Assembly (NCBI GenBank): GCA_043823435.1
Contig: JBDRAV010000016.1
Coordinates: 1,122-65,121, forward strand
DNA: 64,000 bases
Origin: Candidatus Omnitrophota bacterium
GTDB lineage: Bacteria; Omnitrophota; Gorgyraeia; Gygaellales; Profunditerraquicolaceae
Reading direction: 5' to 3'
In this document: piece after piece, positions 1 through 64,000 of the stretch
How positions within the stretch are numbered: position 1 is the first letter of the stretch
Layout of the letters: each line of letters opens with the position of its first letter
Notes under the pieces: generated by a model
Told to the model about the DNA's origin: nothing
Seen by the model: only the letters and a program-made list of their open reading frames with translations
The model's database searches: none
Position numbers and translations under genes: made by a program

Positions 1-1662
1 CTCGCCATGTTCGGCCTCCTGGTTCTTAAAGGAGCGGGACAATAATATATTTAAGAATTCATCGTAAGAAACCTTTAATTTGATTTTGTTTTCTTTAATA
101 AAAAGTATTACGCCTCCCGGGGTAAAAGGTTTATCCAAGAATAAGGTAAGTTCAGCGATACCATTTTTTTTTATCAGGCCTTCCAGTGTTACTTTAAAAT
201 CATCCTCATTTTTGAGCGTAAAAGTTGTACCTTTGATCACCAGGGGGTTGAAGCCGTCGGTTTGGATAAGGTTGAAGAAGGTGATGATATTGGCGTCTTT
301 GATTTGCGGATTAAACCAGACGTCTGTCCTGCGGTTCTGGTTCATATCGCGGTAATTGCCGTTACCTTGTGAGAAATAAGTGGGCTGAATCTGAAATCTA
401 TTGTAGTCCCTCTCTAGGTCACCGTGTTTCCTTGAGTATAAATAGAATACAGATTCTGTGGAATCGCTCTTTCCTGCTGAGGGAGGAATCCCAGGGGATG
501 TTGGGACAGATGAGCCGGAGAAGATCAAAGGGTAACCTCCGCGCATAATATTATCTAGGTAGGTCTGCTGGACGTAGAGGTTGAATTCCTTGGAACTACT
601 CTGCGTACTTATATCCGCCTGCAGGTCTTCGATGGTCTTTTTATTTTCCTCTTTTTTTCTTAACATGTATTCCGCAGTTGCGATCCTGGTGGTCGTAGAG
701 TTAAGCGTATCGCGGCTACGCATATATCCGATGATGGAATAAATATTCTTTTCTGAATTCTTTCCCAGCTCGAAGCCTAGGAGCGTCATCCCGCAGGGCG
801 TTTTATTTTTAGTCAGTTTATCATTTGGATATATGAAATTCCTTCTTGCTAAGAATTCAACCGGACAGGAGAAATCTGTAATCGCTCCGAATACGGATTC
901 CGGATCGACGATGGGCTTTATGATCTTTGTTTTTCCCCGTTCGCAGGAAAATCCTAGGTAGAAGTTGCCTTCTTTTATATGTATTACTTCAGGCCTGTCA
1001 GTGGGGTCAACGTCAAGTTTATAGAAAGGCACATTCTTATCGAGGTTTTCTATGTTCATCCATGCCTCGACCGTGCGGCCTAATTTCTTTAAGAAAAGGT
1101 CATTTACCCCGAATGGCACGATTTGCGGAAGCCCGTCTATGACCTGCATTTCCTTGGTCACGGCGTTTGAATTTTTTACGGTTACTATCCTTGCCAGGGC
1201 AGAATAGGAGTCGTCCGGTATTGTAAAATATTCTACCTTTACGGAAAGGCCAAGCGAAAAGTTATTTTCTTCGATGATTAAACCATGCGATGTGATGCGC
1301 ATACGGTTATCCAGTTTGTAACCTAAATTAGCAAAACCGTTATGGAAGGGTTCATAGAGGACAAATTTCTTGCCGGTAAATAATTTTATAAAAGTGCGAA
1401 AGCCATGCAGGGATACCATCTGCCAGGCTTTGTTCGCGGGGAAGAATTCCAGGATGGCATGGTCTTTATCTTTTGTGCCGAAGCTGGCGATCCCCTGGCC
1501 TCGGTTGACATAGAATACCCACATCGGTATGCCGTATTTACCAGCGATGCCGGGAAAGAAATTTGCAAAGGGTTTGGCAAGGTTGTAGTTTTCGATAACA
1601 AATTCCTTGTCCTTTGCGTTTAGGCGATATCCGGGTTTTCTGTTTTTATGATTCCTAATCAT
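1..1662 (-). CDS. Large conserved hypothetical protein, N-terminal 554 codons. The gene runs off the left edge. Possibly glycoside phosphorylase/hydrolase-like, but the family is not recognised with confidence.
   Basis: Absent from the supplied ORF track because no stop codon lies inside the window. The reverse-complement reading from ATG 1662-1660 (GGAGAG Shine-Dalgarno at 1672-1667) stays open to position 1: MIRNHKNRKPGYRLNAKDKEFVIENYNLAKPFANFFPGIAGKYGIPMWVFYVNRGQGIASF...GNGNYRDMNQNRRTDVWFNP...FKNQEAEHGE. Four 60-nt blocks were spot-checked for stops. Confidence 0.8.
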   Translation of the reverse strand, partial: MIRNHKNRKPGYRLNAKDKEFVIENYNLAKPFANFFPGIAGKYGIPMWVFYVNRGQGIASFGTKDKDHAILEFFPANKAWQMVSLHGFRTFIKLFTGKKFVLYEPFHNGFANLGYKLDNRMRITSHGLIIEENNFSLGLSVKVEYFTIPDDSYSALARIVTVKNSNAVTKEMQVIDGLPQIVPFGVNDLFLKKLGRTVEAWMNIENLDKNVPFYKLDVDPTDRPEVIHIKEGNFYLGFSCERGKTKIIKPIVDPESVFGAITDFSCPVEFLARRNFIYPNDKLTKNKTPCGMTLLGFELGKNSEKNIYSIIGYMRSRDTLNSTTTRIATAEYMLRKKEENKKTIEDLQADISTQSSSKEFNLYVQQTYLDNIMRGGYPLIFSGSSVPTSPGIPPSAGKSDSTESVFYLYSRKHGDLERDYNRFQIQPTYFSQGNGNYRDMNQNRRTDVWFNPQIKDANIITFFNLIQTDGFNPLVIKGTTFTLKNEDDFKVTLEGLIKKNGIAELTLFLDKPFTPGGVILFIKENKIKLKVSYDEFLNILLSRSFKNQEAEHGE

Positions 1663-1739
1663 AATTCTCTCCGATATGTTAACTTAATTATTGTACATAT
1701 TTTAAAGCATTTGTCCACAAGAAAATTCAGAAAAAAATC

Positions 1740-1904
1740 AGGGACGTCTTTAAATGTAATCGGAAAGCGTTTATGCTATTATTCGAAAGGGTGTCCCCTC
1801 GAGCGACATTTTTCATTCAACTGTCACCTTTTTCCTGTCTGCCCTGTCTGTCCTGACTGCTGTCAGGCAGGGGGAAGGCGGGGGTTGAATTCAATGGTGT
1901 CCCT
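1740..1904 (+). repeat. AGGGAC...GTCCCT-bounded composite element, copy R0 (165 nt)
   Basis: Begins AGGGACGTCTTTA (1740-1752). Contains AAAGGGTGTCCCC (1786-1798), CCTGTCTG tandem words (1834-1850) and the hairpin CCTGAC-tgct-GTCAGG (1852-1867). Ends GGTGTCCCT (1896-1904). Module order matches the copies at 12213 and 34936. Confidence 0.7.
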
Positions 1905-1919
1905 ACTTATTTTATCTGT

Positions 1920-1948
1920 TTGACTTTTTTAGGAAAGGATGTTATGAT
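1920..1948 (+). promoter_or_regulatory. Candidate sigma-70-type promoter for gatCAB
   Basis: TTGACT (1920-1925), 17-nt spacer, TATGAT (1943-1948), about 30 nt upstream of the gatC start. Confidence 0.45.
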
Positions 1949-1980
1949 TAAAAACTGCCGATTAATTAAGGAGAAGAGTG

Positions 1981-2268
1981 ATGGCGATAACAAAAGAAAC
2001 AGTGGAGCGCGTGGCGTATCTGGCACGTATTGATTTATCCCCCAAAGAGTTAGAGAAACTCTCTCATGAAATTAAAGAGATATTAAACTTTATAGATAAA
2101 TTGACGGAAGTAAATATAAAAGATATTGCCCCTACAAGCCATATCCTGCCTATTAATAATGTGTTAAGAGAGGATGATCCGGTTGCATCTTTGCCTTCCG
2201 ACAAAGCGCTGGAGAACGCCCCAAAAAAGCAGGGTAGCTTTTTTGGGGTGCCAAAAGTAATTGAATAA
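1981..2268 (+). CDS. gatC: Asp/Glu-tRNA amidotransferase subunit C
   Basis: 95 aa. ITKETVERVAYLARIDLSPKELEKL... is a typical GatC N-terminus. AAGGAG at 1968-1973 lies 7 nt before ATG 1981 (the track starts at the in-frame GTG 1978). Followed by gatA and gatB. Confidence 0.93.
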   Translation: MAITKETVERVAYLARIDLSPKELEKLSHEIKEILNFIDKLTEVNIKDIAPTSHILPINNVLREDDPVASLPSDKALENAPKKQGSFFGVPKVIE

Positions 2269-2270
2269 TT

Positions 2271-2298
2271 CAGTTATGAGTTGTGAACAGTGAGTTAT
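2271..2298 (+). repeat. 4 x 7-nt tandem array forming the gatC-gatA spacer
   Basis: CAGTTAT GAGTTGT GAACAGT GAGTTAT. The last unit carries the gatA ATG (2297-2299). Confidence 0.75.
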
Positions 2299-3769
2299 GA
2301 GAAATAATATAGAATTAAACAAGTTAACCGCACATGAGCTTATCGAGAAGATAAAATCAGGAGCAACCAAGCCCGGGGAGATAGTTAGTTCGTTAAAAAG
2401 AAGAATTAAGGATATAGACCATAAAATTAATGCCTACGTACGACATCTTGACTCTGAAGCCCTAGATTCCCAACTCCCAGCTTCCAGCTCCAATCTATAT
2501 TTAAAAGGCATACCTGTCTCTATCAAAGATAATATTTGCACTAAAGGTTATAATACCGAATGCTGCTCTAAGATCCTGGAGGGGTTTAATCCGCCGTACG
2601 ATGCCACAGTAATCAGGAAATTAAAAGAATCTGGTGCGACCGTATTCCCGGTAAAGACCAATATGGATGAGTTTGCCTTTGGTTCATCAACGGAGAATTC
2701 CCGCTATGGCCCGACACATAACCCCTGGGATTTAGAGACTGTTGCAGGTGGTTCTTCTGGAGGTTCGGCATCGGCAGTAGCTTCAGATGAGGCGATAATG
2801 GCCTTGGGTTCGGATACGGGCGGCTCTATCCGTCAACCTGCATCTTTCTGTGGCGTGGTCGGGCTTAAGCCTACTTATGGGAGGGTTTCACGTTATGGGT
2901 TGATTGCATTCGCCTCAAGCCTGGACCAGATCGGTCCCCTCACCAAAGATGTCAGGGATAGCGCGATCTTAATGAATGTCATTTCCGGATACGACCACTA
3001 TGATTCTACTTCCGTAAATATTGATGTGCCGGATTATACCGCATCATTGGGGGCGGATATCAAGGGATTAAAGATCGGCACTCCAAAGGAATATTTTATT
3101 GCTGGTATGGATAAAGAAGTCAAGATAATAGTGGAGGAAGCTATAGATAAACTAAAGAGCCTGGGAGCCGAGCATAAACCGGTTTCATTGCCGAATACCC
3201 GGCATGCAATACCGGTTTATTATGTTGTTGCTACGGCAGAGGCGAGCTCCAATTTAGCGCGCTTTGACGGAGTGCAGTATGGTTTTAGAACCGAGAGCCG
3301 AGAGCCGAGAACCGAGAACCGAGTGATAGATATGTATAAAGGGACACGCGGAGAAGGGTTTGGGCAGGAAGCCAAAAGAAGGATTATTCTTGGAACATTC
3401 GCTTTATCGCACGGATATTACGACGCATATTATCTGCGGGCTCTAAAAGTAAGGACCATGATAAAGCAGGATTTTGACAGGGCCTTTACAAAATTTGATT
3501 GTTTGGTTACCCCTACGTCCCCTACGCCCGCATTTAAAATAGGTGAAAAAGCAAAAGATCCCTTAGAGATGTACCTTTCGGATATATATACCATATCAGC
3601 GAATCTATCGGGGATACCGGCGATATCCGTACCCTGCGGTTTTACCAGTAAGGGGCTGCCGGTAGGATTGCAGATTCTGGCGAAGCCGTTTAACGAAGGA
3701 TTGTTGTTCAAGGCCGCTTATGCATATGAACAAAGCACGGAGTGGCATAAGATGAGCCCCAAATTATAA
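2297..3769 (+). CDS. gatA: Asp/Glu-tRNA amidotransferase subunit A (amidase family)
   Basis: 490 aa. Amidase signature GGSSGGSASAVAS..GSDTGGSIRQPASFCG. Lies between gatC and gatB. Contains two heptamer arrays (2468-2495, 3288-3322). Confidence 0.96.
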   Translation: MRNNIELNKLTAHELIEKIKSGATKPGEIVSSLKRRIKDIDHKINAYVRHLDSEALDSQLPASSSNLYLKGIPVSIKDNICTKGYNTECCSKILEGFNPPYDATVIRKLKESGATVFPVKTNMDEFAFGSSTENSRYGPTHNPWDLETVAGGSSGGSASAVASDEAIMALGSDTGGSIRQPASFCGVVGLKPTYGRVSRYGLIAFASSLDQIGPLTKDVRDSAILMNVISGYDHYDSTSVNIDVPDYTASLGADIKGLKIGTPKEYFIAGMDKEVKIIVEEAIDKLKSLGAEHKPVSLPNTRHAIPVYYVVATAEASSNLARFDGVQYGFRTESREPRTENRVIDMYKGTRGEGFGQEAKRRIILGTFALSHGYYDAYYLRALKVRTMIKQDFDRAFTKFDCLVTPTSPTPAFKIGEKAKDPLEMYLSDIYTISANLSGIPAISVPCGFTSKGLPVGLQILAKPFNEGLLFKAAYAYEQSTEWHKMSPKL

Positions 3770-3773
3770 GATA

Positions 3774-3853
3774 GCACCAGGTGCAAAGCCAATCGGGCAC
3801 CAGGTGCGAGATTAGGTTTGCAGACGGTACAAGATAGGATTGGCACCCGGTGC
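3774..3853. repeat. Phased array of the 11-bp palindrome GCACC-W-GGTGC (four sites, 23-nt period)
   Basis: GCACCAGGTGC at 3774 and 3797, a degenerate GCAGACGGTAC at 3820, and GCACCCGGTGC at 3843. Spacers contain CCAATCGG / GATTAGG / GGATTGG. Confidence 0.8.
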
Positions 3854-3865
3854 TAGGATAAAATT

Positions 3866-5284
3866 ATGTATGAAGCGGTGATAGGATTAGAGGTACATGT
3901 TCACTTAAACACAAAGACCAAGGCATTCTGCGGTTGTTCTACGGAATTCGGCGCAGAGCCAAACTCACAGACCTGTCCCGTATGTCTGGGGTTTCCGGGT
4001 AGCCTGCCGGTTTTAAACAAAGTCGCCCTTGAATATGCGATTAAGGTGGCGCTCGCCCTGGATTGCAGTGTCCAGGAATACACTAAATTTGACCGTAAGA
4101 ATTATTTCTATCCCGACCTGCCTAAAAATTATCAGATCTCCCAGTACGACCTTCCCGTATCCTTGGATGGTTTTCTGGATATGGAATCGCATGATGGGGT
4201 TAAACGCGTACGTATACGCCGCGTGCACCTGGAGGAGGATGCCGGGAAGCTGATTCATCAGGATCGCGAAAGTCTTGTGGATTTTAACCGCGCAGGGGTA
4301 CCACTGCTTGAAATAGTAAGCGAACCGGATATATCTTCTCCCCAAGAAGCACACGAATATCTGACCGCCCTAAAGAGCATTATTGAATACCTGGAAGTCT
4401 CTGATTGCGATATGGAGAAGGGTTCTCTACGATGCGACGCCAATATTTCAGTCAGGGAGAAGGGCGTAAAGGGGCTTGGAGTAAAAACAGAGTTAAAGAA
4501 CATGAATTCATTCAAGGCGGTAAAAGAAGCATTGGGGTTTGAAATAGAGCGCCAGACAGAATTATTAGATAAAGGAGGGGTCATCGTCCAGGAGACAAGG
4601 TTGTGGGACGTCAAGAGCCTGGAAACCTTATCCATGCGCACAAAGGAGGAGGCAAAGGATTACCGTTATTTTCCCGAGCCGGACTTGCCGCCATTTATAA
4701 TCACTAAAGAAAAGATTGAAGAAATAAGAAAATCCATTCCGGAGTTACCTAAAGAGAAGAAACAGAGATTCATGCAATGGATATCGGCTTCTTCTGCTAG
4801 CACCTTGGTTTCATCTAAAATAGACGCAGAGCTTAGCGAAAGATTGCTTCAGAATTACAGCAACAAGAAGCTGGTTGCCGATTGGCTTATTAATGTTGCT
4901 TCTTCTACAGCCAATAGCTTAAAATGCTCAATAACGCAACTGGAAGTTAAGGAGGAATATTATATCGAAATTTTTCGCTACTTAGACAAGGAGTCGATTT
5001 CTAATCTGACCGCGAAAGCAGTTTGGGATGAAGTGGTTAAGACTAAAAGACCGCCTTCTGAAATCATCAAAGAGAAAAACCTCATTCAGATTTCTGATGA
5101 GTCCGTACTTAAAGAAGACATAGAAAAAGTCATAAAAGAAAACCCTAAATCCGTAGAGGCCTTTAAAGCCGGCAAAGAGAATGCAGTGATGTTCTTAATC
5201 GGCCAGGTGATGAAAAAGACTCATGGTAAGGCCAATCCGAAGGTAATCCAGGATATATTAAGGAGGAGGTTGAAGGATGCGTAA
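3866..5284 (+). CDS. gatB: Asp/Glu-tRNA amidotransferase subunit B
   Basis: 472 aa. MYEAVIGLEVHVHLNTKTKAFCGC...CPVCLGFPGSLPVLN and the C-terminal GQVMKKTHGKANP are GatB hallmarks. Confidence 0.96.
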   Translation: MYEAVIGLEVHVHLNTKTKAFCGCSTEFGAEPNSQTCPVCLGFPGSLPVLNKVALEYAIKVALALDCSVQEYTKFDRKNYFYPDLPKNYQISQYDLPVSLDGFLDMESHDGVKRVRIRRVHLEEDAGKLIHQDRESLVDFNRAGVPLLEIVSEPDISSPQEAHEYLTALKSIIEYLEVSDCDMEKGSLRCDANISVREKGVKGLGVKTELKNMNSFKAVKEALGFEIERQTELLDKGGVIVQETRLWDVKSLETLSMRTKEEAKDYRYFPEPDLPPFIITKEKIEEIRKSIPELPKEKKQRFMQWISASSASTLVSSKIDAELSERLLQNYSNKKLVADWLINVASSTANSLKCSITQLEVKEEYYIEIFRYLDKESISNLTAKAVWDEVVKTKRPPSEIIKEKNLIQISDESVLKEDIEKVIKENPKSVEAFKAGKENAVMFLIGQVMKKTHGKANPKVIQDILRRRLKDA

Positions 5285-6566
5285 TAGAACTGCTGTGGTG
5301 ATAATCTCAGCTTTGCTGATCTTTGGGATTTATTCCATTGTTTCATCGGACGGGGACCAGAATAAGGCGCCCAAGGATACAAAAGACGACTTATACCGGC
5401 AGGTAGAGCTTTTTTCCGACACCTTGGCAATTATAAAATCCGAATATGTCGACGAAAGTGAGCCTCGTAGTTTAATTTATGGTGCCCTGAAGGGTATGCT
5501 TTCATCTCTTGACCCCCACAGCCAGTTTATGGACCCCGATACCTATAACGAATTGAAGGTAGATACGGAAGGGAAGTTCGGCGGCCTGGGTATAGAGATT
5601 ACCATAGCTGACGGATTGTTGACCGTCGTAACCCCCATAGAAGACACGCCGGCATGGAAAGCTGGGTTAAAGCCTAATGACAGGATTGTAAAGATCAACG
5701 GAGAATTAACCCGTGATATGACTCTCACGGAAGCAGTAAAGAGGCTAAGAGGTAATCCCGGAGAAGCGGTAAATATCACTATCTTGAGGGAGTCAGAAAA
5801 AAAGATATTGGATTTTAAGATAGTGCGCGATATTATCAAAGTGAACAAGATAAAAGAAACAAAGATCCTACAGGATAAGATCGGCTATATACGTCTGGCT
5901 GAATTCGGGGAGAGCAGCGCCAAAGATATGAACGCAGCTTTGGAGAGCTTAAAGCAGCAGGGGATGGATGCGCTTATACTGGATTTACGCAATAATCCCG
6001 GCGGGCTCCTTGACGCCGCAGTAAGGATTACCGGGAAATTTCTTGATAAAGATAAGTTGATTGTTTATACCAAAGGCCGTAAACCCAACCAGAGCCTGAA
6101 GTTTTATTCTGAGGAGAAACATCCTTTTACAGATATGCCTATGGCGGTACTGATAAATGAAGGCTCTGCTTCAGGCAGCGAAATCATGGCTGGGGCTTTC
6201 CAGGACCATAAGCGGGCCATAATATTAGGTACTAAATCATTCGGTAAGGGCTCGGTGCAGACGATAGTTCCGTTAAGCGATGGTTCTGCGCTTCGGCTTA
6301 CCACGAGCAGGTATTTTACTCCTTCAGGTAGACAGATACACGAGAAAGGTATAGTGCCTGATATAGTTGTAGAAGAAGGCAGGATAGAACTTACTGAAGA
6401 GAGTGTGCCCAAGATCCAGAAACCTGAAGAGATATTCGAGCAGATCGAACAGAAGGATAAGCCCGTGAAGAAAGAAGATTCTAAAGAATATACTTCCGAT
6501 AATCAGCTCATGCGGGCGGTGGATGTCTTAAAGGCGATCCGTATATATAAGGAAGACAGGAAATAA
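5277..6566 (+). CDS. ctpA: Carboxy-terminal processing protease (S41 family, PDZ domain)
   Basis: 429 aa. N-terminal membrane helix, PDZ region (GIEIT..DTPAWKAGLKPNDRIVKING), S41 catalytic region (LDLRNNPGG...SASGSEI...GTKSFGKGSVQ). Confidence 0.92.
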   Translation: MRNRTAVVIISALLIFGIYSIVSSDGDQNKAPKDTKDDLYRQVELFSDTLAIIKSEYVDESEPRSLIYGALKGMLSSLDPHSQFMDPDTYNELKVDTEGKFGGLGIEITIADGLLTVVTPIEDTPAWKAGLKPNDRIVKINGELTRDMTLTEAVKRLRGNPGEAVNITILRESEKKILDFKIVRDIIKVNKIKETKILQDKIGYIRLAEFGESSAKDMNAALESLKQQGMDALILDLRNNPGGLLDAAVRITGKFLDKDKLIVYTKGRKPNQSLKFYSEEKHPFTDMPMAVLINEGSASGSEIMAGAFQDHKRAIILGTKSFGKGSVQTIVPLSDGSALRLTTSRYFTPSGRQIHEKGIVPDIVVEEGRIELTEESVPKIQKPEEIFEQIEQKDKPVKKEDSKEYTSDNQLMRAVDVLKAIRIYKEDRK

Positions 6567-7358
6567 GTGAAAAGACGGCCCGTATACAAGATCCTGACCT
6601 TTATTTTATTGTCTGTGGTAATCATAGAAACCGTATTGCTTATACATCTGTGGATAAACCGGACCGTGTCCAGGAAGGCAGCCAAGATACCTGCGGTTAC
6701 AAAGAGCAGGATAGCAATAGTCATTGATGATTGGGGTTACAATCAGGATAATCTCAATATCCTGAATGAGATAAAATATCCTTTTACCGCTTCGGTTTTG
6801 CCCAGGCTTGATTATTCAAAGGAAGTTGCAAAAGAATTGCACGAAAATGGAGTCCAGGTCATGCTACATTTGCCTATGGAGCCCCGGGAAAGCTCAAGAT
6901 TAGAGAAGAATACTATACTTGTTTCTATGAGCGAACAGGAGATAAAGGGTATCATCGGGAAGGACCTGGCCGATATTCAATATGCGGTAGGTGTATCCAA
7001 TCATATGGGCTCCAAGGCTACCGAAGACCCTAAAACTATGGGTATCGTGTTTAAAGAACTGAAGAAGAGGAATCTTTTTTTTCTGGATAGCGTAGTTTCC
7101 TCCAAAACCATCTGTTCCGGGCTTGCGGAGAAATCCGGCTTAGGTTTTATAAAAAGAGACGTCTTTATTGATAATAATGAAGACCCCGGATATATAAAGG
7201 AGCAGTTCTATAAATTAAAAAGAAAGGCCTTGTTGCGCGGCTATGCCGTAGGTGTGGGCCATGACCGCAGGAATACCCTGGAGGTTATGAAGGAGATAAT
7301 GCCGCAAATAGAAAAAGAAGGATATGAATTTGTTTTTATTTCTGAGATGGTGAAATAA
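6567..7358 (+). CDS. Divergent polysaccharide deacetylase family protein (YibQ-like)
   Basis: 263 aa. N-terminal membrane helix, then IAIVIDDWGYN...VMLHLPMEP...SNHMGS, typical of the YibQ family. The ctp-yibQ adjacency is common. GTG start. Confidence 0.85.
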   Translation: MKRRPVYKILTFILLSVVIIETVLLIHLWINRTVSRKAAKIPAVTKSRIAIVIDDWGYNQDNLNILNEIKYPFTASVLPRLDYSKEVAKELHENGVQVMLHLPMEPRESSRLEKNTILVSMSEQEIKGIIGKDLADIQYAVGVSNHMGSKATEDPKTMGIVFKELKKRNLFFLDSVVSSKTICSGLAEKSGLGFIKRDVFIDNNEDPGYIKEQFYKLKRKALLRGYAVGVGHDRRNTLEVMKEIMPQIEKEGYEFVFISEMVK

Positions 7359-8338
7359 TGTATGTTTTAGGGATTGAAACTTCCTGCGATGAGACTGCTG
7401 CTTCGGTAGTGATGGACGGTGAGGCTGTTCTTTCCAATATAGTCAGTTCAAGCCTTAATGAGCATAAGAAATACGGAGGGATCGTACCTGAGATAGCCTC
7501 CAGGATGCACCTTGAGAGTATCTGCGGGGTTGTGGATTGCGCCGTAAAGGAGGCAAGGGTTAAATTGAACAGGATAGGTCTGGTGAGCGTGACCTCCGGA
7601 CCCGGCCTGGCAGGCTCTTTGCTTGTAGGTATATCTTTTGCTAAATCCTTAAGCCTCGGCCTCGGGGTTCCTTTAATGGAAGTAGACCATGTGGTGAGCC
7701 ATATGTATGCAAATCTTCTAAATGCGTCTGCCTTGCGGATGCCTTTTATTGCCCTTATTGTTTCAGGTGGACATACCTCTTTGTTTTATGTAAAAGATTT
7801 TGATAAAATATATCCTTTAGGTAGGACTTATGATGACGCCTGCGGAGAGGCATTTGACAAGGTTGCTAAGATCTTGGGGCTCGGCTATCCCGGGGGCCCG
7901 GTAATTGAACGCCTGGCCAGGTCCGGGGACCCCCAGAAGTTTAAATTTAAATGTTCTAATACTGACCGTCCGTTGGATTTCAGTTTTAGCGGTATAAAGA
8001 CGGCAGTGCTATATACCGTAAGAAAGCATTCACAAGCCGGCAGCAGATTCATCCGTGATATCGCCGCTTCCTTTCAGGAATCAGTAGTGGATACGCTTGT
8101 CAACAAATCATTATTGGCCTGCAGGATCAAAAGAACAAAACGCCTTGTTATAGGAGGAGGCGTAGCAGCGAACAACAGGTTAAGAGAAAAATTGCGTAGC
8201 GAAGCAGGGAGGGATGGTCTGGATATATTTTTTCCACCCACGAGGCTCTGCCTGGACAACGCGGCAATGGTCGCGGGTTTAGGGTACCGCCTCTTCAGGA
8301 AAGGTTACAGGTCAGGGTTGGATTTGAACACGGGTTAA
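7358..8338 (+). CDS. tsaD: tRNA N6-adenosine threonylcarbamoyltransferase
   Basis: 326 aa. MYVLGIETSCDETAASVV...SGGHT...GYPGGP motifs. Confidence 0.95.
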   Translation: MYVLGIETSCDETAASVVMDGEAVLSNIVSSSLNEHKKYGGIVPEIASRMHLESICGVVDCAVKEARVKLNRIGLVSVTSGPGLAGSLLVGISFAKSLSLGLGVPLMEVDHVVSHMYANLLNASALRMPFIALIVSGGHTSLFYVKDFDKIYPLGRTYDDACGEAFDKVAKILGLGYPGGPVIERLARSGDPQKFKFKCSNTDRPLDFSFSGIKTAVLYTVRKHSQAGSRFIRDIAASFQESVVDTLVNKSLLACRIKRTKRLVIGGGVAANNRLREKLRSEAGRDGLDIFFPPTRLCLDNAAMVAGLGYRLFRKGYRSGLDLNTG

Positions 8339-8413
8339 ATTAGCAGACCTTTATCTAAAACCTGCCCTGTTATTATTTCCGTAAGCTGCCTGTTAATTCA
8401 GAAGGAGGTTTTG

Positions 8414-8866
8414 ATGGATATGCTTACTGATACAGAGATTATTATGCGTTTGGTTTTCGCGCTTGTCCTGAGTGGTTTTATCGGATTAGAGCGCCAGATA
8501 CACCGCAGGACTGCGGGGCTACGCACACATATCCTAGTAAGTTTGGGTTCCTGTCTTATCATGTTGACATCACTGTACATTTTTGCTATATATAAAAATG
8601 AAACCCCTTTGGATCCAGGCCGTATTGCCGCAGGCGTGATTACAGGCATAGGGTTTTTAGGGGCAGGTACGATTATACGGGAGAGAGAAGGCATAAAGGG
8701 CTTGACTACCGCTGCGAGTCTCTGGGTAGTCGCGGGTGTAGGGCTTGCGACCGGATGCGGTTTTTATAAGGCAGCCCTTTTTACCACTGTTTTAGCCTTA
8801 ATAACTCTTCTCTGCTTAAGGTATCTTGAAAAGATGATACTTGGAAAAGAAGAGCAGGCGGGATGA
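8414..8866 (+). CDS. MgtC/SapB family membrane protein
   Basis: About 150 aa. GFIGLERQIHRRTAGLRTHILVSLGS...GVITGIGFLGAGTI. GAAGGAGG at 8401-8408. The start could be TTG 8411 or ATG 8414. Confidence 0.88.
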   Translation: MDMLTDTEIIMRLVFALVLSGFIGLERQIHRRTAGLRTHILVSLGSCLIMLTSLYIFAIYKNETPLDPGRIAAGVITGIGFLGAGTIIREREGIKGLTTAASLWVVAGVGLATGCGFYKAALFTTVLALITLLCLRYLEKMILGKEEQAG

Positions 8867-8885
8867 TTACAAAGGAGGTGGGGTG

Positions 8886-9389
8886 ATGGCGTTTAAAAAG
8901 AAGATTGAAGAGAAGATTTTGGATGTGGATGTAGATATGCAGGGCAATATGGTCTTTAAAGACCCGGTTAACCTGCGTATCAACGGTAAGTTCGAAGGGA
9001 TTTTGCAGATGAGGGGAAACCTTACAATCGCATCAACGGCTGTCGTCTCGGCGGATATTATAGGCGAAAATATTATCATTGACGGTAGGGTCAAAGGCAA
9101 AATAGTGGCAAAGGAGAGGTTGACGCTTTTGCCCGCAGCTGTCGTGGAGGGGGAGATATACCCTTCTAAACTTAATGTTGCGGAAGGCGCGGTGCTGGAG
9201 GGCAGGTGCTGTATGCTTCATGATTTTATGAGTGCCGATGAACTCGCGCATTATTTAGAGGTAGATTTGAATTCGATACTGGAATGGGCAAACTCCGGCA
9301 AAATGCCCGGTTTGAAAGAGGGTAATAACTGGAGGTTTGAAAGGAAGACTATTGATTCTTGGGTTGCCTCGGGTAAAGTAGGAAAATAA
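8886..9389 (+). CDS. Bactofilin-domain protein with a C-terminal excisionase-type helix-turn-helix (HTH_17-like)
   Basis: 167 aa from ATG 8886 (AGGAGG at 8873-8878; the track start 8841 overlaps the MgtC-family gene). Bactofilin beta-helix repeats (INGKFEGIL..GNLTIAST..ADIIGENIIIDGRVKGKIVAKERLTLLPAAVVEGEIYPSKLNVAEGAVLEG). C-terminus is ADELAHYLEVDLNSILEWANSGKMPGLKEGNNWRFERKTIDSWV. Confidence 0.75.
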   Translation: MAFKKKIEEKILDVDVDMQGNMVFKDPVNLRINGKFEGILQMRGNLTIASTAVVSADIIGENIIIDGRVKGKIVAKERLTLLPAAVVEGEIYPSKLNVAEGAVLEGRCCMLHDFMSADELAHYLEVDLNSILEWANSGKMPGLKEGNNWRFERKTIDSWVASGKVGK

Positions 9390-9703
9390 TGACAGAAAAA
9401 CTTTTAACCATAAGGGATGTTTCTCTGACCTTGGGTATTTCCGAGAAAGAGGTGATGGACCTTGTAGAAAATAAGCAACTGGAGGCTTACAGGGTAGGAG
9501 GGGTGTATCTTAGGTTCAAGCAGGAGCAGATAACGGAGTTCAGGAAGTCTTCTAAACCCCTTGCACATAAACACAAAACCGCGGTTTCACATAAGTACGC
9601 CTTAAAAGACTCAATCAGCGATTTCTTCTATTTTAATGATTTCTATATATTAGCTGCTTTGATCATATTGCTTATTCTGGTTATTATATTCCGGGGTTAT
9701 TGA
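9389..9703 (+). CDS. Excisionase-type HTH protein with a C-terminal transmembrane helix
   Basis: 104 aa. LLTIRDVSLTLGISEKEVMDLVENKQLEAYRVGGVYLRFKQEQITEF, followed by the hydrophobic FYILAALIILLILVIIF. The start overlaps the upstream stop (TAATG). Confidence 0.7.
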   Translation: MTEKLLTIRDVSLTLGISEKEVMDLVENKQLEAYRVGGVYLRFKQEQITEFRKSSKPLAHKHKTAVSHKYALKDSISDFFYFNDFYILAALIILLILVIIFRGY

Positions 9704-9745
9704 TCCAGCCGGTAGCCAGCCGCAAAAGAATCTTATAAATACATA

Positions 9746-10411
9746 ATGAATCGTAAACAGAGCTATTGCCATTCGGGATTCGTTAATCTTGATATAGACA
9801 GGAAAGCGCGCCGAGGCCATTCTGAAGTGGTGTATTCACCCGGAAAGACCAAGATACAGCTTAAAGAGATCGCGCGTGAGTTGTTCAGGAATAAACAGGA
9901 CCTATTGTTTACCAGGCTTGAGAAAGACAGCTTTAATTATCTAAAGAAGTCCTTTCCAAAATTAAAATATAATATCCCGGCTAAGTTAGGTTATTTGGCG
10001 AAAAAGAGCAGGATTCAGAAGGGATTGGTCGCGGTTATTTCAGCGGGTACTTCAGATATGCCGGTTGCCGAGGAGGCGTCGGTGACTTTAGAGCTGATGG
10101 GTAACCGGGTAGTCAAATTCTACGATCTTGGCGTCGCCGGAGTGCACAGGCTGATGAATAATATAGGCCTGATAAGGAAGGCAAAGGTAATTATCGTGGT
10201 CGCGGGTATGGAGGGCGCATTGGCCAGTATCGTGAGCGGGCTGGTAAGTTCTCCGGTTATCGCGGTACCTACTAGTTGCGGGTACGGCGCTAATTTTGGC
10301 GGACTCTCGGCTTTATTGACAATGCTTAACTCATGTTCGGCCGGGGTCACTGTGGTAAACATCGATAATGGTTTCGGCGCTGGTTATTTCGCCAGCCTGA
10401 TAAATAAGTAG
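9746..10411 (+). CDS. larB: Nickel-pincer cofactor biosynthesis protein LarB (PurE-like carboxylase/hydrolase)
   Basis: 221 aa. SAGTSDMPVAEEA...VAGMEGALASIVSGLVSSPVIAVPTSCGYGANFGGLSALLTMLNSC..VVNIDNGFGAG matches the LarB family pattern. Confidence 0.88.
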   Translation: MNRKQSYCHSGFVNLDIDRKARRGHSEVVYSPGKTKIQLKEIARELFRNKQDLLFTRLEKDSFNYLKKSFPKLKYNIPAKLGYLAKKSRIQKGLVAVISAGTSDMPVAEEASVTLELMGNRVVKFYDLGVAGVHRLMNNIGLIRKAKVIIVVAGMEGALASIVSGLVSSPVIAVPTSCGYGANFGGLSALLTMLNSCSAGVTVVNIDNGFGAGYFASLINK

Positions 10412-10412
10412 T

Positions 10413-10440
10413 TAGTAGATAGCAGATAGTAGTTAGGGTG
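10413..10440 (+). repeat. 4 x 7-nt tandem array forming the larB-FmdE spacer
   Basis: TAGTAGA TAGCAGA TAGTAGT TAGGGTG. The last unit carries the GTG at 10438. Confidence 0.7.
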
Positions 10441-10863
10441 ATGAGAAATAATAAAATTACTTTAAAGGAAGCAGAAAGATTCCACGGCCATTTGGGTCCC
10501 TATCTGGTCTTGGGGCTTTTAGCAGGAGAAATGGCACTCAAAAAACTTGGTTGCAGAAAATACTTTGGTTTAAATGCTAGAATTTGGGGGGCTGTTAGAA
10601 AACCAAAGTCTTGTCTTATCGATGGACTGCAATTGTCTGCCGGAACAACCTATGGAAAAGGAAATATTGTGAAATTAAACGGTTCAGGGATCAAAATAGA
10701 ATTTTGCAATAGCGTAAATCATAGAACGGTTGCTTTAAGCCTAAAGGATAATATTATCCGAATGTTAGATAATGCAGAAAGTCATAAAGAATCGGAAATT
10801 TTGGCAAAGGAATTATATAAAACAAAGTGGGATAATGTTTTTAACTTAACCACTAATTACTAA
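10438..10863 (+). CDS. FmdE-domain protein (formylmethanofuran dehydrogenase subunit E-like)
   Basis: 141 aa. The FHGHLGPYLVLGL motif is characteristic of the FmdE domain. Start is GTG 10438 or ATG 10441. Confidence 0.7.
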   Translation: MMRNNKITLKEAERFHGHLGPYLVLGLLAGEMALKKLGCRKYFGLNARIWGAVRKPKSCLIDGLQLSAGTTYGKGNIVKLNGSGIKIEFCNSVNHRTVALSLKDNIIRMLDNAESHKESEILAKELYKTKWDNVFNLTTNY

Positions 10864-10885
10864 CTGCTATAACCTGGAGTTTAAT

Positions 10886-12214
10886 ATGGGGTTTTCTGGT
10901 CTGGATATCTATAAACTTTTACCTAAGACTAACTGCCGTGAGTGCGGTTTTGTAACCTGCCTGGCTTTTGCCATGCAATTAGCTAAAAAAGCGGTAAGTA
11001 TCGATAAATGCCCTTACCTAAGCGCTGAAGCCAAGAGCGCGCTTGAAGCTTCTGCGCAGCCACCCATAAAATTAGTTACCTTAGGCGAAGGGGATAACCG
11101 GTTAGAGATGGGTAATGAGACCGTTCTCTTCCGCCACGAAGAAAAATTCTATCATCCGGCCGGGCTGGGTTTTATCATTGAAGATAGCTTATCGCCCGAT
11201 GAGATAAAAAAGCGGCTGGAGAGGATTGGCCAGTTGAAATTTGAGCGCGTAGGCCAGGAGCTGAATGTCAACGCTGTAGCCGTTAAACAGACCGCAGATA
11301 AGAAAAAATTTATTGAGGTGGTCCAGGCAGTTATAAACAATACGCATCTGGCATTGATATTGATGAGCGATGAACCGCAGGCATTAAAAGAAGCATTAAA
11401 TATATCTGCTGCAAAGAAGCCTTTGATTTACCGCTCCACGAAAGATAATGCTGCGGAGTTCATCAAATTAGCGCAGGAGTTCAAGGTACCGCTTGTTGCT
11501 TCAGCCGCGGACTTAGAAACCCTTTCTAACCTAACCAAAGAATTAAACGGCCAGGGAGTAAGTGATTTAGTTTTGGATACAGGTGCGAAGCCGGTCAAAG
11601 ATAAGATTTGGGATTTGACTCAGATTAGGAGGCAGGCGCTTAAGAAATCTAACCGCGGCCTCGGGTATCCTGTTTTGGCAATAATAGATTCCAAGGACCC
11701 TTACGAGGAAGCGATGGAGGCCGCGACCTATATTTCGAAATATGCCAGCATTGTTTTAATGTCGGGCATTGAATCATGGCAGGTGTTGACACTTTTGACT
11801 CTTAGGCAGAATATATATACGGACCCGCAGAAACCTTTACAGATAGAACCGAAGCTTTATCCTGTGGGGGCCGTAACCAAGAATTCGCCTGTATTGGTGA
11901 CCACTAATTTTTCACTGACTTATTATACCGTATTAGGAGAAGTGGAGGCGAGCAAGATTCCCGCTTACATTGTAAGCGTGGATACCGAGGGTATGTCTGT
12001 ATTAACTGGCTGGGCAGCTGAGAAATTTACCCCTGAGAAAATATCAGATTCATTGAATAAGTTTGGGCTTAAAGAAGCGGTTTCGCATACCCGGATGATT
12101 ATCCCGGGGTATGTAGCGGTAATCAGCGGAGATCTGGAGGATAAATCCGGATGGCAGGTAATGGTAGGCCCGAAAGAAGCAGCAGGCATCCCTTCGTTCT
12201 TAAAGAACTTATAG
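10886..12214 (+). CDS. acsC: Corrinoid iron-sulfur protein large subunit (acetyl-CoA decarbonylase/synthase gamma, AcsC/CdhE)
   Basis: 442 aa. N-terminal 4Fe-4S cysteine motif TNCRECGFVTCLAFAMQLAKKAVSIDKCPYL. Size and context (RACo, cooC, acsD, acsE downstream). Confidence 0.9.
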   Translation: MGFSGLDIYKLLPKTNCRECGFVTCLAFAMQLAKKAVSIDKCPYLSAEAKSALEASAQPPIKLVTLGEGDNRLEMGNETVLFRHEEKFYHPAGLGFIIEDSLSPDEIKKRLERIGQLKFERVGQELNVNAVAVKQTADKKKFIEVVQAVINNTHLALILMSDEPQALKEALNISAAKKPLIYRSTKDNAAEFIKLAQEFKVPLVASAADLETLSNLTKELNGQGVSDLVLDTGAKPVKDKIWDLTQIRRQALKKSNRGLGYPVLAIIDSKDPYEEAMEAATYISKYASIVLMSGIESWQVLTLLTLRQNIYTDPQKPLQIEPKLYPVGAVTKNSPVLVTTNFSLTYYTVLGEVEASKIPAYIVSVDTEGMSVLTGWAAEKFTPEKISDSLNKFGLKEAVSHTRMIIPGYVAVISGDLEDKSGWQVMVGPKEAAGIPSFLKNL

Positions 12215-12394
12215 GGGCGTCTTTATTATTAAAACAGAGATGATTCTAATCCAAAGCAGGGACGACTTTGTTGCCAAAGAAAAGGGTGTCCCTTTTAAGA
12301 TTTTATTTTTAGGGGACACCTTTCGGATTGACAGAAGAAACGGCTTTCCTTTTAGATTCAAAGGCGTCCCCCGATTGAATTTAAAGACGTCCCT
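12213..12394 (+). repeat. AGGGAC...GTCCCT-bounded composite element, copy R1 (182 nt)
   Basis: AGGGGCGTCTTTA (12213-12225, overlapping the acsC TAG stop), GGGACGACTTT (12259-12269), AAAGGGTGTCCC (12281-12292), GGGGACACCTTT (12312-12323), AAAGGCGTCCCC (12360-12371), TAAAGACGTCCCT (12382-12394). The boxes can pair as three nested helices. Confidence 0.8.
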
Positions 12395-12410
12395 AAAATA
12401 AGCAAGAGAG

Positions 12411-14336
12411 ATGGAAAAATTAAAAGTTACATTTTATCCGGATAATAAAACCATAGAAGTAGATAAGGGTAAGACTATCCTTTCTGCGGCCATTTCCGCG
12501 GGGGTTTATGTTAATTCCGGTTGTGGCGGTGATGGCGTATGCGGAAGATGCAAGGTTATTTTAAAGAATGGCCAGGTTGTCACCCATCCCAGCGGTAGGA
12601 TAAGTCTCCAAGAGAGAAAACGGGGGATTTATCTGGCTTGCCTGACGACTATACAAAGCGATTTAGAAGTAGTAATTCCTCCCGAGTCGCGGCTCGACTT
12701 AGAAAAATTAAGCCCGGAGGAAATGGACATCAGGCTAAAAGGCCTCTATACGGAATCGGAAGACGTAGAATCAGCGGTATCTATTTTGGGCGAAGAAATT
12801 TTTACGCACTCGCCTTTAGCAACAAAGCTCTATTTGGAATTACCGCCTCCGGACTTAGAAGATAAAATCAGCGATTTGGAAAGGCTCTACCGGCAGATAC
12901 GGCGCATCCAGGATATCCCGATTATGCAGACAGGATTGAGTAATGTCAGGCGTTTAGGCGAAGTTCTGCGCTCTGCGGATTGGAAGGTCACCGTAACCTT
13001 GGGCAAGAGAAACGGGACAGCCGAAATTGTGCTTATTGAATCAGGAGATACTTCCAAAAAGAACTTTGGCCTGTGTTTTGATATAGGCACCACAACCATA
13101 TCCGGGCAGTTAGTAGACTTAAACAATAAAAAGGTCATCGGCACAAAAGCCACCTACAATAAGCAGGCTACATTCGGAAGCGACATTATCACCCGCATTA
13201 TTTATGCGCAGGAACCGGATGGCCTGGAGAAGCTGCATCATGCCGTAATTGACGGGATGAACCAGATGATTCAGGAATTAATCCGCGAAAACAATATAGA
13301 TTTAAATGACGTCAACTGTGTCTTGTGCGCAGGCAACACTACTATGGTGCACCTTTTATTGCGTGTTGACCCTACCTATATCAGGAGAGAACCCTATGTG
13401 CCTACGGCTAATTTTGTTCCGACTATCCGCGCTGCGGAGGCGGGGATAAAGATAAATCCCCGCGGCCTTTTATCCTGTATTCCAGGGATCTCCAGTTATG
13501 TAGGCGGGGATGTTACAGCGGGAGTTTTATCCTGCGGCTTGGACAGTATAGAGGATTTAAGTATCCTGATTGACATCGGCACCAACGGCGAAATAGTCTT
13601 GGGTAGCCGGGATTTTCTCATTTCGGCTTCTGCGTCTGCCGGGCCTGCCTTTGAAGGTTCGGGCGTAAGTTGTGGCATGCGTTCCAGCCGCGGCGCAATC
13701 CAGAAAGTCAAGATTACGCCCGAAGATTTTAAGGTTACTTATAGTACTATCGGCGAAGCCAAGCCGCGCGGCATATGCGGTTCAGGTTACATTGATATTA
13801 TTGCCCAGATGCTTAAGGCAAACTTATTGGATAAGAACGGCAAGATAAAATCGCTTAAGCATGAACGTATCCGCGAAGGAGAAGGCGGAAAGGAATTTGT
13901 AGTTGTGTTTAAGGACGAATCCGAGGCAAGTTTGGATATTGTTATCACTGAAGCAGACATTGAGAATATCAAGCGGGCAAAGGCCGCGATTTATTCTGCT
14001 GCCGCCGCTTTAGTCAAGCATATGGATTTGGATTTCTCTAAGATAAAAAAGATTTTTGTCGCCGGAGGATTTGGTACGTCTATTAATATAGATAGCGCCG
14101 TAGTCATAGGATTATTGCCGGATCTAGAAAGATCTAGATTTATTTTTGTAGGTAATAGTTCTCTGGCTGGAGCGCGCCAGGCACTTTTGTCTTACGATGC
14201 CATTAAGAAGACAGACGAAATCGCCAAAAAGATAACTTATTTTGAATTATCCGTAGAGCCAGGATATATGGACGAATATATGGCAGCGTTATTCTTTCCT
14301 CATACGGATTTGTCGAAATTTCCGAGCGTAAAATAA
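12411..14336 (+). CDS. Corrinoid activation/regeneration protein (RACo/AcsV type: 2Fe-2S ferredoxin domain plus ASKHA ATPase)
   Basis: 641 aa. N-terminal plant-type ferredoxin motif CGGDGVCGRCKV. ASKHA-like DIGTTT / DIGTNGE motifs. Occupies the position of orf7/RACo in acs clusters. Confidence 0.88.
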   Translation: MEKLKVTFYPDNKTIEVDKGKTILSAAISAGVYVNSGCGGDGVCGRCKVILKNGQVVTHPSGRISLQERKRGIYLACLTTIQSDLEVVIPPESRLDLEKLSPEEMDIRLKGLYTESEDVESAVSILGEEIFTHSPLATKLYLELPPPDLEDKISDLERLYRQIRRIQDIPIMQTGLSNVRRLGEVLRSADWKVTVTLGKRNGTAEIVLIESGDTSKKNFGLCFDIGTTTISGQLVDLNNKKVIGTKATYNKQATFGSDIITRIIYAQEPDGLEKLHHAVIDGMNQMIQELIRENNIDLNDVNCVLCAGNTTMVHLLLRVDPTYIRREPYVPTANFVPTIRAAEAGIKINPRGLLSCIPGISSYVGGDVTAGVLSCGLDSIEDLSILIDIGTNGEIVLGSRDFLISASASAGPAFEGSGVSCGMRSSRGAIQKVKITPEDFKVTYSTIGEAKPRGICGSGYIDIIAQMLKANLLDKNGKIKSLKHERIREGEGGKEFVVVFKDESEASLDIVITEADIENIKRAKAAIYSAAAALVKHMDLDFSKIKKIFVAGGFGTSINIDSAVVIGLLPDLERSRFIFVGNSSLAGARQALLSYDAIKKTDEIAKKITYFELSVEPGYMDEYMAALFFPHTDLSKFPSVK

Positions 14337-14339
14337 AAG

Positions 14340-15092
14340 ATGGGTTATACCATTGCAATAGCAGGTAAGGGCGGTACGGGTAAGACTACCACTGCCGCGC
14401 TTATAGTGAGGTTACTTAAAGAGAAGAGGGTACGTTCAATATTGGCAGTAGATGCTGACCCGAACAATAATTTAGCAGAGGTTCTCGGAGCAGAAATAAA
14501 AGAGACAGTCGGTTCTATATTGGATGATGTCTGCCAGCATCCGGAGAATATCCCCTCCGGCATGTCCAAAGATATGTTCATTGAATACCAGATCCAGACC
14601 TCTATAACCGAAGGGGATGGTTTTGATATCTTGGCAATGGGCAGGCCGGAAGGCCCAGGATGTTATTGCTATGTGAATAACCTCTTAAGGAATATGATCG
14701 GTAAACTGATCAAAGATTATGATTATGTCGTAATTGATAACGAAGCGGGCCTGGAACATCTCTCTCGGCGCACAACCCGTGCCTGCGATGCGCTGGTTAT
14801 CATTTCAGATACAACAGCCGTAGGGTTAAAGTCAGCTGAGAGGATAAGCGGTTTAGTCAGGGAGTTGAATATTAAGGTCGGTAAAACTCTCTTGCTTATA
14901 AATTCTTCTGATAAGGCCCCGAAGATAGATTGGATAGAGAAAGCGGGAGTGGATTATATAGGTAATATGCCGAGAGATCCTGGGATAACTGAAATAAGCT
15001 TAAACGGCAGTTCGCTTATGGCGCTTAAGGATGACGCGGTAAGCCTTGCTGCTTTACGCACAATAGGAGATAATCTATGGCGCAGGAATTAA
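14340..15092 (+). CDS. cooC: CooC/AcsF-type nickel-insertion ATPase
   Basis: 250 aa. P-loop IAIAGKGGTGKTT, CxC motif GPGCYCY typical of CooC-family maturation ATPases. Confidence 0.88.
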   Translation: MGYTIAIAGKGGTGKTTTAALIVRLLKEKRVRSILAVDADPNNNLAEVLGAEIKETVGSILDDVCQHPENIPSGMSKDMFIEYQIQTSITEGDGFDILAMGRPEGPGCYCYVNNLLRNMIGKLIKDYDYVVIDNEAGLEHLSRRTTRACDALVIISDTTAVGLKSAERISGLVRELNIKVGKTLLLINSSDKAPKIDWIEKAGVDYIGNMPRDPGITEISLNGSSLMALKDDAVSLAALRTIGDNLWRRN

Positions 15093-16048
15093 TGTTGGAG
15101 AAGTGGTCAGGTGCTGTATCCGTTGTAAATATCGGCGCAACCAAGGAAGAGGGTGGAACGCGCTCCAGGGTTGTCCGGATAGGAGGTCAGGCGACACTAC
15201 CTTTCTTATTTCAGGAAGGAGCGATACCCAATAAGCCCGTAATTGCCTTTGAAATCTGGGATTTTGCGCCCGGAGATTGGCCACAGGGATTAAATAAAGC
15301 TTATGCCGGTGTTTTTGATGATCCGCTTGTATGGGCTGAAGAATGCGTTAAAAAACATAAGGCAGAATTGCTCTGCGTAAAATTACAGGGAGCGCATCCG
15401 GACTTCGGCAATAAATCTGCCGATGAAGAAACTAAATTCATCAGCGAGTTATTAAAAAAGGTAGATGTGCCTTTGATAATTTTAGGATGCGGAGATGATG
15501 ATAAGGATAACCTGGTTATTCCTGCGTGCTGTGAAGCTGCCAAAGGAGAGCGGTGCCTTGTAGGCAGCGCTGTACAGGATAACTATAAGACTATGACCGC
15601 AGCGGCTCTGGCCGACGGACATAACATAGTAGCGGAATCCCCGATCGATATAAATATCGCCAAGCAGCTAAATATCCTGATTTCCGATATGGGCTTACCC
15701 TTAGAGCGCATCGTTATTAACTCTACAATAGGCGCGCTGGGTTACGGATTGGAATACGCATATTCTATAATGGAGCGCGCAAGGCTGGCAGCTCTTTCCG
15801 GAGATAAAATGATGGCGTGCCCTTTTATCTGCCTCGTGGGCCAGGAGGCATGGCGGGCAAAAGAGGCAAAGGCCTCGGCAAACGAATTCCCTTCCTGGGG
15901 CCCAGAGTCAGAGCGCGGTATAGCCTGGGAGGCTATTACCGCCACAGCCTTGATTCAGGCCGGAGGCGATATTTTAGTAATGCGGCATCCCAAGGCTATA
16001 GAGAAAGTAAATAACTATATAGATAATTTGACAAGTATTAACGCATAG
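15077..16048 (+). CDS. acsD: Corrinoid iron-sulfur protein small subunit (acetyl-CoA decarbonylase/synthase delta, AcsD/CdhD)
   Basis: 323 aa. Size and position between cooC/acsF and acsE. TIM-barrel-like CdhD pattern (assignment rests mainly on context and overall resemblance). Confidence 0.8.
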   Translation: MAQELMLEKWSGAVSVVNIGATKEEGGTRSRVVRIGGQATLPFLFQEGAIPNKPVIAFEIWDFAPGDWPQGLNKAYAGVFDDPLVWAEECVKKHKAELLCVKLQGAHPDFGNKSADEETKFISELLKKVDVPLIILGCGDDDKDNLVIPACCEAAKGERCLVGSAVQDNYKTMTAAALADGHNIVAESPIDINIAKQLNILISDMGLPLERIVINSTIGALGYGLEYAYSIMERARLAALSGDKMMACPFICLVGQEAWRAKEAKASANEFPSWGPESERGIAWEAITATALIQAGGDILVMRHPKAIEKVNNYIDNLTSINA

Positions 16049-16120
16049 CGTAGAGCGTTTAGTTCTACTATACGCTAACCGCTACCCCTGCCTGCCGGCA
16101 GGCAGCGCTAAACGCTAAAG
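16046..16120. repeat. acsD-acsE spacer built from heptamer words plus an 18-nt perfect palindrome
   Basis: TAGCGTA GAGCGTT TAGTTCT (16046-16066), the perfect palindrome CTGCCTGCCGGCAGGCAG (16088-16105), and CGCTAAA CGCTAAA (16106-16119). The 14-mer ATAGCGTAGAGCGT and the word CGCTAAACGCTAAA recur at 32998-33061. Confidence 0.8.
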
Positions 16121-16136
16121 ACTGGAGCTTAAGGAT

Positions 16137-16925
16137 ATGTTTATAATCGGTGAACTTGTAAACGGGATGTACAAAAATATAGGCCAGGCGATAAAAGATA
16201 AGGATAAGGCCGTTATACAAAAATGCGCCCTTGACCAGATTAAGGCGGGCGCGGACGCCTTGGATGTTAATTGCGGGCCAGCATCGCGTAAACCCGCTGA
16301 AGATATCCAATGGTTAGTTCAGGCAATACAGGAGGTAACCGATAAGCCTATAGCCTTGGATTCGAGCAAGCTGCAGGTTATTGAATCGGGCTTAGAGGTA
16401 ATAAAAAACAAGACAATTATAAATTCCACCACTGCTGATCCGGAAAAATTAGAGGTACTGGTGCCTCTGGCAAAGAAATATAATTGTAAGCTTATTGGTC
16501 TGACCATCAGCGCAAAGGGTATCCCCCAGAATAAGGACCAGCGGTTAGAATTAGCAGCAATCATTGTTTCCGCTTGCGCTGAACATGGGTTTCCTGTCGA
16601 GGACCTGTATCTTGACCCGATAGTTATGCCGGTGAATGTGGCACAGGCGCAGATGAAGGACATCCTAGAAACTATCCATGAATTTAAGATTATTTCCGAT
16701 CCTGCCCCCAAAAGCATAGTTGGGTTAAGTAATGTGTCGCAGGGGACATGCGTACGCAGCCTGGTGAACCGCATATTCCTGACTATGGCAGTGGCTTTTG
16801 GGCTGGACGCTGCTATATTTGATCCGTTAGACAAAGAGCTGCTGGATGCAGCGATTACCGCGGAATTGATTTTAAATAAACAGATATACTGCGACTCTTT
16901 TTTGGATTCATATAGGAAGAAATAA
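16137..16925 (+). CDS. acsE: Methyltetrahydrofolate:corrinoid/iron-sulfur protein methyltransferase (pterin-binding domain)
   Basis: 262 aa. Pterin-binding (DHPS-like) barrel pattern GADALDVN...INS...GLSNVS. Terminal position of the acs cluster. Confidence 0.87.
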   Translation: MFIIGELVNGMYKNIGQAIKDKDKAVIQKCALDQIKAGADALDVNCGPASRKPAEDIQWLVQAIQEVTDKPIALDSSKLQVIESGLEVIKNKTIINSTTADPEKLEVLVPLAKKYNCKLIGLTISAKGIPQNKDQRLELAAIIVSACAEHGFPVEDLYLDPIVMPVNVAQAQMKDILETIHEFKIISDPAPKSIVGLSNVSQGTCVRSLVNRIFLTMAVAFGLDAAIFDPLDKELLDAAITAELILNKQIYCDSFLDSYRKK

Positions 16926-16926
16926 A

Positions 16927-17313
16927 ATGGCGCGTATAAAAATCTTTAGAGATCTTTTTAAATTCCGCGGTTTTCTGGAAAGCCTGAAGCTTGCGGTGAA
17001 GGGTATCGTCTATTTATTCCTATACCACCGTAATATGCGGATAATATTCATGTTAGGCGTTGCCGCCATCTTGTTGGGTTTCTATTTTAACCTTAAGGGT
17101 ATTGAATTAGTGGCCTTGAGCATAACTATTACCCTGGTATTCGTGGCGGAGATATTTAATACTGCCATTGAAATTATGGTGGATATGTTCAAAAAAGAAT
17201 ACAATACCCAGATCAAATTGGTTAAAGATATCGCTGCGGCTGTAGTTGTGCTTACTTCATTGAATGCCGCAGCTGTAGGCTATATTCTTTTTGTACGAAA
17301 GATTTTTAAATAG
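16927..17313 (+). CDS. dgkA: Diacylglycerol/undecaprenol kinase family membrane protein
   Basis: 128 aa, three hydrophobic helices, conserved EIFNTAIE motif. Confidence 0.85.
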   Translation: MARIKIFRDLFKFRGFLESLKLAVKGIVYLFLYHRNMRIIFMLGVAAILLGFYFNLKGIELVALSITITLVFVAEIFNTAIEIMVDMFKKEYNTQIKLVKDIAAAVVVLTSLNAAAVGYILFVRKIFK

Positions 17314-17405
17314 AATTGAAGGTTATCTTCTCGAATATCATCTTGAATAAAAGTATTGATTCCGATAAAAGCCTAGCAAACCTTTTCGCATACGCTGAAA
17401 ATCGG

Positions 17406-17434
17406 TTGTGTAATGCAGTGCAATAAATTATAAT
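17406..17434 (+). promoter_or_regulatory. Candidate promoter for tRNA-Met
   Basis: TTGTGT (17406-17411), 17-nt spacer, TATAAT (17429-17434). The tRNA begins at 17445. Confidence 0.45.
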
Positions 17435-17444
17435 ATTTCTTCAT

Positions 17445-17521
17445 GGCGGAGTAGCTCAGCCTGATAGAGCACGCGGCTCATACCCGCTTGGTCGGTGGTT
17501 TAAATCCACTCTCCGCCACCA
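17445..17521 (+). tRNA. tRNA with CAU anticodon (elongator Met, or Ile2 if lysidine-modified). CCA is encoded.
   Basis: Cloverleaf read by hand. Acceptor GGCGGAG/CTCCGCC, D arm GCTC-AGCCTGATA-GAGC, anticodon arm CGCGG-CTCATAC-CCGCT, T arm GGTGG-TTTAAAT-CCACT, 3' ACCA. Lacks initiator features. The T loop has T at position 56 and the D loop has A at 19. Confidence 0.85.
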
Positions 17522-17694
17522 ATTTTGTGTTCGTTTAGTTAATCGGCAAAATTGCTTCTGAGAGTGGTCCTCTTGAGGACATACTCTTCATCATATGCTC
17601 TTAAATATCTGTGATGACTCCTGAGCGAAGCGAAGGAGCTAGCCACCCATATATCAGTTTCCAAAAGTGAGTTTTATATAATAGGGGGTGTAGC

Positions 17695-17898
17695 ATGAAA
17701 GTGATATTAGTGTTAATATTGGCATTTTTGCTTTCTGGTTGTTTCTTTGTGATTAGGAATGAAGACAAGATAAAAATTTACGGTAACCCCAAAGAAACGG
17801 TACTGGATACTATTAATAAAATAGACGGGGCTAAAACAGAGGATAAACGGGAAATCAAAATGTTTAAGAAGAAGGAAGAGCCCCAACGTATAAAATAG
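17695..17898 (+). CDS. Small putative lipoprotein
   Basis: 67 aa. Signal peptide with lipobox MKVILVLILAFLLSGC. Lysine/glutamate-rich tail. No family recognised. Confidence 0.55.
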   Translation: MKVILVLILAFLLSGCFFVIRNEDKIKIYGNPKETVLDTINKIDGAKTEDKREIKMFKKKEEPQRIK

Positions 17899-17922
17899 CT
17901 TTTACTTAGCCATAACATACTG

Positions 17923-19530
17923 ATGAAGAAAAATAAAGATCAGGATTACTCCCTGGACGTCTTTAACAGCATTCCCGACCGGGCCTTTATCATAGACCCG
18001 AAAGACTATACCATTATCGACGTTAACAAAACCTACCTTAAGAAAGAGGGGGTGGCTAAAAAAGATGTAATCGGCAGGAAATGTTATGAGATGGACCATA
18101 AAAAGTTCTCTCCCTGTAAAGGCACTTTCGAGGAGTGCCCTTTAAGAAAAACGCTGAAGAGGCTCAGTCCTGCCACCTGCGAACATATCCATTACGATAA
18201 TAATAATAACCCTTATTATGTAGATATAATCACGTCGGTCATTAAAGATCCTTCTGCCAAGAGAAACCTTATACTTCATCTTTGCCGTTCCAGCCAGTTA
18301 CTTAAAAACATCAATAAAAGTGTAAGCGAAGAAAGCAAAAGATATATCACGCAACTGAAGGATCTGGTCATTAAAGACCCGCTTACCGGAGTTTATAACT
18401 ACCGCTATATTATGGAGAGATTGCCAGAGGAAGTGTACCGTTCTAAAAGGTACAATGACCCGTTTTCTTTAGCGCTTCTGGATATTGAATATTTTAAATC
18501 TATAAATGACGCATACGGCCATCATATAGGTGATAAGGCGCTGGCAGAATTTGCCGGTTTTATTAAAAACTCTTTAAGGAAGAGTGATGTTTTGGCGCGA
18601 TACGGAGGAGAAGAATTCATAATCCTGATGACCCATACCGATAAAATAGGCGCACAATACCTGGCTAACCGCTTAATAGCTAAATTGAAAAAGTATACCT
18701 TTAACATAGAAAAAGCCAAGATCAAATTAAAGATAAACATGGGTATAGCTACTCTTTCTTCGGACGAATATTGCGATACCCATGATAAATTACTTAGCGC
18801 AGCGGATAGGGCGACACAAAGGGCAAAAGAGTTTGGGAGCAGCACGGCTGTTGCTTATAGCGATTTATACAAGAACAGAAAAGGGCCGGCCCGTAAAGCA
18901 AGCCCTAATGAAGAGGTCAGTGTTTTGAAGCAGAAAATCAGCAAATTATCAGCGCGAGTTGACCGGGTGGTATTGGAATCAATGTATGCCTTTTCCAAGT
19001 CAATGGAAGCCAGGGATTATTATACCGCAGAACATGCCGACGACATGGTAGGTATTGTTTTGATGATCGGCAAAGATATAGGATTGAATCAGGATATGCT
19101 TAGTAACTTAGAAAGAGGAGCAGCGCTTCACGATATAGGAAAGATCGGTATAGACGATGCCATATTAAGAAAGAAAGGCAAGCTTACCTCAGAGGAGTAC
19201 GAGACGATCAAAATGCATCCTAGGATAGGGGCAGAAATAATCCGCGCCATGCATTTCTTAAAAGACGTTGTTCCGATAGTACTGTATCATCACGAGAGAT
19301 GGGATGGTTCGGGTTATCCTTCCGGATTAAAAGAAAAAGAGATCCCTTTACTGGCCAGAATAGTCGGGCTTGCAGACGCCTACCAGGCGCTTACTTCCGA
19401 AAGGCCTTACAGAAAAGCATACTCTAAAAAAGAAGCCCTGAAAATATTAAAAGAAGAAACAGGCACGCATTTTGATAAAGACCTGGTAGATGTATTGATA
19501 AAGTTAGAGCGCAATAGGAAATCCACATGA
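17923..19530 (+). CDS. Sensor-GGDEF-HD-GYP protein (c-di-GMP synthesis and hydrolysis domains)
   Basis: 535 aa. PAS-like, cysteine-rich N-terminus, GGDEF domain (RYGGEEF), HD-GYP domain (HDIGK...HHERWDGSGYP). Confidence 0.9.
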   Translation: MKKNKDQDYSLDVFNSIPDRAFIIDPKDYTIIDVNKTYLKKEGVAKKDVIGRKCYEMDHKKFSPCKGTFEECPLRKTLKRLSPATCEHIHYDNNNNPYYVDIITSVIKDPSAKRNLILHLCRSSQLLKNINKSVSEESKRYITQLKDLVIKDPLTGVYNYRYIMERLPEEVYRSKRYNDPFSLALLDIEYFKSINDAYGHHIGDKALAEFAGFIKNSLRKSDVLARYGGEEFIILMTHTDKIGAQYLANRLIAKLKKYTFNIEKAKIKLKINMGIATLSSDEYCDTHDKLLSAADRATQRAKEFGSSTAVAYSDLYKNRKGPARKASPNEEVSVLKQKISKLSARVDRVVLESMYAFSKSMEARDYYTAEHADDMVGIVLMIGKDIGLNQDMLSNLERGAALHDIGKIGIDDAILRKKGKLTSEEYETIKMHPRIGAEIIRAMHFLKDVVPIVLYHHERWDGSGYPSGLKEKEIPLLARIVGLADAYQALTSERPYRKAYSKKEALKILKEETGTHFDKDLVDVLIKLERNRKST

Positions 19531-19579
19531 ACCATGGCACTTCTTTGATTGCGCCAAGAAAAGTCCATAACTTGTTTGC

Positions 19580-20554
19580 ATGATTTTGGATAAAGTAAAA
19601 AATACTATCAGAAGATTCAGTCTGCTGGCTAAGGGCGACAGGGTCCTTATCGGAGTCTCTGGCGGCCCGGATTCCCTTGCCTTGCTTTATTTATTGAATA
19701 AACTAAAAAAGGAATTAAAGATTATTTTGCACGTCGCTCACTTAGACCATATGCTGAGGGAGGATTCTTCTAAGGACGCTGACTTCGTAGAGAAATTAGC
19801 CACTAAGCTTAAGATTGCCGTAACGCTGGGCAGGATAAATATCAAAGAGTTATCCAGGAAAGGTTCTCTTGAAGAGATTGCCCGCAATGCCCGCCTCGGT
19901 TTTTTATTTAAAGTAGCCAGAGACATAAAGGCGGATAAGATCGCCTTGGGACATAATCTTGATGACCAGGCCGAGACCGTGCTTATGCGCATTATCAGGG
20001 GTAGTGGTTTGTACGGATTATCAGGTATCCTCCCGAAGAGGAATATCGCGGGGTACGAAATCATACGGCCGTTGATAGAAATAAAACGCCGGGAAATAGA
20101 GGCGTATCTTAAGAAGAAGAAAGTGAGGCCGCGTATTGACGCGTCTAATTCAGAGGATGTATATTTCAGGAATAAGGTCAGGAATAGACTCTTGCCTTTA
20201 TTAGAGAAGGAATACAACAAAAATATCAAAGAGGTATTAAGCAATATGGCAGAAAGTACGGGTTACGATTATGCTTATTTAATAGATGCGGCCAACCGCG
20301 CAATAAAAGGTTCTAGTGGCAGGATTAATCTCAAGATGCTTATAAGGCTGCATCCTGCGATACGTAGATTAGTCTTACGTCTGGGTATTGCGGTGGTAAA
20401 GGGAGATACCCGAAGGATTACTTTTCAGCACATCAAGGAACTGGAAGACCTCGCTTTTAACCGGCCAGTCAACTCCATAGTCGACCTGCCTAAAGGGATA
20501 TCGGTAACCAAGAAGAAAGACCAAATTTCTTTTTACCGTAAGCCCCGACATTAA
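19580..20554 (+). CDS. tilS: tRNA(Ile)-lysidine synthetase
   Basis: 324 aa. PP-loop GVSGGPDSLAL. tilS-ftsH synteny. Confidence 0.92.
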   Translation: MILDKVKNTIRRFSLLAKGDRVLIGVSGGPDSLALLYLLNKLKKELKIILHVAHLDHMLREDSSKDADFVEKLATKLKIAVTLGRINIKELSRKGSLEEIARNARLGFLFKVARDIKADKIALGHNLDDQAETVLMRIIRGSGLYGLSGILPKRNIAGYEIIRPLIEIKRREIEAYLKKKKVRPRIDASNSEDVYFRNKVRNRLLPLLEKEYNKNIKEVLSNMAESTGYDYAYLIDAANRAIKGSSGRINLKMLIRLHPAIRRLVLRLGIAVVKGDTRRITFQHIKELEDLAFNRPVNSIVDLPKGISVTKKKDQISFYRKPRH

Positions 20555-20561
20555 TAAATAC

Positions 20562-20590
20562 TTGATTTTATAAATATCTGCATATATAAT
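20562..20590 (+). promoter_or_regulatory. Candidate sigma-70-type promoter for ftsH
   Basis: TTGATT (20562-20567), 17-nt spacer, TATAAT (20585-20590). GAGAGGAG Shine-Dalgarno before ATG 20614. Confidence 0.5.
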
Positions 20591-20613
20591 AAAATTTTAC
20601 AGAGAGGAGATAA

Positions 20614-22509
20614 ATGGTAAAGCCCAATATTCCTAAGTCTAACAAAAACAAAGTATTTAGACGCTTTCCCTGGATCTGGATAGCGGTGGTATTCCTTTTT
20701 TATCTGCTATTTAATTCTTTAACCGTACCTTTGACTGGCGTACCGAAAGAGATGTCTTATTCTGATTTCTATGCCCTTTTAAAGGAGAGCCCTGAGAATA
20801 TCGATTGGGCAGCCAAAATAGAAGGAGGGTTGAAAGTAGAAGGGGAGTTAAAGGATAAGACCGTTTTCTTTGTGTATGTCCCGGATAATGATCCTGACCT
20901 ACTCGCTCTGATGCGCCAGAACGTTAAGAATTTCAGCGTTAAGCCCCCGCGTACCTTATGGACAAACCTCATTTATTCGCTGGGCCCGGTAGTCCTGCTT
21001 ATATTCTTTTGGTGGATGATGGCGGCAAGGGGTGAGCAATTGGGGAACAGGATAATGGGTTTTGGCAAAATGCGACCGAAGATCCATAATGACCAGGATG
21101 CAGAAAAGATTACCTTTAATAATGACGTGGCGGGTGTAGATGAAGCTAAAGAGGAATTGCAGGAGGTCATTGAGTTTTTGAAGGACCCCACGAAGTTCCA
21201 GAAATTAGGCGGTAAGATTCCTAAAGGAGTTTTATTGGTAGGGCCTCCCGGCTGCGGAAAGACATTGGTCGCCAAAGCCGTTGCAGGGGAAGCAGGCGTG
21301 CCTTTCTTTAGCATATCCGGTTCTGATTTCGTGGAGATGTTTGTCGGCGTTGGTGCAAGCCGCGTGAGAGATTTATTCGAGCAGGGGCGCAAGGCAGCAA
21401 AGGTCTCAGGTAAGGGCGCGATTATTTTTATTGATGAAATAGATGCGGTAGGGCGCCTACGTTTTTCGGGGATAGGCGGCGGGCATGACGAGAGGGAACA
21501 AACCCTGAATCAGCTCTTGGTCGAAATGGACGGTTTCGCAACAGAGCAGGGCTTGATCCTTATCGCCGCGACTAACCGCCCGGATACATTAGACCCGGCA
21601 CTTTTACGCCCGGGAAGGTTTGACAGGGTTATTGTGATAAACCTCCCGGATATAGCCGGAAGAGAAGCTATACTCAAGGTGCATACCAGAAAGATAAAAT
21701 TAGCTCCCGAAGTCAATCTGAAATCTATAGCGCAGCAGACCTCGTTATTTTCAGGGGCAGATCTCGCAAATCTGTGCAATGAGGCAGCGCTCTTGGCCGC
21801 CAGGGGTAACAAGGAAGCTGTTCAGCAGCATGATATGGAGGCATCTATAGAGCGCGTGATCATGGGGCCTGAGAAGAAGAGCAAGGTAATGTCTAAACGC
21901 GAAAAAGAATTGACCGCGATTCACGAGGCAGGGCATGCCATACTTTCATTGCTTATCCCGGAGGTGGATCCAGTCACTAAAGTGTCTATTATACCCAGAG
22001 GCATGGCAGGCGGCTATACCTTGACCCCTCCGCGTGAAGACAAAGGGTATCATTCCAAGGCAGAGCTTTTAGGTGATATCGCGGTAGCGTTGGGGGGGAG
22101 GGCATCCGAGGAACTGAATTTCGGCGATATAACCACGGGTGCTGCCCGTGACCTGGAATCGGCCACGCAGATAGCCAGGAAGATGGTCTGTGATTACGGT
22201 ATGAGCGAGCGTTTAGGGAACATCACCTTAGGCAAAAGCCACGGCCCGATATTCTTGGGAAGGGATATAGTAGAAGAGAAGAATTACAGCGATGAAACAG
22301 CCAGCATTATTGATGCAGAGACAAAGAATATTATTGATACGTGTTATCAACGGGCAAAGAAGCTTATCCAGGATAACAAGGAAAAGCTCAAGATATTATC
22401 CGATACCCTACTTGAAAAAGAAGTCCTGAGCGGCGTAGAAATCAAGCGTATGCTTGGTTTAGCAGATCCAGGAACCCCGGATGCGGATCCTTCAACCAAA
22501 CAATCATAA
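20614..22509 (+). CDS. ftsH: ATP-dependent zinc metalloprotease FtsH
   Basis: 631 aa. Walker A GPPGCGKT, second region of homology, zinc motif HEAGHA. Confidence 0.97.
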
Positions 22510-23698
22510 AGAATTAAAGAAATTGATGCAGGATATCAAGGTCGATCCCTATGGCATTGAGATCATGCTGCCTAAAGCGGTATGGCATCTAGTAAGGATA
22601 GATTCTTTGTCTTCGATCGCGGCAAATATACTTAAACAGGAGATGCTTTCTTTGGGGGGGGATGTAGCGGTATCCAGGGATACCCTTACTGGTAAGGTAA
22701 AAAAAACAGATTGCCTGGTTATGGCAAACCTCTCTCAATTTAACCGCCTTACCGAGAAGCTTAAGAAACAACCGTTCGGGCTGGATAGGATCGCGCGGGA
22801 TCTTAGTGAAACTATCACTAATTATCATAGGGATGAGTTTGGCCTTGACCTGGGGAAGTATAAAATATCCCTTAAGCAAGGCATGGCCTGTATCATGGGT
22901 ATCGTTAACCTTACTCCTGATTCGTTCAGCGGAGACGGGCTTTATAAATTGGGAGCAAGGAGTCCGGAGCGAGTAATAAACAAGATCGTTGACCATGTTC
23001 AGAAAATGGCGGAGGATGGAGCGGATATCATTGATCTAGGAGGAGAATCAACCCGCCCGGGAGCAAGGCCGGTTCCTCTCAAAGAAGAATTGAAGCGCAC
23101 CATACCCGTAATCAAGAAAATTGTCAGGAAGATCAAGGTACCCATTTCTATCGATACTTATAAGCCCGAAGTGGCAAGGCAGGCATTGGATAACGGCGCG
23201 GTTATGGTAAACAATATAACCGGATTGAATAAGGATATGGCAAGGGTAGTATCTAAGTATAAATCAGGCATCGTAGTTATGCATATTAAGGGTAGGCCGC
23301 CAACGATGCAGAATAATCCGGTTTACGAATCTTTAATTGATGAGATAACACGATACTTTAAAAGTGTGATAGATAGGGCTGCCGCTTTTGGTATAAGCAG
23401 GGAAAAGATTATTCTTGATCCGGGTATAGGTTTCGGGAAAAAGTTTGAACATAACCTGGAGATATTGAGAGGCTTAAGGGAATTAAAGGCCGTAGGCAGT
23501 CCTATATTGGTGGGACCTTCACGAAAATCATTCCTTGGTAAAATACTAAGCGCGGGGCCTGACGAGAGGATCTTTGGAACTTTGTCCGCCTGCGTATTGG
23601 CGGTACAAAACGGGGCAAATATAATTAGGGTCCATGATGTCAAAGCGGCAAAGCAGGCGATAGAGGTATTAAGCGCCATCAATAACACAAAGCGATAG
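22481..23698 (+). CDS. folP: Dihydropteroate synthase with an N-terminal extension of about 130 aa of unrecognised family
   Basis: 405 aa. The C-terminal 270 aa carry DHPS motifs (GIVNLTPDSFSGDG...DIGGESTRPGA...DPGIGFGK...RVHDV). The start is uncertain (overlaps the ftsH end by 29 nt). Confidence 0.9.
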   Translation: MRILQPNNHKELKKLMQDIKVDPYGIEIMLPKAVWHLVRIDSLSSIAANILKQEMLSLGGDVAVSRDTLTGKVKKTDCLVMANLSQFNRLTEKLKKQPFGLDRIARDLSETITNYHRDEFGLDLGKYKISLKQGMACIMGIVNLTPDSFSGDGLYKLGARSPERVINKIVDHVQKMAEDGADIIDLGGESTRPGARPVPLKEELKRTIPVIKKIVRKIKVPISIDTYKPEVARQALDNGAVMVNNITGLNKDMARVVSKYKSGIVVMHIKGRPPTMQNNPVYESLIDEITRYFKSVIDRAAAFGISREKIILDPGIGFGKKFEHNLEILRGLRELKAVGSPILVGPSRKSFLGKILSAGPDERIFGTLSACVLAVQNGANIIRVHDVKAAKQAIEVLSAINNTKR

Positions 23699-23707
23699 GG
23701 GAGACAT

Positions 23708-24493
23708 ATGTACATATTAAATTTTATCCATTCATGGAAGCCGATACTCGAGGTTCTGATACTATGGTTTGTAATATACCACATCATGCTTTTCTTTGAG
23801 GGCACGCGCGCGATACAGGTTCTGCGCGGTATAGTGATCCTCTCACTTTCTTTCCTTGTATTCCAGAAATTAGGGTTGGAGATACTTAATTGGTTGCTTA
23901 CGAAATTATTCGCCATATCGGTCATCGCTATCCTGATTATCTTCCACCCGGAGATAAGGCAGGGGTTGGCGCGGTTAGGCCAACGCCATATCTTCGGCAC
24001 CAACCTGAGGGAGGAGGAGCTGGATTATATATTAAGGCAGATAAACAGGGCAACTGACAACCTCTCTAAAAACAAGATCGGTGCGCTTATCGCCATAGAA
24101 AAATTCGACCCGCTTACCGCTTATATTGAAAGCGGCGTGCTTATTGACGCCCGTATCTCTTCGGACTTGATCGAGAATATCTTCATGCCTGGCAGTCCAC
24201 TTCATGACGGGGGGCTGATCATACAGCACGGTCGTGTCGTTGCCGCCGGGTGTATATTTCCTCTTACCGAGAATCATGATTTAAGTCGCAGGTATGGCAC
24301 GCGGCACCGCGCCGCGCTGGGCTTAAGCGAAGAGACCGATGCTATAGTGATCATTGTCTCGGAAGAAAGGCAGGATATATCTTTGGTGTACCGCGGTAAA
24401 ATATACAAGGATTTGACCAGGGAGGATATGCTTTTAAAGATCAAGGAGATCATAAAACTGAAGGAAGAAGATAATGGCGAAAGAAAAAATTAG
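23708..24493 (+). CDS. cdaA: Membrane-anchored diadenylate cyclase (DisA_N domain)
   Basis: 261 aa. Three N-terminal helices, then GALIAIE...SPLHDGGLII...GTRHRAALGLSEETDAIVIIVSEE. Confidence 0.94.
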   Translation: MYILNFIHSWKPILEVLILWFVIYHIMLFFEGTRAIQVLRGIVILSLSFLVFQKLGLEILNWLLTKLFAISVIAILIIFHPEIRQGLARLGQRHIFGTNLREEELDYILRQINRATDNLSKNKIGALIAIEKFDPLTAYIESGVLIDARISSDLIENIFMPGSPLHDGGLIIQHGRVVAAGCIFPLTENHDLSRRYGTRHRAALGLSEETDAIVIIVSEERQDISLVYRGKIYKDLTREDMLLKIKEIIKLKEEDNGERKN

Positions 24494-24614
24494 CGTTGTT
24501 TATCGCATTATGCACTGGTTTACTTATCACCCGTGGTTGAAGCTTATCGCGCTTATACTGGCAATCATGGTTTGGTTTTATGCCAAGGGCGAGATAAAGC
24601 TTGTTAACTACTAA
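24474..24614 (+). CDS. 46-aa single-helix membrane peptide resembling only the N-terminal anchor of CdaR/YbbR
   Basis: Not in the ORF track (under 60 aa). MAKEKISVVYRIMHWFTYHPWLKLIALILAIMVWFYAKGEIKLVNY. The start overlaps the cdaA end. Occupies the cdaR position but has no YbbR domains. Confidence 0.4.
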   Translation: MAKEKISVVYRIMHWFTYHPWLKLIALILAIMVWFYAKGEIKLVNY

Positions 24615-24625
24615 GCTAAGCCTTT

Positions 24626-25339
24626 ATGCTTGATTTAGGAGTAAATATTGACCACGTGGCAACCTTAAGAGAGGCACGGCACGGCATTACGCCGGAACCG
24701 GTGGTCGCCGCTTTAATCGCCCAGACATCCGGAGCAGACAGTATAGTCGTGCACTTAAGGGAAGACCGCAGGCACATAAAAGACAGGGACCTGCGTATCC
24801 TGAAGGATACGGTCAAGATAAAATTAAACTTAGAGATGTCCATTGCATTGGATATCGTGGATATCGCTTGTGAAATAAAACCCGATCAGGCAACGCTGGT
24901 ACCCGAAAGAAGACGGGAGCTGACTACGGAAGGCGGGCTGGATGTGGCCTCTAATTTTAAGAAGATAAAAGATGCAGCGGGCAGATTAGAGAAGGGCGGG
25001 ATAGCGGTGAGTTTATTTATTGACCCGGATAAAAAGCAGATTGATGCCGCTAAGAGATTAGGGATAGGAATGGTAGAGTTGCACACGGGGCGTTATGCCG
25101 ATGCCAGGGTTAAAAAAGATCAGGATAAATATTTTAAAGAATTAGAATCAGCGGTTAAATATGCCTGCGGAAATAGATTGCATGTTTTTGCCGGGCACGG
25201 ATTAAATTATTACAACGTATCCAGGGTCGCCAAAATAAAAGGATTAGAGGAGCTGAATATCGGATATTCTATAGTCTGTCGCGCAGTGCTTGTGGGTTTA
25301 GAGCGCGCGGTGCGGGAGATGAAGGCATTGATGAAATGA
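24626..25339 (+). CDS. pdxJ: Pyridoxine 5'-phosphate synthase
   Basis: 237 aa. LGVNIDHVATLREAR...HLREDRRHI...ELHTG motifs. Confidence 0.95.
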   Translation: MLDLGVNIDHVATLREARHGITPEPVVAALIAQTSGADSIVVHLREDRRHIKDRDLRILKDTVKIKLNLEMSIALDIVDIACEIKPDQATLVPERRRELTTEGGLDVASNFKKIKDAAGRLEKGGIAVSLFIDPDKKQIDAAKRLGIGMVELHTGRYADARVKKDQDKYFKELESAVKYACGNRLHVFAGHGLNYYNVSRVAKIKGLEELNIGYSIVCRAVLVGLERAVREMKALMK

Positions 25340-25692
25340 TAATTGGTACCGGAGTAGATATAACTGAAGTGAGGCGCCTGCGCCAGGCAGTAGAAAAGTG
25401 GGGCAGTGGTTTCCTTAACCGCGTATTCACCAGTGAAGAATTGGAGAATGCTAAGACCAGGGGCAGCCTTTATCAGCATCTTGCCGGCAGGTTTGCGGCC
25501 AAGGAGGCAGTATTCAAGGCGCTGGGCGATGCGAAATTGAACTGGAAAGACGTAGAGATAATGAATGACAAAGAGGGCAAACCCTCTTGCGTGATTTTAA
25601 ACGGCAGGGGCAAGAAGTTGGATGTACATATATCTATTTCTCACGTAAAAAATTATGCGGTTGCCAACGCCATTATTACGCAGAAGTCCTGA
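25336..25692 (+). CDS. acpS: Holo-[acyl-carrier-protein] synthase
   Basis: 118 aa. MIIGTGVDITEV...FAAKEAVFKALG...ISISH pattern. Confidence 0.92.
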   Translation: MIIGTGVDITEVRRLRQAVEKWGSGFLNRVFTSEELENAKTRGSLYQHLAGRFAAKEAVFKALGDAKLNWKDVEIMNDKEGKPSCVILNGRGKKLDVHISISHVKNYAVANAIITQKS

Positions 25693-26524
25693 CGCGCATA
25701 AAGGCGTTTTTGGACACATTCTTATTTTAGCCGGTTCATTGAGATTGTCAGGCGCGGCAGTATTGTGCGCGGGCGCAGCAATGCGCGCAGGGGCAGGGCT
25801 TGTTACTTTAGGTATACCCGAGAGCCTTGCGCGTCCACTGATAAAAGTAAAACCGCAAGAGGTAATGTTATTGCCTCTGCCAGAAACAGGCGACGGGACG
25901 CTCGGCGCTGGCGGATACGCGAGGATTAAAGGTTTTGCCAGAGATGCCGATATATTGGTAGTCGGGCCGGGGCTTACGCGGAATAGATCAACGCAGGCTT
26001 TAGCGCGAAAAGTAATAACAGGAATAGATAAACCCATGGTCATTGATGCCGACGGCCTCAATGCCCTGGCCGGGCATTTAGAAATATTATGCCTGCCGGT
26101 CGGCAGAAAGTCGTTAAACGCTAAAATATTGACTCCTCATCCCGGCGAAATGGCAAGATTGCTGGGTATCGGCGTCAAGAAGGTTCAGGCTGATAGAAAA
26201 GGCGTTGCGGATAAGTTTGCCAGAGGGAATAAAGTAACCGTAGTTTTAAAAGGGCATGATACCGTAGTTGCAGATTACAATGGGAATATGTTCATAAATA
26301 AGACCGGTAACCCCGGAATGGCTACCGCGGGAAGCGGAGATGTTTTATCGGGGATGATTGCGGCTTTTATCGGGCAGGGTTTAGGCGCGTTTGAGGCGTC
26401 GAAATACGCGGTTTATCTGCACGGTTTAGCCGGAGATTTGGCGGTAGCGGAAAAGACCGCGGTAGGGATGGTCGCCTCCGATATAATAGAGAGAATTCCG
26501 GAAGCGGTAAAAAAGTCTTCTTAG
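25655..26524 (+). CDS. nnrD: ADP-dependent NAD(P)H-hydrate dehydratase (YjeF C-terminal type)
   Basis: 289 aa. HKGVFGHILILAGS...DADGLN...TPHPGE...GNPGMATAGSGDVLSG motifs. Confidence 0.92.
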   Translation: MRLPTPLLRRSPDAHKGVFGHILILAGSLRLSGAAVLCAGAAMRAGAGLVTLGIPESLARPLIKVKPQEVMLLPLPETGDGTLGAGGYARIKGFARDADILVVGPGLTRNRSTQALARKVITGIDKPMVIDADGLNALAGHLEILCLPVGRKSLNAKILTPHPGEMARLLGIGVKKVQADRKGVADKFARGNKVTVVLKGHDTVVADYNGNMFINKTGNPGMATAGSGDVLSGMIAAFIGQGLGAFEASKYAVYLHGLAGDLAVAEKTAVGMVASDIIERIPEAVKKSS

Positions 26525-26541
26525 ATAAGTAACGGGTTTAC

Positions 26542-26614
26542 GCCGGCGTAGCTCAGTCGGTAGAGCAGCTGTTTTGTAAACAGCGGGTCGGGGGTTCAAT
26601 TCCTCTCGCCGGCT
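26542..26614 (+). tRNA. tRNA-Thr (UGU). CCA is not encoded.
   Basis: Acceptor GCCGGCG/CGCCGGC, anticodon arm GCTGT-TTTGTAA-ACAGC, T loop TTCAATT. Confidence 0.9.
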
Positions 26615-26621
26615 TAAATGA

Positions 26622-26719
26622 GCGCACAAATTACGAATACTGTAGTATGAGTAATTTGTATGCGCGAATTTATTCCGAGCATACGCAAAAATTATGACAG
26701 AATTTTTGCGTGTTTATGC
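26622..26719 (+). repeat. Two long hairpins in the tRNA-Thr/tRNA-Tyr spacer
   Basis: GCGCACAAATTAC (26622-26634) pairs with GTAATTTGTATGCGC (26651-26665). ACGCAAAAATT-ATGACAG-AATTTTTGCGT (26683-26711) is a perfect 11-bp stem with a GACAG-containing loop. Confidence 0.75.
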
Positions 26720-26743
26720 GAAGAGTTAATTATTGACAATGAT

Positions 26744-26826
26744 GGGTAGGTACCCAAGTGGCCAAAGGGGGCAGACTGTAAATCTGCTGCGCTTGCGCTT
26801 CAGAGGTTCGAATCCTCTCCTGCCCA
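26744..26826 (+). tRNA. tRNA-Tyr (GUA), long variable arm. CCA is not encoded.
   Basis: Acceptor GGGTAGG/CCTGCCC, anticodon loop CTGTAAA, long extra arm typical of bacterial tRNA-Tyr. Confidence 0.9.
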
Positions 26827-33720: not shown

Positions 33721-34922
33721 AATATATAGTACTCGTGGGCGATGGTATGGCGGATTATCCTCTTAAAGAGCATAATAACCGTACGCCACTTGAGGTGGCG
33801 CGTACGCCGAACATGGACTTTATTGCCAAACACGGCAGGCTCGGCCGTGTCAAGACTATACCGAAGAATATGGCTCCTGCCTCGGACGTGGCGAATATTT
33901 CTATCATGGGTTACGACCCCGCTAAGTATTATACCGGAAGAGGTCCGTTAGAAGCGGCTAATCTAGGGGTAGAACTTGAAGACAGGGATGTCGCTTTTCG
34001 CTGTAACTTGGTTACGGCAGGAAGCGATACCATGATTGATTATAGCTCAGGACATATAAGTTCCGGTGAAGCCGCGATATTGATAAAATTCATCGATGAT
34101 AAGATAGGCTCGGACAGGATAAAATTCTATCCCGGAGTGAGCTACAGGCATCTTATGGTAGTCAAAAACGGCATGGATGAACGCCTGGAGGATCTGAGAT
34201 GTAGCCCACCTCATGATATCAGCGGGCAGAGCATTTCCAGGAACCTTCCTAAAGGAGATGGCGCGGGTATCATAATAAAACTGATGGAGGATTCGCGCAA
34301 GGCCTTGGAGAACCATGAGATAAATTTAGTAAGGATCGACCTAAAAGAGAATCCGGCGAATATGGTATGGTTGTGGGGCCAGGGCAGGAATTCAAGTATG
34401 CCTAAATTTAAAGAAAAATACGGTCTTACCGGCAGTGTCATATCGGCAGTGGATCTAATAAAGGGATTAGGGAAAATCGTAGGATTAGACGTAATAAAAG
34501 TCCCCGGCGCAACCGGATATTATGATACGGACTACGAAGGCAAGGCCAGGGCGGCGCTGAAATCCCTGGAGAAGAAAGATTTTGTTTTCCTGCACGTTGA
34601 GGCACCCGATGAAGCAAGCCACAACGGCGACTTGAGGGAGAAGATCACGGCCATAGAAAGGTTTGACCAGTTGGTTGTAGGCGTGATATTGGGATCTTTT
34701 AAGCGCAGCAAGAATTTCCGCATTTTAGTTTTACCTGACCACGCCACTCCCATTTCGCTTAAAACCCATACCTCTGACATCGTGCCATTCGGCATCTTTG
34801 GTAATGGGGTAGTCGGAAGAGGTTTTCTTAATTACAGCGAGAAGGAGTCAGGGAAGTCAGACCTTTATTTTGAGAATGGCTTTGAACTAATGGATTATTT
34901 TATCCGGGTTTCCGAGGACTAA
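33717..34922 (+). CDS. Cofactor-independent phosphoglycerate mutase family protein, archaeal ApgM type (the subgroup proposed as a non-orthologous homoserine kinase)
   Basis: 401 aa. MKYIVLVGDGMAD...HVEAPDEASHNGD...VLPDHATP metalloenzyme motifs. Embedded among hom, thrC and lysC. Confidence 0.8.
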   Translation: MKYIVLVGDGMADYPLKEHNNRTPLEVARTPNMDFIAKHGRLGRVKTIPKNMAPASDVANISIMGYDPAKYYTGRGPLEAANLGVELEDRDVAFRCNLVTAGSDTMIDYSSGHISSGEAAILIKFIDDKIGSDRIKFYPGVSYRHLMVVKNGMDERLEDLRCSPPHDISGQSISRNLPKGDGAGIIIKLMEDSRKALENHEINLVRIDLKENPANMVWLWGQGRNSSMPKFKEKYGLTGSVISAVDLIKGLGKIVGLDVIKVPGATGYYDTDYEGKARAALKSLEKKDFVFLHVEAPDEASHNGDLREKITAIERFDQLVVGVILGSFKRSKNFRILVLPDHATPISLKTHTSDIVPFGIFGNGVVGRGFLNYSEKESGKSDLYFENGFELMDYFIRVSED

Positions 34923-34935
34923 ACCCCAGAAACCC

Positions 34936-35098
34936 AGGGACGTCTTTATTACCAAAGCAAAGGGTGTCCCAGATTCAAAGCAAAGGCTGTCCCCTCTTAA
35001 TATGGGCACCCTTATGATTGACGCAAGAAACCACTTCCCCTGCCGGCAGGCAGTGATTGGGTCAGAGGACGTCCCCTGATTGATTTAAAGGCGTCCCT
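34936..35098 (+). repeat. AGGGAC...GTCCCT-bounded composite element, copy R2 (163 nt)
   Basis: AGGGACGTCTTTA (34936-34948), AAAGGGTGTCCC (34959-34970), AAAGGCTGTCCCC (34982-34994), GGGCACCCTT (35004-35013), CCCCTGCCGGCAGGCAG (35037-35053), GGACGTCCCC (35067-35076), AAAGGCGTCCCT (35087-35098). Colinear with R1. Confidence 0.8.
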
Positions 35099-35110
35099 AA
35101 GAAAAGGAAG

Positions 35111-36700
35111 ATGAATTCATTACTCATTGTTTTTATTGCAGCGGTATTGTTTTTTTGCGCATACAGGTTTTATGCCCGTAAGATAGAAACCCTATGGCAT
35201 ATTGACCCTCATAGGTCGACCCCGGCATATTCTAAATACGACAGCGTAGATTATGTCCCGGCGAAAAACTGGCTGGTATTGTTCGGGCATCATTTTGCTT
35301 CTATATCCGGAGCGGGCCCCATACTCGGGCCGGTTATGGCAGTAATGTTGTGGGGGTGGCTCCCTGCGTTATTATGGGTCATATTAGGCACGATTTTTAT
35401 CGGGGGAGTACATGATTTTGGTTCCTTGATAACTTCCGTTAGGGAAGGAGGGTCATCCGTAGCCGATATCGCCCAGCATGTTATATCTAGGCGAGCCAAA
35501 ATCCTGTTTGCCCTCTTTGTCTGGCTGGCATTGATCCTGATCATAGCGGTTTTTGCTTATCTATGTGCACAGACATTTATAAAGGAACCCAGGGTGGTCC
35601 TGCCGTCATTAGGTCTTATACCGGTAGCAATGCTGGTGGGATATTTCCTCTATAATTTAAGGATAAATTCTGTAGCGGTGACAATCCTCGGCCTTATTTG
35701 TCTTATGGGGTTGATGTTCCTGGGGAATTTCTGGTCTTTGAACATGGGCTTTAAGACATGGCTCCTGCTTTTATTTGCATACTGTTATTTTGCTTCGATC
35801 ATGCCGGTGAACATGCTCCTGCAGCCGCGGGATTATCTCTCTAGCTTCTTGTTATTTTTCGGGGCAGGGGTAGGGTATTTAGGCTTATTATTGTCGCGCC
35901 CCGTAATAAATATGCCTTACTATAGTAAATGGAGCACAAGCGAAGGTTATCTGTGGCCGGCTTTATTTGTTACCGTAGCCTGCGGAGCAGTCTCGGGGTT
36001 TCATTCGTTGATTGCAAGCGGCACCTCATCCAAACAGATTTCCAATGAGCGTTATGCCAAAAGGATCGGTTATGGCGGGATGATCACGGAAGCGGTTGTA
36101 GCGATATTGGCGATAATTTCAGCTGCTGTCCTTTTTAATAGCACAGACGGACAAGGCATGCTGCTTAAAAATCTTACACCTATAGAGATATTCGGGAGAG
36201 GATACGGAGTGATTACGCGGGGTATCCTGGGAGGTTACGGGCAATTAATCGCCATAACCATATTGAATGCTTTTATACTCACGACTCTTGATACCGCGAC
36301 CAGGATATCGCGTTATTTGACCGAAGAACTCTTTGGCCTGAAGAACAGGCATATTTCTACTGGGCTGGTAGTGATCTTCGCGGCAGCTTTAGCATTCAGC
36401 GGCAAGTGGACTAAGATATGGATTACATTCGGCGCTTCTAATCAGCTGGTAGCGGCGCTGGCATTATTCGTTTTAAGTTGTTGGCTTTTATCCAAGAAAA
36501 AACCTGCAAAGTTTACCTTGATCCCGGCTTTCTTTATGCTGATTACTACCGTAGCCGCCCTCTTGTTGCAGGCATCCAGGTATTTAGTTAAAAAGGAGAT
36601 CGTACTTTTTATGGTAGTTATCGTTCTTATTCTGTTGACGGGATTTATGTTCCAGGAAGTTATGCGGGCTATATTTGTCAGGAGAAGAAAACATGCATAA
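35111..36700 (+). CDS. cstA: Carbon starvation protein A family transporter
   Basis: 529 aa polytopic membrane protein. LFGHHFASISGAGPILGP and GGVHDF motifs typical of CstA. Confidence 0.9.
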   Translation: MNSLLIVFIAAVLFFCAYRFYARKIETLWHIDPHRSTPAYSKYDSVDYVPAKNWLVLFGHHFASISGAGPILGPVMAVMLWGWLPALLWVILGTIFIGGVHDFGSLITSVREGGSSVADIAQHVISRRAKILFALFVWLALILIIAVFAYLCAQTFIKEPRVVLPSLGLIPVAMLVGYFLYNLRINSVAVTILGLICLMGLMFLGNFWSLNMGFKTWLLLLFAYCYFASIMPVNMLLQPRDYLSSFLLFFGAGVGYLGLLLSRPVINMPYYSKWSTSEGYLWPALFVTVACGAVSGFHSLIASGTSSKQISNERYAKRIGYGGMITEAVVAILAIISAAVLFNSTDGQGMLLKNLTPIEIFGRGYGVITRGILGGYGQLIAITILNAFILTTLDTATRISRYLTEELFGLKNRHISTGLVVIFAAALAFSGKWTKIWITFGASNQLVAALALFVLSCWLLSKKKPAKFTLIPAFFMLITTVAALLLQASRYLVKKEIVLFMVVIVLILLTGFMFQEVMRAIFVRRRKHA

Positions 36701-37913
36701 GGCGTTAATAGTTCAGAAATTCGGCGGTACCTCCGTAGCTAATGTGGAACGGATACGCAAGGTTGCCCGTCGCGTAGTAAGTTGTCGTAAAAAAGGCTAT
36801 GACCTGGTAGTGGTGGTTTCCGCTTTGGGGGATACTACTGACGAGTTAATTGATTTAGCAAGTAAGATTACCTTTGATCCGTCAGAGCGAGAAATGGATA
36901 TGCTCCTGTCGACCGGAGAGCAGATTTCCGTAGCGCTTCTGGCTATGGCGATACATAAATTAGGATTTGAAGCTATATCCTTTACTGGAGCGCAAGTCGG
37001 GATTATTACCGATACCAGTCATACCCGTGCTCGGATTATAAAAATCAATGCCGAAAAAATAAAAGAAGAGTTAAGACGCGGCAAGATCGTCATTGTGGCG
37101 GGCTTTCAGGGAGTAGCCCTGAATCAGGATATCACTACATTGGGCAGGGGTGGTTCGGATTTGACCGCTGTCGCCCTGGCAAAGGAGCTCTCGGCGCGCG
37201 AATGCGAGATTTATACCGATGTGGAAGGGATATATACTGCTGATCCACGCATAGAGCCGAAGGCCAGGAAAATTAAAGCCATTACCTATGACGAGATGCT
37301 GGAGATGGCTTCATTGGGTGCCCAGGTGATGCAGGCGCGCTCTATTGAAGTGGCAAAAAAGTTCAATGTAGATATACATGTGCGCTCCAGTTTCAATGAC
37401 GAGGTCGGAACAATGATTACCAAGGAGGTCAAGAGAATGGAAGACGTGGTTGTAAACGGCGTAACCCTGAACAAAAATGAGGCCAAGATTACGGTTTGTA
37501 ATGTCCCTGACCGCCCGGGTATAGCGGCAAAGATATTCAAGCAGTTAGCCGATAAAGGGGTAAGCGTAGATATGATAGTCCAGAATGTTAGCCATACCCG
37601 CCAGACGGATATATCTTTTACCATAAACAAAGCAGATGTGTACAAGACTCTGAAGATTGCTAAGAAAGTGGCTATGGGTATAGGGGCAGGGCAAGTATTG
37701 CAGGATAATGATGTTGCGCGGGTTTCTATAGTCGGTGTAGGAATGAAGTCTCATCCGGGTGTCGCAGCTACCATGTTCGATTCTTTAGCGGATAATAAGA
37801 TCAACATCGAAATGATTTCTACCTCGGAAATCAGCATTTCGTGTATTATAAAAAAGAGGTTTGCCGAGAAAGCGGTCAAGGCGTTGCACGACAAATTCGG
37901 CTTATCTAAATAA
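36693..37913 (+). CDS. lysC: Aspartate kinase (with ACT domains)
   Basis: About 406 aa from ATG 36693 (GGAGAAG at 36681-36687; overlaps the cstA stop by 8 nt). VQKFGGTSV, VVVSALGDTTDEL, GRGGSDLTA motifs. Confidence 0.94.
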   Translation: MHKALIVQKFGGTSVANVERIRKVARRVVSCRKKGYDLVVVVSALGDTTDELIDLASKITFDPSEREMDMLLSTGEQISVALLAMAIHKLGFEAISFTGAQVGIITDTSHTRARIIKINAEKIKEELRRGKIVIVAGFQGVALNQDITTLGRGGSDLTAVALAKELSARECEIYTDVEGIYTADPRIEPKARKIKAITYDEMLEMASLGAQVMQARSIEVAKKFNVDIHVRSSFNDEVGTMITKEVKRMEDVVVNGVTLNKNEAKITVCNVPDRPGIAAKIFKQLADKGVSVDMIVQNVSHTRQTDISFTINKADVYKTLKIAKKVAMGIGAGQVLQDNDVARVSIVGVGMKSHPGVAATMFDSLADNKINIEMISTSEISISCIIKKRFAEKAVKALHDKFGLSK

Positions 37914-37971
37914 GGGACACTTCTTGACCCAATCAAGGGACACTTCTCCGGCCAATCGGAGAAGTGTCCCC
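37913..37971 (+). repeat. AGGGACACTTCT-type element (59 nt) with a perfect 13-bp hairpin
   Basis: GGGACACTTCT at 37914 and again at 37937 (23 nt apart). GGGACACTTCTCC (37937-37949), loop GGCCAATC, GGAGAAGTGTCCC (37958-37970). The first A is the last base of the lysC TAA stop. Confidence 0.85.
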
Positions 37972-37991
37972 AAAAGACGAAAGAAGGCAAA

Positions 37992-39560
37992 ATGTCTAAA
38001 GTAAAACTATACGATACTACTCTACGCGATGGCTCACAGGGCGAAGGTATCTCTTATTCGGTTATGGATAAGATAAATATCGCCCGGGAATTAGATAATT
38101 TAGGCATCCATTATATTGAAGGCGGGTGGCCGGGCTCTAATCCTAAAGATATGGAATTTTATTTAAAGATGGATAGGGAACGCCTGAAGAACAGCCAGCT
38201 TGTTGCTTTCGGATCTACGCGTAAAGCCAACACTAAAGCGGAGAAAGACCACAATCTTAAGGCCATTTTGAAATGTAAGAGTAAAGTCATTACTATTTTT
38301 GGAAAAACCTGGGACCTGCACGTCAGAGATGTTTTAAAGACTACCCTTGATGAAAATCTAAGTATGATCAGTGATACGGTCAATTTCCTTGCCGCGCGGG
38401 GCCTTAGCGTATTTTATGATGCCGAGCATTTCTTCGATGCCTACAATGCCAACCGCGAATACAGTTTAAGGTGTCTGTCAGTCGCGCAAGAAGCCGGAGC
38501 TAAGGCGATAATCTTATGCGATACGAACGGCGGAACCATCACCTCGGAAATAGTAAAAGTCATTAGCGATATCCGGCCCAAGATAAAAGTATGGTTGGGT
38601 ATACATTGCCATAACGATGCTGGTTTAGCCGTGGCAAACTCCATAGCAGCGGTTGAAGCGGGCGTCGATATGATCCATGGCACGATCAATGGTTATGGCG
38701 AACGTTGCGGCAATGCGGATTTAATCCCTATTATCGCAAACCTTAAGTTAAAGATGGGGGTTGATTGTATCAGTTCTGAGAAACTGAAAGACCTGACCCA
38801 TATCTCGCATTTCGTAAGCGAAATAAGCAATATGAAGCAGAGGGGCGATCAGCCCTATGCCGGGTCTTCTGCTTTCGCGCATAAGGGCGGGGTGCACATT
38901 AACGCAGTAATGAAGAACCCAAAAACATACGAGCACATTGACCCGGAGCTAGTAGGAAATCGACGCAGGATCTTAGTATCCGAACTGGCAGGCAAGACCG
39001 GGGTATTGATCCGCGCCAAAGACCTGGAGATTGATTTAAGCAAGGAAGACCCTAAGACAAAAAGGATTCTGAAACTCGTGCAGGCATTAGAACATAAGGG
39101 CTATCACTTTGAGGCAGCAGAGGCCTCTTTCGAGCTGCTGATGAAGAGGGCGCTTAAGAAATACAAGAGGTTCTTTGAGCTGGAGGGTTTCAAGGTGGTT
39201 ATAGAGAAGCGGTCTGATAAAAAGATCATGTCAGAAGCGGTCATTAAATTAAAGGTAAAAGGCATAAAGGAGCATACTGCCGCAGAAGGGGACGGCCCGG
39301 TGAACGCCCTGGATAATGCTGTGCGTAAAGCCCTTAAGGATTTTTACCCGTCGCTCTCAAAGATGCATCTTTCCGATTTCAAGGTGCGCGTGCTGGATGA
39401 AAAAGCAGGTACAGCCGCAAAGGTCCGGGTCCTTATTCAGTCGCAGGACCAGGAAGACACCTGGAGCACGATCGGCGTCTCGGAGAATATTATTGAAGCA
39501 AGCTGGCAGGCCTTAGTCGATAGTATAGAGTATAAACTTATAAAAGATAAAGTCAGTTAG
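37992..39560 (+). CDS. cimA: Citramalate synthase (2-isopropylmalate/homocitrate synthase family, long form with C-terminal regulatory domain)
   Basis: 522 aa. LYDTTLRDGSQGEGISYSV...HCHND...the N-terminal pattern matches the CimA subgroup rather than LeuA. The subgroup call is from memory of family patterns. Confidence 0.8.
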   Translation: MSKVKLYDTTLRDGSQGEGISYSVMDKINIARELDNLGIHYIEGGWPGSNPKDMEFYLKMDRERLKNSQLVAFGSTRKANTKAEKDHNLKAILKCKSKVITIFGKTWDLHVRDVLKTTLDENLSMISDTVNFLAARGLSVFYDAEHFFDAYNANREYSLRCLSVAQEAGAKAIILCDTNGGTITSEIVKVISDIRPKIKVWLGIHCHNDAGLAVANSIAAVEAGVDMIHGTINGYGERCGNADLIPIIANLKLKMGVDCISSEKLKDLTHISHFVSEISNMKQRGDQPYAGSSAFAHKGGVHINAVMKNPKTYEHIDPELVGNRRRILVSELAGKTGVLIRAKDLEIDLSKEDPKTKRILKLVQALEHKGYHFEAAEASFELLMKRALKKYKRFFELEGFKVVIEKRSDKKIMSEAVIKLKVKGIKEHTAAEGDGPVNALDNAVRKALKDFYPSLSKMHLSDFKVRVLDEKAGTAAKVRVLIQSQDQEDTWSTIGVSENIIEASWQALVDSIEYKLIKDKVS

Positions 39561-39571
39561 ATCATTTTATA

Positions 39572-42289
39572 ATGAATGATATCCCGACCCGCTATAACTC
39601 CAAAGATACCGAAGATAAATGGTATAAATTCTGGGAAGAGAATAATCTATTTTCCGCAAAAGTAGACCCTTCTAAAAAGCCTTTTTGCATCGTTATCCCT
39701 CCTCCGAACGTAACCGGAATACTGCATATGGGACATGCCCTGAACAACACGATTCAGGATATCCTTATTAGGTATCACCGTATGAAAGGGGAGGAATCTC
39801 TCTGGATGCCGGGTACCGACCACGCCGGTATAGCGACCCAGAATGTGGTAGAGAAATCTATCGCCAAGGAAGGTTTAAAACGCCAGAACCTGGGGAGAGG
39901 AAAGTTCATTGAAAAAGTCTGGTGGTGGAAGGAGGAATACGGCTCCACCATTATCCGTCAGTTAAAGAAGTTGGGCGCTTCCTGTGACTGGCAGAGGACG
40001 CGCTTTACGATGGATGCAGAGTATTCCGAATCCGTGACAGAGGTGTTCGTCAGGCTTTATGAAAGAGGCCTTATCTACAGGGGAAGCTATATTATTAACT
40101 GGTGCCCGCGCTGCCAGACGGCCTTAGCGGATGAAGAAGCTCCACATCACGAATTGCAGGGTAATCTGTATTATTTGCGCTATCCTGTAAAAGGTCGGCT
40201 CCCCGAAGAAGCAGACTTTTATATCGTCGTAGCTACTACCCGCCCGGAAACTATGTTAGGCGATACTGCGGTTGCGGTCAATCCCAAAGACAAAAGGTAC
40301 AAGAAGCTTATTGGTAAGACCATCATTCTGCCTTTAGTCAACAGAGAGATAAAGATAATTTCCGATAGTATGGTAGATATGAAATTCGGCACCGGAGCGG
40401 TAAAGGTAACCCCGGCGCATGACCCTAACGACTACGCGTTAGGCAGAAAGCACAAACTGGAATTTGTGAATATTATGCGCCCGGACGGATGCCTGAATGA
40501 AAATTCCGGGGATTACAGCGGCATGGACAGGTTTGAGGCAAGGGAGGTCGTGCTTGAAGACCTAAAAGACAAGGGTTTATTGGAAAAAGTAGAACCGCAT
40601 GGTTTATCCGCGGGGCACTGTTACCGTTGCCATACTATTATTGAGCCGTATTTATCCGAGCAGTGGTTTATAAAGATGAAGCCGTTGGCTAGGCCGGCAA
40701 TAGAGGCAGTTAAGAAAGGCAGGATCAAATTCCACCCGAAACGCTGGACAAAGGTCTATCTTAACTGGATGGAGAATATTCAGGATTGGTGCATCTCCCG
40801 CCAGATATGGTGGGGGCATCGCATCCCTGTATATTATTGTAATAATTGTCACAAGAAGGGTCAGACCCCTTCGGGGACAGATCCTAACAAGAGTAGGGTT
40901 ATTGTTTCTAAAATTAAACCGGAAAAATGCCCTCGCTGCGGCTCAAACGATATCTATCAGGATGAAGACGTATTGGATACCTGGTTTTCCTCGTGGCTGT
41001 GGCCGTTTGCGACTTTCTATTGGCCAGCACAGCAGGGTCAGTCCCCTTCGGGGACAGACCCTGACAAGGACCTGAAATATTTCTACCCAACTTCAGTTTT
41101 AGTAACTGCCCCAGAGATAATCTTCTTCTGGGTCGCCCGCATGATCATGGCAGGGCTTGAATTTATGCACGATATTCCTTTTAAAGATGTCTATATCCAC
41201 GGCACCGTGCGTGATATCGAAGGCAAGAAGATGTCCAAGTCCTTAGGCAATATAATCGACCCCCTTGATATTATAAACGAATACGGGGCGGATGCGCTGC
41301 GTTTCAGCCTGATCTCCATAACCGCACAGGGTCAGGACGTATTCCTATCACAAGAGAGATTCGAACAGGGCAGGAACTTTGCGAATAAGATCTGGAATGC
41401 TTCAAGATTTGTTTTGATGAATCTGGAACCTTCCAATATAAACACGGACCTGTGTGTATTCTTCAAGAATGAGGACCTGGATATAGTCAACCGCTGGATA
41501 TTGAGCAGATTTTATTCGACCCTGAAGGAGGTCGGGAAGAAGCTCGATCTTTATAAATTCAACGAAGCGGCAAATATACTTTATGGGTTCTTCTGGCATG
41601 AGTTTTGCGATTGGTATCTGGAGGTAATCAAGCCCGACATAAAGAAGAAACACAATCAGGTTGTAATGTATAAGGTCCTGGAGAAGTTTTTGAGGATATC
41701 GCACCCCTTTATGCCTTTTGTAACCGAAGAGCTCTGGCACAAGCTTGACGAGAATAAAGGCTCTATCATGCTGGAACCGTGGCCGCATCTGCAGGAGGAT
41801 TTGATCGATAAAAAAGCAGAGTCAAAGATGGCCGGCATCTTTGAGGCGATCTCTACTATCAGAATGATGCGTTCGGAATTAAAGATACCTCCTCAAAACA
41901 GGATCAATGCAGAGATATTCGTAAAGAACAAAGCGAGGAAAGACCTGATTTTATCCATGGAGCCGCTTATTATGGGCATGTCCAGGCTTGAATCGTTGAT
42001 CATCAAGCAAGACTATGCTCCCCTTAAAACCCAGTACGTAAGAATATTGAAGGAGATGACAATAGTCATTCCGCTTTCGGGCATAATAGACGCCGATAAA
42101 CTGAAGAAAGACAAAGAAGACGAGATAAAGAAGACGGAATCAGAGATAAAAGCCAAGAAAAATATCCTTTCTAACGAGAACTTTGTAAAGAAAGCTCCCA
42201 GGGAGGTAGTAGAGAATGAAGAATTAAGGCTGCAAGAACTCAATAAAACGTTAATAGAACTGAAAGGAATCAGAGATGGTCTCAAATAA
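39572..42289 (+). CDS. valS: Valine-tRNA ligase
   Basis: 905 aa. HMGH (HIGH variant), KMSKS, QDEDVLDTWFSS, C-terminal coiled coil. Carries two in-frame 39-nt repeat insertions. Confidence 0.97.
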   Translation: MNDIPTRYNSKDTEDKWYKFWEENNLFSAKVDPSKKPFCIVIPPPNVTGILHMGHALNNTIQDILIRYHRMKGEESLWMPGTDHAGIATQNVVEKSIAKEGLKRQNLGRGKFIEKVWWWKEEYGSTIIRQLKKLGASCDWQRTRFTMDAEYSESVTEVFVRLYERGLIYRGSYIINWCPRCQTALADEEAPHHELQGNLYYLRYPVKGRLPEEADFYIVVATTRPETMLGDTAVAVNPKDKRYKKLIGKTIILPLVNREIKIISDSMVDMKFGTGAVKVTPAHDPNDYALGRKHKLEFVNIMRPDGCLNENSGDYSGMDRFEAREVVLEDLKDKGLLEKVEPHGLSAGHCYRCHTIIEPYLSEQWFIKMKPLARPAIEAVKKGRIKFHPKRWTKVYLNWMENIQDWCISRQIWWGHRIPVYYCNNCHKKGQTPSGTDPNKSRVIVSKIKPEKCPRCGSNDIYQDEDVLDTWFSSWLWPFATFYWPAQQGQSPSGTDPDKDLKYFYPTSVLVTAPEIIFFWVARMIMAGLEFMHDIPFKDVYIHGTVRDIEGKKMSKSLGNIIDPLDIINEYGADALRFSLISITAQGQDVFLSQERFEQGRNFANKIWNASRFVLMNLEPSNINTDLCVFFKNEDLDIVNRWILSRFYSTLKEVGKKLDLYKFNEAANILYGFFWHEFCDWYLEVIKPDIKKKHNQVVMYKVLEKFLRISHPFMPFVTEELWHKLDENKGSIMLEPWPHLQEDLIDKKAESKMAGIFEAISTIRMMRSELKIPPQNRINAEIFVKNKARKDLILSMEPLIMGMSRLESLIIKQDYAPLKTQYVRILKEMTIVIPLSGIIDADKLKKDKEDEIKKTESEIKAKKNILSNENFVKKAPREVVENEELRLQELNKTLIELKGIRDGLK
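40853..40891 (+). repeat. In-frame 39-nt hairpin-forming repeat in valS, copy 1 (KKGQTPSGTDPNK)
   Basis: AAGAAGGGTCAGACCCCTTCGGGGACAGATCCTAACAAG. The palindromic core is at 40858-40884. Confidence 0.85.
41030..41068 (+). repeat. In-frame 39-nt hairpin-forming repeat in valS, copy 2 (QQGQSPSGTDPDK)
   Basis: CAGCAGGGTCAGTCCCCTTCGGGGACAGACCCTGACAAG. The core at 41035-41061 is a 27-nt palindrome with one mismatch (12-bp stem, loop TTC). It starts exactly 177 nt (59 codons) after copy 1. Confidence 0.88.
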
Positions 42290-43157
42290 AAATTTCTCTT
42301 TAAGGTCGAATCCGGAGCTTGATCCGGCAAAATTGGATACTATTATTCGGCGTGCTTTAATAGAAGATATCGGAAAAGGAGATATAACAACGCAGCTTAC
42401 CATACCCAAAGATAAAAAGATCTACGCGGAATTAGCGGTAAAAGAGGATTGCATAATCTGTGGCTTGAAGGTCGCGGAGAGGGTTTTTAGCATAAGCGAT
42501 AAAAATATAATTTTTAATCCATTAGCCAGGGAGGGGTATCCTGTTAAAAAAGGCAGGGCTGTTGCCAGAATAGAAGGGTCAGCCGGCAGCATCCTGACCG
42601 CGGAGAGGGTTGCGCTTAATTTATTGAGTATGCTTTCCGGGATAGCCACAAAGACCAGGGAATATGTAAAACATATAGAGCCTTATAAGACAAAGGTCAC
42701 TGATACCCGTAAAACTATGCCGGGTTTAAGGGAATTGCAGAAGTATGCTGTCAGGATAGGCGGAGGGCACAACCACAGGATGGGGTTAGATGAGATGGTC
42801 CTGATTAAGGATAACCATATTAAAGTTACTGAAGGCTATACCAAGCTGCCCAGCGTTCCTAAGGGTTTTAAGATTGAGATAGAAACGCAGAACCTCGAGG
42901 AATTCAGGCATGCCCTCAGGTTTAAGCCGGATGTGATCATGCTGGACAATATGGGTTTAAAAGATATAAAACAGGCAGTAAAGATCAGGAATAACACTAA
43001 ATTTACCAGCCACCATCCGCCTACCAAATTAGAGGCTTCGGGAGGGATAGATATCAAGAATGTGAGGAAGATCGCTGCTGCAGGCGTAGATATGATCTCT
43101 ATCGGAGAATTGACCCATTCTTTCGCTTCGGTTGATATAAGTTTAGAGATATTATAA
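42276..43157 (+). CDS. nadC: Nicotinate-nucleotide pyrophosphorylase (quinolinate phosphoribosyltransferase)
   Basis: 293 aa. [18 protein letters not shown] motifs. Confidence 0.93.
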
Positions 43158-43161
43158 TTTA

Positions 43162-45147
43162 GTGGAAAAATTCAAGTTAGTCTCTGATTATAAGCCTTGC
43201 GGCGACCAGCCCAGGGCGATAAAAGAGCTATCTGGCTCGATTGGGTCGGGTAATAAGCACCAGACTCTGCTCGGCGTGACCGGATCCGGGAAGACCTTTA
43301 CTCTGGCCAATGTTATCGCCAGGATAAACCACCCTACACTGGTTATCTCCCATAATAAAACCCTGGCCGCGCAACTCTATTCGGAATTCAGGGAATTCTT
43401 CCCGCATAACGCCGTAGAATATTTTGTCAGTTATTACGATTATTATCAGCCCGAGGCATATATACCTTCAACAGATATATACATAGAAAAGGACGCTTCT
43501 ATTAACGACAGGCTGGACCGCCTGCGTCTTTCTGCGACCACTTCGCTTATGTCACGCCGCGATTGTCTTATTGTGGCTTCTGTGTCTTGCATATATAATC
43601 TTGGTTCACCGGACGAATACCGCGATTTACTTGTTCTTGTTGAAAAAGGGGAGTCTGTGTCGCGCGATAACTTGATATCAGGACTTGTTAAAATACAATA
43701 TGAGAGGAACGATTACGAGTTTATCCGCGGGAGGATAAGGGTCAGGGGCGATGTCGTAGAAATATTTCCTTCGTATGAAGAGGTCGCGCTGCGTCTAGAG
43801 CTTTTCGGAGATAAGGTAGAGAAGATATCGCAGATAAACCCTGTTTCGGGAGAAGTCCTGAATTCCCTGGATAGGATAGCGATATATCCGGCCAAACATT
43901 TTATATTCTCAGGAGAGGGGCTTGGCAGAGCGCTTAAGTCTATCGGGCAGGAGTTAGAAGAGAGGCTGAATATCTTAAGGGGTAAGAATAAATTATTGGA
44001 GGCCGAGCGCCTTGAATCCCGCACTAAATATGATATGGAGATGCTTAAAGAGATAGGCTATTGCCATGGTATCGAGAATTATTCGCGGCACCTTTCAGGC
44101 AGACCTCAAGGCTCAAGGCCGTATTGCCTCATTGATTATTTCCCGGATGATTTTCTCGTGGTAGTCGACGAGTCTCACGTAACCTTGCCTCAAATAAGGG
44201 GCATGTATGAAGGTGACCGCGCCAGGAAAGAGGTGTTAGTAGAATACGGATTCAGACTCCCCTCATGCCTCGATAACCGGCCTTTGAAGTTTGAAGAATT
44301 CAGGGACATAGTAAAACAGCAGGTATTCGTTTCCGCAACGCCCGATGAATACGAGATAAAAAATAGCCAGGGTCTTGTCATTGAGCAGATTATCCGGCCT
44401 ACCGGCCTGGTTGACCCTAAAATTATAATCAAGCCATCCGATGGCCAGATCGAAGACTTGATTAAAGAAGTAAAGAAGCGTGCCCGACGAAATGAGCGCG
44501 TCCTTATCACGACTTTAACTAAAAAATTGGCCGAAGACTTAAGTGTCTATTTACAGGAGAAGGGATTAAAGGTAAAATATTTACACTCCGAGGTAGAGAC
44601 TATTGAACGTTCAAGGATTCTCAGAGAATTAAGGCGTAAAGAATTTGATTGCTTAGTGGGAATAAATCTGTTAAGGGAGGGCCTGGACCTGCCCGAAGTT
44701 TCCCTTGTCGCAATATTGGACGCAGATAAGGAAGGTTTCTTGAGATCCGCTACTTCGCTGATACAGGTATCCGGGCGTGTAGCGCGCAATATAAACGGGA
44801 CCGTGATCATGTATGCCGATACCGTAACTGGCTCAATGAAGAAGGCAATCGCCGAAAGCGAAAGGAGAAGGGATAGGCAGTTCGATTTTAACAGGAAAAA
44901 TAAGATTACGCCGCGGTCTATTAAGAAGAGCATAAAACATGGGATAGAGGATTTAGAAGGAGCGCAGGAATTTGTGGCAGATTTAACCGGCCAGGATAAA
45001 GATGAATATGAATTAAGCAGGTATATTTCGGAACTAGAATACGAGATGGAACTTGCAGCGAGGAACCTGCAGTTTGAGAAAGCAGCGGTAATCCGCGATA
45101 AGATAAGAGACCTAAAACCGATCAACAGTAACAGGGACACTTCTTGA
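43162..45147 (+). CDS. uvrB: Excinuclease ABC subunit B
   Basis: 661 aa. [13 protein letters not shown]-terminal UVR domain ([11 protein letters not shown]). GTG start. The last four codons and the TGA stop lie inside the repeat at 45133. Confidence 0.97.
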
Positions 45148-45249
45148 CCCAAAGTAAGAAGTGTCCCCTAGAAGGTAATCTTAAGTAAATGGGGACATTT
45201 CTCCGATTAGCATGAGAAGTGTCCCTCGATTGGGACGAGAAGTGTCCCT
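45133..45249 (+). repeat. AGGGACACTTCT-type element (117 nt) with three hairpin units
   Basis: GGGACACTTCT (45134-45144) / AGAAGTGTCCC (45157-45167). GGGACATTTCTC (45192-45203) / GAGAAGTGTCCC (45214-45225), with one G-U pair on the plus-strand transcript. GGGAC (45232-45236) / GAGAAGTGTCCCT (45237-45249). The first 20 nt are identical to 37913-37932. Confidence 0.85.
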
Positions 45250-45263
45250 AAGAGGGAGGAGAG

Positions 45264-46043
45264 GTGCTGTTAGCCGTTGATATAGGAAATACGAATATAA
45301 ACCTGGGATTATTCAAAGATAAGAGGATAATCAAAAGATTTATTATTCTTACGAAAGCCGGGCATTATAAGCTTCGCCTTCAAAAGATAATTAAGCGTAA
45401 TAAGGTTGATGACGCAATAGTCTGCGGCGTAGTTCCGGCGGCCGAAGAGGCCATAGGAAAAGCGCTGAGGGGATCCCTGGGTAAGCGGCCCTATATTATA
45501 GGTAAGGGGATAAGGGTGCCTATAAAGAACATTTACCGGAAGCCCCGCCAGGTAGGAGAGGACCGCCTAGTAAATGCCTATGCAGGAGTTATGCTCTACG
45601 GCGCACCGCTCATTATGGTTGATTTCGGTACCGCGGTCACATTTGATATTGTTTCAAGAAAGAAAGAGTACCTCGGGGGCATGATCATCCCGGGGCTTGG
45701 GATATCCCTGGAAGCTCTTAATATGCGGACAGCACTTCTGCCTAAGATAAAACTGGAAGAGCCTAAGGAATTCATAGGCCGGGACACTAAAAACAGCATG
45801 TTAAGCGGGATAATTTACGGGTTCGCCGCTCTCAGCGATGATCTGGTTACGAGAATAAGGCAGAAGATAGGAAGAAATGCGAAGGTAATCGGCACTGGCG
45901 GTAATATCGGCTTAATTGCTAAATACTGCCACAGGATAGATAAGATAGATAAGGATTTGACCCTAAAAGGCCTGAGCCTTATTTATAGAAATTTGTTAGA
46001 TTCTGCGGTAATGTATCGTAGCATTAAGGGGAGTATTCATTAA
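45264..46043 (+). CDS. coaX: Type III pantothenate kinase
   Basis: 259 aa. LLAVDIGNTN, VDFGTA, GTGG motifs. GTG start after GAGGGAGGAGAG. Confidence 0.93.
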   Translation: MLLAVDIGNTNINLGLFKDKRIIKRFIILTKAGHYKLRLQKIIKRNKVDDAIVCGVVPAAEEAIGKALRGSLGKRPYIIGKGIRVPIKNIYRKPRQVGEDRLVNAYAGVMLYGAPLIMVDFGTAVTFDIVSRKKEYLGGMIIPGLGISLEALNMRTALLPKIKLEEPKEFIGRDTKNSMLSGIIYGFAALSDDLVTRIRQKIGRNAKVIGTGGNIGLIAKYCHRIDKIDKDLTLKGLSLIYRNLLDSAVMYRSIKGSIH

Positions 46044-46055
46044 TAAAAATTTTCC

Positions 46056-46083
46056 TTGACAAAAAATTTTTTTCTTTTATAAT
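46056..46083 (+). promoter_or_regulatory. groESL promoter (sigma-70 type)
   Basis: TTGACA (46056-46061), 16-nt spacer, TATAAT (46078-46083). It abuts the CIRCE operator. Confidence 0.7.
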
Positions 46084-46109
46084 TAGCACTCTGGAATTAA
46101 GAGTGCTAA
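46083..46109. promoter_or_regulatory. CIRCE operator (HrcA binding site)
   Basis: TTAGCACTC-TGGAATTAA-GAGTGCTAA is a perfect match to the CIRCE consensus TTAGCACTC-N9-GAGTGCTAA. It lies between the promoter and groES. Confidence 0.95.
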
Positions 46110-46199
46110 TTATAGTCCATAGTTGATATTCCAAGCAGCACAGTTAAAAATAGATGTTAGGGACCAAGAACCAATAATTAATTAAAGGAGGTGTAAGAG

Positions 46200-46490
46200 A
46201 TGGACATCAAACCATTAGGAGACCGCGTGGTGATAAAGCCGCTTGAGGCTGAAGCAAAATCAAAGGGCGGTATAGTTTTACCTGATACAGCAAAAGAGAA
46301 GCCACAGGAGGGTAAAGTCGTAGCCGTGGGTAAGGGCAAGGTTCTGGATAGCGGCACGGTCCAGGCGCCGGAAGTAAAAGTCGGAGATAAGGTATTATAC
46401 GGAAAATATTCCGGTAATGAGATCACGACCAAGGACGGCGAAGAATTATTAATCATGCGTGAAGAGGATATACTCGCGATTATCAAGTAA
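46200..46490 (+). CDS. groES: Co-chaperonin GroES
   Basis: 96 aa. [12 protein letters not shown]...[22 protein letters not shown]. Confidence 0.97.
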
Positions 46491-46504
46491 AGGAGGAGGA
46501 ATTC

Positions 46505-48145
46505 ATGGCAAAGCAATTGTTATTTAAGGATGAAGGCCGCAGAAAGATATTGAGCGGAGTTGAGCAGCTGGCTGCGGCAGTAAAGGTGACTTTAGGGCCT
46601 AAAGGTCGTAACGTCGTCATCGACAAGAAGTTTGGTTCACCCACTATTACCAAGGACGGCGTGACAGTTGCCAAGGAGATTGATTTGCAGGACCCATTTG
46701 AAAATATGGGTGCTCAGATGGTTAAAGAGGTAGCAGAAAAGACCTCTGATATTGCCGGAGACGGTACGACTACAGCTACGGTACTGGCTGAAGCTATTTA
46801 CCGCGAAGGCCTGAAGAATGTGACTGCCGGTGCAAATCCCATGTCTTTAAAACGCGGGATTGAAAAGGCAGTGGAGAAGGTAGTAGAGGAATTAAAGAAG
46901 CTTTCCACACCCATCAAAGACAAGAAAGAAGTAGCTCAGGTTGCCTCAATTGCCGCAAACTGCGACAAAGCAATCGGCGACCTGATCGCAGAAGCCATGG
47001 ATAAGGTGGGTAAGGATGGCGTTATCACTGTGGAAGAAGCCAAATCAATGGCTACTACCCTGGAAGTAGTGGAAGGTATGCAGTTTGACCAGGGTTATCT
47101 GTCACCTTATTTTGTGACCGATGCCGAAAGGATGGAGGTAATCTTAGATGATCCATACATTCTCATCCACGAGAAGAAGATATCTTCCTTAAAGGATCTC
47201 TTACCCTTATTAGAGAAGATTGCCCGTACCGGAAAGCCGCTTCTAATTCTTGCTGAAGAGGTCGAAGGAGAGGCATTAGCTACGTTAGTAGTAAACAAGA
47301 TCCGTGGCACCTTATCAGCTTCTGCTGTTAAGGCTCCGGGTTATGGTGACAGGCGTAAGGCCATGTTAGAAGATATCGCCGTGCTTACAGGCGGAAAGGC
47401 GATCACCGAAGATTTAGGGATAAAACTAGAGAACGTGGATATTGAGGATTTAGGCCGCGCAAAGAGGATAAAGGTAGATAAAGAGAATACTACCATAGTT
47501 GAAGGCGCTGGCAAAACACAGGGCATTAACGCTAGGATCGCCCAGCTCAAGAAGCAGATTGAAGAATCTGATTCGGATTATGATAAGGAGAAGCTCCAGG
47601 AGCGGTTGGCTAAGCTTGCAGGAGGTGTTGCGGTAATCAACGTGGGCGCAGCTACAGAGACTGAAATGAAAGAGAAGAAGGCACGCGTAGAGGATGCCTT
47701 GCATGCTACCCGCGCAGCAGTCGAGGAAGGTATAGTTCCCGGCGGCGGAGTAGCGCTTTTGCGTACACTCCCTGCGTTAGAAAAAATGGGCAAGCTTGAA
47801 GGCGACGAGAAGATCGGCGTTGATATATTAAAGCGCGCATTGGAAGAGCCTATAAGGCAGCTCACTGCTAATGCCGGCTTAGAGGGTTCGGTAGTGGTGC
47901 AACGGGTAAAGCAGGAGAAGATCAACGTGGGTTACGATGTTAACCAGGATGCCTACGTGGATATGATTGAATCCGGAGTAATCGATCCGACTAAAGTCAC
48001 GCGTTCTGCATTACAGAATGCTGCCAGCGTTGCCGGGTTATTATTGATGACCGAGGCAGTGGTCACCGATAAGCCAGAGAAAGAATCACCCATGCCTATG
48101 CCACCGGGTGGAGGAATGGGAGGAATGGGCGGAGGGATGTATTAA
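46505..48145 (+). CDS. groEL: Chaperonin GroEL
   Basis: 546 aa. [20 protein letters not shown]-like region, C-terminal GGM repeats. Confidence 0.98.
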
Positions 48146-48175
48146 ACCGCAGATTCTGGGAATAAGCAATAAAAA

Positions 48176-48206
48176 GGGCGAAGCCAATGCTTCGCCCTTT
48201 TGCTTT
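48176..48206 (+). terminator. Rho-independent terminator of groESL
   Basis: GGGCGAAGC-caat-GCTTCGCCC (9-bp GC-rich stem) followed by TTTTGCTTT. Confidence 0.85.
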
Positions 48207-48213
48207 ATGGGGG

Positions 48214-48270
48214 GGGACAGGTGCCCGATTGGATTTGCACCTGGTGCCAGATTAGCTTTGCACCAGGTGC
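48214..48270. repeat. Phased array of three GCACC-W-GGTGC-type palindromes (23-nt period), inverted relative to the 3774 array
   Basis: GGGACAGGTGC (48214, a hybrid GGGAC/GGTGC box), GCACCTGGTGC (48237), GCACCAGGTGC (48260). Spacers contain CCGATTGG and CAGATTAG. Confidence 0.8.
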
Positions 48271-48282
48271 AAAAAATAATTA

Positions 48283-48311
48283 TTGACAAGATTGCGGCAT
48301 TAAGGTAAAAT
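48283..48311 (+). promoter_or_regulatory. Candidate promoter for the guaB-like/guaA operon
   Basis: TTGACA (48283-48288), 17-nt spacer, TAAAAT (48306-48311). It would give a leader of roughly 150 nt. Confidence 0.5.
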
Positions 48312-48465
48312 TTTAGACAACCTTTCTTAAATGTTCCTCGCAAAATAGATAAATATTCTTAACATATTGATAAATAATAACTTATATAGGATGCTGGTGC
48401 GATGAATAAGGAGCACCGTTTAGCACGCCTGCCGAGATGTGGGGTAGGCCGGTAAAGGAGATGAC

Positions 48466-49626
48466 ATGGGAGAATGGATAGGTATAAACAGGCGTTCCCG
48501 TAGGTGTTATGGTTTTGATGAGGTCGCGCTTGTCCCGGGAGCGCAAACCATTAACCCTAATGAAGTTGATGTATCTTTTGTGATGGCAGGCAGAAAGTTC
48601 AAGGTTCCTATATTGGCTGCCGCCATGGACGGAGTAGTAGATGTTGGTTTCGCGGTCCAGATGTCCAAACTGGGAGGTATCGCCGTATTAAACCTTGACG
48701 GAGTTCAGACCCGCTACGATAACCCGAATACAGTACTAGAAAAGATCGCTAATGCGACCTCGGAGAAGGCCACCGAGCTAACTCAGTCTATATATACTAC
48801 TCCTATAAAGGAAAAGCTGATTTCTAAGAGAGTCTCTGAGATAAAGCGCAAGAAAGGTACAGCAGTAGTAAGCTGTATCCCTGTCCATGCCGAAAGGTTC
48901 TCCAAGATCGCGATCGCGGCGGGTGCCGATATGTTCGTGGTGCAATCTACAGTGACTACCACAAGACATATCACTAAAGAATATAAGAGCCTGGATTTAT
49001 TTAAATTTTGTAAATCAACTAAGATACCGGTAATTATCGGTAACTGTGTGACTTATGAGACTACGCTTGCGCTTATGGAGACGGGCGTGGCAGCGCTATT
49101 AATCGGTATCGGACCCGGGGCAGCATGTACTACCAGGGGAGTGCTCGGTATCGGTGTGCCGCAGGTGACCTCTACCGTGGATGCCGCTGCAGCAAGGGAT
49201 TTTTATTATAAGAGCAAAGGCAGGTATATCTCTATAATCACTGACGGCGGTATGAACCGCGGAGGAGATATCTGTAAGGCATTTGCCGCAGGAGCCGATG
49301 CTGTGATGATCGGTTCCAGCTTTGCCCGTGCCAAAGAAGCTCCGGGTAGGGGTTATCACTGGGGAATGGCGACTTCCCATGTAAATCTTCCCCGCGGCAC
49401 ACGTATATATGTCGGTACAACCGGAACGCTAAAAGAGATCCTTTTTGGGCCGGCAAAGGTTGATGACGGCTCGCAAAATCTTATTGGAGCGCTGAAGACT
49501 TCGATGGGGTCGCTTGGCGCTCTTGATTTAAGGCATATGCATGATGTAGAAATTATAATTGCGCCCTCAATACAGACCGAAGGAAAGATATTTCAGGTAG
49601 GGCAGAGAGTAGGGATGGGGAAATGA
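48466..49626 (+). CDS. IMP dehydrogenase family protein lacking the CBS pair (GuaB3-like, IMPDH-related family)
   Basis: 386 aa. YGFDEVALVPG N-terminus, catalytic loop GIGPGAACTTRGVLGIGVPQ. No CBS subdomain insertion. Confidence 0.85.
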   Translation: MGEWIGINRRSRRCYGFDEVALVPGAQTINPNEVDVSFVMAGRKFKVPILAAAMDGVVDVGFAVQMSKLGGIAVLNLDGVQTRYDNPNTVLEKIANATSEKATELTQSIYTTPIKEKLISKRVSEIKRKKGTAVVSCIPVHAERFSKIAIAAGADMFVVQSTVTTTRHITKEYKSLDLFKFCKSTKIPVIIGNCVTYETTLALMETGVAALLIGIGPGAACTTRGVLGIGVPQVTSTVDAAAARDFYYKSKGRYISIITDGGMNRGGDICKAFAAGADAVMIGSSFARAKEAPGRGYHWGMATSHVNLPRGTRIYVGTTGTLKEILFGPAKVDDGSQNLIGALKTSMGSLGALDLRHMHDVEIIIAPSIQTEGKIFQVGQRVGMGK

Positions 49627-51167
49627 CCAGGCAGACTATACTGATCTTAGATTTCGGTTCACAGTACACTCAGCTAATCGCACGGCGCGTGAGGGAAAAT
49701 AAAGTTTTCTCCAAGATCATGCCTTATAATACGCCCGCTAAAGATATAGCCATCCTTTCCCCTAAAGGGATAATACTCTCCGGTAGCCCCTTATCAGTTG
49801 TAGGCAAAAAGGGGTTTTATCCGGATAAGAAGATTTTTAAACTGGGAATTCCTATTCTGGGAATATGCTACGGCATGCAGGTGATCGCTGAGATGTTAGG
49901 CGGCAAGGTCAAGCATACAAAGGGCCGGGAGTACGGTAAGATCGAGCTGTTTATTGATAATAACCGTAACTTGTTCAGCAACCTTCCGGGAAATTTGACC
50001 TGTTGGGCCAGCCACGGCGACTACGTAACAAAAACTCCTCCCGGATTTAATGTCCTTGCCCATACCCCTAACGCCCCTATCGCGGCAATGGGGAGCAAGA
50101 GGACGAAAGTATATGCTGTGCAGTTTCATCCCGAAGTGACTCACACCGATAAAGGAAATCAGATCATCGGCAACTTCTTGTTTAAGATCTGCGGTTGCCT
50201 TGGACGCTGGACAATGCAATCTTTTATCCGCGAGTCAATTGATAATATAAAAAAGACGGTGGGAAAGAAGGACAAAGTGGTCCTCGGATTAAGCGGCGGG
50301 GTAGACTCATCGGTAGCAGCGCTTTTAATACATAAAGCCATAGGCAGGAGGCTCAGGTGTGTCTTTATTGATAACGGTTTGCTCAGAAAGGATGAACCCC
50401 AGCAGATAAAGAAAATATTCCGCGGCATCTTCCATTTGAACCTGGATTATGTGGATAGGAGCAAGCGTTTTTTAAAGCGCATTGAAGGCGTAACTGACCC
50501 GGAGGAGAAGCGCAAGATCATCGGAGATGAATTTGTGAAGGTATTTGAAGAGGAGGCTGCCAAGCTGAAAGGCGTAAAATTCCTCGGGCAGGGGACTCTT
50601 TATCCGGACGTGATCGAATCTATCTCTCCTACCGGCGCGCCATCAAGCCGTATCAAGAGCCATCATAATGTCGGTGGGTTACCCCTAAAGATGAAACTTA
50701 AGCTTATCGAACCGCTGCGCGACTTATTTAAAGACGAGGTACGCCAGATCGGAAGCGAATTGGCCTTACCGGATGCGGTAATTTCCCGTCAGCCCTTTCC
50801 CGGCCCGGGCCTTGCCGTCAGGATTATCGGAGAAGTTACCATTGCCCGGCTTGACCTTCTTAGAGAAATTGATCGGCGCGTTATTGATCAGATAAAGAAC
50901 GCTAATCTCTATGATCAGATCTGGCAGTCATTTGCCGTGCTCCTGCCTATAAAGAGCGTGGGTGTCATGGGCGACGAGCGCACCTATGAAAATGTAGCGG
51001 CACTGCGCTGCGTTACCAGCTCCGACGGCATGACTGCGGATTGGGCAAAGATCCCATATGAAATTCTTGAGAAGATCGCCCACCGCATTATTAATGAAGT
51101 AAAAGGGGTTAACCGCGTAGTCTACGATATCTCATCCAAGCCTCCTGCGACGATTGAATGGGAATAA
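49623..51167 (+). CDS. guaA: GMP synthase (glutamine-hydrolysing)
   Basis: 514 aa. GATase domain (GICYGMQ), PP-loop LSGGVDSSV, C-terminal ATIEWE. Confidence 0.97.
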   Translation: MTRQTILILDFGSQYTQLIARRVRENKVFSKIMPYNTPAKDIAILSPKGIILSGSPLSVVGKKGFYPDKKIFKLGIPILGICYGMQVIAEMLGGKVKHTKGREYGKIELFIDNNRNLFSNLPGNLTCWASHGDYVTKTPPGFNVLAHTPNAPIAAMGSKRTKVYAVQFHPEVTHTDKGNQIIGNFLFKICGCLGRWTMQSFIRESIDNIKKTVGKKDKVVLGLSGGVDSSVAALLIHKAIGRRLRCVFIDNGLLRKDEPQQIKKIFRGIFHLNLDYVDRSKRFLKRIEGVTDPEEKRKIIGDEFVKVFEEEAAKLKGVKFLGQGTLYPDVIESISPTGAPSSRIKSHHNVGGLPLKMKLKLIEPLRDLFKDEVRQIGSELALPDAVISRQPFPGPGLAVRIIGEVTIARLDLLREIDRRVIDQIKNANLYDQIWQSFAVLLPIKSVGVMGDERTYENVAALRCVTSSDGMTADWAKIPYEILEKIAHRIINEVKGVNRVVYDISSKPPATIEWE

Positions 51168-51171
51168 TTTG

Positions 51172-51262
51172 GTTCGCAAGTTCGTAAGTTCTTCAGTTCG
51201 TAAGTAATTAAAGAATTGTTATGAACCAATGAACTTTAGAACTAAAGAGCAATAGAGCTTTT
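51172..51262. repeat. Two opposed octamer arrays filling the guaA-dnaE spacer
   Basis: GTTCGCAA GTTCGTAA GTTCTTCA GTTCGTAA (51172-51203), then GAACCAAT GAACTTTA GAACTAAA GAGCAATA GAGCTTTT (51223-51262). GTTC and GAAC are reverse complements. Confidence 0.75.
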
Positions 51263-51263
51263 A

Positions 51264-54200
51264 ATGCCTCACTCCGACTTCATCCACCTCCATCTACATA
51301 CCCAATACAGCCTTCTTGACGGCGCCTGCCGTATTCCCAAGCTTTTAGAGCGGGCAAAGCAATATAAGATGGATTCCCTTGCCATTACCGACCATGGCAG
51401 CATGTTCGGCGCAATAGATTTTTACCTGGAAGCCCAGAAGGCCGGTATAAAACCCATTATAGGATGCGAGATGTATATCGCACCATCAAGCCGCCTGGAG
51501 AAGGCATCCGCAGGTATTGATGAAGCAGCATACCATCTTATACTTCTTGCGCGCGATGAAGCCGGATACCAAAACCTGATAAAACTTGTATCCATAGGGT
51601 ACCTGGAAGGTTTTTATTACCGGCCGCGCATTGACAAAGAAATCCTATCCCAGCATCAGAAGGGCCTTATTGCTATGACTGCCTGTCTTAAAGGAGAAAT
51701 ACCCTCATTCTTACAGCAGAGGCGTTTTAACGACGCCCTGAAGACCGCTGATGATTTCCTGAATATTATGGGTAAAGAAAATTTCTACCTGGAGGTACAG
51801 GGCAACAGCATCCCAGAGCAGAAGATAGTAAATGAAGGATTGATAAAAATATCCAAAGAGCTGAACATACCGCTTGTCGCTACCAACGATGTGCATTACC
51901 TTTCAAGGGAGGATGCCGTAAGCCACGAAGTCTTGCTCTGCATCCAGACCCAGTCCACGCTGAATGACCCTAACAGGATGCGTTTCCAGACTGACGAATT
52001 CTATTTCAAATCCCCTCAGGAAATGAAGGAGCTTTTTAAGGATATACCGCAAGCGCTCGCTAATACTCTGGAGATTGCCGGCCGCTGCAATTTAGAGCTG
52101 GACTTTTCCAAGATGCATTTACCGCGCTATGATCCACCCGATGGCAAAAACAAAGAAGATTATTTAAGAGAACTTAGTGAAATAGGATTAAAGGAAAAAT
52201 TCCCGGAAGCGACCCCCGATATAATGACGCGCCTAGAACACGAACTAGGCCTTATTAAAGACAGAGGATTTGTAAGTTATTTCCTGATCGTCTGGGATTT
52301 CATACACTACGCAAAGAATAATAATGTTCCCGTCGGCCCGGGGCGTGGCTCAGTTGCGGGGAGCCTAGTAAGCTATCTTCTCGGGATAACAGATATCAAT
52401 CCTTTGAAGTACGGGTTGCTTTTTGAGCGCTTCCTTAACCCTGAGAGGCTTGGTCTCCCCGATATTGATATTGATTTCTGTTACGAGAGAAGGAACGAAG
52501 TCATTGATTACGTGACCAGAAAATACGGAAAAGGAAACGTTGCCCAGATCATCACATTTGGAACAATGCAGGCGCGCGCGGTAGTCAGGGACGTGGGCAG
52601 GGTAATGGGGATGAGCTATGCCGACGTTGACCGTATCGCCAAGATGATACCTCCTGATCCTGGTATTAGTCTCAAAGACGCATTAGAAAGCGAGACCGAA
52701 CTAGGAAAGCTTTATAGAAATGATACGCAGATAACTAAGTTGATCAATACCGCCATCTCCCTGGAAGGCCTTAACCGCCACGCCTCCACGCATGCCGCGG
52801 GTGTTGTCATTTCCGATAAGCCTCTGGATAACTATACGCCTTTGTTTGAGACCCAGGACGGACAGATAACCACCGGCTACAGCATGGGGGTCCTGGAAAA
52901 GATAGGTTTGCTGAAGGTAGACTTTCTGGGATTACGTACACTGACCGTGATCGATGAAACACGCAAGATAATAGAAAATACCAGGGGCATAAAAATAGAC
53001 ATTAAAAACATCTCTCTTGATGACGGCAATACTTATAAGCTTCTGAATTCAGGCCAGACTATCGGGGTCTTTCAGGTAGAGAGTTCCGGCATGCGCGACT
53101 TATTGAAAAAACTCCAGCCTGACCGTTTTGAAGACTTAATCGCGCTACTTGCTTTATACCGTCCCGGTCCTATCGGTTCGGGCATGCTTGATGATTTTAT
53201 GCAGCGCAGGCACGGACGCGTGTCCATAAAATACCAACACCCGAAGCTGGAAAATGTTCTTAAGGAGACTTATGGTATAATCGTATATCAGGAACAGATC
53301 ATGCAGATAGTTTCCGAACTCGCCGGATTCAGCCTCGCGCAGGCAGATATGTTACGCCGCGCCATAGCCAAGAAGATACCCGAGGTTATGGAACAACAGA
53401 GGAAGAACTTTATTTTAGGATGCATCAAAAACGATATCAGCGAATCCGTATCAAACCGTATATTCGACCTTATAGAGTATTTTGCAGGATACGGATTTAA
53501 CAAATCGCATTCAGCAGCGTACGCCATGATCTCTTACCGTACGGCATACCTGAAAGCTAATTTTCCGGTAGAGTTTATGTGCGCGCTCCTTACCTCAGAA
53601 AGAGACAATACCGACAAGATAGTTGAATATGTAAATGAATCCTACCGTATGGGGATAAAAGTCCTGCCTCCCGATATCAATGAAAGCGAGGCTCTATTTA
53701 AGGTTGTGGACGAGAAGACAATACGTTTTGGTCTGCTTGCGGTGAAAAACGTAGGGGGCGGAGCTGCCGAATCCATAGTCAGCTCAAGGCAGGAGGGGGC
53801 GTTTAGCTCCCTGGAGGATCTCTGCCAGCGCATTGACTCAAGGCTGGTTAACCGTAAGGTCCTGGAGAGCATGATAAAATGTGGTGCGCTGGATTCATTT
53901 GGTTTGCCAAGGGCGCAGATGTTTGTTTCTCTTGCCACAATCATGGAGATATCTTCCAGGGCGCAAAAGGATAAGGCAAAAGGGCAGATCTCATTCTTTG
54001 ACGCAGGGTTCGCGGAAGATTCATTTAAGAGCACGGCAAACAATTTGCCCTCCATAAAAGAGTGGCCCGAGCCGCAACTGCTTGCTTTTGAGAAAGAGAT
54101 GCTGGGATTTTACGTTACGGGACATCCTCTGGCGCGCTATGCCCATGAACTTAAACGCTTTACCTCTTCATCCACGGCTAACCTCCACGAGCATGAGGAC

Positions 54201-54698
54201 GGCAGAGAGATAAAGATAGTAGGGTTAATTGCCAAAATCAAACAGACAGTTACCCGCGCGAAACAGGAGAAGATGGCTATATTGAAATTAGAGGATCTTG
54301 ATGGAGCTGTTGAGGTTCTAGTTTTTCCGGCTGCCTTCCAGAAATCTTCAAGATATATCCAGCCCAGTACCGTGGTCCTTGTGAAAGGCAGGGTTGACCG
54401 TAGGGAGGATATACCTAAAATCGTAGCCAATGACCTTTTTCCTATGGACGAAGTATATAAATTGGTCACCAGCGTAAATATAAACCTTTCAGGAGTACGC
54501 GAAAACCTTTTTGAGAGCTTAAAAGAGTTGTTGGTTCAATACCCCGGTAAGATACCTATATATATGCACATGGATACGCCTGCCAGGTCAAGGGTGCATC
54601 TTGTTGTCGGGGAAGGGCTTTACGTTTCTCCTTCCGATAAATTAATCCGGGAGATAGAATCGCTGTTAGGCGAGGACCGCGTATCTTTAGTGATATAG
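51264..54698 (+). CDS. dnaE: DNA polymerase III alpha subunit
   Basis: 1144 aa. PHP domain FIHLHLHTQYSLLDG, catalytic GPGRGSVAGSLVSY..DIDIDF, OB fold near the C-terminus. Confidence 0.97.
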   Translation: MPHSDFIHLHLHTQYSLLDGACRIPKLLERAKQYKMDSLAITDHGSMFGAIDFYLEAQKAGIKPIIGCEMYIAPSSRLEKASAGIDEAAYHLILLARDEAGYQNLIKLVSIGYLEGFYYRPRIDKEILSQHQKGLIAMTACLKGEIPSFLQQRRFNDALKTADDFLNIMGKENFYLEVQGNSIPEQKIVNEGLIKISKELNIPLVATNDVHYLSREDAVSHEVLLCIQTQSTLNDPNRMRFQTDEFYFKSPQEMKELFKDIPQALANTLEIAGRCNLELDFSKMHLPRYDPPDGKNKEDYLRELSEIGLKEKFPEATPDIMTRLEHELGLIKDRGFVSYFLIVWDFIHYAKNNNVPVGPGRGSVAGSLVSYLLGITDINPLKYGLLFERFLNPERLGLPDIDIDFCYERRNEVIDYVTRKYGKGNVAQIITFGTMQARAVVRDVGRVMGMSYADVDRIAKMIPPDPGISLKDALESETELGKLYRNDTQITKLINTAISLEGLNRHASTHAAGVVISDKPLDNYTPLFETQDGQITTGYSMGVLEKIGLLKVDFLGLRTLTVIDETRKIIENTRGIKIDIKNISLDDGNTYKLLNSGQTIGVFQVESSGMRDLLKKLQPDRFEDLIALLALYRPGPIGSGMLDDFMQRRHGRVSIKYQHPKLENVLKETYGIIVYQEQIMQIVSELAGFSLAQADMLRRAIAKKIPEVMEQQRKNFILGCIKNDISESVSNRIFDLIEYFAGYGFNKSHSAAYAMISYRTAYLKANFPVEFMCALLTSERDNTDKIVEYVNESYRMGIKVLPPDINESEALFKVVDEKTIRFGLLAVKNVGGGAAESIVSSRQEGAFSSLEDLCQRIDSRLVNRKVLESMIKCGALDSFGLPRAQMFVSLATIMEISSRAQKDKAKGQISFFDAGFAEDSFKSTANNLPSIKEWPEPQLLAFEKEMLGFYVTGHPLARYAHELKRFTSSSTANLHEHEDGREIKIVGLIAKIKQTVTRAKQEKMAILKLEDLDGAVEVLVFPAAFQKSSRYIQPSTVVLVKGRVDRREDIPKIVANDLFPMDEVYKLVTSVNINLSGVRENLFESLKELLVQYPGKIPIYMHMDTPARSRVHLVVGEGLYVSPSDKLIREIESLLGEDRVSLVI

Positions 54699-54737
54699 AC
54701 TTTTCCCTTTAAATTCTCTGGCACATTGCCACAGAAT

Positions 54738-54771
54738 CAAGTAAAAGTTCCATTAAAGGAACTTTTACTTG
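54738..54771 (+). terminator. Perfect 14-bp hairpin after dnaE (possible terminator), overlapping the hup -35 element
   Basis: CAAGTAAAAGTTCC-attaaa-GGAACTTTTACTTG. No U-tract follows. Confidence 0.4.
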
Positions 54772-54797
54772 ACATCGTAAATTTTTGGTATTATTAT
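54769..54797 (+). promoter_or_regulatory. Candidate hup promoter
   Basis: TTGACA (54769-54774, its first 3 nt lie inside the hairpin stem), 17-nt spacer, TATTAT (54792-54797). Implies a leader of about 135 nt. Confidence 0.5.
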
Positions 54798-54937
54798 AGT
54801 TAGAAATGAGGTCTGTGGCAAAAAGGCTTCATAAATCATATTTAAAGTGGCGGCTGGATTAATTCACAGGCCTTACGCTATAACTTGCATCGTTCTTACG
54901 AACACCGAAACTTATCTGTTTATTAAGGAGGTGATAT

Positions 54938-55210
54938 ATGACTAAGAAAGATATCATTTTAAAGGTATCTGATGAGACTAATTTAAAACAAATAGATGTA
55001 AAAAAGGTTGTGCAAAAAACATTTGATTGCATAATTGAAGCGCTGGTAAGAGGAGAAAAGATAGAGCTGCGCAATTTCGGCGTATTTAAGATAAAGCAGA
55101 GGAAGAGCCGTATCGGCAGGAATCCGCGTACCGGCCAGATAGTACCTGTTCCGCCCCGGAAAGTAGTGGTCTTTAAGCCAGGTCTGGAGATAAAGAAAAA
55201 AGTCAAATAA
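54938..55210 (+). CDS. hup: HU family DNA-binding protein
   Basis: 90 aa. FGVFKIKQRKSRIGRNPRTGQIVPVPPRKVVVFKPG is the HU/IHF arm motif. AAGGAGGTGA Shine-Dalgarno. Confidence 0.95.
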   Translation: MTKKDIILKVSDETNLKQIDVKKVVQKTFDCIIEALVRGEKIELRNFGVFKIKQRKSRIGRNPRTGQIVPVPPRKVVVFKPGLEIKKKVK

Positions 55211-55334
55211 AAACACAGCTTACCATTTAAAATAAGGTGAGTTGCGTATCAGTATCTGAGCCCGCCATAAAAACCCTGATTATAACTAGTAGACATTTAT
55301 AGATATATAATAGACGTAACGCCATTTCTTATTT

Positions 55335-56603
55335 ATGTTTAAAAGGACCCCGGGAACAAAAGACATATTGCCCGAAGAAGTATCCTCCTGGCAGGAGATA
55401 GAGAGGGTTACTCGTAGGATCTTTTCCCTCTACAATTACAGCGAAATACGGCCTCCCATCATCGAAGAAGCGGCATTATTCTCCCGGTCATTAGGGGAAT
55501 CGGCGGAGATAGTCCAGAAGCAGATCTTCCTGATAAAAAATGATAAGGATTTTTATGCGCTGAGGCCCGAGGGTACGGCTTCGGTGGTACGGGCATACAT
55601 TGAGAATAATCTGGACAAGAGCTCTGGGTTAGCAAAGGTTTATTATATAGGCCCGATGTTCAGGGCGGAACGCCCGCAAAAGGGGAGGTTGCGCCAGTTC
55701 CATCATCTGGGTTGCGAGATGATCGGTTCGGGTGCCCCGGAGGCGGATATAGAGGTTATCTCTCTTACAGATAACCTGCTTAAGGCTTACAGGATAGAAG
55801 GCTATGAAATCAGAATAAACAGTCTTGGTTGCGCCAAAGATAAAAAGGAATTGACAGAGGTTATGCGTAAGCGCCTTAAGGATAAACATAATAAGCTCTG
55901 CGATGACTGTAAGATAAGGTTTGGGCGCAATGTCCTGCGGATTTTGGATTGCAAAAACGAAGAGTGCGTCAAGATCGTCCAAAGCCTGGAGATGGGAGAC
56001 GGCCATCTTTGCGCGGATTGTAAAGGGCATTTTCATAAAGTAAAAGGGGGGCTGGATTCATTAAGGGTGGATTATAAAGTTAACCCTTATCTTGTGCGCG
56101 GCCTGGATTATTATACCCGCACTGTGTTTGAAATCGTGCATAACGGTCTGGGCGCCCAGAATGCCCTGGGAGCGGGCGGAAGATATGACAACCTGGTCAG
56201 TGAATTAGGCGGCCCTGACCTTAGCGCCATAGGTTTTGCCTTTGGAATAGAGAGGCTATTATTAGTCAGGAGATCGGAGCCAGGAGTTCAAAGTAACAAT
56301 TTAGTTTACCTTATCACTTTAGGAGAAGAAGCCAAAAAGAAGGGCTTAAAGATATTGGAATATTTGCGTAAAAAAGATATTTGCGCGGATACGGATTACG
56401 AAGGTAAATCCCTGAAGGGTGCTATGCGTAAGGCGAATGATTTAAGGGCGAAATATGTTTTAATTCTCGGAGAGGAAGAGCTGAAAAATAATATCCTGAC
56501 TTTAAAAAATATGATTTCGGGAGAGCAGAAAGAAATTAAACATGAGAATATGCTGGAGGAATTACAAACCTGTAACTCCAAACTCCAGACTCCAAACTCA
56601 TAA
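55335..56603 (+). CDS. hisS: Histidine-tRNA ligase
   Basis: 422 aa. Class II motifs (FRAERPQKGRLRQFHH, GGGRYD). The C-terminal tail CNSKLQTPNS is encoded by a heptamer array. Confidence 0.95.
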   Translation: MFKRTPGTKDILPEEVSSWQEIERVTRRIFSLYNYSEIRPPIIEEAALFSRSLGESAEIVQKQIFLIKNDKDFYALRPEGTASVVRAYIENNLDKSSGLAKVYYIGPMFRAERPQKGRLRQFHHLGCEMIGSGAPEADIEVISLTDNLLKAYRIEGYEIRINSLGCAKDKKELTEVMRKRLKDKHNKLCDDCKIRFGRNVLRILDCKNEECVKIVQSLEMGDGHLCADCKGHFHKVKGGLDSLRVDYKVNPYLVRGLDYYTRTVFEIVHNGLGAQNALGAGGRYDNLVSELGGPDLSAIGFAFGIERLLLVRRSEPGVQSNNLVYLITLGEEAKKKGLKILEYLRKKDICADTDYEGKSLKGAMRKANDLRAKYVLILGEEELKNNILTLKNMISGEQKEIKHENMLEELQTCNSKLQTPNS

Positions 56604-56608
56604 CTTCA
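56574..56608 (+). repeat. 5 x 7-nt array spanning the hisS stop codon
   Basis: AACTCCA AACTCCA GACTCCA AACTCAT AACTTCA. The TAA stop is at 56601-56603. Confidence 0.8.
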
Positions 56609-56621
56609 AGCCCATAACCAT

Positions 56622-58025
56622 ATGTTACGCACACATACCTGCGCAGAACTAAATGAGAATCACGCCGGAAAAGAAGTCACTCTTTCTGGCTGGGTAGCGA
56701 GCCGGCGCGACCACGGAAAACTTATATTTATCGATATCCGCGACCGCTACGGCATCACCCAGGTTGTTTTTATACCCAAGGATGCCGGTGATTTTTATAA
56801 ACTCGCCCAGGACTTAAGGAGTGAATTCGTAGTTAGGGTTTCAGGATTAGTCAATAAACGGCCTGAAGGCACGATTAACCCTAAGCTCCCAACGGGAAAA
56901 ATAGAAGTCTGTGCTAAAAGCCTTGAAATACTTAATCCCAGCATGACCCCGCCTTTTGAGATAAGCGAGAGCCTGGATATCAGCGAAGAGACGCGCCTTA
57001 AATACAGGTACCTGGACCTGAGAAGAAAGAAGGTATTCGATAATTTTATCCTTAGGCATAATTTGTATAAGTCTATACGCGCCTTATTGAACAAAGAAGG
57101 TTTTATTGAGTCAGAGACGCCCATACTTACCAAGTCTACTCCCGAGGGCGCGCGCGATTACCTCGTTCCTTCGCGCCTTAATCCCAGGAAATTTTACGCG
57201 CTCCCTCAATCCCCGCAGCTATTCAAGCAGATACTTATGGTTGCCGGGATAGAGAGGTATTATCAGATCGCTAAATGCTTCCGCGACGAAGACCTGCGCG
57301 CCGATAGGCAGCCGGAATTTACCCAACTGGACATGGAGATCTCTTTTGTGGATGAAGAGGATGTATTTTTCTTAACCGAACAACTGCTCTGTTCGGTATT
57401 AAAAGAGGTTAAGGGCATTGAGGTAAAGGTTCCTTTTCCCCGCATAGCATATGACGAAGCGATGAAGAAATACGCAAGTGACAAGCCCGACATGAGGAAG
57501 GATTTAAATTCTGATTTTGCCTTTGTGTGGGTCGTGGATTTTCCTCTCTTTAAATATAATGCTGAAGAAAAGAGATGGGAGAGCGAGCACCACCCCTTTA
57601 CCGCACCGCGAAAGGAGGATTTAGATAACCTGGAGAAGGCGCCCGAAAAGGTAAAGGCGCGCTCCTATGATTTGGTATTGAACGGCATGGAGATAGGTTC
57701 AGGCTCCATAAGGATACATAACCAGGGATTGCAGGAGAGGATTTTCAGTATTATAGGTATAGATAAAGAAGAGGCGCGTAAGCGCTTTGGTTTTCTGCTG
57801 GAAGCTTTTCAGTACGGTGCGCCGCCGCACGGCGGTATCGCCATAGGCCTGGATAGGTTCCTGGCGATAATATCGGGTGAGGCGAGTATCAGGGAGATGA
57901 TAGCGTTCCCCAAGACGAGTGCGGGGTTATGTCCCTTGACAGGCGCACCCTCAGAGGTGGATGAAAAACAGCTTAAGGAATTGAATATTACTGTGAAAAC
58001 GGCAAAGGAGAGGAGGAAGGAATGA
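56622..58025 (+). CDS. aspS: Aspartate-tRNA ligase, bacterial type but lacking the GAD insertion domain
   Basis: 467 aa. Bacterial-type N-terminal OB fold (LRTHTCAELN..VTLSGWVASRRDHGKLIFIDIRDRYG) and motif 2 (FRDEDLRADRQPEFTQLD). The sequence runs DKPDMRKDLNSDFAFVWVVDFPLF with no insertion of about 130 aa. Confidence 0.93.
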   Translation: MLRTHTCAELNENHAGKEVTLSGWVASRRDHGKLIFIDIRDRYGITQVVFIPKDAGDFYKLAQDLRSEFVVRVSGLVNKRPEGTINPKLPTGKIEVCAKSLEILNPSMTPPFEISESLDISEETRLKYRYLDLRRKKVFDNFILRHNLYKSIRALLNKEGFIESETPILTKSTPEGARDYLVPSRLNPRKFYALPQSPQLFKQILMVAGIERYYQIAKCFRDEDLRADRQPEFTQLDMEISFVDEEDVFFLTEQLLCSVLKEVKGIEVKVPFPRIAYDEAMKKYASDKPDMRKDLNSDFAFVWVVDFPLFKYNAEEKRWESEHHPFTAPRKEDLDNLEKAPEKVKARSYDLVLNGMEIGSGSIRIHNQGLQERIFSIIGIDKEEARKRFGFLLEAFQYGAPPHGGIAIGLDRFLAIISGEASIREMIAFPKTSAGLCPLTGAPSEVDEKQLKELNITVKTAKERRKE

Positions 58026-58585
58026 AAACGCAGGGAGGATTTTATTTATTGGGCTTATCTTTTATTCTGGTATTATCCGGTTGCGTGGTCAGGACCTATC
58101 CCGTTACAAAAGATAGGGTTGACCAGGGGCTGACCGGTAACCGCGGGTATCTGCTGGGAGATGTCCCCGCAGGGGAGAAGAAAGAGACAAAGGCCACTCG
58201 TACTACCCGGGTCGTAGAAGTGGAATTACATTCACCCATAAGATTTGAAAAGATGCCTAAATCCAAGCCGGCGGGATATACTGAAGATAGAGAGCTGTGG
58301 GGCAACCGGGGATTTATCACAGAAAGCGCTCCCCAGGAAATTGCAGAGCCAGTATTTATGCCAGAAACATCCAAGGCATCCAAAGGAAAATCTGAAAAAT
58401 ATACCGTGCAGAAAGGGGATACGCTCCAGAAAATATCACAGAAGTTCTACGGGACCACAAAGAGATGGAATAAGGTATTCGAGGCAAACAGCGATAAGCT
58501 GAAAGCCCCGGGCAAGATCTATCCCGGCCAGGTTATAGATATACCGGTTGAATCAATGAAGGAGCCGGCAGCCAACTTAAAATAA
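58022..58585 (+). CDS. LysM-domain lipoprotein
   Basis: 187 aa. Lipobox LVLSGC. C-terminal LysM domain YTVQKGDTLQKISQKFYG...IYPGQVIDIP. Confidence 0.8.
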   Translation: MKTQGGFYLLGLSFILVLSGCVVRTYPVTKDRVDQGLTGNRGYLLGDVPAGEKKETKATRTTRVVEVELHSPIRFEKMPKSKPAGYTEDRELWGNRGFITESAPQEIAEPVFMPETSKASKGKSEKYTVQKGDTLQKISQKFYGTTKRWNKVFEANSDKLKAPGKIYPGQVIDIPVESMKEPAANLK

Positions 58586-58760
58586 GCAAAGGTATGCCCA
58601 TGGCATTTTTCAAAGGATCATTATATCAAAAATGGCATGGGTAAATTCGCGCATATGATTTACTTGCATTTTCCGCCAATCATGTAGATATGGGGCGGGA
58701 AGACCGTCTTTACTCTAAGGTAGATGAGCAGGGGTGTTCGTAAATCATGCGCTAATTTAA

Positions 58761-59717
58761 ATGGAAAAAATAATCAAATTAGAGACCCATGGCGAAGCCC
58801 AGGGGGTATTCGGCCCGCATGACGAGAATGCTATTGCCATAGAGAAAGAATTCAAGGTTAAGCTGACGCTTCGCGGTGAGCATATCAAGATAAGCGGGAC
58901 AATGGCCAATATTAAAAAGGCCTCTCTTCTTATCGAACATATGCTTACGGCTATGCGTTCTGGCCAGGGTCAGATAGGTAAGTCTGACCTGCTTTGCCTG
59001 ATAGCTAATTTTAATAAAGGCAAGGCTACGCGGCCGGTGAATATACCGGATTCGGATATTACGCGGTCATTTTCCGGGAAGGGTATCGGCCCGAAGACAC
59101 AAGGCCAGCGTGAATATGTAGAGGCGATTAAAAAGCATGATATCGTCTTCGGTATCGGGCCTGCGGGCACGGGTAAAACATACCTGGCTATGGCCTGCGC
59201 AGTCGAGGCCCTAAAGAAACAGGAGGTACGCAGGATAATGCTTACGCGCCCGGCGATAGAAGCCGGGGAATCTCTGGGGTTCCTGCCGGGAGATATGTTT
59301 GAAAAGATATCTCCATACCTGCGTCCCCTCTATGACGCTATTTACGATATGATGGATGCCGAGCGCATAGAGAAGTACCTGGAGACAGGAATCATTGAGG
59401 TGGCGCCACTGGCTTATATGCGAGGAAGGACCTTAAATGATGCCTTTATTATACTGGATGAAGCGCAGAATGCCACCCGCGAGCAGATGAAAATGTTTCT
59501 GACGCGCTTAGGGTTTGACTCCAAGGCCGTGATCACCGGAGATATCACGCAGAGCGACCTGCCCGAAGGTAAGCCTATAGGATTATTGCAGGCGCAGGAT
59601 ATATTAAAGGATATACAGGGGATAAAGTTTATTTATTTTACCGGTTCGGATGTGGTAAGGCATGCGTTAGTGCAGAGGATAATCGAAGCCTATGACAAAG
59701 TTCCTCGCGTTAAATAA
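58761..59717 (+). CDS. phoH: PhoH-like ATPase
   Basis: 318 aa. GPAGTGKTYLA, ILDEAQN, KH-like N-terminus. Confidence 0.94.
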   Translation: MEKIIKLETHGEAQGVFGPHDENAIAIEKEFKVKLTLRGEHIKISGTMANIKKASLLIEHMLTAMRSGQGQIGKSDLLCLIANFNKGKATRPVNIPDSDITRSFSGKGIGPKTQGQREYVEAIKKHDIVFGIGPAGTGKTYLAMACAVEALKKQEVRRIMLTRPAIEAGESLGFLPGDMFEKISPYLRPLYDAIYDMMDAERIEKYLETGIIEVAPLAYMRGRTLNDAFIILDEAQNATREQMKMFLTRLGFDSKAVITGDITQSDLPEGKPIGLLQAQDILKDIQGIKFIYFTGSDVVRHALVQRIIEAYDKVPRVK

Positions 59718-61092
59718 AGAAAAATTTCTTTCGTCGGAGTTCCTGCATAAGCATATCCGCCTCAGGCATACAGGGGTGAAGTTTGCCCTGTGGGCGCTAT
59801 TGGTCTTTCTGGTTAGTTATATACTGGGGGTTAACTTTATTCTTCCTTTATTTTTGATCTGTGTTTTTGTTTACCTGAGGGCATTTTTCAAGGATTGCAG
59901 GTTCTTGTACCTCTCCTTTCTTTTTGTAATTATTTTTGCGGTAAGTTATTTTATTATTCAAGAAGGCCATCCGATATACTATATCCCTTTTGTAGTCATA
60001 CCTATACTCTCGGCGATGCTCTTTGAAGAGCGGGCATTCTCCTTGTTGATTACGCTCGCCTCATCCATGACTATAGCTTATTTTGTCGGGGATATCTATA
60101 CCGGTATACTCTTCTTGACCAGCGGTATCTTTTCGATAGTCTTTGCCAGCGGAGCGCGTAACCGCGTAACGATCATACGAGCGGGTTTCATAGCGGGCCT
60201 GGTACAGGCGATCGCGGTATTCTTTATTGACAATTTCAGCATCGGTCATCCCGAGATCTATCTTATGTTCATGCTTAACGGCGTGATATCCAGCCTGGTC
60301 GTTATAGGGACCCTTCCAATATTTGAATACCTTTTTAAGACCGTAACCAATATAAGTCTCTTGGAGCTGGCTGATTTCGGCCAGCCTGTATTGCAACGGA
60401 TGATGCTTGAGGCGCCAGGAACATACCATCACAGCCTGCTAGTAGGAAACCTTTCCGAAGCTGCCTGCCAGGCAGTCGGTGCCAATGCATTGTTAGCAAG
60501 GATAGGCGCGTATTACCACGATATCGGGAAACTGCAGAAACCCGAATATTTCAGCGAAAACCAGGATGTAAAAGACAGTAAACATGACGCCCTTGCCCCG
60601 AATATGAGCAAGCTTGTGATCATGAACCATGTGAATGACGGCATTGAGCTTGCCAAGAAATACAGGCTCAACCCGAGCCTCCTGGATTTCATAGCGACCC
60701 ATCACGGCACAAGCCTGGTTTATTATTTCTACCGCCGGGCATTGGAGAACAAAGAAGAGGATGAGAATGTTGCGGAAGAGGGTTTTCGTTATCAGGGCCC
60801 GAAACCGCAGACAAAGGAGACGGCCATAGTCCTTCTTGCAGACTCGGTAGAGGCCGCGACTAAATCCTTAAAAGAGCCCAGCCATAACGATATAGAAGAG
60901 GTTGTGCATAAGATCATAAATAATAAGTTTATAGACAGGCAGCTTGATGAATGCGACCTTACCTTAAAGGACCTGGAGAAGATCGCGGTAGTATTTATCC
61001 GTATATTAAGCAGCATATACCATGCGCGCGTAACCTATCCGGAAAAAGAAGCAGCCAGTAGTGAAGATAACCATAAGAAACCTGCAAAATAA
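59692..61092 (+). CDS. pgpH: 7TM-receptor HD-domain phosphohydrolase (PgpH/YqfF-like, short form)
   Basis: 466 aa. Seven hydrophobic helices, then an HD domain (HHSLLVGNL...YHDIGK...HHG). phoH-pgpH-ybeY synteny. Lacks the long extracytoplasmic N-terminal domain of the roughly 700-aa forms. Confidence 0.85.
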   Translation: MTKFLALNKEKFLSSEFLHKHIRLRHTGVKFALWALLVFLVSYILGVNFILPLFLICVFVYLRAFFKDCRFLYLSFLFVIIFAVSYFIIQEGHPIYYIPFVVIPILSAMLFEERAFSLLITLASSMTIAYFVGDIYTGILFLTSGIFSIVFASGARNRVTIIRAGFIAGLVQAIAVFFIDNFSIGHPEIYLMFMLNGVISSLVVIGTLPIFEYLFKTVTNISLLELADFGQPVLQRMMLEAPGTYHHSLLVGNLSEAACQAVGANALLARIGAYYHDIGKLQKPEYFSENQDVKDSKHDALAPNMSKLVIMNHVNDGIELAKKYRLNPSLLDFIATHHGTSLVYYFYRRALENKEEDENVAEEGFRYQGPKPQTKETAIVLLADSVEAATKSLKEPSHNDIEEVVHKIINNKFIDRQLDECDLTLKDLEKIAVVFIRILSSIYHARVTYPEKEAASSEDNHKKPAK

Positions 61093-61498
61093 GGTTCCCG
61101 TCAGTCCCAAAATAGTAATAAAAACAGTCAAGAAAGTCTTATCGTCAGAAAGAATCAGGAAGAACGGGGAGATCGCCTTTTCCTTTGTAACTGACAGGGA
61201 GATCAGGAGGCTTAATCTGAAATATCTCGGTAAAGACAGTCCTACGGATGTGATCGCATTCGATGTCGCAGAGCCTGTCCAACCCGGGAAGATATTCGCG
61301 GATATAGTCATATCATCCGAGAGGGCCGTTGATAATGCCGTTAGATTCAAGACTACTGCGTTATACGAATTGTATTTGTATGTCATTCACGGGGTATTAC
61401 ATATCCTGGGTTATGATCACCGCGAGAAAGAAGACAGATTGATGATGCGCAAGAAGGAAGCGGCTTTAATCAAAGGTTTGTTCCTGTCGCCAAAATAA
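61061..61498 (+). CDS. ybeY: rRNA maturation endoribonuclease YbeY
   Basis: 145 aa. HGVLHILGYDH zinc motif. GTG start. Confidence 0.94.
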   Translation: MKITIRNLQNKVPVSPKIVIKTVKKVLSSERIRKNGEIAFSFVTDREIRRLNLKYLGKDSPTDVIAFDVAEPVQPGKIFADIVISSERAVDNAVRFKTTALYELYLYVIHGVLHILGYDHREKEDRLMMRKKEAALIKGLFLSPK

Positions 61499-61531
61499 CC
61501 TGTCAAGTTTAACCTGTCACTATTTTTAGTC

Positions 61532-62299
61532 ATGTCTTTACACAAAACCGAAGCATTAGTCTTAAATAAGTGGGATTTCCGCGAGACTTCCCTGATCGCC
61601 AGTCTTTACAGCCGCGATTTCGGGAAGATGAGTGGGCTTTTAAAGGGGATCAGAAAGGAGCCCGCCAAGTTTGCCAGCACCGTAGAGCTGTTTTCGCATA
61701 ACGAGATCGTATTCTATAAGAAGATAAATTCTTCGCTGCACCTGGTTTCTCAATGCGATACAAGGAATAATTTCAGTCCCATCAGGCAGGATATATACAG
61801 GGTGGGTATAGCCAGTTTTATGATGGAGTTGATAGACGCGGTTATGGCGCAGGAGGATGCTAATACCGATGTCTTTGACCTGGCGCTTACCTGCCTTAAG
61901 GAGCTAGAGATAAACCCTAACCCGGAAAAGATCGCGACTATATTCAAGATCAAGATGCTTAGCCTTTCCGGGTTTAAGCCGCACTTTGATTCCTGCGTTT
62001 CCTGCGGGGAGCGTATTATAGGGCATTCTAAGTTCAGCTTTGTATTAGGAGGGTTGCTTTGTACAAGATGCTATCCTAAAGATTTCAAGGCGCGTAATAT
62101 TTTCAGGGGGACAGTAGCATCTATCCTGCACATTGAAAAGAATGACTTCAGGATCAACCTTAACCTGGGGATGAACCCGCAGATAAAGAAAGAATTGAAC
62201 GTCATCCTGAACGCCTTTCTGACCTTTCATCTGGAAAAGGAACTAAAAACCCAGAAGGTAATGAATAAAATGGAGAATTTCGCACCCGCATTAAGATAA
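61532..62299 (+). CDS. recO: DNA repair protein RecO
   Basis: 255 aa. N-terminal OB fold (TEALVLNKWDFRETS), zinc-finger cysteines CVSCG...CTRC. Confidence 0.9.
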   Translation: MSLHKTEALVLNKWDFRETSLIASLYSRDFGKMSGLLKGIRKEPAKFASTVELFSHNEIVFYKKINSSLHLVSQCDTRNNFSPIRQDIYRVGIASFMMELIDAVMAQEDANTDVFDLALTCLKELEINPNPEKIATIFKIKMLSLSGFKPHFDSCVSCGERIIGHSKFSFVLGGLLCTRCYPKDFKARNIFRGTVASILHIEKNDFRINLNLGMNPQIKKELNVILNAFLTFHLEKELKTQKVMNKMENFAPALR

Positions 62300-62344
62300 A
62301 AAGGTCTATCCCTGATTGAAAAGATCAGCCTAAAGGAGGCTTAA

Positions 62345-63271
62345 ATGAAAATCGTTATCGTCGGTCCCGGAGCAATGGGAAGTTTATTCGCCGCCTTTTT
62401 GTCAAAATCCAAAGAAGAGATATGGCTTCTAGATAAGAATAAGGAGCGCGCAAGCCGCATACAGCAAAACGGGATATCCGTGGAGGGCGTTTCAGGCAAT
62501 TGGCAGGCCGCAGTAAAGGCAACTGCCGATGCCAAAGAGATAGGGGAGGCGAATCTGGTAATAATCTGCGTTAAGTCTTATGATACTAAAGAAGCGATGC
62601 TACACGTCAAACCTATCGTAGGAGAAAACACCAGGGTTCTTACGTTGCAAAACGGTATCGGCAATATAGAAATACTGAATGAAATAGCAGGCAGCGATAA
62701 AGTAATCGGAGGAGCGACTAACCTTGGCGCGACGCTATTGGATGCGGGCAAGGTAAGGCATGCCGGGCGCGGGGAGACGGTTATCGGCCGCATCGATGGG
62801 AAGATCCCCGTTGAAATGCGCTCTATCCGCGAGTTATTCAATAAAATCCGCCTTGAGACCAGGATATCGCGCGATATTAAAGGCTTATTATGGTCAAAGC
62901 TGATCATCAATGTAGGGATAAACGCGCTTACTGCTATCACGCGCTTAAATAACGGAAGGTTAGTGGAATTTGAGGGGACACGCAGGATATTGCGTAATGC
63001 AGTCACGGAAGCAATCCGTGTAGCCAAGAGAAAGAGGGTTAAGCTTATCTACGATGACCCGCTGGCTAAAGTAGAGGCAGTCTGTGAGGCAACTGCAACC
63101 AATGTATCCAGCATGCTGCAGGATGTATTGAAGAAGAAGCGCACCGAGATAGATTTTATTAATGGGGTGATCGTGAGGCAGGGGCAGGAGCTCGGTATCC
63201 CCGTGCCTGCGAATTCATTGATCGTTGACTTAGTCAAAACCATCGAAGCTAGTTATAAATTAATGGTCTAG
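62345..63271 (+). CDS. panE: 2-dehydropantoate 2-reductase
   Basis: 308 aa. MKIVIVGPGAMGSLFA Rossmann motif, VKSYD, SMLQD..K..TEID motifs of the ApbA/PanE family. Confidence 0.9.
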   Translation: MKIVIVGPGAMGSLFAAFLSKSKEEIWLLDKNKERASRIQQNGISVEGVSGNWQAAVKATADAKEIGEANLVIICVKSYDTKEAMLHVKPIVGENTRVLTLQNGIGNIEILNEIAGSDKVIGGATNLGATLLDAGKVRHAGRGETVIGRIDGKIPVEMRSIRELFNKIRLETRISRDIKGLLWSKLIINVGINALTAITRLNNGRLVEFEGTRRILRNAVTEAIRVAKRKRVKLIYDDPLAKVEAVCEATATNVSSMLQDVLKKKRTEIDFINGVIVRQGQELGIPVPANSLIVDLVKTIEASYKLMV

Positions 63272-63340
63272 GGACTGTCCCCGAGATATTGCTCTTAGCG
63301 GGTTGTTCTTAGGGGATTGTTCCTAAACAGTTCTTTATTT

Positions 63341-63502
63341 TGCGTGTGTCTTGGTTTGTTTCGTGCAGCACCGCTCGAAATTCCCCAGCGTGGAATTTCT
63401 CGCTTCAAGAAACTTCTCGCTCTCGCAGACTTCGCATTACAAGGCGAACCCTGCCCGCTCGAACTTTCTAGATGCTGCCCGAACCAACCCAATCCACCCG
63501 CG
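63341..63502. repeat. 29-bp imperfect inverted repeats enclosing a 104-nt GC-richer core (candidate structured RNA or MITE)
   Basis: The left arm TGCGTGTGTCTTGGTTTGTTTCGTGCAGC (63341-63369) matches the reverse complement of GCTGCCCGAACCAACCCAATCCACCCGCG (63474-63502) at 22 of 29 positions. The core holds GAAATTCC-ccagcgt-GGAATTTC and the direct repeat CCGCTCGAA. Confidence 0.55.
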
Positions 63503-63547
63503 AAAATCGATGATGCGAATGGCTTGAGTTATCAGGAGGATTAAGGA

Positions 63548-64000
63548 ATGCCGAATTTTTCTTTTGATATTGTTTCTGAAGTCAACCTGCAGGAAGTGGA
63601 TAACGCCGTAAATCAGGCGAGTAAAGAGTTGTCTCAGCGGTATGACTTTAAGGACAGTAAGTCGTCTATCACCTATGACAGAAAAGAGAAGAAACTGACT
63701 TTGATCGCGGATGATGACTTTAAGCTGCGTGCCCTTACTGATATCCTGGCTACCCGGTTAGCTAAAAGAGGGATTTCTTTGAAATCCCTTAAGTTCAATG
63801 AACCTGAAAAGGCATTCCAGGGATATCTGCGCCAGTTAGTGGATATATGTATGGGTATTGATAAGGAGAAGGCAAAAGAGCTGGTGGGTATTATAAAGGG
63901 ATTAGGTTTAAAAGTTCAGACACAGATCGAAGGGGAGAAGATAAGGGTGAGTTCTGGAAAGAAAGACGAATTGCAGACAGTTATCACCCATCTAAAGGGA
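63548..64000 (+). CDS. yajQ: YajQ family nucleotide-binding protein (UPF0234). First 151 codons; runs off the right edge.
   Basis: Not in the ORF track (no stop in the window). MPNFSFDIVSEVNLQEVDNAVNQASKELSQRYDFKDSKSSITYDRKEKKLTLIADDDFKL... is the YajQ N-terminal pattern. AGGAGG at 63535-63540. Confidence 0.88.
   Translation, partial: MPNFSFDIVSEVNLQEVDNAVNQASKELSQRYDFKDSKSSITYDRKEKKLTLIADDDFKLRALTDILATRLAKRGISLKSLKFNEPEKAFQGYLRQLVDICMGIDKEKAKELVGIIKGLGLKVQTQIEGEKIRVSSGKKDELQTVITHLKG

Follow-up and report, generated by a model that had tools for sequence, protein, structure and literature searches.

REPINs occur in tens to hundreds of copies per genome, nearly all of them extragenic, together with a cognate single-copy RAYT (a Y1 HUH transposase) flanked by repeats, and MITEs have related autonomous insertion sequences (IS) with matching terminal repeats. 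REPINs persist at conserved sites (PMC3116915, 10.1101/2022.05.22.493013). In Coxiella burnetii, QMITE1 and QMITE2 reach 1 to 50 bp into the 3' ends of functional genes, among them the DNA repair genes ruvB and recN, and contribute C-terminal residues and/or the stop codon, the position of the enhC stop relative to the element varying among strains (PMC5896051). The RPEs of Rickettsia, of about 100 to 150 bp, insert in frame in housekeeping genes that are unrelated to each other and lengthen the products by short segments of 30 to 50 residues (PMC10969869). In Escherichia coli, a REP lying at most 15 nt from a stop codon causes ribosomes to stall and lowers translation (Liang, Rudd and Deutscher 2015, as summarized in PMC12306157). 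Repeat insertion that supplies gene ends is already known from other bacteria (REP/REPIN, Coxiella QMITEs, Rickettsia RPEs); the family described here is new.

The locus lies in a 64-kb stretch of DNA from a Candidatus Omnitrophota bacterium, hereafter the window; to our knowledge, this phylum has no cultured representatives. Positions 45133 to 45249, between uvrB and coaX, very probably are one copy of a dispersed, noncoding palindromic repeat family that is limited to one Candidatus Omnitrophota clade and from which the UvrB tail originates. The family is previously undescribed, being absent from Rfam and from the literature searched, in which no paper linked Omnitrophota with REPINs, MITEs, or intergenic palindromes.

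With the REP, BIME, and REPIN repeats of Enterobacteria and Pseudomonas (PMC3116915, PMC3337134, PMC2817692), the family shares imperfect palindromes of about 36 nt, which stand alone or in clusters of alternating orientation and have conserved linker motifs, the joining of two inverted copies and a spacer into a longer hairpin, an intergenic location within transcription units, several subfamilies per genome, and long persistence at orthologous junctions. Its 36-nt hairpins with 11-bp stems fall in the size range of short REPIN palindromes (about 20 to 40 nt), and the doublet-hairpin plan of REPINs is present with an extra tandem unit on one side. The sequences, however, are unrelated: there is no GTAG/CTAC at the hairpin foot, and instead a strict module of 23 nt carries an invariant CGATTGG/CCAATCG (CCAAAGC at the left end) that is separated from the arm by 4 nt. 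The host lineage, within Omnitrophota, is uncultured, one copy runs over the end of an open reading frame (ORF), and related hairpins lie in frame within valS. A tblastn search of 221 kb from the window and its relatives detected neither a transposase nor a RAYT, a weak negative because the E. coli RAYT query was approximate.

As in MITEs, which measure 50 to 500 bp, terminal inverted repeats bound an element without coding capacity, but no flanking target-site duplication is visible when filled and empty sites are compared at uvrB-coaX and apgM-cstA, and no IS elements were seen in the sequence examined from the window and its relatives. QMITEs are likewise small nonautonomous inverted-repeat elements overlapping gene 3' ends, but they differ in sequence, size, and host, and their direct repeats and IS1111 association are not seen here. 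Like RPEs, the Omnitrophota elements are palindromic repeats compatible with translation that occur in frame and vary in presence among relatives; their in-frame pieces are shorter and the sequences are unrelated, so the resemblance is one of behavior and not of family membership. E. coli stop-codon REPs also place a stable hairpin directly at a stop codon, whereas the uvrB stop lies between the hairpin arms and relatives place it elsewhere.

Results

The sequence-only reading reported an exact 20-mer, AGGGACACTTCTTGACCCAA, at 37913-37932 and 45133-45152, with the first copy beginning on the last base of the lysC TAA; we confirmed both points, and found the two copies on the plus strand and the lysC ORF at 36675..37913. 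A third copy with two mismatches lies at 45230-45249 on the minus strand, and the number of matches expected in a shuffled window is 0. The 11-mer core (GGGACACTTCT/AGAAGTGTCCC) occurs eight times with at most one mismatch against 0.75 expected and is confined to the lysC and uvrB sites. The 3' end of uvrB lies inside the 20-mer as had been proposed (AGG GAC ACT TCT TGA, 45133-45147), and the protein ends in ...P-I-N-S-N-R-D-T-S. Searches against Pfam confirmed UvrB, aspartate kinase, a citramalate/isopropylmalate-synthase-like protein, and type III pantothenate kinase. Recoding of the TGA was considered and rejected; 12 of the 53 genes in the window end in TGA, which is therefore an ordinary stop here.

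The element had been described as three hairpin units. Two 36-nt hairpins are indeed present, whereas the supposed third (45227-45249) repeats the 23-nt unit before it in tandem, and the 5-bp GGGAC/GTCCC stem that can be drawn there is absent from relatives. The segment is better described as a nested composite palindrome followed by one tandem unit (Table 1).

Table 1. Features of the repeat family and neighboring genes in the window
Feature	Position	Strand	Remarks
Copy upstream of gatC	1740..1904	+	divergent intergenic region
Copy gatA-gatB	3772..3859	+	GCACCWGGTGC arm subtype, CCAATCG/GATTRG linkers
Copy cdhD-RACo gene	12258..12394	+	full length; outer arms GACGNCTTT type, inner arms GGTGTC type
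Copy apgM-cstA	34936..35098	+	full length; filled in window
Copy lysC-cimA	37913..37971	-	short 60-nt form, inverted; 88% complementary to 45190-45249
valS hairpin, first	40858..40884	+	27-nt GGGWC...GWCCC, in frame, peptide ..GQT-PSGTDP..; position empty in L084, L167, L169, L170
valS hairpin, second	41035..41061	+	27 nt, in frame, peptide QGQSPSGTDP; position empty in L081, L169
uvrB	43162..45147	+	661 aa; identical to NCBI MFH1889093.1; UVR domain ends at residue 652
RDTS and stop			UvrB residues 658-661, encoded by the element; ORF reading
Hairpin 1	45133..45168	+	36 nt; reverse 23-nt unit and forward 13-nt half unit; perfect 11-bp stem
Hairpin 1, 5' arm	45133..45144	+	outer terminal arm AGGGACACTTCT; uvrB codons R-D-T-S
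uvrB stop TGA	45145..45147	+	first three hairpin-1 loop bases; CAG in nearest relative L081, which reads on
Linker	45169..45190	+	AT-rich, 22 nt; apical loop of nested fold; TAG at its start is the in-frame stop of L081
Hairpin 2	45191..45226	+	36 nt; reverse half unit GGGGACATTTCTC and forward unit 1 CGATTAGCATGAGAAGTGTCCCT; holds the single U-G pair
Forward unit 2	45227..45249	+	CGATTGGGACGAGAAGTGTCCCT; tandem copy of unit 1; outer terminal arm, 11/11 pairs with 45134-45144
New Shine-Dalgarno region and GTG start of coaX	45250..45266	+	GGGAGGAG; empty/filled comparison
coaX	45264..46043	+	type III pantothenate kinase (Pfam); formerly overlapping uvrB
Copy groEL terminator-guaB promoter	48213..48270	+	short 60-nt form (GCACC subtype)

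The 23-nt unit consists of CGATTGG (CCAAAGC at the left end), 4 variable nucleotides, and a 12-nt arm ending in GTCCCT, and a full element has, to the left of its linker, a reverse unit followed by a forward half unit and, to the right, a reverse half unit followed by two forward units. Terminal inverted repeats (AGGGAC.../...GTCCCT) within the ends AGGGACNNNNNT ... ANNNNNGTCCCT bound elements of 60 to 165 nt, each of which can fold as a single long nested hairpin in the manner of a REPIN or MITE, the inner arms pairing around a linker of 3 to 22 nt. Where outer and inner arms differ in type, the terminal arms form 10 to 11 of 11 pairs and the local hairpins only 8 to 9. Across nine copies, 97% of cells are paired in hairpin 1, with compensatory changes at three pairs, and 90% in hairpin 2, also with compensatory changes; for each hairpin, the pairing and covariation scores were reached by none of 500 shuffles. 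CGATTGG stays nearly invariant while the stems co-vary.

The single U-G pair in hairpin 2 had been taken to favor an RNA structure on the sense strand. It carries no strand information, as both strands fold about equally (-57.8 versus -52.9 kcal/mol at uvrB and -37.9 versus -40.6 kcal/mol at lysC), and family-wide the same strand shows G.U pairs in hairpin 1 and A.C mismatches in hairpin 2, a consequence of the outer arms being of one sequence type and the inner arms of another. No promoter-like or terminator-like sites were found from lysC to coaX, which led us to reject the idea that the elements at uvrB-coaX and lysC-cimA act as terminators or promoters.

Seven intergenic sites of the family are present in the 64-kb window, six of them in one orientation and co-oriented with the genes. 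Clustered copies also occur in relatives L081-L086 and L167-L172, while a further 1.5 Mb or so from other loci, among them those of distant Omnitrophota (L001-L005), contained isolated chance matches only, at about 0.45 per 10 kb. The tandem-unit pattern had no match in 2.9 million viral contigs, nor the element in plasmid or phage records. Scanned at Rfam gathering thresholds, the whole window yielded five tRNAs and nothing else, and with permissive settings 45080-45300 produced hits at chance level only (E of at least 0.18, far under gathering scores). Relatives from a genome-collection scan, at 73 to 74%, were useful as distant empty-site and negative controls, and the best loci among the matches listed in a metagenome scan with UvrB were at most 74% identical. 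The P0028 contig resembles a mirror-image assembly.

Where the site is empty, in L167, L170, and, at greater distance, L001, UvrB ends in ...KELKGAFSH*/HAVSR*, and the uvrB TGA falls inside coaX with a 17-nt overlap of the two genes. In the window and in L081, L082, L084, L085, L168, L169, L171, and L172 the site is filled and uvrB reads into the element, all carriers entering it in the AGG GAC frame; their tails include RDTSQPKARSVP (in L081, the nearest relative), RDTLPAKAKGVP, and one that spans the entire element. Among the 120 nearest UvrB homologues, 36 have the short GAFSH-type tail and 15 have RD(T/V/A)... tails, all 15 explained by read-in to a GGGAC element. The proposal that UvrB owes its present C-terminus and stop to the element, in place of the original ones, is borne out by the element-free relatives, which keep the short tail and a TGA within coaX; NRDTS in orthologues lacking the element would have spoken against it, and none of the 120 has that ending. 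Sequence comparison shows that the UvrB tail originates from the element.

Most carriers place the stop after hairpin 1, which adds 12 to 13 residues, and the window protein ends after RDTS. The clade-level state is read-through of the whole of hairpin 1, ending as RDTSQPKARSVP* in L081, and the window TGA in the hairpin-1 loop is a lineage-specific early stop that arose later; the older TAG (45169-45171) remains in frame in the window. The 4-nt variable block TGAC is common to the uvrB and lysC copies, and the window TGA may therefore have been acquired through copying or gene conversion between them. The four extra UvrB residues, which lie past the UVR domain, are most likely neutral.

In the element-free arrangement coaX starts within uvrB. 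In the window the two genes are separated by 116 nt and coaX has its own Shine-Dalgarno sequence.

Occupancy differs between close relatives. The apgM-cstA junction is empty (4 to 6 nt) in four relatives, and the lysC-cimA copy has either orientation, depending on the genome. The uvrB site may have received several independent hits, or may have been filled once and then emptied several times; bootstrap values for the pairs bearing on this history are only 74% and 52%. L085 looks like L168 minus hairpin 1, deleted between direct arms. Arms change together within a genome, all eight at the lysC and uvrB sites being of the ACTTCT type in the window and all of the ACCCTT type in L082. Ten window proteins scanned with Pfam were housekeeping or unknown.

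The valS hairpins are related to the family and occupy four alignment positions that vary among eight genomes. In L170, a closely related 51-nt element (the same GGGACTGTCCC arms, diverged loop) is found within valS as well as between lysC and cimA and in one further spacer. The in-frame pieces measure 27 to 51 nt in valS (9 to 17 residues) and contribute 4 to 22 residues to the UvrB tail.

Discussion

The comparisons show that the element, placed at the former 17-nt uvrB/coaX overlap, removed the last five or six uvrB codons together with the stop, and that uvrB now reads the terminal arm of the element in the AGG GAC frame up to the first stop. The turnover of sites is consistent with a mobile repeat. 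The most likely candidate for the mobilizing enzyme would be one that recognizes single-strand hairpins, of the HUH/RAYT kind.

The lysC-cimA and uvrB-coaX junctions are both filled in genomes that differ by about 25% at the protein level, and this, together with the co-orientation of six of the seven copies, could alternatively be caused by selection for a function. The modules might be cis-acting intercistronic RNA elements that govern transcript stability or translation for the downstream gene, CGAUUGG loops on co-varying stems binding a clade-specific RNA-binding factor or RNase and the uvrB overlap being a by-product. We consider this improbable. The nearly invariant motif on co-varying stems would fit it, as would the retention of the architecture just upstream of the downstream ribosome binding site (RBS) at the two junctions and the location of elements within an apparent single long transcription unit. 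However, the flanking genes are unrelated in function (gatCAB, cdhD/RACo, apgM/cstA, lysC/cimA, uvrB/coaX, groEL/guaB), the lysC-cimA copy is inverted in some genomes, presence differs between close relatives, one copy follows a terminator and precedes a promoter, and the mismatch patterns have no strand preference. The co-orientation itself is confounded with replication direction in the window, where a positive GC skew prevails throughout and almost every gene lies on the plus strand. Equally doubtful is the broader proposal of a clade-specific, portable operon-junction cassette, recognized at CGAUUGG by a trans-acting factor, bringing its own purine-rich RBS flank, stop-free in at least one frame, and serving to uncouple overlapping genes and set downstream translation or mRNA processing. 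A factor co-evolving with the stems would account for the joint change of arms across the loci of a genome, and a frame without stops would explain tolerance in ORF ends and protein loops.

A narrower role, for which we see little likelihood, is that hairpin 1 has been co-opted to lower UvrB output through ribosome stalling. The uvrB stop (45145-45147) does lie between arms at 45133-45144 and 45157-45168 that form 11 perfect pairs, and a ribosome terminating there must keep hairpin 1 open, since the 3' arm begins 10 nt after the first base of the stop. A stable hairpin over the stop may slow termination of uvrB translation, by analogy with the stop-proximal E. coli REPs (up to 15 nt away) summarized in PMC12306157. 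The stop nevertheless follows hairpin 1 in most relatives and L085 lacks this hairpin, so no stop-to-hairpin geometry is conserved. It is very improbable that a regulator or nucleoid protein binds the units as double-stranded DNA, as at operators or iterons, even though any one site carries identical 23-bp direct repeats in tandem, palindromic cores (GGGACGTCCC, GGGACWGTCCC, GCACCWGGTGC) make some arm subtypes DNA palindromes, and one copy lies immediately upstream of a near-consensus promoter. Most copies lie within operons where no promoter-like site was found, others lie within valS, and arm sequences vary by site and genome while inter-arm complementarity is kept, which argues for a hairpin constraint and not for a fixed operator sequence.

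Taken as a dispersed mobile repeat, the element is mainly a well-documented and useful example and not a surprise. Translation-compatible palindromic insertions of the RPE kind, in valS and in the UvrB tail, are here seen outside Rickettsia. The clear 23-nt grammar is usable for following mobile DNA and strain variation and for binning in Omnitrophota genomes, and the coordinated change of arms across loci offers a route to a trans-acting partner (a transposase or an RNA-binding factor), if one exists. The empty and filled states of a formerly overlapping gene pair constitute a natural experiment on translational coupling after hairpin insertion. For UvrB itself, the final residues in this Omnitrophota clade are repeat-derived and hypervariable and should therefore be ignored in alignments and functional inference.

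Origin of the UvrB C-terminus

Between uvrB and coaX the window carries a palindromic repeat (45133-45249), which the sequence-only reading held to supply the last four codons and the stop of uvrB. Its first 20 nt, AGGGACACTTCTTGACCCAA, recur exactly at the end of lysC, with a further minus-strand copy carrying two mismatches (45230-45249) and zero matches in shuffled sequence. The 11-nt core GGGACACTTCT/AGAAGTGTCCC occurs eight times against 0.75 expected, always inside 37913-37971 and 45133-45249. As that reading had it, the repeat begins on the final A of the lysC TAA stop (ORF 36675..37913), and the uvrB ORF (43162..45147) ends ...PINSNRDTS with the codons AGG GAC ACT TCT TGA. TGA is the stop codon of 12 of the 53 window genes, and NCBI annotates the same 661-aa UvrB product (MFH1889093.1, Candidatus Omnitrophota MAG). 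Pfam confirmed the gene identities and ends the UVR domain of UvrB at residue 652, and the element-encoded residues 658-661 therefore lie outside this domain.

The gene order apgM-cstA-lysC-cimA-valS-nadC-uvrB-coaX-groES is kept in the relatives (fetched loci, numbered with L). Two relatives, L167 and L170, and L001, which is more distant, have empty sites. There the UvrB tail is ...KELKGAFSH (or HAVSR, SRVFSH), and the uvrB TGA falls within coaX, which begins (GTG or ATG) 17 nt before this stop. Nine loci carry the element, placed between uvrB codon ~652 and the start of coaX. Their uvrB continues into the terminal arm in the frame AGG GAC; the exception is L085, where hairpin 1 is missing and the next arm is read as AGG GGA. 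In a census of the 120 nearest UvrB homologues (P0001-P0120), 15 tails are element-derived, 36 retain the short tail ending S[HR] that overlaps coaX, and none ends in NRDTS without the element. Since no element-free homologue has this ending, the claim that the inserted repeat supplied the UvrB C-terminus and stop survives, and it can be refined. The window TGA stands where L081 has CAG, and the frame past it (CCC AAA GTA AGA AGT GTC CCC TAG) still matches QPKARSVP-stop of L081, so the older element-encoded tail was longer, and RDTS is its truncated form, specific to this lineage. From the variable block TGAC, common only to the uvrB and lysC copies of the window, we infer sequence exchange between these two copies.

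Past the UVR helix (...IRDKIKEL) the tail is hypervariable in the clade (0 to 27 residues in P0001-P0120) and seems to depend on what occupies the uvrB-coaX junction. In other relatives, a second type of intergenic filler appears to be the source of tails like SNIKITDDISH or SNIKNQISKIKIKD; it consists of 7-8-nt tandem repeats (TAGCGTA, AGTTCGTA, ATCAAAA, ACTAACT) followed by their inverted complement. Other tails of relatives, SLPHRQAG... and DIPACRQAGR, look like translations of a short GC-rich palindrome, CCTGCCGGCAGGCAG, which recurs in window spacers and once within the apgM-cstA element. The P0028 contig (ENA ERZ27297570, 7082 nt) has a mirror-image gene list, uvrB-coaX / coaX-uvrB, and looks like a palindromic assembly artefact.

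Positions of repeats and other features, and UvrB tails read from the element
Locus	Feature	Position	Remark
Window	20-mer, exact	37913-37932; 45133-45152
Window	Hairpin 1	45133-45168	over nine copies, 97% of cells paired, 10 changed on both sides
Window	Hairpin 2	45191-45226	over nine copies, 90% of cells paired, 12 changed on both sides
Window	Family copy	1740-1904	upstream of gatC
Window	Family copy	3772-3859	gatA/gatB gap
Window	Family copy	12258-12394	cdhD/RACo gene gap
Window	Family copy	34936-35098	apgM/cstA gap
Window	Family copy	48213-48270	between groEL terminator and guaB promoter
Window	valS hairpins	40858-40884; 41035-41061	valS, 39572-42289
L084	valS hairpin	7026-7052
L085	valS hairpins	6152-6178; 7022-7048
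L170	valS hairpins	6996-7046; 7827-7853; 8568-8618
L170	51-nt element	4736-4786; 21271-21321	lysC-cimA spacer; another spacer
Window	Tandem-repeat filler	16040-16135; 32990-33065; 51170-51255
L085	Tandem-repeat filler	3680-3900
L172	Tandem-repeat filler	6940-7060
L005	Tandem-repeat filler		downstream of uvrB
Window	GC-rich palindrome	16088-16106; 35041-35053; 1845-1875
Window	groES promoter, CIRCE-type repeat	46056-46110
Window	42-46-nt direct repeats	26826-26867; 26915-26956; 29499-29674
Window	Wood-Ljungdahl genes	10886-14336
Window	Minus-strand ORF	1-1662
Window	dnaE	51264-54698	1144 aa
L082	dnaE	18316-21992	1601 aa
Window	UvrB tail		RDTS
L081	UvrB tail		RDTSQPKARSVP
L082, L172	UvrB tail		RDTLPAKAKGVP
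L084	UvrB tail		RDALPAKAKSVPK
L168	UvrB tail		RDVFAAKAKGVP
L169	UvrB tail		RDVSLPKARTVP
L171	UvrB tail		RDISSAKARSVP
L085	UvrB tail		22 residues, whole element traversed

Architecture of the repeat family

Besides the lysC and uvrB sites, five other intergenic gaps of the window hold related sequences. The building block of every copy is a 23-nt unit: CGATTGG, then 4 nt that vary, then a 12-nt arm with GTCCCT at its end; CGATTGG is nearly invariant, with CCAAAGC in its place in the left-end unit, and one arm subtype ends GGTGC instead of GTCCCT. A full element consists, in order, of a reverse unit, a forward half unit, the linker, a reverse half unit, and two forward units; in the 60-nt short form, hairpin 1 and the linker are missing. 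One such short form lies between lysC and cimA, inverted and 88% complementary to 45190-45249.

The earlier description of the element as three hairpins gives way to a nested one. Where outer and inner arm types differ (L168, L169, and the window copies at 12258 and 34936), the terminal arms pair at 10-11 of 11 positions and the local hairpins at only 8-9, which makes the element a nested composite palindrome bounded by inverted repeats, AGGGAC.../...GTCCCT; folding the window uvrB copy at minimum free energy gave the same nested structure. Both local stems are kept by compensatory changes (nine copies per hairpin), with pairing and covariation scores reached by 0 of 500 shuffles each.

GGGAC...GTCCC hairpins of 27-51 nt also lie in frame in valS, at four alignment positions and variably among eight related genomes, with arms GGGWCWGWCCCC-loop-GGGGACWGWCCC and peptides such as QGQSPSGTDP. 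Two spacers of L170 also hold a 51-nt element that is closely related, with the same GGGACTGTCCC arms and a loop that has diverged.

Turnover and distribution

Between apgM and cstA the window has a 163-nt element, where L082, L084, L085, and L167 have an empty junction of 4-6 nt, and the lysC-cimA copy of the window, L081, L082, and L167 is inverted relative to L084. In the window, the eight arms at the lysC and uvrB sites all belong to the ACTTCT type; in L082, all belong to the ACCCTT type. Yet these two and L081 are about equally far apart (12-15% amino-acid divergence, 1,791 columns). The L085 element equals that of L168 minus hairpin 1 and linker, a form consistent with deletion between direct arms. 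Empty-site L170 and L167 have filled-site L169 and L085, respectively, as nearest neighbours with weak bootstrap values (74% and 52%), and repeated insertion and repeated loss are thus both compatible. No target-site duplication is visible between filled and empty uvrB-coaX and apgM-cstA sites.

Clusters of the unit pattern are confined to the window and its close relatives L081-L086 and L167-L172 (UvrB ~79-87% identical). In ~1.5 Mb from the other fetched loci, some of them from Omnitrophota that are more distant, the pattern gave only isolated chance matches (~0.45 per 10 kb), and it had no match among 2.9 million viral contigs. The element itself matched nothing in plasmid and phage records and no Rfam family.

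Strand, transcription, and genomic setting

No promoter-like or terminator-like site was found between lysC and coaX, so the element is probably transcribed as part of a long operon. A sense-strand RNA structure, proposed from a single U-G pair, was not supported, as both strands fold about equally (-57.8 versus -52.9 kcal/mol at uvrB, -37.9 versus -40.6 at lysC) and mismatch types give no strand signal. On the same strand across the family, hairpin 1 has G.U pairs and hairpin 2 A.C mismatches, a pattern explained by the transitions that distinguish the outer arm type from the inner one. Six of the seven window copies are oriented alike; since plus-strand genes (nearly all those of the window) and a GC skew positive throughout coincide, transcription-linked and replication-linked orientation biases are inseparable.

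The uvrB stop codon sits between the arms of an 11-bp hairpin. In E. coli, ribosomes stall during termination when a REP lies at most 15 nt from the stop codon (Liang et al. 2015, as summarized in PMC12306157). Stop-to-hairpin geometry differs among the relatives, so by analogy such stalling at uvrB would be possible but unselected.

Upstream of groES lie a sigma-70 promoter that matches the consensus perfectly (TTGACA-16-TATAAT) and, after it, an inverted repeat of the CIRCE type, TTAGCACTC-N9-GAGTGCTAA, both kept in L081, L082, L168, and L169. Direct repeats of 42-46 nt with an internal hairpin (e.g., AAATTTTCCCGACAAGGGAAAATTT) lie between and beside the tRNA-Tyr, tRNA-Gly, and tRNA-Pro genes, and a full-length element separates the Wood-Ljungdahl genes for CdhD (CO dehydrogenase/acetyl-CoA synthase delta subunit) and the corrinoid reductive activase RACo. 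The sole large minus-strand gene, an ORF of at least 554 aa continuing past the left edge, had no Pfam match. The L082 dnaE contains an intein (Intein_splicing and LAGLIDADG domains), which that of the window lacks.

Relation to known repeats

The family is like REP/BIME/REPIN elements in anatomy (PMC3116915, PMC3337134, PMC2817692) but lacks the REPIN-defining GTAG motif, and tblastn with an approximate E. coli RAYT query found no RAYT in 221 kb of window and relatives. With MITEs it shares terminal repeats, but without target duplication. Our literature search found no description of such repeats in Omnitrophota. Coxiella QMITEs are small repeats that overlap gene 3' ends, including those of the repair genes ruvB and recN, and give residues and stop, whose position relative to the element varies between strains (PMC5896051). 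The uvrB case is the same phenomenon, a 3'-end overlap supplying residues and stop, and the in-frame tolerance of Rickettsia RPEs (PMC10969869) parallels the valS hairpins of this clade. The element is a new family of an already known kind.

Follow-up and report, generated by a model that had tools for sequence, protein, structure and literature searches.

Background

The repeats described here are closest to four kinds of known system: the REP/BIME elements of E. coli and other enterobacteria (repetitive extragenic palindromes in bacterial interspersed mosaic elements), the REPINs with their RAYT transposases, the small dispersed repeats (SDR) of cyanobacteria, and palindromic or miniature elements such as the Rickettsia palindromic elements (RPE), Correia/NEMIS and ERIC. 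REP/BIME are present in hundreds of copies per genome and their known binding partners are gyrase, IHF and Pol I. They are short, imperfect, stem-loop-forming palindromes of intercistronic regions and the 3' regions of operons, grouped in mosaic clusters with alternating orientation and conserved linker motifs; the number of copies per cluster varies, the consensus is kept between species and the locations are not, and the hairpins are expected in mRNA. These latter features are shared by the repeats of a metagenome-assembled genome (MAG) of Candidatus Omnitrophota and of its relatives. We know of no sequence resemblance between the Omnitrophota repeat and the enterobacterial REP consensus. 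The host belongs to another phylum, the unit consists of an 11-bp box and a 12-bp linker and not of a palindrome of about 35 bp as in REP, and the units follow a strict 23-bp register in which conservation is highest in the linker, common to several box families. The resemblance that we suggest, by analogy, is therefore one of manner of working, and we do not claim membership of the REP/BIME family.

REPINs are inverted doublets with a cognate RAYT, a Y1 HUH transposase (PMC3116915). Inverted doublets that form a long hairpin are likewise found here (locus A of the window and contig L127), in a family that is dispersed and conserved in sequence, but the window carries no RAYT gene and the Omnitrophota arrays have up to six boxes and are not doublets. 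The SDR of Nostocaceae, reportedly described by Elhai et al. in 2008, are said to be 21-27 nt long, to insert into varied sequences, other repeats among them, and to show mobile or dispersed behaviour. They are similar to the present repeats in the very small size of the unit (21-27 nt versus 23 bp), in dispersal and in association with hairpins, and SDR-bearing genomes are, like the window, also rich in tandem heptamer repeats. They differ in phylum and in sequence, and the Omnitrophota units are ordered in palindromic arrays with conserved termini. Cyanobacterial SDR are mentioned in PMC5861425 and PMC3116915.

RPE can lie in frame within unrelated housekeeping genes, to which they add a peptide (PMC10969869). 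RPE and MITEs such as Correia/NEMIS and ERIC (reviewed in PMC10969869) share with the Omnitrophota elements a palindromic structure, a non-coding size, a mostly intergenic location and terminal inverted repeats. The Omnitrophota elements fall within the 50-500 bp of MITEs, and in two relatives, although not in the window, arrays are carried in frame by folC and by an M23-peptidase gene, as RPE would be. They are set apart from RPE and MITEs by their 23-bp modules, by lengths that change in 23-bp steps and by the lack of a consistent target-site duplication. We know of no related full-length insertion sequence.

Omnitrophota have yet to be cultivated and are represented almost solely by metagenome-assembled genomes, and a full-text literature search found no published description of their repeat content or of these repeats. 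We consider it probable that the arrays belong to a new repeat family of this phylum, palindromic and dispersed in the manner of REP/BIME, MITEs or SDR.

Two arrays of an 11-bp palindrome

The window, by which we mean the whole 64-kb stretch of DNA that was analysed, contains four exact copies of GCACCWGGTGC (at 3774, 3797, 48237 and 48260) where 0.00 are expected from 100 dinucleotide-preserving shuffles, and these are confined to two places, named locus A and locus B (Table 1). With at most two mismatches, 10 matches were obtained for 7.3 expected, and the only one above noise is the copy GCACCCGGTGC at 3843. Tandem Repeats Finder gives a period of 23 bp at both loci, and the register of one 11-bp box and one 12-bp spacer is strict in both arrays. 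ACCWGGT and CCWGG within the box are presumably restriction- or methylation-type palindromes.

The original prediction, which placed one array between gatA and gatB and the other between the groEL terminator and the guaB-like promoter, is borne out: the arrays are real and form a genuine, strongly non-random repeat family, all copies in the window are intergenic, and locus B lies between a terminator-like hairpin and a promoter-like site of guaB3. Coincidence, or a tandem duplication confined to this DNA and unconnected with any family, would agree with the short length of each array and with nothing else. As no match was expected and these boxes and spacers recur in eight or more independent contigs of other assemblies, we reject this explanation with near certainty.

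Table 1. Coordinates and composition of the elements and of adjoining features (window positions unless a contig is named)
Feature	Position	Strand	Description
Locus A, GCACC-type array	3774-3853	.	fills the gatA-gatB spacer; order GCACCAGGTGC AAAGCCAATCGG GCACCAGGTGC GAGATTAGGTTT GCAGACGGTAC AAGATAGGATTG GCACCCGGTGC
Locus A boxes	3774-3784, 3797-3807; 3820-3830; 3843-3853		GCACCAGGTGC (first two); GCAGACGGTAC (variant); GCACCCGGTGC
Locus A spacers	3785-3796; 3808-3819, 3831-3842		AAAGCCAATCGG (inverted type); GAGATTAGGTTT, AAGATAGGATTG (direct type)
Locus B, GCACC-type array	48214-48270	.	groEL-guaB3 junction; order GGGACAGGTGC CCGATTGGATTT GCACCTGGTGC CAGATTAGCTTT GCACCAGGTGC
Locus B boxes	48214-48224; 48237-48247; 48260-48270		GGGACAGGTGC (conserved left-terminal box); GCACCTGGTGC; GCACCAGGTGC
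Locus B spacers	48225-48236; 48248-48259		CCGATTGGATTT; CAGATTAGCTTT (both direct type)
Terminator-like hairpin	48172-48201	+	3' of groEL, directly upstream of locus B; kept in L174 and L176
Promoter-like TTGACA-17-TAAAAT	48283-48311	+	upstream of guaB3; 11/12 matches
GGGAC-type sister element	37914-37970	.	aspartate kinase-cimA; GGGACACTTCT TGACCCAATCAA GGGACACTTCT CCGGCCAATCGG AGAAGTGTCCC; fold z -6.2; nhmmer E 2.6e-16
Composite GGGAC-type element	45134-45248	.	uvrB-coaX; left hairpin, ~23-nt linker, right module; fold z -5.9
Composite GGGAC-type element	12228-12406	+	cdhD-RACo gene; nhmmer E 4.9e-35
Composite GGGAC-type element	34925-35110	+	upstream of cstA; paralogue of 12228-12406; nhmmer E 8.2e-27
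Weaker GGGAC-type element	1739-1835	.	upstream of the gatC promoter region; nhmmer E 6e-5
Inverted 7-8-bp repeat arrays, long hairpins	32989-33063; 51168-51263; L176 8014-8114		z -3.6 to -6.0
Inverted 7-8-bp repeat arrays, long hairpins	L177 11462-11549; L179 8328-8473		z -3.6 to -6.0

Locus A starts 4 nt past the gatA stop codon and ends 12 nt ahead of the gatB ATG. It is one long imperfect palindrome, in which the outer boxes 1 and 4 pair, as do the inner boxes 2 and 3 and, between these pairs, spacers 1 and 3, and locus B is equivalent to its right half. The two arrays had been predicted to be reverse complements of each other, spacers included. This is true of spacer 1 of locus A, the sole spacer there that is the reverse complement of the locus B spacers, but spacer 2 has the same orientation as CAGATTAGCTTT of locus B (10/12 identical positions) and spacer 3 is also direct. 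At locus B, the promoter-like site begins 12 nt past the last box, and AAAATAATTATTGACAAG is kept in L174 and L176. The hybrid first box noticed at 48214 is real and recurs as the usual left-terminal box of arrays in other genomes (GGGACAGGTAC in L176, GGGAACAGGTAC in L137, GGGGACAGGTGT in L130 and GAACAGGTGC in L155 and L168).

A wider family of 23-bp modules

All four tandem repeats of 23-bp period that Tandem Repeats Finder detects in the window belong to one superfamily. The two outside the GCACC arrays, at 37912-37957 and 45214-45266, are built on the box GGGACACTTCT or its complement AGAAGTGTCCC, and the 11-mer GGGACACTTCT is present in 8 copies in the window where 0.75 are expected. The spacer core CCGATTRG is common to the GCACC arrays and to the GGGACACTTCT family, both in the window and in L170, L171 and L174; GGGAC-type spacers with this core include CCGATTAG, TCGATTGG and CCGATTGG. 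Across sub-families, of which the boxes are GCACCWGGTGC, GGGACACTTCT, GGGACACCCTT, AGAAACGTCCC and GGACCGTTTCT, the box is the variable part, and the spacer and the 23-bp period are the constant part.

Two GCACC and five GGGAC-type loci are found in the 64 kb, which corresponds to about one element per 9 kb. The elements measure 57-190 bp and their outer boxes are inverted copies of each other, that is, terminal inverted repeats; spacers are of the inverted type CYAATCGG on the left and of the direct type CCGATTRG on the right, so that the whole element is an imperfect palindrome. In the uvrB-coaX element the right module has the spacers CCGATTAG and TCGATTGG, and the stop codon of uvrB (45145-45147) falls inside the first GGGAC box. 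The element at 12228-12406 has boxes AAGGGTGTCCC and AAAGRCGTCCC with the spacer CCGATTGAATTT, and its cdhD-RACo junction is also occupied in L171 and L177. A related element is found in L170 (9555-9623), at the position orthologous to that of the weaker element 1739-1835.

The GCACC arrays had also been linked to AGGGAC elements. Both sub-families share the 23-bp period, the CCGATTRG spacer and a terminal GGGACAGGTRC box, and the array of L130 is mixed, with a GGGAC-type box AGAAACGGTAC alongside GCACC boxes. Given the shared terminal box and the mixed array the link to the GGGAC elements holds. The hexamer AGGGAC itself is not enriched in the window (25 observed, 24.2 expected). A nhmmer profile built from six GGGAC composite elements did not detect the GCACC arrays, and the common descent of the sub-families thus rests on the shared spacer, period and terminal box. 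The best reading of these sequence comparisons is that the GCACC arrays would be one sub-family of a modular dispersed palindromic repeat in Candidatus Omnitrophota.

Arrays in related genomes

GatA and GuaB3 of the window are 100% identical to proteins of a Candidatus Omnitrophota MAG, on a 90.8-kb contig. The closest other genomes are syntenic with the window and share with it up to 81% identity in GatA and 91% in GuaB3. A pattern scan of genome contigs with a variable gap of 5-35 returned chance matches in high-GC actinobacteria and, among the matches listed, one true relative, the Omnitrophota MAG L027. A fixed-gap scan of metagenomes returned 50 contigs, of which about eight, of low GC, are true relatives, the rest being coding or simple repeats in GC-rich DNA. 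GCACC arrays with the same spacers are thus present in L027 and in about eight low-GC metagenome contigs. For one of these, L155, all source-named matches of IlvC are Omnitrophota or Omnitrophica. Pattern scans of viral contigs gave no match at first and then six chance matches without complete boxes, and hence no link to viruses.

In these relatives, GCACC arrays occupy the junctions ilvC-leuA, rpsG-fusA, PilZ-GH94, fmdE-cdhD and that of two ABC permease genes, and the neighbouring genes are unrelated to those of the arrays in the window. Neighbouring units are 100% identical in L027 and L168, which suggests recent duplication.

A degenerate or miniature CRISPR-like array would explain the regular alternation of repeat and spacer and nothing more. 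CRISPR arrays have repeats of 23-50 bp, unique spacers of similar length and cas genes close by. Here the repeats measure only 11 bp, the 12-bp spacers are not unique but kept from locus to locus and from genome to genome, arrays also lie within genes, and no cas genes are found among the ORFs of the 64-kb window; the conserved spacers and the unit sizes refute this explanation, to which we give practically no chance.

Arrays within genes were found in L027 and L165. In L027 the array is read through in frame within folC, where it encodes 32 residues. The flanking parts of this FolC, residues 2-93 and 126-470, match residues 14-98 and 101-429 of the Thermotoga maritima protein, so that the array-encoded stretch falls between the residues aligned with 98 and 101 and about 30 residues are extra. 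In L165 the array lies in frame just past the M23 domain of a 1001-aa ORF, as judged from this ORF alone.

Two further observations concern coding sequence. A 7-bp tandem repeat AGAACCG/AGAGCCG (5.3 copies, 3287-3323) lies inside gatA of the window and encodes RTESREPRTENRV, a loop that has 4 residues fewer in P0002, the closest homologue. Exact copies of GCACCAGGTGC occur in leuA of L187 (2475), L188 (2734) and L189 (6891); they encode a conserved EQ-APGA motif and were discarded as a coding coincidence.

Turnover at orthologous junctions

The gatA-gatB junction has four boxes in the window and one in L170, where the 27-bp spacer reads TAAGATA-GCACCAGGTGT-TAAGTTAATACT-ATG, a difference of exactly 69 bp (3 x 23). 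The same junction is filled with hairpins of unrelated sequence in L171, L177 and L179. At fmdE-cdhD, L177 has a six-box array and the site is empty in the window and in L171. From one end to the other the L177 array follows locus A collinearly, the variant box GCAGACGGTAC included, apart from an additional stretch of exactly 46 bp (2 x 23) in its middle. At groEL-guaB3, a three-box array is present in L176 at the site of the window, with spacer 2 inverted relative to the window (11/12), and L174, the closest relative, has no array there and carries another repeat, about 370 bp long. The ilvC and leuA genes, compared in genomes whose IlvC proteins are 93% identical, overlap in L187-L189 and are separated by another hairpin element in L186 and by a GCACC array in L155. 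The near-identical L171, L172 and L173 show no array polymorphism among them. Positions kept across species are groEL-guaB3 (window and L176), uvrB-coaX (window and L174) and cdhD-RACo (three genomes).

The repeat of about 370 bp is itself dispersed (L174 9541-9880; L176 16329-16440 and 7320-7371; L177 ~9290-9560). It has no copy in the window and no credible Rfam match, the sub-threshold matches falling only on the adjacent terminator hairpin.

The L177 array is flanked by the 7-bp CTGGAGA, of which the empty site in the window has one copy, the flanks of the L155 array form an imperfect duplication of ~11 nt and no target-site duplication is visible at the window loci. These flanks are inconsistent, and a target-site duplication of fixed length is not supported. 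TA flanks are frequent without being universal.

These distributions bear on the proposal that the palindromes serve a regulator at operon-internal regulatory points. A dimeric regulator or a nucleoid protein would then bind the boxes, or the CCGATTRG spacers, as operator-like sites, and their arrangement in arrays would serve cooperative binding. Box and spacer are indeed conserved across genomes with 76-81% GatA identity, two elements adjoin promoter -35 regions (locus B next to 48283 and the element upstream of the gatC promoter), and a comparison of the window with L176 shows the orientation of the spacers to be unconstrained relative to transcription, in keeping with recognition at the level of DNA. 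However, the flanking genes have no common function, the junctions are unrelated, arrays are present, absent or replaced at orthologous junctions even among close relatives, others lie in frame within folC and the M23-peptidase gene, no regulator gene adjoins the arrays, and the premise that the boxes form no hairpin is false (see below). In addition, from the geometry of B-DNA, a period of 23 bp corresponds to about 2.2 helical turns and would place successive sites off-face. We found no conserved position at the promoters of a coherent set of genes, such as an operator array would occupy. The distribution thus makes a dedicated regulator-binding array unlikely, and the arrays are probably not dedicated regulatory protein-binding sites; we regard operator-like function as improbable, while the conservation of the sequence makes binding of a protein, as such, possible.

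Two known types of site were also inspected. A sigma-54 promoter at the spacer-box junction TTGGCACC was rejected as GG and GC are 8 nt apart and not 10, and an IHF site was rejected as the consensus WATCAANNNNTTR is absent from the spacers.

Predicted hairpins and possible constraint

The view that the stem is too short for a stable hairpin, from which protein binding had been argued, did not survive. As the box is self-complementary it can pair with a neighbouring box, and the folding of a single palindrome on itself is not required. At 48234-48273 of locus B, adjacent boxes pair across the spacer in a 14-bp perfect stem with a 12-nt loop, and box-spacer-box units in general have stems of 11-14 bp and loops of 12 nt. 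The predicted RNA fold of locus A reaches -37.1 kcal/mol (z -5.8) on the plus strand and -39.7 kcal/mol (z -7.9) on the minus strand, and that of locus B -30.8 kcal/mol (z -3.8). Whole arrays are predicted to fold with -30 to -59 kcal/mol (z -3.8 to -9), and the z-scores of all folded elements range from -2.6 to -9.0. Strong structure is widespread between genes: 10 of 21 spacers of the window have a z-score below -3, compared with 0 of 21 matched coding controls, and inverted arrays of 7-8-bp tandem repeats make up many spacers, in the window as in its relatives (Table 1). Rfam 15 at gathering score found five tRNAs in the whole window and no match to the repeats.

The composite element between uvrB and coaX allows constraint to be considered. 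It is collinear in the window and L174, and in every one of the five boxes ..ACTTCT/AGAAGT.. has given way to ..ACCCTY/ARGGGT... At six base pairs both sides have changed, and 97.7% of cells are still paired, compared with 45-68% when the partners are slid as a control. Concerted change of the boxes, and near-identity of box and spacer between genomes at 76-81% GatA identity, fit gene conversion within elements plus replacement by another sub-family, because AAGGGTGTCCC boxes exist in the window at 12282 and 34963. They equally fit selection on the hairpin or recognition by a protein: persistent positions, near-identical sequence and compensatory stem changes are also expected of a selected functional element. 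The conserved box and spacer and the compensatory changes thus leave room for a recognising protein or for a role of the RNA hairpin.

It is accordingly possible, although we find it doubtful, that the hairpin itself is what is selected, as an intercistronic RNA structure (mRNA stabiliser, RNase processing site or translation spacer) for which the fold matters and not the sequence. Strong hairpins of unrelated sequence stand between gatA and gatB in four lineages (window, L171, L177 and L179; z -3.6 to -5.8), stems co-vary between orthologous elements, half of the window spacers are strongly structured, and elements stop 5-20 nt ahead of the next start codon, leaving the Shine-Dalgarno sequence free. 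Yet the hairpin is dispensable, as deduced from the short single-box gatA-gatB spacer of L170 and from the overlap of ilvC and leuA in L187-L189, where there is no spacer at all; arrays in frame within coding sequence also count against such selection, and locus B lies past a terminator-like hairpin, possibly outside the groESL transcript. Selection on the fold would in any case be compatible with our reading of the arrays as repeat elements.

Possible mode of propagation and function

Under the repeat-element reading that we prefer, blocks of 23 bp would be strung together into an element that can fold to a long hairpin in single-stranded DNA or in a transcript. Arrays would gain and lose units through slippage or through unequal recombination between boxes, which best accounts for length changes in steps of 23 bp, and spacers would flip by recombination between the flanking palindromic boxes (hairpin-loop inversion), the best account of the inverted spacers. 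New sites may be colonised by recombination or with the help of a trans-acting enzyme. Among the ORFs of the 64-kb window, all of them housekeeping, neither a transposase nor a RAYT or other mobilising gene was found. Resident hairpins would probably act on polycistronic mRNA in the manner of REP/BIME, by protecting or processing 3' ends between cistrons, or else be neutral; an effect on mRNA is plausible by analogy with REP elements.

A further, rather unlikely, proposal is that the 23-bp modules are the recognition substrate of a protein dedicated to them in Omnitrophota, perhaps a domesticated HUH/RAYT-like nuclease or else a recombinase, and that the hairpins have been co-opted as punctuation. 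Such a protein would read the CCGATTRG loop and the box stem, and would be responsible both for the spread of the elements and for their constant sequence throughout the phylum. In these very small genomes, the hairpins would have become the standard punctuation between the cistrons of operons. If true, this would be an undescribed system of mobile element and host, beyond another REP-like repeat, and a recognising enzyme, should there be one, is best sought through the shared CCGATTRG loop.

As a sequence-conserved family, the repeats can serve as a marker for strain typing and for assembly checks. They explain odd gene calls, such as a stop codon within a repeat or inserts of 30 residues in conserved enzymes, and they offer a concrete handle on the punctuation of operons in small genomes. 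Orthologous sites that differ by 23-bp indels and by flipped spacers offer a clean case, from nature, of slippage and hairpin-loop inversion.

Other features of the window

Directly upstream of groES, past a promoter-like sequence TTGACA..TATAAT, lies an inverted repeat TTAGCACTC-N9-GAGTGCTAA (46083-46109), which we take to be a CIRCE-type HrcA operator; the same arrangement of CIRCE-type repeat and promoter at groES is found in L174 and L176. No ORF of at least 80 aa is listed on either strand in positions 1-1660, which resemble a region of L170 ending in a minus-strand start codon; a minus-strand gene probably continues beyond the left end of the window, and the plus-strand ORF 1648-1923 is probably spurious.

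A tRNA cluster (26525-27338 and 29520-29841; five tRNAs by Rfam) is interspersed with repeated hairpins, such as TTTTCCCGACAAGGGAAAA, which lies at 26829-26853 and recurs some 100 bp further downstream, and repeats of the CCGACAGTAAAAGACAG type near 29660. Finally, dnaE of L174 (12829-17529, 1566 aa) contains an intein (Intein_splicing and LAGLIDADG domains), whereas dnaE of the window (51264-54698, 1144 aa) is without intein.
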